A stretch of DNA of 64,000 bases, taken from a virus. The notes beneath the pieces were generated by a model. The model saw only the letters and a list, made by a program, of their open reading frames with translations. It was not told the origin of the DNA and did no database searches. The stretch spans positions 28,963 to 92,962 of the IMG/VR virus record IMGVR_UViG_3300035188_001035; one strand, given 5' to 3'. A program made the position numbers and the translations under genes. Positions 1 to 64,000 of this stretch are shown in pieces (position 1 is the first letter of the stretch; every line of letters starts with the position of its first letter).

Positions 1-1
1 T

Positions 2-1558
2 TCTGGATTCGGCAGATACACAAAGGAAATACTATACAGACTAAGTAAAAGTAATAAATATGAGCTTGCTGAATTGGCTTGTTATCATAAAGATGGATCA
101 AAAACAAACGTACCATGGAAAGTATACTCAAACGTACCAAAAGACGATGATAAACAAAGTATAGAAGCATACGAATCTAATCAGCTTAATCAATTTGGTC
201 AATGGAGATTCGAAAAAGTATTATTAGATTTTAAACCTGATATAGTTTTTGATATAAGGGATTATTGGATGTTCTCCTACCAAGAACTTTCATGTTTAAG
301 ACCATACTATAAATGGATAATAGCCCCAACCATAGATTCTATACCACAAAAAACAGAATGGTTAACAACGTTTGAAAATGCAGATATGGTATTAACACAT
401 ACCGATTGGGCTGGAGACTATTTAAGGTCTCTAAATAGACCTATTAATGTTGGTCCGTGCATCACAGATTCTGTTGACACAGAAGTTTTTCAACCAGTAC
501 ACTGTACAAAAACATATCATAAATCTAGATATGGTTTACCAGCCGATTCTATTATTATAGGATCAGTAATGAGAAATCAAAAGCGTAAACTCATTGCTGA
601 ATTATTTAAAGTTCTAAGAAAATTAATAGATACGACAAATAATCATAATATATTTTTATATTTGCATACTTCTTATCCAGAAAAACAGGGTTGGCCGATT
701 CCCGAATTGTTACAAGAGCATGGGGTGGAGAATAATGTATTATTTACATATTATTCTATTAAGGATAATAGTATATTTGTATCAAAATATAAAGGCTCAA
801 AGATACCATCTCCGTCATGTGACGATGGAGTATCCATCTTCCCTAATGTGCAATTAGGTATTAATAACGATCAGCTTAATGATGTATATAATTTATTTGA
901 TATATATGTACAGTATGCTATTTGTGAAGGCTTGGGTATTCCTCAGCTAGAAGCTGCTTCTTGTGGTATACCTATTTTTTCTGTTAATTATAGCGGAATG
1001 GAAGAAATAACATCTAAAGTTGATGGCGTTAAAATTAATTATTTATTGGCTACTGAGTTGGAAACCGGATCAGATAGGGCAACACCAGATAATGATCATT
1101 TAATGCACGAGATCATGGAATGGATGCAAAAAACAACAAAAGATAAGCTTAAATTTTCACATAAAACAAGAGAATTATTAGTTCAAAATTATAGTTGGGA
1201 TATGACAGCAAAAACTATCATGGATGTTTTTGATAATATGCCTATAAATGAAGACATATGGTCTGTTCCAATGAATGCCAATACAAAACTATCAGTTCCA
1301 GATAATCTATCCAATAGAGAATTTGTAGAATTTATTATCCGTGATATTATGTGTGAGCCTAATTTATTAAAAACTTATTTTGCTCAAAACCTAATAAAAT
1401 CACTCAATGAATCTATTGATATCACATCAAATAAAAATAATATTCAAGCCAGAGAAGCGGTTATCAAAGCACTAGAGATATTCTTAAATAATAAAGTCTT
1501 TTGTGAACAAGTCAGATCAGGAAAAATCAAACTAAATGATAATTTCTTGTCATCATGA
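2..1558 (+). CDS. GT4 (GT-B fold) glycosyltransferase, 5'-truncated by window edge
   Basis: Frame is open from position 2 (SGFGRYTKEIL...), upstream of the tracked TTG at 74; RNQKRK motif and EGLGIPQLEAASCG (EX7E) signature of GT4. Confidence 0.85.
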   Translation, partial: SGFGRYTKEILYRLSKSNKYELAELACYHKDGSKTNVPWKVYSNVPKDDDKQSIEAYESNQLNQFGQWRFEKVLLDFKPDIVFDIRDYWMFSYQELSCLRPYYKWIIAPTIDSIPQKTEWLTTFENADMVLTHTDWAGDYLRSLNRPINVGPCITDSVDTEVFQPVHCTKTYHKSRYGLPADSIIIGSVMRNQKRKLIAELFKVLRKLIDTTNNHNIFLYLHTSYPEKQGWPIPELLQEHGVENNVLFTYYSIKDNSIFVSKYKGSKIPSPSCDDGVSIFPNVQLGINNDQLNDVYNLFDIYVQYAICEGLGIPQLEAASCGIPIFSVNYSGMEEITSKVDGVKINYLLATELETGSDRATPDNDHLMHEIMEWMQKTTKDKLKFSHKTRELLVQNYSWDMTAKTIMDVFDNMPINEDIWSVPMNANTKLSVPDNLSNREFVEFIIRDIMCEPNLLKTYFAQNLIKSLNESIDITSNKNNIQAREAVIKALEIFLNNKVFCEQVRSGKIKLNDNFLSS

Positions 1559-2661
1559 ATAATATACTATATATAGGACCATATAGAGAATTTACTGGAA
1601 TAGGTAATGCATCTAGAAAATATATACAGGCTTTATGCGACGCTGGATTCAATATTGTCTGTCGCCCACTATTCAATACTATAAAACCTATTATAGAACA
1701 AGAATTAGAAGATATTATTATTCGTTGTGAAAAGAATAATTTAGACAATTATGATACAATAATTCAACATGCATATCCACACCAGTTTTGTCATATCAAT
1801 GGCTATAAAAATATAGGTATAGTTTCTTTAGATAAAACTCATTATGGATACGATATTTATGAATATCTGAATATCGTGGATGAAATTTGGGTTGGTTCAA
1901 CACACGCTAGAGAAGAACTTATTAATGGCAACATAGATATTGATAAAATAAAAGTTGTGCCAGAATTTATAGATTTATCAATTATAGATGATTATAAACA
2001 GAAAAATATAAAACAATCTAAAAAAAACAAGTTTATGTTTTATACCATATCAGATTTTACTAATAAAAAAAATCTACAAACTTTGATTCTAGCATTCTTT
2101 ATTATTGCTATAGAATTTCCAGATACTGGACTACTGATTAAAACTAAAAATACAAATAATGATAGTAGTAACTTAACATCTTTATTGACCTATGAAATAG
2201 ATAAAATAATAGATTCATTACCTTTTAAGATCGATAAAAATATAACATACCCAACACTTATAGTAGGGGAAACTAAATATGATAATATACTATATATACA
2301 TAATAATTGCGATTGTTATATAGATATATCGTCCGGAGAAAGTTTTGGATATCCAGTATTAGAGGCTATGTGTTTTAATAATCAGATTATAGTGAATAAG
2401 AATTCTGGTTCTTCAGATATAGTTAAGGGTACAAAATTCTATGGAGTAGAATCAACCCCTAAAAATGCTCACGATAATAGTCATCCATATTGGATATATA
2501 ATTCTTTTCATCATAAATATTATGTTCCGGAACTTGATAGTTTGGTTATGCAAATGAAGCGAGCTTTAAGTGAGTCTCTTTCAGAAAAGTCTGAGCGAAT
2601 AGAATCACAAAACCATAAAGTCCTAAGCTATTCTATCAATAATATTAAAGGGTTTATATGA
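1555..2661 (+). CDS. GT4 glycosyltransferase
   Basis: N-terminal TGIGNASR, KKNL, ESFGYPVLEAM (EX7E); ATGA overlap with upstream gene. Confidence 0.85.
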   Translation: MNNILYIGPYREFTGIGNASRKYIQALCDAGFNIVCRPLFNTIKPIIEQELEDIIIRCEKNNLDNYDTIIQHAYPHQFCHINGYKNIGIVSLDKTHYGYDIYEYLNIVDEIWVGSTHAREELINGNIDIDKIKVVPEFIDLSIIDDYKQKNIKQSKKNKFMFYTISDFTNKKNLQTLILAFFIIAIEFPDTGLLIKTKNTNNDSSNLTSLLTYEIDKIIDSLPFKIDKNITYPTLIVGETKYDNILYIHNNCDCYIDISSGESFGYPVLEAMCFNNQIIVNKNSGSSDIVKGTKFYGVESTPKNAHDNSHPYWIYNSFHHKYYVPELDSLVMQMKRALSESLSEKSERIESQNHKVLSYSINNIKGFI

Positions 2662-3125
2662 GTATATCATCAATTATACATAAAACTCTATTAATGAATA
2701 ACACACCAAATGTATTATGGACATACACTGATCATAAAAATTTTGAAAAGCATATAGAAAAAGATAATATTAATCTTATAGATATGGAGGATACTCTATA
2801 TGGTATTTATGATATAGATCTTGTAGTTTGCAATAATAGAATGATAAATTTAGATAAATGTATAGAATTAGCACTATTTTTACATTGCCCACTAATCATT
2901 ATAGATCATGTTGAAAAACCAAATTATATATCAGAAGTGCCCAATCATTATATGTTCGAACCAGTATATCAAATTGCAGTATCTGAAAATATATGTAATT
3001 CATGGAATAGAATTCATAATAAAGTTATTCCATATAGTAATATATCAGATATAATAGATATTATTAAAAATATGAGTAAAGAATTTTTAAAAATCAAAAT
3101 ACAACCAGAAATTAAAAAATCATGA
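2658..3125 (+). CDS. hypothetical protein (possibly GT-B fragment)
   Basis: ATGA-coupled ORF in GT operon; no clear motif. Confidence 0.6.
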   Translation: MSISSIIHKTLLMNNTPNVLWTYTDHKNFEKHIEKDNINLIDMEDTLYGIYDIDLVVCNNRMINLDKCIELALFLHCPLIIIDHVEKPNYISEVPNHYMFEPVYQIAVSENICNSWNRIHNKVIPYSNISDIIDIIKNMSKEFLKIKIQPEIKKS

Positions 3126-3559
3126 AAAAAATCAGAAAATATTTTCTATACACAACAGAACCCTCAAATCCAATTAAGGGTTTTGAATATTGTTCTATTA
3201 GTAAGTTTAGTAAATTCAAATCGCCAAATATAGATGAGTTGTTTGTTGCGGATCTAATTGATAATGTACCAGCAAATCAAAAAGATCAACTTGTCAAAGA
3301 TATCAAATCTAAATTAAAAACTAATGGTATTTTATATGTGCAATCATTAGATAGATACGCTAGTGCAGCATCGATTCTAAATAAACAAATAGATAATAAT
3401 TTTCTTAACACTCTACTATTTGCTAATAATAGGAAAACACTATCTTGTATGTCTGAAATAGTTCAATTATTAAATAAACATGGTTTTATTATAGAACAAT
3501 CCAAATTTATAAATGGTATCCAATATTTTATTAAAGCAAGAGCATCTGATAATGAATGA
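3122..3559 (+). CDS. class I SAM methyltransferase-like protein, apparently lacking motif I
   Basis: DELFVADLIDNVP...KSKLKTNGILYV resembles the C-terminal half of Methyltransf_11; no GxGxG. Confidence 0.45.
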   Translation: MKKIRKYFLYTTEPSNPIKGFEYCSISKFSKFKSPNIDELFVADLIDNVPANQKDQLVKDIKSKLKTNGILYVQSLDRYASAASILNKQIDNNFLNTLLFANNRKTLSCMSEIVQLLNKHGFIIEQSKFINGIQYFIKARASDNE

Positions 3560-4220
3560 TATTTCGTATATCATATTAGCTTGTCATATTGATAAGGGGA
3601 TGAAATCCTTTGGATCAAAAGGCTTATTAGAATTTCATAATAAAAAAATTTTTAACTATCAAATAGAATGGATTAAAAAACAGAATCATAACAATTATGA
3701 AATAATTATTATCTCCAATTTTGATACAATAAAAATACAACGATCTTTTTCTGATACTATAAAAGTTGTTGAATGCGATACCAATCCTATTCTAAAAGGG
3801 TGTCTTGAGTCAAAATATAACAACTTAATTTTTATAGATTATGGATGCTTATTTAACCCTAAGATTTTAAAAAAAATACAGCACCTCAAATCTAATTACG
3901 CAATTACTATTAGTGATATTAATCTTGATATTGGATGTATTATAGATCATAATAGAATATCGCACATTTATTTGGATTTGCCAGATCATAAATTTAGTAA
4001 TATTTTTAAATTAAACCATACATCAAAATTAGAAATTATTAATAATAGTATTTATGATAGATCTAATCTTTTATATTTCGAAACATTGAATACTTTAATA
4101 AATAATGGAAATACGATAGAAAATATAATTATTGATAAAAAAGATTTCTTATACTTCAAACATATGGATCAAAAACATGCAATCAACAAATTCCTTAAAA
4201 GAATATCCAATCCAAATTAG
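3552..4220 (+). CDS. sugar nucleotidyltransferase-like protein (divergent)
   Basis: YIILAC..DKGMKSFGSKGLL matches the ILAAGxGxRM...PKxLL N-terminus of NTP_transferase; start moved to ATG 3552. Confidence 0.55.
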   Translation: MNDISYIILACHIDKGMKSFGSKGLLEFHNKKIFNYQIEWIKKQNHNNYEIIIISNFDTIKIQRSFSDTIKVVECDTNPILKGCLESKYNNLIFIDYGCLFNPKILKKIQHLKSNYAITISDINLDIGCIIDHNRISHIYLDLPDHKFSNIFKLNHTSKLEIINNSIYDRSNLLYFETLNTLINNGNTIENIIIDKKDFLYFKHMDQKHAINKFLKRISNPN

Positions 4221-4545
4221 TTTTTACTATAATCAAGTAACTAATGAAATTTTTAAAGACAAAAACTTTATAGAAATTAATGAGTTTTTATCTGATAAGA
4301 ACAATATAGGTAAATATACATATTCTATCTATACCGATCTAAATTTATTAAAACCTAATATCTTTGTTCCTATTTTTGATACAATATATTTAGCTTCTAG
4401 AAATCATAATGTTGTCCTAAATAGTACTAATGATTTTTGGTTATGCGATCTTTATAAACAAAACAAATACTTTTTTGTTGGATCGTGTGATCATAAAAGT
4501 ATCCAATCTATTGAATCTATTACGGAGATATCAAATGAAATATGA
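4177..4545 (+). CDS. hypothetical protein
   Basis: ORF fills operon gap; first ATG at 4177. Confidence 0.55.
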   Translation: MQSTNSLKEYPIQISFYYNQVTNEIFKDKNFIEINEFLSDKNNIGKYTYSIYTDLNLLKPNIFVPIFDTIYLASRNHNVVLNSTNDFWLCDLYKQNKYFFVGSCDHKSIQSIESITEISNEI

Positions 4546-5326
4546 TAAATTAAACGATAGTCAAAAAGAGAAATTAATTAAAGAACTATACAGTATTAAA
4601 AAACAATCTTTTCAACAAATAGCAGAATTATATGATACATATCCTAATAAGATTAGACGAGATGCTAAAAAATTCAATATAGATATAAGGAATAAGAGTG
4701 AAGCTCAAAAAAACGCTTTAGATAACGGATCTCATAAGCATCCAACAAAAGGACAAACAAGACCAGAAAATATAAAAAGTAAAATTGGAAAAAGCGTATT
4801 AGAAAAATGGGAGAGTTTGGATGAGTCAGAATTAAAAACAATTAAACAGAAGGCACGGGATAGATGGGAAAAATTATCTGATGATGAAAAAGAAAATAGA
4901 ATATCTGCCGCTATACAAGCCGTTAGGAAAACTAGCAAAACAGGATCAAAACTAGAAAATTTTATTCATACAAAACTTGTTAAATCTGGATATAAGGTGG
5001 ACTTTCATAAGGAACAAACTTTATCTAATACCAAACTACAGATTGATATATTTATACCATCATTAAATGTTGCGATAGAAATTGATGGACCATCACACTT
5101 TTTACCAGTATGGGGAGACGATACTCTGCAAAAAAATATCAAATACGACAACAAGAAAACGGGTTTGGTACTTGGAAAAGGATGTGCTCTGATTAGAATA
5201 AAACAGACACGAGATTTTTCAAACGCACGAGCAGAAATTTTATGGGAAAAATTATCAGAAATACTATCTAGTATTAAGACTAAATTTCCCAATCCACAGG
5301 ACAGACTCATCAACATAGGAGATTAA
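4535..5326 (+). CDS. putative homing endonuclease (HTH + NUMOD3-like + Vsr/DUF559-like PD-(D/E)XK domain)
   Basis: GGAGA SD before ATG 4535; HPTKGQTRPENIKSKIG (NUMOD3-like); QIDIFIPSLNVAIEIDGPSHF nuclease motif. Confidence 0.7.
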   Translation: MKYDKLNDSQKEKLIKELYSIKKQSFQQIAELYDTYPNKIRRDAKKFNIDIRNKSEAQKNALDNGSHKHPTKGQTRPENIKSKIGKSVLEKWESLDESELKTIKQKARDRWEKLSDDEKENRISAAIQAVRKTSKTGSKLENFIHTKLVKSGYKVDFHKEQTLSNTKLQIDIFIPSLNVAIEIDGPSHFLPVWGDDTLQKNIKYDNKKTGLVLGKGCALIRIKQTRDFSNARAEILWEKLSEILSSIKTKFPNPQDRLINIGD

Positions 5327-5327
5327 A

Positions 5328-6017
5328 ATGGTCAAAAACAAAAAAGAAAATACCGATACTAAAAATACTGTAACACCTAATGATCTGGAGTGGACTGATC
5401 ATGTTCTAAGTTTGTTGTCTGATGATGAAAAGATATCTGATAATCCTACTACTGATGGATTACGAAGAATATTTGAAATTGCATTAAATTGTACAGTAAT
5501 ACGATCAACTAGTGATGTTGTTCAGAGTCCTGATCCTAATAATGAAAAAAGAGCCACTGTTGTTCATACGCTAGAATATTCATCGAATGATAATAGTAGT
5601 ATTGTGAAAACTATAAGTGGTGCGGCCGATGTGTATTGGGGTAATTGTGATAAAATATATAGAAATCATCCTGTGGCCGTTGCCGAAACACGAGCAGAAG
5701 GGCGCGCATTAAGACGAGCTTTAAAACTACGCAAGGTTGTGGCTGCCGAAGAAATTGCAAAAGATATTGAGGATAATCCTGATGGTGACTCGGTGTATAA
5801 GGTTAGTGCTAATCAGCTAAACTTTATGGATGTTTTGGCCAAAAGACTAGATATTAATATGGCTAAAGTTCTAGAGGATGCTGGACATAATGATAAAAAT
5901 GTTTATAATATAGAGCATAGTATCGCTGTTGATATTATCAAAAAATTGTCATCATATCAGCAAAATATCCATAATATATCTGATGATATAAAAGGATACG
6001 ATGCTGGTTGGAAATAA
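5328..6017 (+). CDS. putative ssDNA-annealing/recombination protein (Rad52/Sak-like)
   Basis: VAVAETRAEGRALRRAL helix typical of phage SSAP-like proteins; GGAGA SD. Confidence 0.5.
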   Translation: MVKNKKENTDTKNTVTPNDLEWTDHVLSLLSDDEKISDNPTTDGLRRIFEIALNCTVIRSTSDVVQSPDPNNEKRATVVHTLEYSSNDNSSIVKTISGAADVYWGNCDKIYRNHPVAVAETRAEGRALRRALKLRKVVAAEEIAKDIEDNPDGDSVYKVSANQLNFMDVLAKRLDINMAKVLEDAGHNDKNVYNIEHSIAVDIIKKLSSYQQNIHNISDDIKGYDAGWK

Positions 6018-6026
6018 GGGCTATTT

Positions 6027-6356
6027 ATGAAACTAATCTATAAAGCTAATGAAAAACTACAATTTGAACTTGAAGCCGAAGGTCAAAAAGAAATATTCAA
6101 AGAACTTGCAGTAATCCAGGAAATATTTAGCGAAGATAAATGCGCATTATGCAACAAAGGTAATATTAAATTTGTTGTAAGAAATGTTGATGGTAATGAT
6201 TATTATGAATTAAGATGTCAGGACTGTGGAGGCATTTTATCTTTTGGTCAACATAAAAAGGGTGGAACATTATTTCCAAAACGCAAGGACGACAATAATG
6301 AATATTTGCCGAATAGGGGTTGGCATAAATGGAGCAAAGAATCTAAGGATAAATAA
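6027..6356 (+). CDS. zinc-ribbon hypothetical protein
   Basis: CALC...CQDC pairs. Confidence 0.65.
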
Positions 6357-9300
6357 TGTCTCCTGTTTATGTATCGTGTGATGGTAGAATATCACTAACA
6401 CAACACGGTGTAACAACAGATGAAAACTGTTGTGGCGGATGCTGTTCATACATTTCCGCAAATATAGACTATGTAAAAAATGGTCTGCCAACTAGCCCAC
6501 CATCGTACACTAATTGTATCCCTGATGGTCCATCAAAACCAGTTGTTATAAACGAAAATCCACCAGCAGGTATTTGTGCGCTACATGGTCTTCCTGGAAG
6601 TGATGGTACTTTTTCGCCCGGTTGTGATTGTGATTTTGCAAATAGAACCGATTGTTGTGCTTTCTATTGCGATGTTTGCAATGGATCCGCAATTGGTTGT
6701 GATTTTCCTCCTGAGTGTTTCGCGGAATGGACACCTCATGAGTATTGCTATTTGACCAATCCGGTATATCCAGAACAAATATATAATATGGAGCAATATG
6801 CATTAGCTTGGGCTCAAAATGCTGATTTTACAATTATTGACAGATTGAGTGGTGCTCTAAATGAATTAAAAACTTGTTTGGAAGATATGGGTTATCAAAA
6901 CGTAACAGCCAATGCTGGTCTAAGTTATATGCCAGGAACCGACGAACATGGTCATTTTGCTCCTATTGTCGTAGATAACCAGCCTTGGGTTCCTGTGGAC
7001 GAAACTGGACATACACATAATGAATACTTTTCTCAACAAAGATTAGAAGAAGAATATGGATGGGTATTTTATAATGGATATAATCCTGGAGGATGTGTAC
7101 CTGATGGAGAGTGTCATCCAGATATGCAAGCTGCTTGTGGTGGGCCGTGTGGCGGCAATGGTCCGTGTATAAGTCCGGTTATTGTAGACCCGATTAGTAA
7201 TTTGACGTGTCCTCCTCTGATAGTTGATTATGATAACTGTACACAATATTGCGAAAAACAAGACTGTTGTGTGTCTTTAGAACCTATTAGGATAACAGGA
7301 AATCTTTCTGCTAGTTGTTGTGATAATTGTGGGCGTCTTGGTAAGGCCAAATGCTGTACAGCATCCAGCGTTATATTTTCTCAACAGGATTTGGAAACTT
7401 TGAGTATTGGTACATCGGCCGGTAGAGGAGGAAAATGTGGAATTAATGGATGTTCTCCGGCAGTATCAGGAATAAGTGAATGTGATACGTTAGGTAATGG
7501 AATTTTAAATATGTGGTTCGAACCACTATACGAAGGATCAAATGAGTATAATCTTAAAATACTAGCCAGAGAATGTGCGGGATCAAATACTTGTGTAATT
7601 GGTCCATTAAGAGCTTATGAATCAGGATGGAATGAAAGTACACAAAATTATAATAAGCCTATAGATACTTGTGATTATTCTTTTGAAAATCAAGAAGCTT
7701 GTGAATGTGGCTATAGAGTTAAAAAATTATGTGTTTCTACAATCCAAAGAACTTTTAAATTTAATCTTAATACTAGACACGTTGAGTCTGTTTTTGATGG
7801 ATTTATAGCGATATATGCTCCCAATAATCCTAGATGGATGGTTCCAGATCCTCCAACAACACCTTTTGAACAAGATCTTTATAATAGTATATATACAAAT
7901 TATTGTGTTGATAAATATTTATGGCCTTCTTGTTTACCAGAGGATTATGGGATTGGAAATGATGGTTTTTATGTCAGAAAAAGATGCATAGAGAGTGGTC
8001 CGCGGCCGTACAATGAAGATGTTATTACTCCTGGCAATTTCGTTTCTGAATCAGAATCAGTTGATCCATCCTATCCATTTGCAGGTTATGCTTTATGGCA
8101 TTTTAGAAATGACTTGGTTCCTGGATGGGAATTATTTGAGGTAGACGGACCAGATTCTCCAAGAACACAAGGTCTTGCTAGTACACGATCTGCAATAATG
8201 AGAGAAACGGTATATGGTCCTCCAGACGAAAGTGCCGCAACAACAAAATATTACTATACTGCATTTACAAGAAGAGGACTTCCCGATTGGGTGGTATTTA
8301 CTGTTGGACAAGTAACAAATACAGATTGGACATATGGAGGTTTAACTACTGCTTGGCCCCTGGGTTCTGCTATATCGAATCATTATGCTGCTATGTGGGG
8401 TACTGCACCGGTCTGTGATGATATTGATAATCAATTACTGTTCGGTGATGGTGTTTGTGCTGGTAGATTTAAAGAATATTACTATCAATGGACAGTTTCA
8501 GAACAATTTCCTAATCAAGAATCGTCTTGCTCGCCAGTACTAACAAAAGACAATGAAATGAAAAACTGGGGCTGTGGAGTAATGATAGGCGATGAGTTTA
8601 TGCAAAATGGAGCTTGTGAAACAGGTATTCAAATTGTTGATTTTGCTAACGAACTCGAATGGTTGAATGTAATGAACAATTTTAGACCAGTTCCCCCATG
8701 GAATATTGAATTATTATTGGGTACTGATGCTGTGGAATATACTTGTGGATCAGAGTGGGGGGTATGGAATGATCCTGAGTGTGTAGTTGTATATGATGAG
8801 GAACCAACATGCGATCCTACTCCAACACCAGCACCAACATCAACAGAAACTCCAGTAGCATTTACTCCTACTCCGGGACCTACTGAACCATGTCCAACAC
8901 CAGAACCTACTCGTCATTGTGAATCGTTATCTCATGAGTTTGATAGTAATCAATGTCCAACTCCGAGTCCATCAGCTACTCCAACACCAACACCAACTGA
9001 AACTCCTACTCCGACACCTACTCCCACTGAGACTCCTACTCCAACGCCGTCGCCAACACCAAGTCCAACGCCATCGCCAACACCAAGTCCGACTCCAAGT
9101 CCTACTCCGAGTCCAACGCCGTCGCCAACACCGAGTCCGACTCCAAGTCCTACTCCGAGTCCAACGCCGTCGCCAACACCTAGCCCGACACCATCGCCAA
9201 CACCGAGTCCAACGCCATCGCCAACACCAAGTCCGACTCCAAGTCCGACTCCAAGTCCGACTCCATCACCCACGCCAAGTCCTACTCCATCGCCAACACC

Positions 9301-9544
9301 AAGTCCGACTCCAAGTCCTACTCCGAGTCCAACGCCGTCGCCAACACCAAGTCCGACTCCAAGTCCTACTCCGAGTCCAACGCCGTCGCCAACACCTAGC
9401 CCGACACCATCGCCAACACCGAGTCCAACGCCATCGCCAACACCTAGCCCGACACCATCGCCAACACCGAGTCCAACACCAAGCCCAACGCCGTCGCCAA
9501 CACCAAGCCCGACTCCGAGTCCAACGCCATCGCCCACTCCTTAA
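6356..9544 (+). CDS. large Cys-rich protein with C-terminal (PTPS)n mucin-like tail; probable virion surface/fibre protein
   Basis: About 55 Cys in first ~870 aa, many as CC pairs; ~190-aa terminal Pro/Thr/Ser array. Confidence 0.75.
8957..9541 (+). repeat. coding tandem repeat, 12-nt degenerate unit encoding PTPS (~40+ units)
   Basis: ccaacgccgtcg / ccaacaccaagt / ccgactccaagt / cctactccgagt units with synonymous variation. Confidence 0.95.
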
Positions 9545-9566
9545 GTTATAATAAGAGAATAATATT

Positions 9567-10193
9567 ATGGAACCTATTAAAATTATCAATATAGAATGCG
9601 TAAGTAGTAATGCTCCGTGTTATACTATCACTATATCAGCTGCTAATTTTATTCCTGGATATTATATTGAGACTAGTTTAGACAATGGAGGAACATGGAC
9701 AACACAACAATTATTAACATCTTCAATAACTACTACCGATATATGTTTCGAAGAACCACTAGAATCTGCTGTCTTGATCAGATTAGCATATGTAGGATGT
9801 ATGGAAACTATACCTCCAACGCCAACACCATCACCAACACCAACAGAAACTCCAACACCTACCCCGACACCTACTCCCACTGAGACTCCTACTCCAACGC
9901 CGTCACCAACACCGAGTCCGACACCTAGTCCAACGCCAAGTCCTACTCCATCGCCAACACCAAGTCCGACTCCAAGTCCGACTCCATCACCCACGCCAAG
10001 TCCGACTCCATCACCCACGCCAAGTCCTACTCCATCGCCAACACCAAGTCCGACTCCAAGTCCTACTCCGAGTCCAACGCCGTCGCCAACACCTAGCCCG
10101 ACACCATCGCCAACTCCTAGTCCAACGCCGTCGCCAACACCGAGTCCAATGCCATCACCAACACCGAATCCGACGCCGTCACCAACCCCATAA
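9567..10193 (+). CDS. small beta-domain protein with C-terminal (PTPS)n tail
   Basis: ~80-aa N-domain (SLDNGGTW) followed by ~125 aa of PT/PTPS repeats. Confidence 0.8.
9813..10190 (+). repeat. coding PTPS tandem repeat (~25-30 units)
   Basis: Same 12-nt unit family as 8957-9541, including an identical 41-nt block. Confidence 0.95.
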
Positions 10194-10232
10194 TTACTAT
10201 ATCTCTATATAATCAAAGGACTTAAATTCATT

Positions 10233-11492
10233 ATGGAAACAATATTTATTCAAATAGCATCATACAGGGATCCTGAATTAGTACCAACTATTAATGATCT
10301 GATAGATAAAGCAGCAAATCCTAACAATCTAAGATTCGGCATAGCGTGGCAAAATAATAAAAAAAATGATGCTTGGGATAATATAGATTTATTTAAAAAT
10401 GATAAACGATTTAGAATTATAGATATAGATTATAAACAATCTCAGGGAGTATGTTGGGCCAGAAATAAAGTACAACAGTTATATAATAATGAAAAGTATA
10501 CACTACAAATAGATAGTCATCATAGGTTTATAAAAGATTGGGACATTTTATTGATAGACATGGTCAAAAATTTGCAAAATGATGGTTATAACAAACCATT
10601 GATCACCACATACTTGCCTAGTTATAATCCAAAAAATGACCCAAGTGATAGAGTTATGGTTCCTTGGAAAATGAATTTTGATAGATTCATACCAGAAGGG
10701 GCCGTTTTCTTTTTACCAGCACCATTTGACAATAATGATGATATTACTAAACCTATACCATCCAGATTTTATAGCGCACACTTTGCGTTTACATTAGGTG
10801 ATTTTGTTAAAGAAGTACAACACGACCCTAATTATTATTTTCATGGTGAAGAAATAAGTATAGCAGTAAGAGCATTTACACACGGATATGATCTTTTTCA
10901 TCCTAATATTGTTGTGGCTTGGCACGAATATACTAGAAAAGACAGAACCAAACAGTGGGATGATGATAAAACTTGGCATGTAAGAAACCAATTAAGCCAT
11001 TTAAGAAATAGAAAATTATTTGGAATGGATAATGAAAAACAAGATATTGATTTTGAAAAATATGGTTTTGGCAATATTAGAAGTTTAACAGATTATGAGA
11101 AGTATAGTGGGCTATCGTTTAAATCAAGATCCATTACAGATGATGTGATTTATCATAAAAATCCTAATTTGAATAATATAGATATTCCTGATAAAGATTT
11201 TCAAGAATCATTACAACACATTTTTAAATATTGTATAAATTTACCATCAGATAAAATTAATGAAAATGATTATGATTTTTGGGTGGTTGCTTTTCATGAT
11301 GCTGAAGATAGAACAGTATATAGAAAAGATAGTGATAAAGAAGAAATAAAAAATACAGTTTCTAACGGGCGACCGACCTTCTATAATATATGGAGAGAAT
11401 TTCATGTTTCCGAAATGCCAAAAAAATGGGTGGTATGGCCGCACTCACTATCTAAAGGCTGGTGCGAAAAAATAGAAGGTTCAATAATATGA
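10233..11492 (+). CDS. GT60 family polypeptide GlcNAc-transferase (Gnt1/Skp1-hydroxyproline GlcNAc-T-like, Pfam GlcNAc)
   Basis: TIFIQIASYRDPEL, SQGVCWAR, LQIDSHHRF (DSH metal motif), FHGEEI, GYDLFHP, HEY are hallmark motifs of the family. Confidence 0.85.
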   Translation: METIFIQIASYRDPELVPTINDLIDKAANPNNLRFGIAWQNNKKNDAWDNIDLFKNDKRFRIIDIDYKQSQGVCWARNKVQQLYNNEKYTLQIDSHHRFIKDWDILLIDMVKNLQNDGYNKPLITTYLPSYNPKNDPSDRVMVPWKMNFDRFIPEGAVFFLPAPFDNNDDITKPIPSRFYSAHFAFTLGDFVKEVQHDPNYYFHGEEISIAVRAFTHGYDLFHPNIVVAWHEYTRKDRTKQWDDDKTWHVRNQLSHLRNRKLFGMDNEKQDIDFEKYGFGNIRSLTDYEKYSGLSFKSRSITDDVIYHKNPNLNNIDIPDKDFQESLQHIFKYCINLPSDKINENDYDFWVVAFHDAEDRTVYRKDSDKEEIKNTVSNGRPTFYNIWREFHVSEMPKKWVVWPHSLSKGWCEKIEGSII

Positions 11493-12319
11493 AAAGGGCA
11501 TTGGTTGGTTTTGTAACAAATATTACAGCTAATTATTCAAAAATAAAAATATGGACTAATAGCTTTAAAAAACATTGTAAAAATGATGCAATATATCTTA
11601 TTGCAGCAAATGCATCAAATGAAGAAATAGACTTATTAATAAAACTAGATATTAATATTCATAATATTATTATTGATGATAATGATTTACAATTTATCAA
11701 CCATAAAAGACTTTACTATACATATGATCTTTTGTCTAAAATTGATATAGAATATATATTAGTTACTGATGTTTTTGATGTTATTTTTCAAAATGATCCA
11801 TTTAAAAAATTAGACTTTAATAAATTTGATTTGTTTCTAACTTTAGAAGGAGTGTTGGTGAGTGAAGAACCTTGGAATTCTGATGTAATAAACAAAATTT
11901 TTCCAGAATACTATCAGTTATGTAGAAATCGAGATGTAATTTGTAGCGGCATTATAGCAGGAAAACGAGACCATCTAATTAATTTATTATCTAGCATGTA
12001 TAATTTGTGTGAAAACTGTTCAAATAATCATAATATAAAAGATCAGGCCGCACTTATAGTTTTGGATACTATCAAACGTATTGATGCACATATTAAATAT
12101 CTATCATTAAAGGATGGTTGGGTCGTGAATTGTGCCGTTGCTGGGCCAACCAATTTTTTTGAATCTTGGGGATTTAAGAATACTATTGAAAAAAGATACC
12201 TAGATATACCAGTATTAAGAAATAATAATATATATATTGGTGATTTACAATATGATATAGTACATCAATTTAATCGTATTTCTGAATGGAATAAGGAGTT
12301 AATAAAAGATTATGAGTAA
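11489..12319 (+). CDS. GT-A glycosyltransferase resembling the PLOD/LH3 glycosyltransferase domain
   Basis: LVTDVFDVIFQ, CSGIIAG, DQAAL, IVHQFNR; ATGA-coupled start at 11489. Confidence 0.6.
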   Translation: MKRALVGFVTNITANYSKIKIWTNSFKKHCKNDAIYLIAANASNEEIDLLIKLDINIHNIIIDDNDLQFINHKRLYYTYDLLSKIDIEYILVTDVFDVIFQNDPFKKLDFNKFDLFLTLEGVLVSEEPWNSDVINKIFPEYYQLCRNRDVICSGIIAGKRDHLINLLSSMYNLCENCSNNHNIKDQAALIVLDTIKRIDAHIKYLSLKDGWVVNCAVAGPTNFFESWGFKNTIEKRYLDIPVLRNNNIYIGDLQYDIVHQFNRISEWNKELIKDYE

Positions 12320-13064
12320 TGCAATATGCATGTGTACAACATCAGAGACATACTCCCAAAATTTAATAGATTGGAAAAAGAATTTTATTGATGAGAACAC
12401 CTATTTGATTGTAGATAAAACTAAAAATAGTAATTTTAATTCTAATGATTTTATATATACAGAATCTGATATTAGAAAAAATCTTAATTTTAATCATGAT
12501 GTTAGCAAAAAGCACTACTGGAATAGCTATGGCAACAGAAATATTATCTGGTTTTATGCGCATTTTAGAATGATTAATTTCTATTTAACCCATAATGATT
12601 TTGACTATTATTGGTTTTTTGACGATGATGTATATATGGATAATTGGCAAAAATTTATTGATACTACAAATAATTATGATTATGATTTTATGTCATATTT
12701 TTGTTTTAAAAAGAATAATGTAAAATCTACAGAAAATATACCATATATCGATCACAACACAACTTCTGGACAACTGTGGTTTGAAAGATTTCCTGGTCAT
12801 AATGACATACTACCAAAAACAAATGAATATTTTGGGTCTTTTTTTCCAACGGTCAGGTACTCTAATAAAGCGATGAGAAAATTGATTGAAATTAATAGTT
12901 TAGGATATTTTGGTTATTCTGAGGGTTTTGTTCCAACAGTATTAAATATGTATAATTTTTCACTCAAATCTATTATCAATCCTGATAATTCATCAGATAT
13001 GTTCGATATTAACGATATAAATATTTTACATAAAAATATAAGGATTACATGGCAATGGATATAA
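12312..13064 (+). CDS. putative glycosyltransferase (DUF3405-like, GT-A)
   Basis: FDYYWFFDDDV (DxD), FFPTVRYS, SEGFVPT. Confidence 0.6.
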   Translation: MSNAICMCTTSETYSQNLIDWKKNFIDENTYLIVDKTKNSNFNSNDFIYTESDIRKNLNFNHDVSKKHYWNSYGNRNIIWFYAHFRMINFYLTHNDFDYYWFFDDDVYMDNWQKFIDTTNNYDYDFMSYFCFKKNNVKSTENIPYIDHNTTSGQLWFERFPGHNDILPKTNEYFGSFFPTVRYSNKAMRKLIEINSLGYFGYSEGFVPTVLNMYNFSLKSIINPDNSSDMFDINDINILHKNIRITWQWI

Positions 13065-14425
13065 AAAAGCCAATATTAGTTACAGCTATTTATGATATAG
13101 GTAGAGATAATTGGGAATCATATAATCTATCATACAACAATTATTTAGCATGGATGCGCAATACTCTCTCATTAGATAGTTATATTGTAATTTATACAGA
13201 ACGGAAATTTTTGTCTAAAATAGAGGAAATGCGTAAGGAATTCGATCCTACACTAGATAAAACAGTTATTATAACAACACCAATTGAGGAGTTGGATGCG
13301 TATAAACTGTACTATACTAAACTTTGTGATTTAATGTTCAGTAAAGAATTCAAAGATAAAATACATACTAAAGTTCCAGAGATGACCAAACCCCTATATA
13401 ATGTCATCATGTTCAATAAAATATTTTTTCTAAAAAAAGCTAAAGAATTTTTTAATGGAGATTTTTATATTTGGGTAGATGCTGGTGGTCTAAGAGAGAA
13501 TATATCCAATTATAATAATCAAAGATGGCCATGTTTGAATAAAATCAACGAACTAGATAACTCAAAAATAACATTTTTTAGCCATAGTCAAACTATAATG
13601 ATTAGGAATCAAGATATCGAAAATCATGCGTTGTCTCAACAAAGATACATACAAGGAACAGCTTTTTTGATTCCGGTAAATTTGATAGATGAATTATTAG
13701 ATAATTTTAATCAAACTATTAATGAATCTCTGGAACATCAATATATAGGAAGTGACGAAAAAATATTCGATATAACTTATTGCAAAAATAAAACCAAATA
13801 TAGTTTAATTAAGTGTGATTGGAGGACTTACTTTAATATATTCAAAGACGATGGACTAAAACTTTTCGATAAAGACGGAAATAGACCTTCAAAAATATTT
13901 CTAGATCTAGGATCTCATCAATTACAAGGATTAAAAAAATATATTGATAAATTATATATAGATAATAGCTGGGAAATACATTGTTTTGAACCGAATTCTA
14001 TGGTTAAAACAGAAGAGTTTATTGAAGCGATTAAAGAATTGTCTATTCAATTTCATAAAAAAGCAGTATGGATAAGAAATGGAAGAACTATTTTTAATCA
14101 ACACGGAGAAAAAGGAGAAGGGCAAGGTTCTTTATTGGAAGAAACTGAAGGTGGAAAAGCGTATGGAGATTTTTATGCAGAAGAGGTAGTGGACTGTGTT
14201 GATTTGCTAGACTTTATAAAAAAATTAGATCCTAAAAAAGATATTTATATCAAAATGGATATAGAATGGTCAGAATATAAAGTTCTTAATAAATTATTAT
14301 CTGATTGGCCTAAAAATATCAAAAAGATATGGATTGAATGGCATGGATCTAATAGCAATAAAGAGAATATAAAGACTCTAGAGGATGCTATTAAAAATTT
14401 AGGAACAGATCTAGAGGTAATTTAA
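13049..14425 (+). CDS. HtrL/YibB-like glycosyltransferase fused to FkbM-family methyltransferase
   Basis: N-half LVTAIYDIGR, YIWVDAG, GSDE; C-half FLDLGS, CFEPN, KAVW, IKMDIEWSEY, IWIEWH. Confidence 0.75.
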   Translation: MAMDIKKPILVTAIYDIGRDNWESYNLSYNNYLAWMRNTLSLDSYIVIYTERKFLSKIEEMRKEFDPTLDKTVIITTPIEELDAYKLYYTKLCDLMFSKEFKDKIHTKVPEMTKPLYNVIMFNKIFFLKKAKEFFNGDFYIWVDAGGLRENISNYNNQRWPCLNKINELDNSKITFFSHSQTIMIRNQDIENHALSQQRYIQGTAFLIPVNLIDELLDNFNQTINESLEHQYIGSDEKIFDITYCKNKTKYSLIKCDWRTYFNIFKDDGLKLFDKDGNRPSKIFLDLGSHQLQGLKKYIDKLYIDNSWEIHCFEPNSMVKTEEFIEAIKELSIQFHKKAVWIRNGRTIFNQHGEKGEGQGSLLEETEGGKAYGDFYAEEVVDCVDLLDFIKKLDPKKDIYIKMDIEWSEYKVLNKLLSDWPKNIKKIWIEWHGSNSNKENIKTLEDAIKNLGTDLEVI

Positions 14426-14430
14426 TCAAT

Positions 14431-15141
14431 CTATTTTTGTGCATATTCTGATCTAGGATATCTTTTAGTATAGTGATCTATCTTTGAATGATGCATACAA
14501 TACGGATTTGCAAAACCTTTATTTAAAGCGTTCAAAAGCCAAAACTCTCCAAAAATTCTAAATTCGATAGGCTGTAGTTGAGAATCTTTTCTTATATAAC
14601 AACCATATACATCATTAAAACTTCTAATTTTTTTAATATAAGAATTTGATGCCCACCAAAAATTACCAGAAAAATGTGGATGTTTATGACCGTCTTGTAT
14701 AGACTGAAGATTAACTCCACAAGCATCATAATTTTTTAAATATTTTGTTGATTCGTCCCATAATTCTATCAAGAAATATTCCATTAAGTCTATCCAATCC
14801 TGTATATTATCTTTTTCATTTTCTTTTGAGTGTGCTCTCCACACTCCTTTACTATGTAAATATAAAATATTATCTTCGTCTGAAAATTCCTTACATTTAT
14901 TCCATAAAAAATCTAATGTGTGTCCTTCCGTACTTTCATTATTTGAATTAAATGATAGATGAATTTTATTATCGTCTTTTAGAAGTGAAATGATAGAATC
15001 ATCAATATGTTTACCTATCATATTAATATATATTGTATTAATAGAATCATAAAGTCCATAATTTTTAATTTTATGCATGGTTTTTTGGAATCTATCAAAG
15101 TAGTCATTTATACAAAACATATGATAAAAGATATAGTTCAT
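14431..15141 (-). CDS. putative glycan-modifying/GT-like protein
   Basis: ILYLHSKG and HFSGNFWWA motifs; glycosylation-cluster context. Confidence 0.55.
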   Translation of the reverse strand: MNYIFYHMFCINDYFDRFQKTMHKIKNYGLYDSINTIYINMIGKHIDDSIISLLKDDNKIHLSFNSNNESTEGHTLDFLWNKCKEFSDEDNILYLHSKGVWRAHSKENEKDNIQDWIDLMEYFLIELWDESTKYLKNYDACGVNLQSIQDGHKHPHFSGNFWWASNSYIKKIRSFNDVYGCYIRKDSQLQPIEFRIFGEFWLLNALNKGFANPYCMHHSKIDHYTKRYPRSEYAQK

Positions 15142-15150
15142 AATATAGTT

Positions 15151-15828
15151 TTAGTTTTTAAAAAAGTTGTACGCTAAATAATCTTCTATCTCATTCTGAT
15201 TTCCTATATCGAAATGATGATCTCCTAATCTACCATCATCGATTCTATTATATTTTTTAACTTGAAATTCTTCCCTAGTTTTAGAATAATAGTGATTTAA
15301 TTGAGCAATATCTGTTGGTACATCTAGATAAGGACAATTAGGGCGATGAACTTGCATACTAGGGGTGTTTTTATCGATTCTTACTATAGATTTTCCAATA
15401 ATATCAGGATTAATACCTCTTTTTGTAAATCTTTGTAAAACACTATAATTATTATTTTCAACTTTATCCAAACCATTATTACCAAAATAAAACCATCTAA
15501 AACAAAACGCAGCATATTCTTTATAGTTTTTTAAAAAATCTTTTATATTTTTATGATTTTTTAGAACTAAAAATTCATCAATATCAAAAAAAGCAGCATA
15601 TTCATATTCTGATTTATAATCGTCAATAAATTTATTATAACTATAAATTTGTCTATCTCCTCTATCTTCATCAAATTCTATTTTAATTAAATTAGGATGA
15701 TTAAATTTTGTGCGCCAATTATTTTGATAAAGAAATATATTATCGAATCCTAATTTAATATGATATTCTACCCATTCTTGAATATAATAATCTTCATTTT
15801 TAGCTATACAAACACACGCTGTTTTCAT
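15151..15828 (-). CDS. GT92/GT2_4-like glycosyltransferase
   Basis: CIAKNEDYYIQEWVEYH, GFDNIFLYQN, FFDIDEFL, LNHYYSKTREEF; start moved to ATG 15828. Confidence 0.8.
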   Translation of the reverse strand: MKTACVCIAKNEDYYIQEWVEYHIKLGFDNIFLYQNNWRTKFNHPNLIKIEFDEDRGDRQIYSYNKFIDDYKSEYEYAAFFDIDEFLVLKNHKNIKDFLKNYKEYAAFCFRWFYFGNNGLDKVENNNYSVLQRFTKRGINPDIIGKSIVRIDKNTPSMQVHRPNCPYLDVPTDIAQLNHYYSKTREEFQVKKYNRIDDGRLGDHHFDIGNQNEIEDYLAYNFFKN

Positions 15829-15830
15829 AT

Positions 15831-16487
15831 TTATTTGCACCAGTTTGTTGATCTGTTTCCACTCATGTACGATTCGTACTCTCCAGGCATCAACTGATTT
15901 TTCCAATCTTTGTACCAAGGAAGATGTTTAGAAGTATATGGTCCAGCTAATCTTATATATGGCCAATTAGTTGTATAGTTATTATTAATCAAACAAAAAG
16001 TGGTATCTATATCAGCCCAATACATTTCTATCTCTTCATGTATGACCTTATTTTGCCAAAATTTACTTTCCCATTGTTTTATAGTTTGATTTTCATATTT
16101 AACATCTTCTCGCAGATTATCACCAGAAATATCTAAAGCAACCCCTACTTTTCTAATTTTATATTTTTCAGAAGTTTCATACATTATTTGTATTGTTTTT
16201 TTATCTACAGCATCAGATATTTCAATATCAGGATCTGTCAATAGGAAAATGGGTCCAACTATTTTTTTAATTGATTCTAATTCATACACCCTATGTCCAT
16301 GATTCTCCGATAGTCTAATAATGTTTAGTTTAGAATTATCCAAAAAATTTACCATTGGACCGTATGTACTATTATTATCAACAATGAATATATTATTAGT
16401 TATATTAATAAGTCTTTCACAAATTTTTTTAACATATGTATAATTATTATATGCTATAATTAAGCATGGTATGTTTTCTGTATTCAT
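15831..16487 (-). CDS. GT2-like glycosyltransferase
   Basis: IIAYNN, IVDNNST, LTDPDI (DxD), ADIDTTF, HLPWY. Confidence 0.75.
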   Translation of the reverse strand: MNTENIPCLIIAYNNYTYVKKICERLINITNNIFIVDNNSTYGPMVNFLDNSKLNIIRLSENHGHRVYELESIKKIVGPIFLLTDPDIEISDAVDKKTIQIMYETSEKYKIRKVGVALDISGDNLREDVKYENQTIKQWESKFWQNKVIHEEIEMYWADIDTTFCLINNNYTTNWPYIRLAGPYTSKHLPWYKDWKNQLMPGEYESYMSGNRSTNWCK

Positions 16488-17035
16488 ATTAATTCTTCAT
16501 TAAAATTTAGAATAGTTGGCCATAAATATTCTACCATATAATTGGTCTCGTTTTTGACTTCATATGTAGGTAATAAGCTTTTGATTTTTTCATACTGATC
16601 AATATCTCTTTTTTTTATTAAATTTCTAGAAACAATACATTGAGCTGAATTAATAAACTTTATTGGTAATTTATAAGCAATATCGTGTTTTTTACATAAA
16701 TTTATTGTTCTATCAAGAACTTCGCCACCTCTTTCGTATACTCTTCCCAATGGTACAAATTCTTTATCGAAGTTAAAATTATTAACAATATTTAAAAAAG
16801 AGGCACAGTGGAAAAAAGGATTATCTTGACTAAAACAAACATAATCTGGTAAATCATAATAATTATCTATTATATAACTTAAATAAGCTATAGTGTCAAA
16901 ACCTACATTTGGTAAATCAATGTGGTATTTTCCATTATTAATAGGATTTTTATTATAAACAATGTATTCATGTTTTAATTCATTTATCCATGTAAGATTT
17001 TGTTCATAATGACAGATGATAATTTTCATTTTCAT
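16484..17035 (-). CDS. DUF3431-like protein (putative GT-A)
   Basis: LPNVG.D..AYLSYIIDNYYDLPDYVCFSQDNPFFH, EYLWP. Confidence 0.7.
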   Translation of the reverse strand: MKMKIIICHYEQNLTWINELKHEYIVYNKNPINNGKYHIDLPNVGFDTIAYLSYIIDNYYDLPDYVCFSQDNPFFHCASFLNIVNNFNFDKEFVPLGRVYERGGEVLDRTINLCKKHDIAYKLPIKFINSAQCIVSRNLIKKRDIDQYEKIKSLLPTYEVKNETNYMVEYLWPTILNFNEELI

Positions 17036-17059
17036 ATTATTATACCTATATTGTGATGA

Positions 17060-18073
17060 TTATATAATAGGGGTCTCGGTTGGTGTCGGGCTTGGCGTTG
17101 GAGTCGGAGATGGTGTTGGGCTAGGCGTCGGACTCGGTGTTGGTGACGGCGTTGGACTTGGAGTCGGGCTTGGTGTTGGTGATGGCGTTGGACTTGGAGT
17201 CGGGCTTGGTGTTGGTGATGGCGTTGGACTTGGAGTCGGGCTTGGTGTTGGTGATGGCGTTGGACTTGGAGTCGGGCTTGGCGTTGGAGTCGGAGATGGT
17301 GTTGGGCTAGGCGTAGGACTCGGTGTCGGCGATGGCGTTGGACTTGGCGTTGGAGTCTCGGTCGGTGTTGGACTTGGAGTAGGACTCGGCGTCGGGCTAG
17401 GCATTGGAGACGGTGTTGGACAATTAAGGCTATTGAAAAACTCCATATTAGAATAACAAGCAATAGTTGGCGTTGGTGTAGGAGTAGGAGTTGGTGGAGG
17501 TAATGTTGGTGTACACGCAATTGTAACACAAGGAGTTGGTGTAGGATTATACAAATGACACGCAACATCTATCCAAATTAATCCACCTTTTTCGCAACAG
17601 TTAGATTCTTCTGAAAATCCTTCATACTGAGTATGACCGAGGAACTGAATAGTCCCGCAATACTGCGAATTATAATTTGGTATTTGTTCTATAGGCATAC
17701 TAAAATATCTATAATTACAATCAGTATCTAGGGTTGGTGGCATAATAGCCCCGGAACATAAGCTTAGAGACTCCCAATACATTCCTCGGCCAGATCCATG
17801 CACCAAAACCTGAGGAACTCCCTCACTAAAATTTGGTATTTGTTTTATATCGTGGTTGAAAAATCGTTGACAAGATTGTGCTCCACCAAGAGTTCCAGAA
17901 CTACAAGCATCTTCTGTTTCACCATTAATACTCATCCATCTTAAACCATCAGCAGTATCATAGGAATGAGTTAATATTTGCTCTTTATTAGCGTTGAATC
18001 CTGATAATTGTTCCATAGGTACATTGAAATACCTGTGAATTCTACACCACTTTGGGTCTTGATATGCACACAT
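17060..18073 (-). CDS. virion fibre-like protein with three internal repeats and C-terminal (PTPS)n tail
   Basis: Last structural gene of the - strand operon; 3x R[YF]F...Q.L.H...G.xW repeats, then ~120-aa PTPS array. Confidence 0.8.
17069..17419 (-). repeat. coding PTPS tandem repeat, inverted relative to the arrays at 8957-10190
   Basis: Includes three copies of a 36-nt unit (ggcgttggacttggagtcgggcttggtgttggtgat). Confidence 0.95.
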
Positions 18074-18092
18074 TAGTATTTACCTATCATTA

Positions 18093-21000
18093 CTAAGGTG
18101 GTCCACCATCATCTAAACATTCTTCAGTAGTACTAAAAAGTGGTGGAGATCCTGTTCCTATAATCATATACGTTCCACCAGGACAATCACTAGCGCTTTC
18201 ATCACCACCCAAACTTGAATCGCATATCAGATACATTGTTACCAAATCACCAGCTGCTGCTCCGTAACCCAAAGGATTTCTTACGTCATTTATTAACGTT
18301 GATCCCAATATACACTCTGAAGACATTGAATGATCAACATTAACTGATATTCCGGATGCGGTGTTAGAAGTAAAGTCATTATCTGCTGTACCAGTTACCA
18401 ATAATGGTGCACTAGATACGTGCTCCATGATAATGTATTCATTATTTTCATGAAGTTTGGCATATATTTTACTGCCTTTATAATAAGTCTTACCTAGATA
18501 GTCTTTAACATTAATAAAATTACAACCAGATCCAGCTAATTTAGCTTCTCCACTGCACATAGGATCAATACGTTCTGTTAATTGAGCGATAACAATTTTA
18601 TTAGAGTCTCCTCCTGCTACCCATACTCCTCTTTTTCTATCAAACCTTAGATCTATAGGAGCAACTGGCCAAGTTCGTGGATTAGCGAGCCAATTATCCA
18701 TAAATTTATCAGCTAATCCTGAGTTATTAAAAATGCCCTTTTCAGTATCTATTTGAATATCTGTAGAATTTGGTATAGGTTTACCATCAGTATCATAACC
18801 CCAAGCTTGTAAAACTAGTGGGCCTCTTAGAGCACAAAATCCGAAATCATCATGATCGTCGTATCTGTCAGGATCGTGAGAAGATTTAATATCAGCAATA
18901 TCTTCACCAAATGAAAGCATTAAAATATTAGTACTATCAGATTCTCCTCTAGAATCCCATTCTTCTAATAACTTCTTAGATAAAATAGGATTTAAATATT
19001 TTTGATTAATAGGTAAGCCTTTTGATCCACTATTCTTTTTATTTGTTGATGAATTTTCATCATCTTGATCCCAGCTTTGAAAATAAGGACTCAGTCTATA
19101 TTTTCTGCCCTTGATCGATACTGGAGAAATTAAACCATCTAATGACATTAATGCCATATTATATACGGCATCTCCTGTGACTGCACTTTCTACTTCTTTT
19201 AGAGTATTAAGTCCCATTTCATAATTTTTACGCGTTGTTGATGATGAACTATCTTCTTCCGAAGTATCTTCTTCTTCTTCTTCTTCTGGTTGTTGTTCTT
19301 CTTCGCATTGATCAAACGATGAATCACATATACCGTCTAAGTTTATAGCAATGCTTGGAGTGCATTCATTATTTGGAGTTGGTGTTGGTGTAGGAGTTGG
19401 TTCGTTATTTTCTTCGCCACCGCCTCCTCCATTATCTTCTTCTTCTAAGATAGCATCATAATATCCACCAATTAATAAGGACGATGGAGAAGCCGAAACA
19501 TTTGGCGAAGCAACTCGACTTAAAATTTCTTGTATACCTAAATCTTTTAACCTTTGTGCGATAGCTTTTCTAGTTTCTGCCACCATAATAAGTGAATTTT
19601 TTCTTTGTGTTCTAATAATATCTAGTATTCTATTTCTTTCTTTATTTGCTTTCTGAACCTCATCAGACAAAGCCTTGGCGTATTGACCAAATTTTGCTGA
19701 GTATACCTGAAATGAATAATCTGAAGTAACACCGCCCTCATTATAATTTACATTAATACTCTTGATTGTAGCTATTGTATTACGAAAAACCCCTATACTG
19801 TAAGCTGGTGGTTCAGCAAGTGTTACACTACCGCTCTCTGTTTTATTGGTAAATCTAAGACCAGCATTGGACAAAGCTGTTCCCACAGTATTCATACCAG
19901 CATAATCACCATAGGCCCACGGACTCAAATCGGTTTTTACAATTTCTGTTGAGCCTATTTGTCCTTGACTACCAACCCAAGGACCATAAACATAAATATT
20001 ACTTTTCATAGGTATATTAACAGCATAATACATTGCTGCTGCATTTTCTAGTTTAAAAATATTGATAGCTGTTTTTCTAGTTGCTCCCTTAATTCCTTGT
20101 TGATGATTCGATATAAAATCTGTTACATTTTGTGCCATACCGAGCATAGCGGCTAAAGCTCTTAAACCTTGTGTTTTAATTCTATTATCCGCATTAACTG
20201 TTAGTCCTAAAAAGGGTGTTTGTATAACCACATCATTAGTATTGGTTTGAGGATTATTATAAACTTGTCCTGTGGTAGTTAATGATCCATAGATCATATT
20301 ATTAGTTGGTTGATATACATAATTATTATCAGAAAAATCTTTAGATATGATAAAGTCAATATCAAATGCCCCAATCCGTCTTTTTCTACTTCCGGCGGCT
20401 GAAATCATACCAAATCCATTAACTTTACCATCTTGAGTAATAAATAAAGAAGGATCAATTAATCCCATTCTATTAGCTGGTGTTCCGTATCCAGCCTCTA
20501 CGGGAACATCTGATAATGATACTGAAGTATTATCTGATGCCATACCACCGTATAAACCATATGGAGCATGAGCACATATTGTATTAACAGGCACAAGCCA
20601 GTATCTACCGTACCATGTTTTAATAAATTGTTGGAACCATGCATATGCTCTTTCATATAAAACAACATTTACAGCAGCAGAGAACGCGGTGGATATCCCG
20701 GAGATATCGTCCATAGCTCTTGCGAAACCGTTCACATTTCCATTGTTAGCAAAACCTTGCAAAGCATTAAACGCATCTAAAACACGACGTAAATTGACTT
20801 GTCCCAATCCTAATAAATTAATAAGAGTTCCGGACAAGCTTTGTTTATTATTTTCATTACATATTATACCATATAATTTCCACATTTCCGAACTACCAGT
20901 AAAGAGTATTTCTTCTTCGGAAATGGTAAACATAGGAGGAAATCCATTAATAATAGCGGCTATAGGACTAGTATTAATAGGAACTGTAAAATTAATACCA

Positions 21001-22004
21001 TCAACCTGTATAGGAAATCCTGTGAGATCGTATCCTAACATCATCCGAGCTTTTGTTTCTGTAACAACATTGGCTAAATAATGAACTTGTTCACCAATAA
21101 CAAATTTATTACTATTCGCATAAATTTCTTCGAATCCGCGTTCTCCCTTTGTGCAAATACCAGAGGAGAATCCAGCAGATATAATATCTTTTATTGGATT
21201 ATCATTTGTTGGTATAATAGTTCTATCTATTAGATTAATAAATATAGTATATCTTTGGAGTGTAACATAAAAATCACAACCACAAGCATCACATGCCTCA
21301 CTAATTAAATTTAATAAATTACTTTCAGAATTAGATGTTCTAGCATATGGTGCTCTAAATAATAATGTATTAATCAACAATTGAAAGTTTAACGATAATC
21401 TATATTGTCCATTAGTTGTCACTATACCAGTATTATATTGTTGTATAGCGCGTAAAGCATCAACTAGATAAACCTGGTTATCACCAGATGATCTTCCCCA
21501 ATTGTTACAATTATTAACTCGTGGCCAATTGTGGGTATCTTCTCCCGGAGGACACAGTGCAACATCTTTGTGCATCCAAGCGCAAACATTCATAAAGTTA
21601 TAATTATCTAATGATGGTACTGGACAATAATATCCTTTTAATAAAACAGATACATACTCTAACATTTTTCTAGGATCAATAACTTGTACCTTATATCTTA
21701 ATCCATTACTACTTAAACTTTCTGTAGCTGATGTTAGTATTCCACCAAAAGATAATCCAGGAGTAGAAGATCCTTGATTAGCATAAACATTAAATAAAAC
21801 TGGTGTTCCTACTTCTGCTATTTGACCCGCTCCTTGACCAGCACAAGGATCAACAACCAATTCCATATCCAAAGTTGATGATGCCGCACCTATGCCTAAT
21901 ACTAGACTAAAATTACTTAGCCATAAATTACTGGATACAACTTGTCCACCAGATGGTGTTGTAAATGTAAATAGGGCGCTCCTAGAATCACATTTCGTTG
22001 GCAT
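18093..22004 (-). CDS. large tail-tip / baseplate hub-like protein
   Basis: 1303 aa downstream of TMP and distal-tail genes; hub-like N-terminus (FGGIL...YKVQVIDPR); contains acidic/PT insertion. Confidence 0.55.
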   Translation of the reverse strand: MPTKCDSRSALFTFTTPSGGQVVSSNLWLSNFSLVLGIGAASSTLDMELVVDPCAGQGAGQIAEVGTPVLFNVYANQGSSTPGLSFGGILTSATESLSSNGLRYKVQVIDPRKMLEYVSVLLKGYYCPVPSLDNYNFMNVCAWMHKDVALCPPGEDTHNWPRVNNCNNWGRSSGDNQVYLVDALRAIQQYNTGIVTTNGQYRLSLNFQLLINTLLFRAPYARTSNSESNLLNLISEACDACGCDFYVTLQRYTIFINLIDRTIIPTNDNPIKDIISAGFSSGICTKGERGFEEIYANSNKFVIGEQVHYLANVVTETKARMMLGYDLTGFPIQVDGINFTVPINTSPIAAIINGFPPMFTISEEEILFTGSSEMWKLYGIICNENNKQSLSGTLINLLGLGQVNLRRVLDAFNALQGFANNGNVNGFARAMDDISGISTAFSAAVNVVLYERAYAWFQQFIKTWYGRYWLVPVNTICAHAPYGLYGGMASDNTSVSLSDVPVEAGYGTPANRMGLIDPSLFITQDGKVNGFGMISAAGSRKRRIGAFDIDFIISKDFSDNNYVYQPTNNMIYGSLTTTGQVYNNPQTNTNDVVIQTPFLGLTVNADNRIKTQGLRALAAMLGMAQNVTDFISNHQQGIKGATRKTAINIFKLENAAAMYYAVNIPMKSNIYVYGPWVGSQGQIGSTEIVKTDLSPWAYGDYAGMNTVGTALSNAGLRFTNKTESGSVTLAEPPAYSIGVFRNTIATIKSINVNYNEGGVTSDYSFQVYSAKFGQYAKALSDEVQKANKERNRILDIIRTQRKNSLIMVAETRKAIAQRLKDLGIQEILSRVASPNVSASPSSLLIGGYYDAILEEEDNGGGGGEENNEPTPTPTPTPNNECTPSIAINLDGICDSSFDQCEEEQQPEEEEEEDTSEEDSSSSTTRKNYEMGLNTLKEVESAVTGDAVYNMALMSLDGLISPVSIKGRKYRLSPYFQSWDQDDENSSTNKKNSGSKGLPINQKYLNPILSKKLLEEWDSRGESDSTNILMLSFGEDIADIKSSHDPDRYDDHDDFGFCALRGPLVLQAWGYDTDGKPIPNSTDIQIDTEKGIFNNSGLADKFMDNWLANPRTWPVAPIDLRFDRKRGVWVAGGDSNKIVIAQLTERIDPMCSGEAKLAGSGCNFINVKDYLGKTYYKGSKIYAKLHENNEYIIMEHVSSAPLLVTGTADNDFTSNTASGISVNVDHSMSSECILGSTLINDVRNPLGYGAAAGDLVTMYLICDSSLGGDESASDCPGGTYMIIGTGSPPLFSTTEECLDDGGPP

Positions 22005-22017
22005 AATATAATTCCTT

Positions 22018-24468
22018 CTAACTAATATTTAGTTTATTTTGATATTCAGTAAATATTAAATTTACTAATTCATTAGAATTATTATTTAGAATAATCCTAG
22101 TCTCATTCTGATATAATAAATTATCCGCTAGATAAGTATCATCTCCTTTAATTATATATACACCCGGTATTAAATTAGTAAAAGTAGTATCTTCATTAAA
22201 TGAATTATAATAATTTTTTGGACCAATAATAGCACATTGTGTATTTTGTGGACTAATTTTAACAGATAGGGTCAGTCCTTCTGATTCTATAGTATTAATT
22301 TCACCAAGGCTGGTAGACTCATAAGAGGATCCACCAAACAATGATTTGACCCAAGTTGATATAATAAAAGAGTTTTCTAATGTGTCTGTAAGGACACTAG
22401 GAATAAAAGTATTGTTTTGGTTACCTATGTAAACTAAGATATCACCATATTTTATCAAGTCTAAAATTGATCTATTATAAATGGTCAAGACCTGTTGCAT
22501 ATTTAAAAAATGATTATCATAATCTATAGTATTATTATTAAAGCTTAAATATTTTGGAATATTATTAAATCTATCTTTAATTCTAACAATCATATATCTT
22601 TCATCTAAATTTGAAACATATTGAGTATCTTTAATAAGATTATTTTCAAATAAAATATTTTTCAATTCAGAATCTGTTGAATTAAAAGTATAATATTCTA
22701 TAGAATAAATATTATTTAATGATTCTTCTGGTGTGAAGAATGTGCTTTGGCCCTGAATATCTAAACTAATTTCACCAGTATGTTTAGGATCTGTTATACT
22801 ATATATATAAATATTATTATAGTTATTTGAGTTATTAATAACTTTGATTAATTGTTTAATGTGCTGTAAATAGTTAAAAGAATTTGGATATATATCACAT
22901 ATAATATTATTAATATCTATATTATAAGTTAGTAAATTAAATTTTTGTAAAAAATTAATTGTAGTATCATAAGATAATGGTGAATATAGATTTTTTAATA
23001 TGCTGGTAGATATTTCTTCTATGATAATATCATTATCTGTTGAAGAACCGATAGCAATACCAGCACAACCACCGTTAAAAAATTCTCGATATCCGGTACC
23101 GTTTATAATCAGGCTTCCCTTAATCAAACTAGGATTGTCACTATCAATTTCATTAGATTTTAATCCTAGTGTCATGTCAAAAGATTCTTTTGTTTTTAAA
23201 TTCAACAAAGATACCACAGAAGATGGATCCTGTACTCCTGGTGAAATATGAAAATAATAAAACCATTCATTAGAATTGTTTCCTAATTTTAATAATTCAA
23301 TAGTACCATCAGTAATAGAATATTTATCTAACATATTTCTAACAACAAGAAACTCATTTTGCACACCATTAATATTAAAATATATACTACTATTAATTGA
23401 CAAATTTTGTATGGTTTGCCAAAGAGTAGAGTTTTGTACAATATATTTATATGGTATCAGTACTGTATCAAATATATCTCTTGTTAAAACTAAATTCTTA
23501 GTAACGATTGGATTGTCTGGTTGAAGTCTAATATTAATATTCATTGGACTAATATTAGGTATAATAAAAGACGATTCTAATGAACACCGATTATCAAGTG
23601 GTGACGGATTCACATACATTGTATAATTACCGGGTGGAAAAGCATTATAGAATTTATAATGATATGTCTTTTTATCATAATTATTAATTTGTGTATTAGT
23701 AATATCTTGGTATTGAATATAATCTGTAGATGGTCCTAATGGTCCAGACTGATTAGTGTAGAAATTAAAAGAATCAACACTTGTAATTTCTGTCACAAAA
23801 GGATTATTAAATTTAGAATATACATATGTTTGTTCTGTAGTATTATTAATAAATTTTAAATCAAACGGACCGTATCCAGTAAGCTTGAATTCTAGTGAGC
23901 CATAGGAATCATATAGAGCTGGTGGATATATATTATCGTATTGAATACTGATAGTATCATTTTTAACAGTAAACTCTGTGCCGGTAACAGAACAATTATT
24001 GCTATCTATAATCGTGGGTAGGTATGTTCCGGGAATTAAGTTATCTATAGTAAAAACATCATTATTATTGATAGTTGTTGTAGAATCTCCGAGAATAACT
24101 CTATATGGACTAATTCCTCCAATAATTTGAGCTTTATAATATCCATTATTAAAACAACTATACTCTGATTGTTGTATTTCATTCAAAATTAATTCATCTG
24201 GTGATTCTATAGATATTGTTGTTATTGAACTATATGTATTATCAATTAAACTTTTGAGTTTGTATGAATAAGTTCCATTCGATAAATTAAACACTTTTCT
24301 GGTATCATTAGAGATTTGATTAGCTGAAATATTATTTGACCACTCCACAACATACGAAGCAAATGATACTATTTCTGCTTGGTTTGTAAATTGAATAGAT
24401 GTTATTCTTATCGATCCGCTACTATTACTATAGCATTTATTATCTGTTTTAATATATTTTGTGATCAT
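22018..24468 (-). CDS. tail-associated protein with N-terminal SprB-like repeats
   Basis: CYSNSSGSI...WSN...NLSNGTY and SCFNNG...GGISPY...NLIPGTY...DSNNCS repeats. Confidence 0.55.
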   Translation of the reverse strand: MITKYIKTDNKCYSNSSGSIRITSIQFTNQAEIVSFASYVVEWSNNISANQISNDTRKVFNLSNGTYSYKLKSLIDNTYSSITTISIESPDELILNEIQQSEYSCFNNGYYKAQIIGGISPYRVILGDSTTTINNNDVFTIDNLIPGTYLPTIIDSNNCSVTGTEFTVKNDTISIQYDNIYPPALYDSYGSLEFKLTGYGPFDLKFINNTTEQTYVYSKFNNPFVTEITSVDSFNFYTNQSGPLGPSTDYIQYQDITNTQINNYDKKTYHYKFYNAFPPGNYTMYVNPSPLDNRCSLESSFIIPNISPMNINIRLQPDNPIVTKNLVLTRDIFDTVLIPYKYIVQNSTLWQTIQNLSINSSIYFNINGVQNEFLVVRNMLDKYSITDGTIELLKLGNNSNEWFYYFHISPGVQDPSSVVSLLNLKTKESFDMTLGLKSNEIDSDNPSLIKGSLIINGTGYREFFNGGCAGIAIGSSTDNDIIIEEISTSILKNLYSPLSYDTTINFLQKFNLLTYNIDINNIICDIYPNSFNYLQHIKQLIKVINNSNNYNNIYIYSITDPKHTGEISLDIQGQSTFFTPEESLNNIYSIEYYTFNSTDSELKNILFENNLIKDTQYVSNLDERYMIVRIKDRFNNIPKYLSFNNNTIDYDNHFLNMQQVLTIYNRSILDLIKYGDILVYIGNQNNTFIPSVLTDTLENSFIISTWVKSLFGGSSYESTSLGEINTIESEGLTLSVKISPQNTQCAIIGPKNYYNSFNEDTTFTNLIPGVYIIKGDDTYLADNLLYQNETRIILNNNSNELVNLIFTEYQNKLNIS

Positions 24469-24477
24469 AATTAGCTT

Positions 24478-25941
24478 TTATCCGCATTTAATAAATTCTG
24501 TAGTTTTGCTATAAGTATATTTTCCTTCAGTTCTTTTATTTTTTAATTGCCACCAACTATTATATGGGGCTATTGCTGTTAACCAATAATTATCAACGCA
24601 CTCTATTAGTGTTGGCATTTTGGTAGTATCACAATTTTTTAAACTACCTCTTATAGTTACAGTAGCTCTATGAGGAGTATCCGCAACAACCTGTACTATA
24701 GCTTTATTACTATAAGGAATAGGTATTTCAATAGCCCTATAAACAGGTAATGATTCATCCACACTTAATTCGATAGAACCATCTCCCACAGGATCACAAC
24801 TATTAATATCATCAAATTGAGCACTAAAAGTTATTTCTCCGTTTACTGGCGATTTATTTAAAGAGCTGGATATTCTTTGATAGCAATACTGGAAACCCGA
24901 AGATGGACACGGATTTAAGGTTAATACACAATTACCAGCGATACCATTCAGGGCGACAAAATCACTTGATGGCCAAGTTCCATTAATTAATAATGGTTGT
25001 AATTGATTTAATGCTTGTAATGCATTGGCGTACCTTTCTTCTGTACAACTTTTATTATCTAATATATCTGTAGTAGCACTAGATAATCCTTTAATAGTTC
25101 CGCTAATGTTTCTGAAACGTTGATTTTTAACTTGATCTTTTTTATCTTCTGTATTAATATCAACAAATGCATATGGTGCGCATGATCCTTGGCTAACATA
25201 CATATCGAATGACCATGATACTAAACCATTACCAGTATTAATATCTAAAGATTTTGTATCTAACCATTTTGACCATCCGCTATATTTTCCTATAGGGTGT
25301 GACGAATCACACGCATTTAAAGCCATTAATGCTTTGGCTCTTTCTTTTATAATATCAATAGAATTTTGAATACCATTATATGATGGTATGCCACACACAT
25401 CTCTACCATAAGAAGCAACATTAAGTCTTCCAGATATTTTAATATAGCTTTTAGATACCCCCATAATTTGATCAACAGAACCAAGGTTATTAACCTCTCC
25501 AATAATTTGAATGTTTTCATCATATTCTAATAAAAACAAAGCTTTAGTTATACATGTTTGTCTTAGAAAATCAGGGTCCGGATTAACTGCTGGTGATCCA
25601 TCTACAGTTTCTATAGCTATTTGTATAGTATAATTTGCAGTATATGGTTGATCACCCATAGTAATGTCAACACTGCGTATTCTGCCATTACCATTCAAAA
25701 AATCGCTACCACCAGAACATCCTATCATTAAATTAATACAACTATAATTAGTTTGATAAGTATTTAATTCAGCAATTTTTTGTTTAATATTTTTATCTAC
25801 AAGTGTTCCACTCAAAGTAACAATTAGAAAACCACCAATAGTATGTTCTCCAGCTTTTGTATATTCATACGATGTATTTACGAATGGTGCTGGTCGTAAA
25901 CTAGTGCCATTTAAAAATACAGAATCAAATTTAGAACTCAT
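24478..25941 (-). CDS. tail structural protein (distal-tail-like), paralog of 25954-27432
   Basis: Position after TMP/fibre; shared motifs with neighbour. Confidence 0.55.
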   Translation of the reverse strand: MSSKFDSVFLNGTSLRPAPFVNTSYEYTKAGEHTIGGFLIVTLSGTLVDKNIKQKIAELNTYQTNYSCINLMIGCSGGSDFLNGNGRIRSVDITMGDQPYTANYTIQIAIETVDGSPAVNPDPDFLRQTCITKALFLLEYDENIQIIGEVNNLGSVDQIMGVSKSYIKISGRLNVASYGRDVCGIPSYNGIQNSIDIIKERAKALMALNACDSSHPIGKYSGWSKWLDTKSLDINTGNGLVSWSFDMYVSQGSCAPYAFVDINTEDKKDQVKNQRFRNISGTIKGLSSATTDILDNKSCTEERYANALQALNQLQPLLINGTWPSSDFVALNGIAGNCVLTLNPCPSSGFQYCYQRISSSLNKSPVNGEITFSAQFDDINSCDPVGDGSIELSVDESLPVYRAIEIPIPYSNKAIVQVVADTPHRATVTIRGSLKNCDTTKMPTLIECVDNYWLTAIAPYNSWWQLKNKRTEGKYTYSKTTEFIKCG

Positions 25942-25953
25942 ATTATCTCCAAT

Positions 25954-27432
25954 TTATACTGTACATTGTTGTAAATAATCTTTTTTAAGAGTTAAGCTAT
26001 TTAGTGTTCTATTGATATTGTTATTAACAATAATAAATCCTGTACCATCTCCACCACCTTGAAGATTAACAGTATCTGTTGCCTTGCCTATGTATTGTTC
26101 TATTAGCTTTTGTAGTTTATTTTTTAAATCATTGATAATACAAGAGTCAAATGCAGCACAAGAATTTCCATTGGACGATAAAGATGCTGTAAACTCATAT
26201 TTAAGAGGTCTGAATGTTTTTAAGTCTTGTAATAGTGTTCCATACATCGGAATAATATGTTCAACAACTATTGGCTCTCGATAATTAATATCAACTGTTA
26301 AATCAGTTCTAAATCCATTTTCTTCGCACGAATCGACAGTAGACCAATCGAAAGTAAAAGAAATAGAGCCATCAACTCTAGATTTAGATATTGTTGATGC
26401 AGAAGGTTTGATACAAAGAGCATTATCCAGTGTGGTGGTTTCGCAGGCTGTGATAGGGTTATTAGGACAATTTGGCTGTTTGATCAAAGATAATTCTGAA
26501 CCTTCCCATGAACTTAAATTAGAGAATCTATTTTTAATAACAGCTAATACAGAATCAGCATTAGCTAGTTTGGAATCCGTACAAGTATCAGACAAGTCTA
26601 TTAGATCTGACCATGATACGGATATCAGACCATTAATATTCCCTGTTATTGATCTTTTTTCGGTTTTATCTTGATAGTTTTTATTGTTTGCAAAAGTTAA
26701 ATCTACTAGAGCATACTTTTGTGTGGAGCATTGAGGAATCAGGATAATGGAAGCAGAAAAGGACACGGATCCATCTATATTAGTATCCATGCTTCTAGTT
26801 TGTAATAATTTAGTCCATGTTTTATATTCGCTAAATATTTCATGTTGTGGTCCAAATTTTACTAGTTTACGCAAAACAGTCATGGCTTTTTTAAACGTAT
26901 CGCCATCATCATTACATACTGGCTGACATTTAATATTTATTTTATTAGTAAATCTTACAAAAGTTTTAGAAAATTCTCCATTATTGTATAAATAACCATG
27001 GGAATCCTCACCTAATTCTATCTCTTCTGATTGATCTAAACTAGTTACACAATCAGATGCTACTATTCCTAAAGTATTTGGTGGTATAGTATCAATTTTA
27101 CTTTTAAGTTCTATACTATAAGCACCAAGATTAATCCATGCAGGATCAGCTCCCTGCTCTATATTAACATTAATTATTCTTGCCAAACCAGAATAAAATG
27201 AATCAAGGGTAACAGTAATGCACTGTGAGTCCCGACCAATATTTCTTATATTTTGTAGTTTACTCATAACCTGACTGCCGGTGATAGAGCCGTCATCAGA
27301 AACACTAACAGTACCAGTAACAGTATAAGATACTGAACCTCCTATAATTTCCCCTGATCGTGTTCTATAGTATTCTGGTCTACTTGTTACTTTAGCATCT
27401 TCTAATAATATTCCTGCTATAGTTACTGCCAT
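25954..27432 (-). CDS. tail structural protein (distal-tail-like), paralog of 24478-25941
   Basis: GEIIGG/GEHTIGG, RSITGNINGL/RNISGTIKGL, YALVDL/YAFVDI shared. Confidence 0.55.
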   Translation of the reverse strand: MAVTIAGILLEDAKVTSRPEYYRTRSGEIIGGSVSYTVTGTVSVSDDGSITGSQVMSKLQNIRNIGRDSQCITVTLDSFYSGLARIINVNIEQGADPAWINLGAYSIELKSKIDTIPPNTLGIVASDCVTSLDQSEEIELGEDSHGYLYNNGEFSKTFVRFTNKINIKCQPVCNDDGDTFKKAMTVLRKLVKFGPQHEIFSEYKTWTKLLQTRSMDTNIDGSVSFSASIILIPQCSTQKYALVDLTFANNKNYQDKTEKRSITGNINGLISVSWSDLIDLSDTCTDSKLANADSVLAVIKNRFSNLSSWEGSELSLIKQPNCPNNPITACETTTLDNALCIKPSASTISKSRVDGSISFTFDWSTVDSCEENGFRTDLTVDINYREPIVVEHIIPMYGTLLQDLKTFRPLKYEFTASLSSNGNSCAAFDSCIINDLKNKLQKLIEQYIGKATDTVNLQGGGDGTGFIIVNNNINRTLNSLTLKKDYLQQCTV

Positions 27433-27455
27433 AGTCCTTGTCCTTATAATAAATT

Positions 27456-30400
27456 TTAATTATTGCTTGAACTAATTGTTATCCAATTATCATTACCAGC
27501 GTGAACTAATGATATGTTTGTTGATGGTGCTAAACTTGTTAATTCTGTGCCATATCCGCTTTTTCTTATAAATATATAAAAACCAGTATCTCTATTTACT
27601 ATAGTAAATTTTTTACCCATATATAGTCCGGTACCATTAGGTAAATATAATATAGCTGGATTAACAGTTGGAGTTAAAAATTGATATTCTGCATCGTTTG
27701 CGGATAAGTATGTAGATGCTCCAGATAAAGAACCAGAAGTTGCTAGGTTTTCATATCTTAATCTACTATTATTTATGGTGTCGGTACTATCTGTCTGGTA
27801 AATCATTTTATGAATTGAACTAGTGCCAGTTGGCATAGTAGTTGGAGTTATATTTGTACCTGTTGGTGTTGATAATGAATTAATAATAACTCCACTATTT
27901 AATATAACACCACTATTAAACGAAGATATTCCATAGATATTTACGGCTCCACTTACACTAATACCAGATGCAATTTGTGCATTACTAACAGTGATATTGG
28001 TAAATATACCAGAAACAAATGTGCTTGTACCAGAACTCACTATGCCCGATGAAAATATTCCAGTGCCGCCTGCAATATTTATACCTGAATAAAAGGTTGC
28101 AGATCCCGAACTAATAATACCAGAAGCAAATGTTCCTGTTCCTATTACAATAATATTATCATCAAAAGTAAATTCATCATCAGAATAAAAATATATTCCA
28201 GTAGACTTTACTAATAATCCATTAGTGTTATTAGCAAAAATATGTATTCCGCTATTGCCTACTACGGTGCGATTATGTCCAATTACAATATTATCTGTTC
28301 CGCTAGCACTGGAGTTCATACCATGAATAATATTATTTAATCCTGTTGCATATGATTCTATACCACAAACTATATTATTTAAACCAGAGACTGATGATGA
28401 TTGTCCAAAAATAATTCCGCCAGAACCATATATACTATTATTATAGCCAACGATAACACCTGTCTCTTCGATATCTGCATAGTTACCATTACCGACAGCA
28501 AATACACTAGCAAAAAATGAAGAATTATCAAGAGTATTACTTCTGCCAACAGCAACAGATCCATTTGCAACAACAGTATTATTCTCTCCTATAGCTACAG
28601 AATAATCTCCATGAGCACCATTATCATAGCCCATACTAACACTATATAGGCCACTACTAGTATTATTATTACCAAGTGCTATTGCATAATTTTCATATGC
28701 ATTATTATTGTTTCCCAATAGAACTATACCAGTAGCTATAACTCCTGATGTAAGTGCGTTCATATTAGAACCAACCACCAGAGCACCACTACCAGAGCAA
28801 GAGATGTCTCGACCTAATAAAATATTATTTGTTCCACTACTATTGATATCTGTACCATATACTATATTACCACTATTAGTAATAGCATTATTTAATCCAT
28901 AAACGATATTTGTTCCACTAACACTATTATATCCTACAGAACAGGTATTTTTACCTAAATCAATAACTCCTGATTTATTGCCATCTACCAATACAAAAAC
29001 TTGATATTTACTATTTTCTAATCCTGAAGTTAATGCTGTTACATTATTACGTAATAATAAACCAGTAGTTGGCATATTAGAACTATTCATAAAAACGAAA
29101 CCAATAGTTTCGTTGATTCCACTAGACAGAATACTAGTATTTATAAGATTAAAATTGATATCACTATTAACACTAGTGTTATAGCTAATGTCTCCGGATT
29201 GACTTATTTTAATATACTTTGTATTATCATAACAAAGATATGTAGAATTGGATCCGCTAGCAGATATTCCTGATCCTCCAATAATCCAAATATTTGTGCC
29301 AGATACTGAATGATCATTGCCTATAATACCACAATAAGTTGAACCAGAAGACAACACATTATCATTACCTAATAGTATGCTGTTTTGTGCGGATGACGAG
29401 TTATTGGATCCTACTTGTATATTTTGTCCTATATTATCAGAGAATGTTCCTATAACTATACCATCAGTATTATCATTATCTGATCCTACTGTTAAACCGT
29501 CTGTTGAAATAATAAGATTGTCTTTTACTATACCATTATCATAAATTGAAGCTTTAATAGCAGACTTTTCTGATCCTGCTGTTGCAGAATCGATGTACGC
29601 TGATAATTGAACGTATGGTACTCCATTATTACTAGTATTAAGTCCGGAAAAAACTAGAGCGCCAATTCGATCATTACTAATATTTCCACTAGTACTACTA
29701 TTATGAATTGATAGTTCAGGACCAGTACCACTACTTTCTATAGTTAGTCCATTAGTTTCTGAAGTTTTAATATGAACAGTATCAAGAGGATTAGAATTAT
29801 TAATACCAATATTATTGGTGCTAGCATCAATAAATAATAAATGGGTTAATCCACTACCCTCTATTCTAAAATCTTTATCCAGTGACTGTTCATTGAATAC
29901 TACTGTGCCGCCAGAAATCGGTATAATAACATCCGCTGTTACAAGATTACCCGTTCCACCTATTTGTAATGAAGAATTTGAACTATTCCAATTTAATGCT
30001 GCTACTCCGCTAAAAGCTTGATTATTAACAATCTGAATAGTACCATCTATACCATAAGCGGATGTAGAGTCTTGAATAGGATCTAAAAATAACCAGCCAC
30101 TTTGTGATGGTACAGAAACTAATTGTATATAGTCATTAAGAATTGATAATGAATCTGATGAATTGCCATTAACAGTTTCTGTGCCGTATGGTAAAAACTC
30201 CACAGCATTTGCTTGTTCGTATTGACCACCTATAGTTTGATTTAAAAGAAATCCTAAAATGATAGGATCTTCTCCGACTACTGTGGGTAACGAAACCTGT
30301 ACGTTAGATGATGATGCATCAATAATATACGTGGTAGGTATATAGTCAGCAGTAAAATTAGCTGATTTTGATTCTACATTATTAAATGATGTATTGACTC

Positions 30401-30713
30401 TATCTTGACTAATAATAGTTTCTATGAACTTGGTACCACCAGAAAATGATACTAAATTATTGCTACTGCTTGAAGCTATTACAGTTTGTCTAACTAATTG
30501 ATCTATGCCTCCACTACTCGATATATATCCTGTGCCTATTTCCCATTCAAAATCATTATCTATTCTATAGATATAATAAGATAATAAATTATTGGCACCT
30601 ATTACATCAGAAAAACTTCTATAACCAGTAATAGCGCCAGATAATACAAGATTACCTGTTCCATTAGTTGTTGATGATTCTTTTACTCTATTAGCGTAGT
30701 ATTTAATTGACAT
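27456..30713 (-). CDS. tail fibre with YadA-head-like beta-roll repeats
   Basis: N-terminal ANRVKESSTTNGTGNLVLSGA phage fibre anchor; 14-aa repeats SVSMGYDN/SVAIGENN/SVAVGRSN. Confidence 0.75.
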   Translation of the reverse strand: MSIKYYANRVKESSTTNGTGNLVLSGAITGYRSFSDVIGANNLLSYYIYRIDNDFEWEIGTGYISSSGGIDQLVRQTVIASSSSNNLVSFSGGTKFIETIISQDRVNTSFNNVESKSANFTADYIPTTYIIDASSSNVQVSLPTVVGEDPIILGFLLNQTIGGQYEQANAVEFLPYGTETVNGNSSDSLSILNDYIQLVSVPSQSGWLFLDPIQDSTSAYGIDGTIQIVNNQAFSGVAALNWNSSNSSLQIGGTGNLVTADVIIPISGGTVVFNEQSLDKDFRIEGSGLTHLLFIDASTNNIGINNSNPLDTVHIKTSETNGLTIESSGTGPELSIHNSSTSGNISNDRIGALVFSGLNTSNNGVPYVQLSAYIDSATAGSEKSAIKASIYDNGIVKDNLIISTDGLTVGSDNDNTDGIVIGTFSDNIGQNIQVGSNNSSSAQNSILLGNDNVLSSGSTYCGIIGNDHSVSGTNIWIIGGSGISASGSNSTYLCYDNTKYIKISQSGDISYNTSVNSDINFNLINTSILSSGINETIGFVFMNSSNMPTTGLLLRNNVTALTSGLENSKYQVFVLVDGNKSGVIDLGKNTCSVGYNSVSGTNIVYGLNNAITNSGNIVYGTDINSSGTNNILLGRDISCSGSGALVVGSNMNALTSGVIATGIVLLGNNNNAYENYAIALGNNNTSSGLYSVSMGYDNGAHGDYSVAIGENNTVVANGSVAVGRSNTLDNSSFFASVFAVGNGNYADIEETGVIVGYNNSIYGSGGIIFGQSSSVSGLNNIVCGIESYATGLNNIIHGMNSSASGTDNIVIGHNRTVVGNSGIHIFANNTNGLLVKSTGIYFYSDDEFTFDDNIIVIGTGTFASGIISSGSATFYSGINIAGGTGIFSSGIVSSGTSTFVSGIFTNITVSNAQIASGISVSGAVNIYGISSFNSGVILNSGVIINSLSTPTGTNITPTTMPTGTSSIHKMIYQTDSTDTINNSRLRYENLATSGSLSGASTYLSANDAEYQFLTPTVNPAILYLPNGTGLYMGKKFTIVNRDTGFYIFIRKSGYGTELTSLAPSTNISLVHAGNDNWITISSSNN

Positions 30714-30730
30714 GTTAATTAATTTTACTC

Positions 30731-33700
30731 CTATCTTCTTATATTAATATTAATACCTGGCATAGCGTCTCTGATCGCATTTTCTACAGCGCCGATAACT
30801 TCATCTCTGAGTTGTGGCATATCTTGTTGTACAGCTTCTCCATTCATTTCAACAGTGACATTTACTGGTATAGATCCATTAATATTCAATGATATGTTTG
30901 ATGGTATTCTGGATATGGCTCTTTCCAAAGATCGTAATGATGTATTAAATCCATTAATAGTGTTATTAAAATTATTGGATGCTGAATTTATAGATGCTGC
31001 CGCAACACTAAGTTTAGCCGCGCCAGACTCTATACTATTTAATTGTCCAAAGGCTGAGGATATCTTATTACCCGTTTGAACAAAAGAGTCAATTACGGAT
31101 TTTAATGAATCCACAGATCTACTAAAGTTGTCAAATGCACTATTTAACGATTCAATATCTAATACACCACTTTGACTAGGACGGCCACCGCCACTATTAC
31201 CTCCAGCACCGTATGATCCTATCATTCCACCATTTTGAAAATAGTCTGGATTTTGACCATTATTAATAGACTTTAATAGTGATAGATTATTCTTAGTAGA
31301 TTTAGCATTTACAACAAATTCACCAGGAGTTAGCATAGCAGGAACAGTATCAGTACCTTTAGGTTTAAAGTTAATATATTTTCCATCATTAGCATATATT
31401 AATCCACCATTAGCATGGTGCTGAATATCAATAGAATGAGCATACTTTTCTTGGGCTATCTTTGCTGCTTCAATACCTAATTTATCAGCAAGAGGGGACA
31501 AATGAAAATGAACTTCTTTTCTAAACAAATCCATTAATTTTATGGATTCTAATGTAATTGGAACATCTGTTGCTATGGCTCTGCTAGTACCGGGTGGAGC
31601 GCCTGGTCCTTCTATAAATGTATTAGGTCCCTCCACCGCTTTGATTTTAGCTTTGTTTTTTATTTCCTCTACCCAGCTAATTAATGCATCTTCATCAGCA
31701 CCAGTACGTGTTGCATATGTATCGATTGAATTATTCAATACGTCTTTTATGGTTTCTCCTGGTTTGGGTTGATAACCAGCTGCGGTTGATAATTCATCAG
31801 CATACATTCTAGCAGCTAAATTTGATTGATCTGTTACACGAGCTATATTAGATTCAAGAATTGGCTCACTTGTTCTCGTTAAGACCAATCTAGCATCTGT
31901 GATAGGAGTAGTACCATCCCACGCATATCTAATGGCTGTTTGAGCAGCTTCTTCTAGAGTTGTGGTTGATGGTAATGAGCCTCGGGGAACATTAGTTTCG
32001 GTACCAACATATTTACCAGGACCTAGGTTACCCATACCTGGTCTATTGGGATCTGTGAATTTAGGACTCTCTCCAAATTCTCCTATAAAAATACCCTTGC
32101 TATCTCTCATTTGAGCATCAGGCAAATCTGCCCATGGATATTTAGTGCCATGAACACCAGCCACTTCTGCTTCTCTCATTCTTTGAGCAAGATTTTTTGC
32201 AGCTAACTCGATATCTGCTTCATTTGGTTTAAAATTAGCTCCTTCAAGTAATCGTGCATTGGCTTGTTTACTTAAATGTTTGGACATGCCTAACTCTGCT
32301 AATTTAAATGCTCCATGAGCAGCAACTGTAAAAGCGGCCATTAATAAAGCTTCTTTTGCTCCTTCATTATCTCCTGTAGCATATGCTATTCCGGCAGCGG
32401 TTGTTGGAGCGCCAGCTTCAACAGCGAATGCTGCTCCGGTTCCTAATCCGGCTGTTCCTATCATTGTGGCCATAACGGCAGGATCAGCAACACTCAAACC
32501 TAATTCTACAGTTTTTCCAACTATGGGTAAACCAGTAATATCAGATACAACTTGTCCGGTTTCACTAGGAACGCCGGTAAAAACTTCCCCTTTTTTATAG
32601 TCTTTACCAGCATTGAGCAACTTTCGTGTTTGTCTAGCGGTAATTTTAGGATCTGGTGGAGTAAAGATTCCGTTTAGTTGTTCTTCAAAAAATTCTCTCC
32701 ATAAACGACCATTAAAATATCTACTATATCTTTTTTCTGCTGCTTTTCTTCTTTTTATTTCTTCTTCAGTAATTGTTGATTGTGACAGATCCATCATTGG
32801 CGATCCACCAGCATATGGATTTGGTCCAAGATCTTTAATTTCTCCTCCAAATGGATTATATTTTTTAAGTGGCTTGTTTGTTCCATCAGCAAAATAATTC
32901 ATGCCATTTTTTTGTAATGAACCACCACTATTTATACTCTTAAGTAATGGTAAGTTCTTTCTGGTGGCTTCACGATTAACAACAAATTCACCCGGAGTCA
33001 ACATTGCCGGAACAGTATCGCTACCTTTTGGTTTAAAATTGATGTATTTACCAGTACTAGCATATGTGGTTGGTAATTTTGTATTGTTTGATGTTAATGC
33101 TTTAACTGCGGCCCCTTCTAAATCCTCTCTATCAACAGTTCTTAATATTTCAGCAATAGTATCTAATTTTTTATTTGTTAATACTAGAGCATTAGTAAAC
33201 GAATCCTGTATAACGCTAGGCTTTAATACTGTTGCTGGATCAGGAGCAGCACCGGCAGGAGCAGCACCGGCAGGAGCAGCAGGAGCAGCAGGAGCGGCAT
33301 TACCAGCGGCAGGAGGTTCTGGTTTATTAGGATCTCGTTTTAATTCAAATTCTTGTGGTTTTATAGATTCTTTTAATAGTTTGGCAGATTCTGTTACGGT
33401 AGCTGACCATAACTGAGCAGATTTTTCAACCTCAGTAAATAAAATATTAGCACCAGCTTCCATTCTTTCTTTTAATTGTTCTGTGGCTTTACGTTGCTCT
33501 TCAAATAACATTCTAGCACGACCAACCTCAGCTTCTATTTCAGGATTTTCTCTGCCTGGACGTAACCCTAATTGATTTTTAATAAAGTCTAAAGTTGCAG
33601 CTAAAGTTGGATCTTCTCTACCTATTTTTGTAAGTACATTATCAAAAAATTGCTTAGTAAGTTCTTCTCCTTGTGCTTGTGGCACCATTGAAACGATTTT

Positions 33701-36700
33701 TTCAAGGCCAGCTACTGCTTGAGGTAATTCAAAATTTTGAATATTACCAGTTAATGCTCTAGAATATGCGTCTACAGAATTGACAAAATCCACTTGCCAT
33801 TCTGGATTATTAACATTTTTGATAATATCGGTAAGAATATTACGACCACCCTGTTGTGCTTGCCTTAAATCTTGAATTTTAGCCAATGACAATGCTGCTC
33901 TTTGACCATCAGTAGCTAACTTATTTAGGGCTAATCTTAATTTTTCACCTTCGGCAGTAATTTTACCAAGTTTATTAGTTAATAATGATACTTCTTTCTC
34001 TCTATCTTTTTGGTCTGGTATTGTGGCTGCCCTATCAAGTTCTTTTTGAATACCAGCCCGTAAATCATCAGCAAAATCTAAACGTTTTCTAATCTCTAAT
34101 GGATCTAATGTTCCAGCTTGTCTTATACCAGCACCAGCAGCACCTTGATCTTGTGCAATATTAGGGATAGTGGTTAGTCTACTGATTTCATCATTAAATG
34201 GCTTGAATAATCTATCCATTGAAACTGTTCTATTTAAAGCTTTATCGATACTGTTGGCTCCTTCTGTTCTAATTTTTCCAGCTTGAATTTCTAGATTAGT
34301 GATTTGAACTAGAGCGTCAGAATATTCTTGTAGTCTTTGATTAACCTCATTTAGTGTTTTTAATCTGGCTTCTTCACTTCGTTTTAATACGGGACTTAGT
34401 GCAACAACTTGATCAATAACATTTTTTAAAGCTTTTTGATCATTTATCAAATCTTTAGCATTAGCTAATGGACCACCCTCTCTACTAGGCTTGGTAATAA
34501 GATCTGATACTTTACCACCAATAGATTTGGCAAAATCTTCACCAACTACATTTTTAAGCGCATCAGTAACTTCGTTAGCAATAAATGCAGTATCAACTTC
34601 GTCTCCGGGGTCTCTTGCTCCTAGTGTAGCATTTCTGGCTATTGATTTACCAATAATATTTGGTAGATCTTGAGTTAGAATTTTTTCAGTTAAAATTCTT
34701 TGTTTAAAAACATCTGTTAATTCTTTATCAAAACCTAATCCACCAGTAACATTCTGAATTGCTCTGGCAATATCATCATTAGATGAGGCAAGTAAATTAT
34801 TTAAAACTGTTAAGTTTTTATTACTAGCTTTAGATATTGTTGCTTTACCACCAAGTCTAGTACCAATAGATAATTCTCTGTCTCTGGCAGCATCCTGGAA
34901 TACATCACTAGCTTTGTTAATAGCAGCTTCAAAAACATTTAACGCATTATTTAATCTGTCTACTTGTATTCTTGTTACAGTTCCTAGTCTATCAGCTTCT
35001 GCTTGTTTTAATATCGGCTCTCCTGCTCTACCTAATGCTCTTAATCCTGATTCTATAGCATTTTTAACTTCTTTATTAAGATTAGGATCTTGCTTTTTAA
35101 TAGCATCAATAATTTCATTAAAACTTAATTCGTTAACTTTAATATTCTGATTGATTCTGTCAATTTCTGCTGTGAGAGTTTTTTCAACATCCGGAGTTCC
35201 TGCTCTTGCGCTAATTTGTTTTTGTTGATCAATATATTTTTGTAATACTAGCTCTAATTTAGTAGATTCTATAACATTTTCTGCTCGTGCTTTTTGTCCA
35301 GCGTCTAGTGCGTTTACAAAATCACGAACACTAGTTTCGGGTGTTTCTCCTATAGTTACTCCTTGCGCATTGCGTAAGCCAGCTTCTTCAAGTTTTATTC
35401 TTTGCGCAGACTCTAGTATACCTGAAGCTTCTGTAAAAAATTGTGATCTTTCTATTCCAGTAAGATCTTTTCCTTGTGTTAGTCTATTTTGCAAATCTTT
35501 CAATGGAACATTAGCTAATTCCAAAGGAGCATATTTGATAGCTTGTTCTGCTAATGGAGAACTCAATAGGTTTTGACGCTGCTTTTCATTTTGAGCTGTA
35601 CTAGAAAATATTGATCTTAGTGCAACAGCAGCAGCAGCTAATGCTGCAAATGCTCCTTTAACACCAAGAATAGTACCGCCAAAGGATCCAATAGCGGATA
35701 TCGTTTTACCTAGTGTTAATCCAGTAGCTCCACCAGCAGCAGTCTTTGCTGCTACATCTGCCATAGCACCAGCGGGCCAAGACGTAGCAGCCGTTGTAGC
35801 TGCACCGCCACCACCAACACTAATTAATCCACCCAATCCTGTAGCGGCCGCTGCTAAACCAGCAAAAATAGCTGTAACTCCAGAAACTCTAGCACCTAAT
35901 CTATAAATTTCATCTTCTGTTCGACCTGTTGTTCGATAAAAATCAGCATCAAATGGATTAAAAGTATCAGATAATGTTCCAAAATATCCTGTACTTGGTC
36001 TTCCTGCTGTTTTATCTTCCGTAGCAAATCCTTTTAATACAACTGTAATAGGTACGTTTGGTGGAACAAACGCTTGATACATACTTTCGCCAGCACCGGC
36101 TAGTGCAGCCTCGACCACACCACCTCTGGACATATAGGTTCCATTATTAATGGATTTTAATAAACTTAGATTTTTACTAGTTGCTTTTTTATTAACGACA
36201 AATTCACCAGGAGTAAGCATTGCTGGAACAGTATCGGTTCCTTTGGGTTCAAATACGTTGCCGCCCTTAGCATAGTATGCTATTTTTCCTCCTCTGCTCT
36301 TACCAGTAGCTGCTTTAGCAAGACTTAATCCCGCAAGAATGGCTTGTACTGTTATAAATGCAGTCGCTGCTTCTTTCGCTGCTCTACCAAGATTCAATAA
36401 CCATGTTCTTGTTTCTTCTGCGGTATTTCTACTAATATCTCCAACTTCTCTATTTATAGCAGCGTACTCCTTGATAATCTCTGTTCTTAGCTCATTAAAT
36501 CTTCCTCTGTCACTTGGATTCTGAATTTCTTTAAAGAGTTCAGCAAGATTAGCTTCACTTGTAGCAACCCTTTTATTGGTCAGTTCCATCTCCTTACCAA
36601 TTTGGCCCTCTATAAATCCTTGTGCTCCACCCAATGCTAATCCTGTAAGACTAGCAGCACCAACACCTAATGGACTCATGCCAGCTGATTGAGCTAATTT

Positions 36701-39700
36701 GGCAAATCCAACCGCTGCTCCACCAGCCTCACTTAATCCTTTAGCTAAACCAGCAGCATTTGTGCTTGTTGATAATGATGTTCCAGCTAATTTATCTAAA
36801 TTTGTATAAATGTCCGGTAGTCTTGAGCCTAAAAACATAGATGCCCCACCAATAACAGAAACAAAACCACCAGCAGCTTCTGTTGCTTTGCCTAGGTTTT
36901 CAGCAAGTTTGGGGGCTTGTTTTTCTAATAAACCAATGCCAGGAAATCTATTACCTCCAAGATATTCACCAGCTCTACCTAATGGGGTCTCTATAGAGGC
37001 TTGTAAATCTCTAGCATTACCATAACGGAATCTACCAGCATTGACTGATCTTTGTGCGCGAATATCTAGCTCATCAGGGATCATCTCTGGTAATAAAGTA
37101 CCTACTGTTTCCGTTGCTTTTTTAACTGCTATATCTAAAGCAATAAGATCGTCTATCGGAGAATTAAGAGCCTTATTTAATTCTGTTGTACCACTCACGA
37201 TATCACTAAAAGATTCTTTCAACTGTATACGTTTAAATACATCTTCTAATACTGCATTTAATTTATCAGTATCTATTTCTTCACCAAATAGTTTATAAAT
37301 ATTTTGAATATTTTGTCCAGCGGGTTCTAGTGCATCTGGATTCCCTGTTTCTCTAGCGATACGTATGTAGGCTGATAATTCTTTCTGTTGTTGTTCTATT
37401 GATCTTCTAGTAGTAATTGCTGTTTTAATAATACTATCTTTAATTTTATCGCTAATACTATCTAATGATTGACCTACTGCTGATGAAACATCAATAAACT
37501 TAGCCTTAGCTTCATCTAATTGAGATATTTCATCTAATACTCTTGCAAATTCAACACCACCATCTGATGCGTCTGCTGATGGAGATGCTCCTGCCAATCT
37601 AGCTTCTTTACCAACTTCTGTTAGTCTCCATGAACTCGAAGCAATATTACCCTTAGCTTTACCAATTTCCCAACCAGCCATTCTATCAATCATTTCTTGT
37701 TGTAGTTGTGGATCACTCAAAGGATCAGCTAGTCTATATTTATTAGAGCTTTCTGATGGATTTTGTTTTAAATGTAGTTGTTTACCAATATCCCACATTG
37801 CCCATGATTGACTAATACCAAATTGACTAGGTTGTAATCCTATGTCGCCCAATTGTTTTTTCAGAGTCTCTTGCATAGTTTTAGCAAGATCTTCTATGGG
37901 CTTAATATCTCCAAGTGCATTTGCAGCATCAGCTAATGCTTTGGCATATTTCATTCCGTTATCTGTTATGGCGGATTGAACACCAGTAACATCGCTATAA
38001 TTAATTAGACTTACAAAATCTTCTGGTTTATATTTAGCTCCACCACCTTCAGCAAATCTTTGTATATTTCCAACAATTCCACCAGTATTATATCCTTGTA
38101 TTTTATCAGCTTTATTTAATCGATGTAATTGAGAATACCCTATCTTTTGAGCGGCTTTTTTATTGATAACAAACTCACCAGGAGTTAATAGTGCTGGTAC
38201 AGTATCTTGTGCTGATCCTCCTTTAGCAAACTTAGAGGCACTAGCAGCGAAATAATTTGCTGCTAATGAACCACTATTCATTGATTGATCCATTCGGATT
38301 ACACTATTAGGATCACTAATTAATGATGGTTGTTTACTATATCCGCTTTGTAAAACCCATGCAGGATCATCAAATGGCGGCCAAGTGTCTTCTGGTCCAT
38401 ATAATTTTGGATCGATTAGTGCTTGGTTTTTTGTCCAATCTTCTGGTTTTAATAATGGTGTTTTACGAACATCTGGTCTATTATTAAAATAATATTCCCA
38501 AACACCTTTAGCGTCTCCACTAACAGATGATCTATCAGATGTAAGCATAGCACCATTAGCAGTAGCAGCTTCCATCACAACATCATATAATCTTGGTCCA
38601 TATCCACCAGTAGCTTGAGATATTCCAACGTAATATAAATAGTCTCTCATCTTGTATGCTGAAACATTACCAGATCTTTGATTATTTCTAAAATATGTTG
38701 CTGAAATGGATGATCCGTCGTCTCTTAAGCCAATTTTTCCATATTCTTTTTCTGTTTGTTTCTGACCGTCAACAGTAGCAACTCCGCCATCAGCAAATTT
38801 TGGTAATGTTTTATAAAAATCAGGATTTAATCCTGCTGTACTAAATATATTAGACAATATTCTAGTAGCTTCAGAATCCCCTTCAGAAGATGCTCCTATT
38901 AATACTGGAATAGCTTCTAATCGTCCAAAATCTTGTTGAGCTTGTGCTATTGTTTTAAATGATTCTTCTGGTGTGACTTGTGATTTAATTCTTTTTTTAA
39001 CCGCAGCTGAAGCTGTTTTCGCTATTGTTGATGGATATGGTGAACGAGATCGTGGAGTTGGAAATAGATTATTTAATGTATAATTGCCAGGACCTGTCCA
39101 AGAAGATGATCCGGAAGCGTACCAAGCTTCAATATCTTTATATGACATTTCAACAGCAGAGAATAATTTATCCATTATTTCTGGATAATTATCATATAAA
39201 TATCCTTGAATATCATGAAAAGATTCGTGAGCTAATGTTCCACGATGCGCAGCACCCTTTAGATTAATAACATCTTCATTACCTTCGAATGCTAGATTTT
39301 GATCAACAAATGATTTTAGAGCATCATATTCTTGATTTGATAATAATGACTTACTTTTTTCTATTCTGCTTCTTAAAGCTTTAAATAATAATCCACCAGC
39401 ATAATATGCTTTTTCTACAGTATTTACGGCCGCCTGCCCAGGGTCTGCTGTTATAATTTCAATAGGTTCTGGTTTACCTGATGGTTGTTTTAAGAATCCT
39501 GTTTCTGTTAGCATTTCGGGTGGAAGAATACTAGATAGTATTTCTTTGTATCTTTGTATCGCTTGTCCTTGCGGACTTTGCGATGCAGACATTGCTTCAG
39601 TTAACATTCCACCCCGACCAAATTTCTTATAATATCTTTCTATTTCAGACCATAGCCTACCTTCTGCTGAATTATTATTAGTAACTTTAATATCTGATGG

Positions 39701-42700
39701 CATATTAGATGGAACATCCCAAAAATTAGCATATGCTCCGACACCATTAGGATAATCTATAGGACGTAATGGATTATCATCATCTTCAGCACTAATATTA
39801 ATACCTAGTCTCTTAGCTAATTCTTCTGCATTAGCTGCCATCATAGTGGTACGATTGCGTCTTGATGAAGCAGAAGATGGATCGTAGCCTGTTGGTTCAG
39901 TATAGGCTATTGCTCGACCTTGTGGATAACCTAAACCACGAGGTCTATTTTTAATATCTTCTACTGTGGCAACCCTATCATCAATTAGAGTTTCTAAAAA
40001 TGAAAGATTATCAATCTTATTTTCTGCGCCACTTACACCAGTGATTTTGTCACTAGAGATTGGTAAACCAAGTCTATTTAAAGTATCAGATAGTAACGGA
40101 GCATTGCTCTGTGGTCTAGCACTTAATATTCTGATACTATCTAATAATTCTGGAGTTTGTTGTACTCTACGCTTTAATTCTTCTCCTAGCAATGTTAATT
40201 CTGCTGCTTCTAATCCTTGTTTAACTAGATTTAGATCATTAAATTTAGCAAAATCAATTCCACCATTAGCACCAGCAAATAAACTTTCATCACTATTTAC
40301 AAGTGTTTTATCAAAATCAAAAGCTAATGGAGTACCCGTACCAAAAATATCAGTATATTGTAATGCTTCAGCAGCTCTAGTTGGAGCACTAGCTAGTTCA
40401 TTTTCTATGTCTGATATTGCTTTTTGATATCTTGATGGTAATCCTTTCATTACAATTTGTGTTAAAAGTTTTTGTCCACTGCCTGTTGTTAATTCTTTAA
40501 CTTCGCTTAAATCGTTATATCCAACAGGATATATACTTAGCAAACCAAATTTATTAGCAATACCAGCCTGTGCTTGTAACCCAGCTTTTTTCATAGCATT
40601 TGCTTGGGCTTCTTTATATCCAGCCTCTGCTTCTTCTACAACTTTAGTTAATGCTGGAATATATTGAGATCTATCTCCGAAAATATCTGGTTTGGTTTTT
40701 CGTAACCATCTAGAGTCTACTAATTGACTTGCTGTTGGTTTTTTAGTTAAACCAGAACTAGTCATAATATCGCTAATTTCTGGTTTAGATATATACTTAT
40801 ATAGATCTGTAGTACCTCCAAGATCTTGTATTCTTTTTAGCAAATCATCTAAACTTGATGGTTGTTGTGCATTGGTTTGCGAAGTCATTTCCTCTGCAAC
40901 TCCACCAGCCATCAATTTTTGAATAATACCACCACGATTAAACAATCCTGCTTGATTAAATTTTTGAGGACTTGCCCAATATACTGTTGCTGGAGGAAGA
41001 TTGTTTATTTTTTCCAATTCTTCTACTTTAACATTTGGTACGTTTCCAGGATTTTTGATAACACTTTGTTCAAATAAATAGTTTTTAGCAGCTATAGTTT
41101 GATCATTATTACCTTTTAGTGAATCTGGATCTGCATATTCTGATCCCTTTTCCATAAATTTAGATTCTGATCGTTGTGATGGAAAATCCAATAAAGCCCA
41201 TTTTGATTTTGTATCTTGTTGTAATCCATATTCATTTGATACTAAATCTTCAAATTTTTTCCATGGTCTGTCTTTTGATGCTTTCCATTTTTTAATAGCT
41301 GCTTTACTAAGTTGACTTGGATCAATATAAACATCTTTAGATGCGTCTTTAATTGTATCATTTTCGACTTCATCATATCCAAAAGCATATGATATTGATG
41401 GATATATATTGGCTAGATCTTTAACTTTACCACCATAAGCATATTTATTAATTTTTTGTAAGTTATTAGCACCAAGAGTTTCAACAGCCTTTTTACGAAT
41501 TACGAACTCTCCTGGCATAAGCATAGCTGGTACGGTGTCTCTACTTCCCGTTCCGGGAACAACACCACCTCTTGCAAAAGCTAATACTTTACCGCCACTA
41601 TTTAATTCGGTAGTAGGTCCTGTGGTACCACTTCTATTAATAGTATTTTCTAATGATCGTATAGCTGATGTGACATTAGTAAGAGCAGTAGTATTCTCTG
41701 ATAAAACAGTTTCTAGTCTAGCATTAATAGTAGAATCAGTTTTTTCTTTATTTCTAGCTGATCCTAATAATGTTTCTAGAATATTACCGGATTGTGTATC
41801 TGTATTTTCTGGAGTTTTTCGTACACCGCTTAAAAATCCACCAGCAAATTGTGTTGCTGCCGATGCTGCTTTGATACCCCCAAGAATAGCTAAGTAGGGT
41901 AATAATGGTTGAAATGCAGAAGCGACTTTAATAAGAGTACTTGTTAATGTTAGTCCCAAACTTATAAGATTTTGAAATGTTTTATTTCTACCAAGGGCTT
42001 CGACAAAAGCTAAAAATTCTTCTCTGGTTTTGCTAAATTGCACAGCAAGTGCTGACTGAGCTTGAATCGCACTACTACTTAAGCTTCCTTGACCTTGTTG
42101 AGCTATATTTAAAGCTTCTTGTGCGGTAGCAAATTGTTGTATTAGTGGAATAACTTTGCCAATTTGTCTAAAACCACCAAGTTCTTCTGCAATTGCAGCA
42201 AATTCACCGCTTCTAGGATCTAATCTGGATAAGCCTTCACTAAGTCTTCTAACAGCTTCATAAGCTCCAACAAATTTATCTTGTGCATTAGTGAGCTCGA
42301 TCCCGAAGTCTCTTAATGCTTCGATAGTAGATCCTCTCTGCACTCTAGTAAAAATAGTTCTCAATCCTGTCGCAATAGTTTCTGCACTTTCACGAGTAGT
42401 AGCACGAATACTTGTAAATACAGCAATAAATTCATTTAAGGCATCTGATCCTTCACTAACACCTTTGCTAGCTGTTGCGAACACACCACCCGTTCTTTGA
42501 ATAGCACTAATAATATCGCTAGATTCTACAGCAAATGCGGCCGCAACAGCATTGATTGATCCTAGAACACTTTCTAAATCTCTTGTTTCAATACCAAATT
42601 GTCTAAATGCAGCGATAGCTCCTTCTGTTGTTTCTGTGATACTATCAAACGATGGAGCTAAAGCAGATTTGGCTAAAGCTTCAAGAGCATCTTTTGTTTG

Positions 42701-49755: not shown

Positions 49756-50154
49756 TTATATATTAAAATTAATTTGTCCTTGAATAATTCTTGATGCTTC
49801 ACCTCCAGAATTTAATAACTCAATATAATAATAGCAAATTGATTCAGAAATAGATTCCGTAAATGATTCAGGAATATACATCATGATTCTGCTGTTCGGA
49901 GGATCTAGTCTCAATAAAAGATTGCTCGTGGACATATCTAATAGTATTGTAGACGATGTTGAAGTAGGTTTTATTTGTCCACGTAGTGTGTATCCAACGA
50001 TACTCGCACTACCACTGTTCTTACTTAATTGATATGTTATTCTATAACTAGATCCTTTGTTCAGAGATAGGTTTTTGGTTGATGTTCCAAAGCAAGCATC
50101 ATTTTCAGCTGCATTTTCTATTGTATCAAAAATTGTAACACAGAAAGAAGCCAT
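49756..50154 (-). CDS. Ig-like virion protein (BppU-N-like), paralog of 51745-52137
   Basis: KGSSY...YYIELL...RIIQGQI; GGAG SD before ATG 50154. Confidence 0.55.
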   Translation of the reverse strand: MASFCVTIFDTIENAAENDACFGTSTKNLSLNKGSSYRITYQLSKNSGSASIVGYTLRGQIKPTSTSSTILLDMSTSNLLLRLDPPNSRIMMYIPESFTESISESICYYYIELLNSGGEASRIIQGQINFNI

Positions 50155-50165
50155 ATTAATCTCCA

Positions 50166-50666
50166 CTAAATAATGATGTTATTAACTTGATTTATTGATG
50201 TTGCTGATTTTATATTAGATAATTTTTCAGAATACCATAAGCTTATAGATGTTCTGTATTGGCCATATTCTAACATTAATTCAACAAATTCAGAAAACAT
50301 TATAGAATGTGATACACCGTTAGAGTCTATTATATTGGCTAAGTCTGTTATACCCATCTCAGCAGCTTCCTTGGCTAAAATAAATGCACCACTTAATAAA
50401 GTAACATCTTCTGTAGTTATTCCTAATTTCCATCCTAGTGGTGTTACCCACCCATTTTTTAATTTTTTAGACCACGACAGATCTAATTCTGCTATTTTTA
50501 ATAATTTAGCTTGCTCTAGTGGCCAATCATTAATGACTGCATTAATTAAAGTTAATTGTTCTTGATTTGGTTGATTAACATATTCAATTATATAATTATT
50601 ATCTTCTTGTGTTATACCGATAATAGGAACTATATCATTAATTGTTTTATGCAATATATTTAACAT
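50166..50666 (-). CDS. fibre assembly chaperone-like protein (DUF4376-like)
   Basis: Follows fibre-like gene; LEQAKLLKIAEL...IKSATSINQVNNI pattern. Confidence 0.5.
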   Translation of the reverse strand: MLNILHKTINDIVPIIGITQEDNNYIIEYVNQPNQEQLTLINAVINDWPLEQAKLLKIAELDLSWSKKLKNGWVTPLGWKLGITTEDVTLLSGAFILAKEAAEMGITDLANIIDSNGVSHSIMFSEFVELMLEYGQYRTSISLWYSEKLSNIKSATSINQVNNIII

Positions 50667-51730
50667 AAAATAGCTCCTGATAATATGGCTTTGTTGAATG
50701 TAGAAATTGATGATCCGTATTGTAGTATCTGAATATAATGATATCCTAAATTTGTATTAACATAAGTATTAGACGATGTTGATATATTAGAGTGTCCATA
50801 GGGCGATCCTGCGCTAACGTAGATGCCATTAATTATATCAATATTAGGATTGCTAGTCGAATCTAAACCAAGAGCAACAGAAGAGAAATTTGATTCATTA
50901 AAATGATCACTATGTAGAGAAACAGATAAATACTGGTCTATACCACTAATAAATTCTATTCTTGTTATACCAGATGTAGTAATATTTTTATATGGTCTAT
51001 ATGATGATGTAGTATAAGTATGAAGAACAGAATCTGTAGCATAAATTTGCTTAACTATTTTATTACTATTATTCCATACAAATCTTTTCTTTTTACTATC
51101 TTCTGTGGTTGATGTTGATGTTGTTCTGATGGATCCCACATATCTTTTCTTTGCATCGGTAGATAGTACATAAATACCATCTTGTAAAATTAGTGATGAA
51201 TTTCTATTAGAATTATTAAGCCAAGCAATTTTTTCCATAACTAAACTATTACCATTATAATATATAAAAATATCATAATTAGTATCGTTAGTTGATGCTA
51301 ATAAACTTAAAGATAATTCACTAAAAGTATAGTCTGACCACGAAGATGTTGATGAATCATATAATGATAATTTATTACCTAAGTATGGTGTGTAGTATAT
51401 GGTATTATTAGTAATATCGGTATTATAGATAGGATTATTGCTTGCTAAAGATAATCTACCATAAGAACTATAGACTCCTGAAGCTCCAGACACAACAGTA
51501 TTACTATATGATGCTGAACTAATATTAACTATATTAGCTAAAGAATTAACACCAGATACCGTTACAACGGATGGACCAGTTGTACTATTAATGCTAATAT
51601 TACTGGTAGTAGGATAAATATTAGTAAGTGTGTTGATATTAGAAGATGTAGATACGTTTAATAAGCCGCTAGTATTATTATCATCAACATTGATATTACT
51701 GGATTCTGGAGTGATTGTTAATATATTCAT
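50660..51730 (-). CDS. fibre-like virion protein (possible head/neck fibre)
   Basis: Ser/Thr/Asn-rich; GRLSL...IYYTPYLGN...RYVGSIRT...RFVWN. Confidence 0.55.
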   Translation of the reverse strand: MNILTITPESSNINVDDNNTSGLLNVSTSSNINTLTNIYPTTSNISINSTTGPSVVTVSGVNSLANIVNISSASYSNTVVSGASGVYSSYGRLSLASNNPIYNTDITNNTIYYTPYLGNKLSLYDSSTSSWSDYTFSELSLSLLASTNDTNYDIFIYYNGNSLVMEKIAWLNNSNRNSSLILQDGIYVLSTDAKKRYVGSIRTTSTSTTEDSKKKRFVWNNSNKIVKQIYATDSVLHTYTTSSYRPYKNITTSGITRIEFISGIDQYLSVSLHSDHFNESNFSSVALGLDSTSNPNIDIINGIYVSAGSPYGHSNISTSSNTYVNTNLGYHYIQILQYGSSISTFNKAILSGAILC

Positions 51731-51744
51731 TCATATCACACTAC

Positions 51745-52137
51745 TTATATAATTTTTGTAATTTCTGGAACAATAGTCACATTACCTTGTAATAATCGAA
51801 TAACTTCAGGACCACCGCCATTATAAAAATCATTATTAGATACTAATTCCATATCATATTCTGCTGTTGTAAAGTTATATCCTCCTGTAATACTAGCTGG
51901 TATTTTTAAATTAATGATACCACTACTTAAAGGAGATCCAAATTCGAATAAATATAAACCAGAATTGGTGTTTGTAGTAGTAAAAGATAAAGCATTATTA
52001 GAATCTGTGATCCATTGCATTCTAGCATGAGAAAATTGAGATAGATCTATTGGTATTCCACTAGCATTAGTATACTGTATAGAGACACCATATGACGCAC
52101 CTTGCTCGATTACAAAATCATAAGAACCAGCAGACAT
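51745..52137 (-). CDS. Ig-like virion protein (BppU-N-like)
   Basis: YDFVIEQGASY...PIDLS...YDMELV...RLLQGNV. Confidence 0.6.
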   Translation of the reverse strand: MSAGSYDFVIEQGASYGVSIQYTNASGIPIDLSQFSHARMQWITDSNNALSFTTTNTNSGLYLFEFGSPLSSGIINLKIPASITGGYNFTTAEYDMELVSNNDFYNGGGPEVIRLLQGNVTIVPEITKII

Positions 52138-52151
52138 AAAAAATCCTTCAT

Positions 52152-52670
52152 TTAAGAGTAAAAATTATTTCTATATCCATAATTATAAGTTCTTTGACGC
52201 TCAGGATCAAAATCATTACCAACAAAAGGACTAAGAACAGCGCGTATAGCAGTAGCTTCTTTAACATCCCAATGAGAGGTTAGTTCTTCGTAAGATGCAC
52301 AAGAACCACGCTCCAGAATTGTTTGCCAAGCGGCACTTTGTCCGACTACTGACAAGCTGGCTGGTCCAAGAGCAGCGCGTATTCCTTCCATAGCTGCTTT
52401 GGTTCTATATTCACTTTGATCAATAATACAAGCAGCTTTAAGAGCTACTAAACTAATAAAAATAGAATCATTATCTTCTGTTGGATCTGGCGATATAGAA
52501 GGATTGGCAACATCTATCACATAGTTATGATCCAATGATACGTCGAATTGTACATATTTAGCTGAAACAACTATAATTTGTAATATTCTATCATCAGAAT
52601 AAGTTGGGGTTGATCCAAGATCATTAATTAATGTTCTGACCATGATGGGAATTTCTATTTGCCAACTCAT
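52152..52670 (-). CDS. head-tail adaptor protein
   Basis: VRTLINDL...YSDDRI N-terminus; first gene after major capsid. Confidence 0.6.
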   Translation of the reverse strand: MSWQIEIPIMVRTLINDLGSTPTYSDDRILQIIVVSAKYVQFDVSLDHNYVIDVANPSISPDPTEDNDSIFISLVALKAACIIDQSEYRTKAAMEGIRAALGPASLSVVGQSAAWQTILERGSCASYEELTSHWDVKEATAIRAVLSPFVGNDFDPERQRTYNYGYRNNFYS

Positions 52671-52712
52671 AATTTCCCTTTATATTTTGTAAGAAGATCG
52701 AATCATATAGTA

Positions 52713-52719
52713 ATACACC
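52713..52719 (-). promoter_or_regulatory. putative late promoter GGTGTAT
   Basis: Intergenic, directly after the capsid terminator and 43 nt upstream of adaptor gene. Confidence 0.6.
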
Positions 52720-52730
52720 TTTAGACATAT

Positions 52731-52758
52731 AAAAAAAGCCGCCCCGTGTGGAGCGGCT
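52731..52758 (-). terminator. Rho-independent terminator after major capsid gene
   Basis: AGCCGCTCC-ACAC-GGGGCGGCT stem-loop followed by T-run on - strand. Confidence 0.85.
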
Positions 52759-52787
52759 AATTTTAGTTCAAAATGAACAACTACTAA

Positions 52788-53792
52788 TTAGAGTGAGCCT
52801 AATAGAACTCTGCGGTTGTCTAGAACAGCAAAGCCTTGTTCTGCCCAGCCATAGAAACCGGCTCTCTTTTGACGATGGAGAGTATCGTCTTCGAAGATTT
52901 GAACGGCTTCACGAACTGGCATTATAAAGCTATCTCTCTTGCTAAGATCTAAACCAACAACTAGTTCTACGTCGCCTTCTGGTAATGTGCCAGATAGTAC
53001 GTTGTCATAGAATAGTTGATATTCTTGACTCTCGCCTAGCTCATCAAGGTCGTGTAGGTTAACACCGAATACTCTATTAAGAGTACCATCGGCAGCAACA
53101 TAGATCTCACGACGTGTAACTTCATCAACTTGGTCAACACCCCAGTTACGAATATCTTCCATAGCTTCTGGAGATACGTAAACGTCTGTGAGTCGGCCAC
53201 GGTTAGCTGAAGTGGAGTTACCACCACCATTACGACGCATAACGGTCTTCATTAAACTTACAAGACGCTTGGTAAATTGACCAGCATCGGCATCGCTGTC
53301 ATAAACAACAATGTTACGATCAACACCAGCAGCAAGAAGTGTATGCCAGCCATCGTCATTCATCTTTTTGACGAATTGAGCTTCCATAACTTCCATAGCA
53401 CGACCAACAACGTCCCAGCGAGCATCACGAGCATACTTTAAGAGGTAGTCGATGCTAGCACCAATGTCATAGGTTGGAACCATGACATAGTCGCCTTCAA
53501 CATGACGCTCTGGAATATAGCCGTGATTGGGAATTGTGTAAGCAACAAAGTCCTTCTCGGTACCAGGAGCAAGGAAATCTAATGGAAATTCTGGAGTAGC
53601 ACTTTGAGCAAGTTGGATTGGCTCGAAAATACCATTGAGAATATCACCATTTAGAATACCTTGTCGAAGTGGAAGTTCTAGAGCTTTTGCAAACTCTGCA
53701 TTAGCACCTAGGGCCTCTTCTTTATTTAATGAGCCAGAACGAACAAGAAGGTCTGTAAGTTCTGGTGTTGGTTCAAAAGCTTTATTGGACAT
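52788..53792 (-). CDS. major capsid protein (HK97 fold)
   Basis: 334 aa after protease/scaffold and decoration genes; strong SD (AGGGAG); terminator downstream; C-terminal GFYGWAEQGFAVLD. Confidence 0.85.
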   Translation of the reverse strand: MSNKAFEPTPELTDLLVRSGSLNKEEALGANAEFAKALELPLRQGILNGDILNGIFEPIQLAQSATPEFPLDFLAPGTEKDFVAYTIPNHGYIPERHVEGDYVMVPTYDIGASIDYLLKYARDARWDVVGRAMEVMEAQFVKKMNDDGWHTLLAAGVDRNIVVYDSDADAGQFTKRLVSLMKTVMRRNGGGNSTSANRGRLTDVYVSPEAMEDIRNWGVDQVDEVTRREIYVAADGTLNRVFGVNLHDLDELGESQEYQLFYDNVLSGTLPEGDVELVVGLDLSKRDSFIMPVREAVQIFEDDTLHRQKRAGFYGWAEQGFAVLDNRRVLLGSL

Positions 53793-53810
53793 GTTTTTCT
53801 TCTCCCTTAA

Positions 53811-54266
53811 TTAAGCGATGTTGACGGATACTTTGGCATAACCATCGGCATCCTTACCACTTAAGAATGAGCCGATTTGAACAGCATTGGTGCTACTTGT
53901 ACCAATTAGACCACTAGCACCGACATAAGCTGGGGTGCCAACTGTTGGAACAATACCGGATACAAGCATGTTCGTTGTTACTTGGCCGTTACGTAGTACG
54001 GTGACCTTGCCACCAACTTGTACTTCGTCTTTGTGCCAATTAATGTGTTGTCTAGTAAGATCTAGATCAACAACATCATTTAGCAAAACGCCAACTGGTT
54101 TTGAGCCAGAAGCAGCGGCAGCATATGCTACTACAGCATTAGCGTCATCCATAGAAACGCCAGAACCACTTGTTACGGCACTAACTACACCACCTCTTTC
54201 GGCTTCAGTTGTCATGAAGAAAGAGATATCTGTTAATAGTTCGATACGATCTGATTTAAGAGCCAT
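53811..54266 (-). CDS. capsid decoration/cement protein
   Basis: 151 aa, Gly/Ala/Val-rich (PVGVLLNDV, GGKVTVL, AYVGASGLI), between scaffold and MCP. Confidence 0.7.
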   Translation of the reverse strand: MALKSDRIELLTDISFFMTTEAERGGVVSAVTSGSGVSMDDANAVVAYAAAASGSKPVGVLLNDVVDLDLTRQHINWHKDEVQVGGKVTVLRNGQVTTNMLVSGIVPTVGTPAYVGASGLIGTSSTNAVQIGSFLSGKDADGYAKVSVNIA

Positions 54267-54269
54267 TTG

Positions 54270-55775
54270 TTATTCTCCCTTATTAAGTTTTTTACCTAGT
54301 CTAGCACATACAAAATCAACTAATGCTGCGCGTGTTGTATCTACATTTTCTGTATGATCACTGCCAGCACTTAGATCAAGATCTTCAGTATTGGTTTCAA
54401 CATTGTCTAGCGCTTCTTCAGTATTTGTTTCATTACTAGAAGATGCTTTCTTCTCTTCTTTCATAGGCATTTCTGCTTTCTTTTTAGCTGCCTCTGTAAA
54501 AAGTGCGACAAGAGCATCAAAAGTTGAATCTTCTAATGATTCAAATTGATCAACGGTTGAAGCAACTACTTCTTGGTCTATGCCTTTTTCAATAAGAGAA
54601 GCCATTCTTTTCATCTTCTTCTCTTTTTTCATCATTTCTTCTTCTTTATTCTTATAAGCAGCTACAGCTTCTAGAGCGATTTCTAGCTCTGATTTAGCCT
54701 TTTTCATTTCTTCTTCTCTCTTCATCATTTCTTCTTCGCTCATTTTTTTCGCTGCTTCTGTTGTTGAAACTAAAGCATCATAAGCACCCTTGGTGTTTTG
54801 TAGTTCTGTTTCTAGAGCAACAATTTTATCTTTTAGTTCAGCAACTTGTGTGTAGGCTTCTTTAGTGGCTGAAGCACAATCTGTCATAGCTTGTACTTTT
54901 TCTTTGAGATCGGCTACTTCGTTTTCTAGACTCATAGTAATGTTCTCCATGTTATTTGGTCTTATTTCTGATACACCCGAAATATTATTTTTGTTATTTT
55001 TTATATTGGCGATGCTTAAAAAATTATCTTTGGTAAATATTATACTATCAGGATTAGCTGGCTTGTCAACATAACCCTTGCCTGAAAAGGTTATATTTCT
55101 TAAAACTCTGCCAATTTTATGATTATCATATTCGCCCTTACCACCATACGCACGAAGATGTTTGGTAAGAAATGCTGTTTCATTAGATCTAGCTAATATT
55201 TTATATTGTCCAGTTGTATTATCCATTAGACCATAATCAAAACCACTAAACATACATTCCATACTAACATATTTTGTTCCATTTTCAATTTCTGCTATTA
55301 ATTTTTCAGCTCTATCCTTAAGTTCGGGAGTGGTGTAGGCTTTGTAGATGACAGATCCTGTTACGATATGAAACTTATCAGGAAGTTGTTCTGTTGGTGT
55401 TGATGGATCCAACATTTGTCCATCATCATCAATTGGCCAATTAGAAACAATATGACCAATAATAAGATTCTCATTATGTTCTAAATTCGTTGGTTTATCT
55501 TCTGGAGTATTTTTGGCCGCCCAAACTTCTTCTTTACTAAAAATATCATCATTTTTATTCCATGATGAAGATACTAAGATTGATTGTACATAATATAGGT
55601 CTTTATCATTGTAAGAAGCCAAAGAGGATAGTTTTTTATCATCTTGCTCAATACGCAAAGTATTATTGAATGCTTCTGACTCAGAAGGTTGTGCAATAGA
55701 GGCTATGGATATGCTCGCACTAGCTTTGATCAATTCTTCTAAATTATCTGCAATTTCTTGATCATATATTATCAT
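54270..55775 (-). CDS. prohead protease fused to scaffolding protein
   Basis: N-domain NKNDD, NLEH, VSMEC, FSGKGYVDKPANP; C-terminal Glu/Lys/Met-rich coiled coil. Confidence 0.75.
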   Translation of the reverse strand: MIIYDQEIADNLEELIKASASISIASIAQPSESEAFNNTLRIEQDDKKLSSLASYNDKDLYYVQSILVSSSWNKNDDIFSKEEVWAAKNTPEDKPTNLEHNENLIIGHIVSNWPIDDDGQMLDPSTPTEQLPDKFHIVTGSVIYKAYTTPELKDRAEKLIAEIENGTKYVSMECMFSGFDYGLMDNTTGQYKILARSNETAFLTKHLRAYGGKGEYDNHKIGRVLRNITFSGKGYVDKPANPDSIIFTKDNFLSIANIKNNKNNISGVSEIRPNNMENITMSLENEVADLKEKVQAMTDCASATKEAYTQVAELKDKIVALETELQNTKGAYDALVSTTEAAKKMSEEEMMKREEEMKKAKSELEIALEAVAAYKNKEEEMMKKEKKMKRMASLIEKGIDQEVVASTVDQFESLEDSTFDALVALFTEAAKKKAEMPMKEEKKASSSNETNTEEALDNVETNTEDLDLSAGSDHTENVDTTRAALVDFVCARLGKKLNKGE

Positions 55776-57976
55776 TGAATATCTCCATTATTTTCATAAT
55801 CATACACCAATGAGTAAAAATAAGATTTGATATCCTTAATATCGTCAACATTCAAATCTCTATTAAGGCTATTTTTGGTTGAATTTAAAAATTGAAGATA
55901 TAGATTATATGTTTGTTCAGAATTATTGGTCAATGAGGCGAAAGATTTAACAATACTTTCTTCGTTCATGCTAGAGAATGGTGCAGATAAGAGTAGAAGT
56001 TTTGTTCTTATCTTTTCAGCTTCAGAATATTCTTCGTGGGATAAACTACGCATATTTTTCTTTTGATAAAATTCTAATAATATTGGATTAATTATATCAG
56101 AAATTTTTTCTTGGGCCTCATTTGCCCATATGTGTAATTTAGCGCCTGTTTGTGGACTGAAAGTTTTTGTTTTTCTTTGTTTTGAATCCTTAGAGTTTTT
56201 GGGTCTGCCTTGTTGTGGGATACCTTTTAAAGATTCTGGCGAATCTTTAACTGATAATGAATTTTTGGGAGGCATGACTGTTTTCATTTCTAAAGCTGTT
56301 TGTTCGCTAGATTTTTTCTTGGGTAAATCTAGACCCACTTGACTTGGTGTGACAATACCTAATTGTAAAGCAACTTTCTTAAGAGTTTCTTCAATCATAG
56401 GATCATAGAAAGGACCAGACTTTGGTGGAGTTCTATTGGTTTTTCTTTCTCTGTGTTCTCTGTTAACTCTTGTTCTTTCCATATCAGGATCAAATCCGAA
56501 TCTTGATTGGACTACTTCGTCTGAGATAATATTTCTATCTAATAATTGTATGAGTAGTGCCTTTTCAGCATCTTCATTACTAAGATCCATTCTATCAAAT
56601 TCTATTTTAGCTGCGTATTTGAATCCCATAGCTTTCTGTACTATCTCTATTTCTTTTTCCCAAAAACTAACCAGAGTATCTCTACCGTATTGAAGTCTTT
56701 GTGTTAATGTTTTCAAGCTTATAAAATTATTAGTAGTACCAGCAGCACCGAATGTTCCAGTTAATGTAGGAGGGATGCCAAGACCGGCATAAACACTATT
56801 AAGATGTGGCGTATATTTACCTTCTCCAAGAAAATTATGAACTGTAGTTTTACTTTCGATAAGTTCTATATCTGGACCCCAAACAAGATCCATGGTTCCA
56901 CCACCAACATTATTTTGTAATATTGAGGATAGTTTAGCTGCTGCTGCTTTAGTTGGGGCTATCTTATGTTCTAGACTGCCTAATTTAAAAATACGAATAT
57001 TACTAATAGCACCATCTAGGGCTGCCATATCTGCTAATTTTAGTTTTTCTATTACCGTAATATCATCCATGATACTGTAGATCATTGGAAAAGCCCAACT
57101 TTGCCAATCGTCTTTCTTGTAATGAAACACACAGGTTTTTTCTGGATCAAGAGGATATGGTTTTTTGGTTTTTGCTGCTTCTAAAATTTGACTAGGTAAA
57201 CCAGAAACTATAATTTTTTCATTTTCTGTTTTTGGGGAAGCTATGATCTTTCTGAGATTAGATGGTAAAACTAATTCGTATCTTTTCTGTCCAACGAAAG
57301 ACGAAAGAGATCCTGCTGAAACATGAACATAAACAGGATCTATAAAAGTGTACCTCCAAGGTATTTCTCTTTTTTCAACATTAACAATATCAATATCATT
57401 TTCTGTGGTATCAGGAGCTGCCGAAGTTCTAAAAAAGTTTTCAGTAGTCTTTAGGCTTATTTTTGCTGTTTGTCTATTAATAACTATATTACCAGTTTTA
57501 TATAAGTTATTAAGAAATCTTTCGCTTCTTTCTTTACCATTGATTTTTTTAAACCATTTACGATAAAATCTCTCTGTTTTTTTATTTTTACAAACTAGTT
57601 TGATACCTTGTACGGCAAAATCACCCATAAGATCTATAACATTTTTTACTAAACCTACTTTTTGATATATATCATCTGCACGACGAATAATTTCTTTAAT
57701 ATGATTAGGAACAGCTTCGTCATATCTGAAATAATCGTATCCGCCTCTGGTAAGACCAGGGCGACTAGAAATATTAGGTAATATATTGGAAAAATTATTT
57801 ATTCTACCAGAATATCCTGCTGTAGATCTATATAGTCCGTATTCATCTAAACAACCAGCAGTTTGATCTAAAGCTTTTTGCTTACTATCTAAATCGTCTC
57901 CCCATGTAATATAGGCATTTTCGTTAGATAGTACTGAGTTTTCTGTTGATTCGCTTTTTGGATATTTTTTAGCCAT
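55772..57976 (-). CDS. portal protein
   Basis: 734 aa directly after TerL; LVKNVIDLMGDFAVQGI, VYAGLGIPPTLTG. Confidence 0.8.
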   Translation of the reverse strand: MAKKYPKSESTENSVLSNENAYITWGDDLDSKQKALDQTAGCLDEYGLYRSTAGYSGRINNFSNILPNISSRPGLTRGGYDYFRYDEAVPNHIKEIIRRADDIYQKVGLVKNVIDLMGDFAVQGIKLVCKNKKTERFYRKWFKKINGKERSERFLNNLYKTGNIVINRQTAKISLKTTENFFRTSAAPDTTENDIDIVNVEKREIPWRYTFIDPVYVHVSAGSLSSFVGQKRYELVLPSNLRKIIASPKTENEKIIVSGLPSQILEAAKTKKPYPLDPEKTCVFHYKKDDWQSWAFPMIYSIMDDITVIEKLKLADMAALDGAISNIRIFKLGSLEHKIAPTKAAAAKLSSILQNNVGGGTMDLVWGPDIELIESKTTVHNFLGEGKYTPHLNSVYAGLGIPPTLTGTFGAAGTTNNFISLKTLTQRLQYGRDTLVSFWEKEIEIVQKAMGFKYAAKIEFDRMDLSNEDAEKALLIQLLDRNIISDEVVQSRFGFDPDMERTRVNREHRERKTNRTPPKSGPFYDPMIEETLKKVALQLGIVTPSQVGLDLPKKKSSEQTALEMKTVMPPKNSLSVKDSPESLKGIPQQGRPKNSKDSKQRKTKTFSPQTGAKLHIWANEAQEKISDIINPILLEFYQKKNMRSLSHEEYSEAEKIRTKLLLLSAPFSSMNEESIVKSFASLTNNSEQTYNLYLQFLNSTKNSLNRDLNVDDIKDIKSYFYSLVYDYENNGDIQ
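55802..55808 (-). promoter_or_regulatory. putative late promoter GGTGTAT
   Basis: 27 nt upstream of protease ATG. Confidence 0.55.
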
Positions 57977-58014
57977 AATTATATTGATATTGTAATAGTA
58001 TTATAATTGTATTA

Positions 58015-58020
58015 ATACAC
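58015..58020 (-). promoter_or_regulatory. putative late promoter GTGTAT
   Basis: In TerL-portal gap, 39 nt upstream of portal ATG. Confidence 0.55.
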
Positions 58021-60033
58021 TTATTTATATATTCCCATGTATATATCTTCGTTAGCTCCTTCTGTAAACCAACTAGGACCTCTATACATTTGGCCACTAT
58101 TTTCTGTTTTTGGTGATGTTTGTGCGTTTGTTCCTATAATATCATAGTTGATAGGAGTAAGTGTTCTAGTGAGTTGTCGTGCTAACATATTGGCGATTAA
58201 TAATGCACTATATCGGTCTTTTCTTAATTTGCCCTTTTTACCATTTGGTAATTTTAAATCAGGAGTATCCCATCTGTCTCTAGCTCCTGATCCTGTGCTT
58301 GTGGAAGTCATAACTATTGTTGTCAATTCGTTTTTTAGTTCTTCAATCTCTAATATACATTCGCTGGTACTATCGTAAATAGGAGTAAGATCAGCTGTTA
58401 AAATATCTTTATTTTCTTGATCTAAAGCTAGTGCTAAGCTTAGATTATCAAAACGAGGAAATAATAATACTTTATCTTCAAAATCTTTGCGTAGTCCATG
58501 GTTTGCTTGTGCTGTCCAATCTGCTCGTGCAAATTGAACTAATTCTAAAATATGCAATCCTGGCTGATCATCCGTGTCTTTAGATTTATCATTATCTATA
58601 ACCGGCCAGATTAAATTCTCTCCATCTTCTAATTTATCTGGATCGTGTAATGCTTCTTCGATTGCTACGCCACCACCCTGAGCGTCCATTCCTATTCGCT
58701 CACAAGGAAAAACTTTCATTAAATTACGAATTTTCCTAGCACAAAATCCATAAAAATCATGTTCGTTTGATAGTCCTGCTTTTTGTCGTTCTTTAAAGTT
58801 TGTTCGATTCGTAGTCCAACAATATACTATTCTGGTGTGTGTTCCGTGACACTCTAATACTACAATACTAAAATTATCTTTTTCACTAGCAGGGTCAATT
58901 CCATATACATATTTATTCTTAGGGTCACCGTTTGTTCTTACTTCGAATAGAATTTTTTCATCATTTATAATTAATGGATTATCTGGTTTTACAACACAGC
59001 TTTCTATAAGGCTTCGTCTAAAGAATCCATCGCTATCTTCCGTAAAACATGCTGCATATTCCATATTATAAATACCAGTATGAATAGTAGCTTTAGCTCG
59101 TGCTACTTGTTTATCGTCCATGAATCCTTTTGGTATTAATTCATAAGGTATACGAATAATACTATAGTCTCTCCAATTAAAATTATCTGGTACTTCACCT
59201 TTAAAAATTTCTTCAAGTTTATGAATTTCGCCCTTGCTCTCTATAATAGTTTTGTATCTCTTCCAATAACTAGCAAAGTGCTTGAAAGCATAATCAGCCG
59301 TGCCTGCTATTATGGCCTGGTTACCCATTTTGAAACTTAATTCCTCTAAATCACTATTCCATAATCCAGCATCTTTCATGGCTTGTTTTTTAGCTTCTCT
59401 TTTTACGTTTTGAATAGGAGTAGCAGAAACTGCCGCGAAACCTGAAACTACGGTCTCATAAATATCTGGAGAAATTGATGCGAATTCGTCTGCGATGATA
59501 ATGTGTGCTCTTAAACCTCTAATTTTACTACCGTCGCCCATAGGAATAGCAATTGTCCAACTATCTCCGAATCTCATTGTGCATCTATCAACATCTCGAC
59601 GCGGTCCATCATCGTTACCATTAAAGATACTGCGTAAAATGGCACTATTACGCCAAAATGTTTCCATATATTCGAATACTAATTTACTCTGACGAAAAGC
59701 TGCGCCAACCACAACAATTTTGGTTCCTGGAACAAAGATGCATTTAAGAGTACAATACAATGCCATTAAAAAGCTTTTGCCGAAACCACGAGACGCAATG
59801 AACATTGGAAAAGGACGAATCCAGAATTCTTGTAAGATAGCAATTTGTATAGGATGAAGTTCAATATCAAATAATAATTTACATGTTGATCCAAAATTAA
59901 CAGGATTTCTTAGTAATTTTAGAAGATGAATATCTGGCCTTTCGATATCTTGCTCTATCCTATTAATCATAGGATTATTAGATATATTTAGTTGTGATAG
60001 TTCGCCAAGATTTAACCACGCATCTTCATACAT
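58021..60033 (-). CDS. terL: terminase large subunit
   Basis: LHPIQ, Walker A ASRGFGKS, RGLRAH, Walker B IIIADEF, RNase H-like GIDPA, MDAQGGG, KDRYSA. Confidence 0.92.
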   Translation of the reverse strand: MYEDAWLNLGELSQLNISNNPMINRIEQDIERPDIHLLKLLRNPVNFGSTCKLLFDIELHPIQIAILQEFWIRPFPMFIASRGFGKSFLMALYCTLKCIFVPGTKIVVVGAAFRQSKLVFEYMETFWRNSAILRSIFNGNDDGPRRDVDRCTMRFGDSWTIAIPMGDGSKIRGLRAHIIIADEFASISPDIYETVVSGFAAVSATPIQNVKREAKKQAMKDAGLWNSDLEELSFKMGNQAIIAGTADYAFKHFASYWKRYKTIIESKGEIHKLEEIFKGEVPDNFNWRDYSIIRIPYELIPKGFMDDKQVARAKATIHTGIYNMEYAACFTEDSDGFFRRSLIESCVVKPDNPLIINDEKILFEVRTNGDPKNKYVYGIDPASEKDNFSIVVLECHGTHTRIVYCWTTNRTNFKERQKAGLSNEHDFYGFCARKIRNLMKVFPCERIGMDAQGGGVAIEEALHDPDKLEDGENLIWPVIDNDKSKDTDDQPGLHILELVQFARADWTAQANHGLRKDFEDKVLLFPRFDNLSLALALDQENKDILTADLTPIYDSTSECILEIEELKNELTTIVMTSTSTGSGARDRWDTPDLKLPNGKKGKLRKDRYSALLIANMLARQLTRTLTPINYDIIGTNAQTSPKTENSGQMYRGPSWFTEGANEDIYMGIYK

Positions 60034-60505
60034 TGTGCGAATCCTTATTTTTTTCCATTTTATGAATACGCTTCAAAATAGAAGTGGCCATCTGTTCAGC
60101 ATTATCAGAGTCGCCACAAAAAATAACATTAATATGGTGTTCGATTTGTAAATCAATAAGATGCTTCATAATATAATTGGGACTAATTTTAATTTTATTC
60201 CACAATCGTTTGGGTATTGATGATCCTACAGGATACTGAAGAACGCTCTGTAGATTAAATTCTAATAATATGAAAGGATATTTAATTTGTTTTAATCTGT
60301 TAATAACATCTTCAAATCGACTTTCTGTAATATTATTAGCAATCTCAGCAACATTACGTTTTCGTTCTATGGCCACAATATTTTCCAAACCTTGTATGCT
60401 ATAATCCCCGGTATCTAATTTATGATGGGCCGTCGAGTATTCTGAGAATTCCCACGGCTTTTGTTCGCGCGTATCAATTATTATTGTAAAATCGTCATTT
60501 ATCAT
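60026..60505 (-). CDS. ERCC4/XPF-family nuclease
   Basis: IIIDTREQ, LDTGDYS, VAIERK signature. Confidence 0.88.
   Translation of the reverse strand: MINDDFTIIIDTREQKPWEFSEYSTAHHKLDTGDYSIQGLENIVAIERKRNVAEIANNITESRFEDVINRLKQIKYPFILLEFNLQSVLQYPVGSSIPKRLWNKIKISPNYIMKHLIDLQIEHHINVIFCGDSDNAEQMATSILKRIHKMEKNKDSHNV

Positions 60506-64000: not shown

Follow-up and report, generated by a model that had tools for sequence, protein, structure and literature searches.

Phage GT60-family enzymes encoded beside Pro-Thr/Ser array proteins point to a putative mucin-type O-glycosylation system

The characterised enzymes of glycosyltransferase family 60 (PF11397) are polypeptide α-GlcNAc transferases, all of them with protein substrates (review PMC8724618). 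Some initiate the mucin-type O-glycosylation of Ser/Thr-rich arrays, in Dictyostelium and T. cruzi, others modify the cytosolic protein Skp1, and the lack of a C-terminal ricin-type lectin domain separates the family from GT27 (PMC8724618). Several viruses glycosylate their own proteins. The chlorovirus PBCV-1 and mimivirus are cited as having a self-encoded cytoplasmic glycosylation of virion proteins (PMC5852040). Mycobacteriophage glycosyltransferases decorate C-terminal parts of the phages' own structural proteins, proposed to act as a shield, in the account of Freeman et al. (2023) given by PMC12619734. Virions of the Xanthomonas jumbo phage XacN1 contain at least two PAS-positive glycoprotein bands, for which its authors suspected the phage's two glycosyltransferases, one of which is ORF334 (PMC5852040).

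The locus described here lies in a window of 64,000 nt, the whole stretch of DNA analysed, taken from a contig of 92,962 bp that is about 64% complete. Genes for a terminase, a major head protein and a tape measure protein mark the contig as that of a tailed phage. Three open reading frames had been singled out by a first-pass annotation as ending in Pro-Thr/Ser arrays. Both the reading frames and the arrays are borne out, and they are the only array ORFs on the 92,962-bp contig:

6356..9544, plus strand: PTPS protein 1, 1062 aa, array at aa 821-1061 (nt 8816-9538)
9567..10193, plus strand: PTPS protein 2, 208 aa, array at aa 84-207 (nt 9816-10187) behind an 83-aa N-domain
17060..18073, minus strand: PTPS protein 3, 337 aa, array at aa 194-332 (nt 17078-17494)

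The arrays of proteins 1, 2 and 3 (241, 124 and 139 aa) contain perfect P-[TS] dipeptide runs of 84, 43 and 46, respectively, consist of about 45% Pro and 45-46% Thr+Ser, and cannot be due to chance. They are long, dense Ser/Thr (+Pro) domains of the kind that defines mucin-type substrates, with a total of 234 Ser and Thr residues as candidate sites, and in all three proteins they are tails at the end of the chain rather than linkers between domains. Whereas the repeat is perfect at the peptide level, the DNA units encoding it are scrambled (adjacent-unit identity 0.65), which points to selection acting on the peptide. Protein 1 has a Cys-rich N-domain with 55 Cys, an orphan with no homologue and no Pfam or PHROG match, and a C-x11-C loop at aa 855-867; a C-x11-C loop is also present at aa 206-218 of protein 3. 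The gene for protein 3 closes the tail operon, with the tape measure gene and five large genes of the distal tail upstream of it, and it is for this protein only that a virion location is proposed. The following genes complete the setting:

2..1558, plus strand: GT4-type (GT-B) glycosyltransferase (Pfam Glycos_transf_1, E 2e-10)
1555..2661, plus strand: second GT4-type glycosyltransferase (Pfam Glycos_transf_1, E 3e-10)
18093..22004, minus strand: distal tail protein of 1303 aa that has 22 Cys and, at aa 869, a short PTPTPTPTP run
30731..43339, minus strand: tape measure protein, 4202 aa (PHROG tape-measure families, E down to 9e-23)

The tape measure gene anchors the tail module and is given as context only. 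Homologues of the distal tail protein in two relatives, L004 and G139, bear Thr-rich arrays. The first GT4 gene starts 47 nt upstream of the window (genome position 28916), and its homologue is kept in relatives G139 and G145. The region between the homologue of 6027-6356 and the tail gene is a hotspot: in L004 it holds GT60, HtrL, other glycosyltransferases and array proteins, and in G139 it has neither the cassette nor long arrays.

Between the array genes lie eight cassette genes:

10233..11492, plus strand: GT60-family enzyme (PF11397 'GlcNAc', Pfam E 6.9e-77, 259.7 bits)
11489..12319, plus strand: GT-A glycosyltransferase, fold nearest to retaining GT6/GT8 (AF2 pLDDT 92)
12312..13064, plus strand: GT-A glycosyltransferase like inverting GT31/GT25 (AF2 pLDDT 73)
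13049..14425, plus strand: HtrL/YibB-like domain with a fused FkbM-family methyltransferase (Pfam E 4e-19 and 1e-5)
14431..15141, minus strand: DUF8361-like protein (atlas language-model feature score of 0.98 to viral DUF8361 clusters)
15151..15918, minus strand: GT-A glycosyltransferase (GT92/GT2_4, Pfam E 2e-12 and 3.5e-11)
15831..16487, minus strand: GT2 glycosyltransferase (Pfam Glycos_transf_2, E 5e-6)
16484..17035, minus strand: DUF3431 protein (Pfam E 2e-14)

The first gene past the two plus-strand arrays had been taken for a GT60-like enzyme, and its match to PF11397 (curated cut-off 21 bits), covering model positions 1-53 and 96-351, places it in the family. Residues D94-S-H96 and H231 are invariant in 11 diverse phage GT60 homologues (25-63% identity), so that the metal-binding motif (D-x-H) and the downstream His of GT60 are both present as sequence motifs. 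The D-x-H motif is used by GT27/GT60 enzymes. No hydrophobic segment or membrane anchor was found in the protein, which is, judged by its sequence, soluble. A C-terminal extension of about 130 aa (residues ~290 to 419) is conserved among phage homologues and matches no family, and no second Pfam domain was detected. The enzyme, which has more than 7,480 environmental homologues, is a putative polypeptide α-HexNAc transferase that would start the glycan.

The association of this enzyme with arrays was surveyed in both directions. In a set of 80 IMG/VR loci encoding a GT60 homologue, the immediate upstream neighbour has a Thr/Ser+Pro array in 60 of 74 loci (21 of 29 clusters after dereplication at 95% GT60 identity), against 104 of 1126 other flanking genes (9%; Fisher p 3e-43, uncorrected for relatedness); because the loci are related, the adjacency counts are non-independent events. 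The co-occurrence with Thr/Pro-array genes in relatives that the first-pass annotation had proposed to look for is observed and, read as conserved linkage, couples a putative mucin-type initiator to candidate substrates. The non-array parts of the upstream proteins vary in length and C-terminal sequence. In the main lineage the array genes directly upstream of GT60 adjoin replication genes, for example DNA polymerase B in locus L039; in other lineages the array proteins match minor-tail or virion-structural PHROGs or have portal or virion-structural gene neighbours. Some GT60 loci have no adjacent array and still have arrays elsewhere, as in XacN1, G090 (at 147-161 kb) and G139 (a single one, in the C-terminus of a tail protein), and 30-120 kb separate cassette and arrays in jumbo phages.

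In the reverse direction, 120 loci were recovered solely by a (PTPS)6 DNA pattern. A GT60 homologue was found in nine of them, which represent independent lineages, 25-63% identical to the 10233-11492 enzyme and zero to three genes from the array in eight of the nine. In whole records, GT60 occurs in 10 of 91 (PTPS)6 viral records versus 0 of 45 collagen-repeat controls, a set whose habitat may differ. It is absent from 81 of the 91 PTPS-array records overall, from 12 of 13 among those at least 90% complete, and from the complete relative G145 (230 kb), which has poly-Thr arrays; since most PTPS records and this relative lack the enzyme, arrays can exist without GT60. The link holds in the forward direction, as adjacency, and is weak in the reverse one. 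Among cultured phages, GT60 homologues (45-47% identity) are found in the Xanthomonas jumbo phages XacN1 and Xoo-sp13 and in Stenotrophomonas CM1/RAS14. The XacN1 homologue is ORF334, and the long Thr/Pro/Val arrays of that phage belong to tail-cluster proteins (ORF369/370/372) encoded beside tail sheath genes.

The cassette had been described as eight GT or GT-like genes, a number that is too high: family or fold identifies five glycosyltransferases (10233-11492, 11489-12319, 12312-13064, 15151-15918 and 15831-16487), the other three being the HtrL/YibB plus FkbM methyltransferase protein and the two DUF proteins, DUF3431 and DUF8361. No TM-like segments were found in the eight enzymes. In Foldseek searches the 11489-12319 model matches α3GalT/GTA/GTB (E 7e-9, TM about 0.55) and that of 12312-13064 matches β4GalT 8xkd, B3GNT2 and B3GalT5 (E 1e-4); invariant residues indicate a DxD motif at D94/D97 in the former and a DDD motif at 104-106 in the latter. 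Atlas relatives of 11489-12319 include fusions to GT29, or to GT60 + GT7. Translation of 15151-15918 probably begins further in than its TTG start, which overlaps the gene upstream. In 72 of the 80 loci GT60 is followed within 5 kb by an HtrL-like gene, its conserved partner. In five related loci the DUF3431 gene comes immediately after GT60, and in L017 DUF3431 and an HtrL-like domain are fused; a PDB profile search and hhalign gave no link between DUF3431 and GT-A. The 14431-15141 protein has no Pfam or PDB hit.

As the same enzyme adjoins Thr/Pro-array genes in many distant phages, phages probably build their own mucin-like glycoproteins. We put at roughly 60% the probability that these genes represent a widespread and apparently undescribed system by which phages carry out mucin-type protein O-glycosylation in the cytoplasm. 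The coupling of a GT60-type initiator to Thr/Pro-array substrates put forward by the first-pass annotation is thereby retained as to family and linkage, and its count of eight glycosyltransferases is not. We infer the donor sugar, the acceptor (from gene linkage only), the enzyme order, virion incorporation and the biological role as follows. The soluble GT60 enzyme would add the first sugar, during infection, to Thr/Ser hydroxyls of the (PTPS)n tails of the three phage proteins, which offer 234 candidate sites, from host UDP-HexNAc, most likely UDP-GlcNAc. Extension of the glycan would then fall to the conserved HtrL/YibB-like protein together with GT-A and GT-B enzymes, a variable set that here comprises the GT6/8-like and GT31-like enzymes, the two GT2-type enzymes and the two upstream GT4 enzymes, and the FkbM domain may methylate a sugar. 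At least the 17060-18073 protein would become part of the distal tail, as an extended, protease-resistant structure with dense glycosylation that could serve in shielding, adhesion or receptor contact.

The cassette could instead make or modify a non-protein glycan (host LPS, capsule, teichoic acid or a free polysaccharide) for exclusion or receptor masking, the arrays being spacers of fibre proteins that share one variable accessory region with it. HtrL/YibB, GT25, GT2 and GT4 are families typically seen in gene clusters for LPS and cell-wall glycans, the cassette region is a variable hotspot, and 9% of the remaining flanking genes have Thr/Pro arrays, as do many phages that lack GT60. This nevertheless seems unlikely, given that characterised GT60 enzymes all act on proteins (PMC8724618) and that their adjacency to arrays persists in lineages down to 25-37% identity and in contexts as different as tail genes, a portal gene and DNA polymerase. 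Moreover, the cassette enzymes lack membrane segments, and neither a flippase nor a polymerase nor an undecaprenyl-phosphate transferase was seen. Even less probable is that GT60 targets another protein, of the host or the phage capsid or tail tube as in mycobacteriophages, with the arrays as bystanders. The cytosolic GT60 enzyme Gnt1 does act on one specific Skp1 residue (PMC8724618) and the jumbo-phage cassettes are far from arrays, but this reading leaves the positional linkage unexplained; furthermore, no prolyl hydroxylase was found on the contig, about 64% complete, and the major head protein (52788-53792) does not end in a Ser/Thr-rich tail.

Hypermodification of phage DNA against restriction, through glycosylated hydroxymethyl-pyrimidines, must also be considered: phage glycosyltransferases that put diverse glycans on DNA are known (bioRxiv 10.1101/2023.12.21.572611), and the plus-strand operon of PTPS proteins 1 and 2 and GT60 comes after the replication module and a dNMP kinase, outside the tail operon. 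It appears very improbable, however, as the contig has no thymidylate-synthase-type hydroxymethylase (PF00303 absent at E <= 0.1), which along with MT/TET pairs is one source of the acceptor base, two papers on phage DNA glycans make no mention of PF11397, GT60 or XacN1, and the GT60 family is documented from protein substrates only (PMC8724618).

If mucin-type protein glycosylation is indeed the function, it may tentatively be proposed that GT60 and Thr/Pro arrays form a widespread phage system in which the initiator and its HtrL-like partner are conserved and the elongating enzymes are swapped freely, giving lineage-specific glycan brushes on virions. The homologues range from phages of ~90 kb up to jumbo phages, with more than 7,000 environmental ones. 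Phages would then be the largest reservoir of the GT60 family and could be near the prokaryotic root of the eukaryotic GT60/GT27 initiators of mucin O-glycosylation.

PBCV-1 and mimivirus differ from the present phage in being eukaryotic giant viruses with other linkages and enzyme families, and to our knowledge no mucin-type arrays have been recognised as their substrates. The mycobacteriophages, as represented in PMC12619734, share phage-encoded glycosyltransferases acting on the phage's own proteins, but their acceptors are described there as capsid and tail-tube C-termini, whereas here they would be dedicated mucin-like arrays of 120-240 aa on other proteins. An acceptor of the capsid or tail-tube type was considered here and set aside, P/T/S runs being absent from the structural genes from head to tape measure. 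Gnt1, acting on Skp1 of Dictyostelium and Toxoplasma, is likewise a soluble cytoplasmic GT60 enzyme followed by soluble GT2-, GT31- and GT8-type elongators (PMC8724618). It requires a prolyl 4-hydroxylase, however, and has a single Hyp of one protein as its target, in contrast to the hundreds of candidate Thr/Ser of the phage. The search for a prolyl hydroxylase suggested by the first-pass annotation found none (PF13640 absent at E <= 0.1 across the 92,962-bp contig, not final at ~64% completeness), so a Skp1-type hydroxyproline route is unlikely.

With the protist enzymes (Dictyostelium modB/GntB and T. cruzi pp-αGlcNAcT) the phage protein shares PF11397, D-x-H and dense Thr/Ser/Pro sequences as presumed acceptors; Pfam recognised no ricin-type lectin domain in it, the conserved C-terminal extension matching no family. 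Gal-type transferases stand alongside the phage GT60, and in T. cruzi the O-GlcNAc is extended by Gal (PMC8724618). The enzymes of the protists are type-II membrane proteins of the Golgi, whereas the phage enzyme would be soluble, active in the bacterial cytoplasm and extended by ~130 conserved C-terminal residues. The XacN1 group resembles this locus in having GT60 followed by an HtrL-like gene, Thr/Pro arrays and, in XacN1, PAS-positive bands of virion glycoproteins. In the published work on XacN1 no GT family and no substrates were named; this phage differs from the present one in the distance of ~30 kb between arrays and cassette, in a carbamoyltransferase after GT60 and in its high-GC Xanthomonas host.

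The GT60 gene that opens the enzyme cassette is coupled to genes encoding Thr/Pro arrays in many phage loci. At least 179 relatives of the window's GT60 enzyme are present in IMG/VR, and 80 loci (57-63% identity) were retrieved, 74 of which have a same-strand gene no more than 700 nt upstream of GT60. The association between GT60 and array genes that the first-pass annotation had proposed to test holds in these relatives: a Thr/Ser+Pro array is encoded directly upstream in 60 of the 74 loci, under a criterion that overlooks poly-Thr and TEP-type arrays. When the loci are dereplicated at 95% GT60 identity, 21 of 29 clusters have the array, and the background frequency among all other flanking genes is 104/1,126. 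The commonest upstream type is (T-P-x)n, for example PTNTQTPTNTETPT. Because most arrays are of this type, an initial criterion of at least 30% Pro (17/80 loci) was too strict and was replaced. The upstream array proteins vary in length between 147 and 1,420 aa, and their C-terminal sequences are of several kinds. Most of these proteins carry a conserved C-terminal domain of ~50 aa (GPNxGEYLY...NGYYSNGTAWYQVTGGxGxITSxDPNGC; e.g. the genes at 8703-9917 of L023 and 7998-9908 of L081, two of the viral loci compared), which matches no Pfam family and which the three PTPS proteins of the window lack. On the downstream side, 72/80 loci have an HtrL-like gene no more than 5 kb from GT60, with a variable set of genes (GT25, GT10, FkbM, GT4, DUF3431) in between. 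The picture suggested by these gene orders is of a constant GT60 initiator and HtrL-like partner, between which extension enzymes would be swappable.

Features of the window
2-2661: two GT4 genes, upstream of the arrays
8816-9538 (+): array of P0001
9816-10187 (+): array of P0002
13049-14425: HtrL/YibB + FkbM
14431-15141: DUF8361-like protein
15151-15918 and 15831-16487: GT92/GT2-type glycosyltransferases
16484-17035: DUF3431 protein
17078-17494 (-): array of P0003
30731-43339 (-): tape measure protein, 4,202 aa
52788-53792 (-): major head protein
58021-60033 (-): large terminase

The three PTPS proteins, P0001 (6356-9544, plus strand), P0002 (9567-10193, plus strand) and P0003 (17060-18073, minus strand), were recovered as originally described, both in their coordinates and in their C-terminal arrays. 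Array lengths are 241, 124 and 139 aa, respectively, with unbroken P-[T/S] runs of 84, 43 and 46 dipeptides, and the three arrays together include 234 Ser/Thr residues; the remaining ORFs of the contig lack a comparable array. Since the arrays terminate the proteins, they are tails and not linkers. The repeat is exact at the peptide level, yet in P0001 its 42 PTPS units are encoded by 14 different 12-nt versions and neighbouring DNA units are only ~65% identical. Such scrambling of synonymous codons beneath an unchanging peptide speaks for selection acting at the protein level, not for recent slippage. The arrays are also rich in G-ending codons otherwise rare in the phage (CCG, ACG and TCG are rare in the tape measure gene). 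The scrambling could be due to selection against DNA repeats, or reflect a tail module of foreign origin. Inverted repeats between arrays were considered as recombination sites and dropped: their complementarity is only 70-77%, and they arise because the same peptide is encoded on opposite strands.

The N-terminal domains of the three proteins have no match in Pfam or PHROGs, and that of P0001 has no homologue in a search of 5.8 billion proteins. Those of P0001 and P0003 are unrelated apart from a loop region, a C-x11-C loop (P0001 aa 855-867, 8918-8956; P0003 aa 206-218, 17420-17458) with the shared pattern xSxxxEFxSxx, with a shorter PT stretch before it and CPTPSP and the long array immediately after. 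A common loop and array on unrelated N-domains suggests a transferable 'tail module'.

The putative initiator, 10233-11492, is a strong match to GT60 (PF11397, E 6.9e-77). More than 7,480 homologues of this protein were found at E <= 1e-10 in a large protein database; a PDB sequence search returned nothing useful. D94-x-H96 and H231 are invariant in an alignment of 11 phage homologues (25-63% identity), and GT27 and GT60 enzymes use a D-x-H motif of this kind. In the main phage lineage the enzyme is extended at its C-terminus by a conserved segment of ~130 aa (aa ~290-419, 11100-11492), missing from shorter GT60 lineages (L116, L147, L094, L123), which by analogy of position with the GT27 lectin domain may be an acceptor-binding domain. 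An Atlas cluster of 77 phage proteins of ~796 aa has PF11397 fused to GT7 N- and C-terminal domains of the beta4-galactosyltransferase type, and thus combines initiator and second transferase in a single chain.

The cassette had been described as eight GT or GT-like genes. This applies to five; one is probably glycan-related with a methyltransferase, and two are unknown. The 11489-12319 protein gave a high-confidence model (pLDDT 92) matching retaining GT-A enzymes of GT6/GT8 type (E 7e-9), and its Atlas relatives are fused to GT29 or lie inside 796-aa phage proteins with PF11397 and GT7. The model of 12312-13064 is moderate (pLDDT 73) and matches beta4GalT and GT31 enzymes; its DDD motif is invariant. 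The ORF at 15151-15918 begins with a TTG and shares its first 88 nt (15831-15918) with the end of the upstream GT2 gene, and its Pfam match starts only at residue 40; its true start probably lies further downstream. No GT fold could be linked to 16484-17035 or 14431-15141. Comparison by hhalign of HtrL-like and DUF3431 profiles with two GT-A profiles revealed no relation, and these proteins are therefore not called GTs. PDB sequence searches were unhelpful for three ORFs of unknown family and for the DUF3431 and HtrL-like profiles, and loose Pfam searches of unknown upstream ORFs gave zero matches. None of the eight enzymes has a transmembrane-like segment, so that they would act in the cytoplasm.

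Starting from the array, the link is real but weak. A (PTPS)6 DNA pattern retrieved 120 viral stretches spanning the full range of GC contents. In nine of them the flank that was retrieved includes a GT60 homologue, which in eight cases is 0-3 genes away from the array. These homologues are 25-63% identical to the window's enzyme, a range that indicates several lineages. In whole records, PF11397 is present in 10/91 PTPS-array records and in 0/45 controls picked by a collagen-like (GXY)12 pattern, yet most PTPS-array phages are without GT60, including 12 of 13 near-complete ones.

The window covers bases 28,963-92,962 of an IMG/VR viral contig of 92,962 bp, which is from a tailed phage and is an estimated ~64% complete. 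Its tape measure protein implies a very long tail. Upstream of the window is a replication module (RecA, DnaB, primase, dNMP kinase, split DnaE, SSB), in which an exonuclease gene separates the PHP/NTPase and finger/HhH parts of DnaE (genome 24053-28382). With the tail module on the minus strand, the array/cassette region, two convergent operons, lies between the two modules. It forms a variable hotspot, from the conserved homologue of 6027-6356 to the distal tail gene, of 11.7 kb in the window (6356-18073), ~9 kb with a different GT set in the closest relative, L004 (6821-16075), and ~1.3 and ~1.5 kb in the complete relatives G139 (159 kb; 79248-80539) and G145 (230 kb; 157903-159413). L004 has its cassette at the same site and two convergent array proteins downstream, one a homologue of the tail protein 18093-22004. 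G139 has neither cassette nor long arrays there; a divergent GT60 lies elsewhere and the homologous tail protein has a C-terminal poly-Thr stretch. G145 has poly-Thr arrays and no GT60, and in the jumbo contig G090 a cluster of array proteins is 120 kb away from the cassette.

Five large distal-tail genes follow the tape measure gene, and P0003 closes this operon as its last gene. A search of viral contigs found no relatives of one tail protein (22018-24468). In other lineages, array proteins match minor-tail or virion-structural PHROGs, or adjoin portal or virion-structural genes. The P0001 and P0002 genes come after replication genes, not structural ones, and main-lineage array genes upstream of GT60 likewise adjoin DNA polymerase B. 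Cysteines number 55 in P0001, 14 in P0003 and 7-22 in four of the five distal tail proteins (6356-9544 and 17060-27432), against 0-7, mostly 0-3, in head and proximal tail proteins (43425-57976). It is possible that they stabilise exposed parts through disulfides.

XacN1, a cultured Xanthomonas jumbo phage, has a GT60 homologue (ORF334) and, ~30 kb away, three proteins annotated as hypothetical (ORF369, ORF370, ORF372) that adjoin tail sheath genes and have Thr/Pro/Val arrays of 120-250 aa. These (PTVT/PTxT)-type arrays alternate with globular domains (AP018399.1 249342-261711; L337 1343-13712). Purified XacN1 virions show at least two periodic-acid-Schiff-positive bands, and the phage's two GTs, one of them ORF334, were suggested as their makers (PMC5852040); GT family and arrays are not discussed there. 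No paper was found that connects phages or arrays of this kind with GT60/PF11397, nor any earlier description of mucin-like phage repeats.

Within the original interpretation, the coupling between a GT60 initiator and Thr/Pro arrays has good comparative support; glycan transfer to the arrays and virion display we infer. That the enzymes build a non-protein glycan is unlikely: LPS-type enzyme families would agree with it, but known GT60 specificity is for protein, membrane steps are absent and the GT60-array linkage persists across genomic contexts. Hydroxyproline as acceptor, raised in the first-pass annotation, was set aside because the whole contig, at ~64% completeness, encodes no prolyl hydroxylase. 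This absence also counts against a different protein target, which lacks support, the head protein having no acceptor tail. DNA modification ranks low, since a hydroxymethylase search of the contig found none and two papers on DNA glycans, one of them bioRxiv 10.1101/2023.12.21.572611, make no mention of GT60.

The system of GT60 and arrays appears to be widespread and undescribed. If phages do glycosylate these arrays, the long Thr/Pro stretches that aquatic and jumbo phages have in their tail and fibre proteins would be glycan carriers and not plain linkers, which is relevant to how hosts are recognised, to particle stability, and to grazing and immune recognition. The system would have a named initiator family, and its recognisable substrates could be predicted from sequence alone. 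The idea is directly testable in XacN1 and Xoo-sp13, a second jumbo phage of Xanthomonas with a GT60 homologue, as both are cultured. Relatives of the initiators of eukaryotic mucin O-glycosylation in bacterial viruses would also matter for the origin of that pathway. To our knowledge, phage virion glycosylation is so far known from a few mycobacteriophages and from hints in single isolates; the arrays and their GT60 enzymes would represent a different system that is much more widespread.
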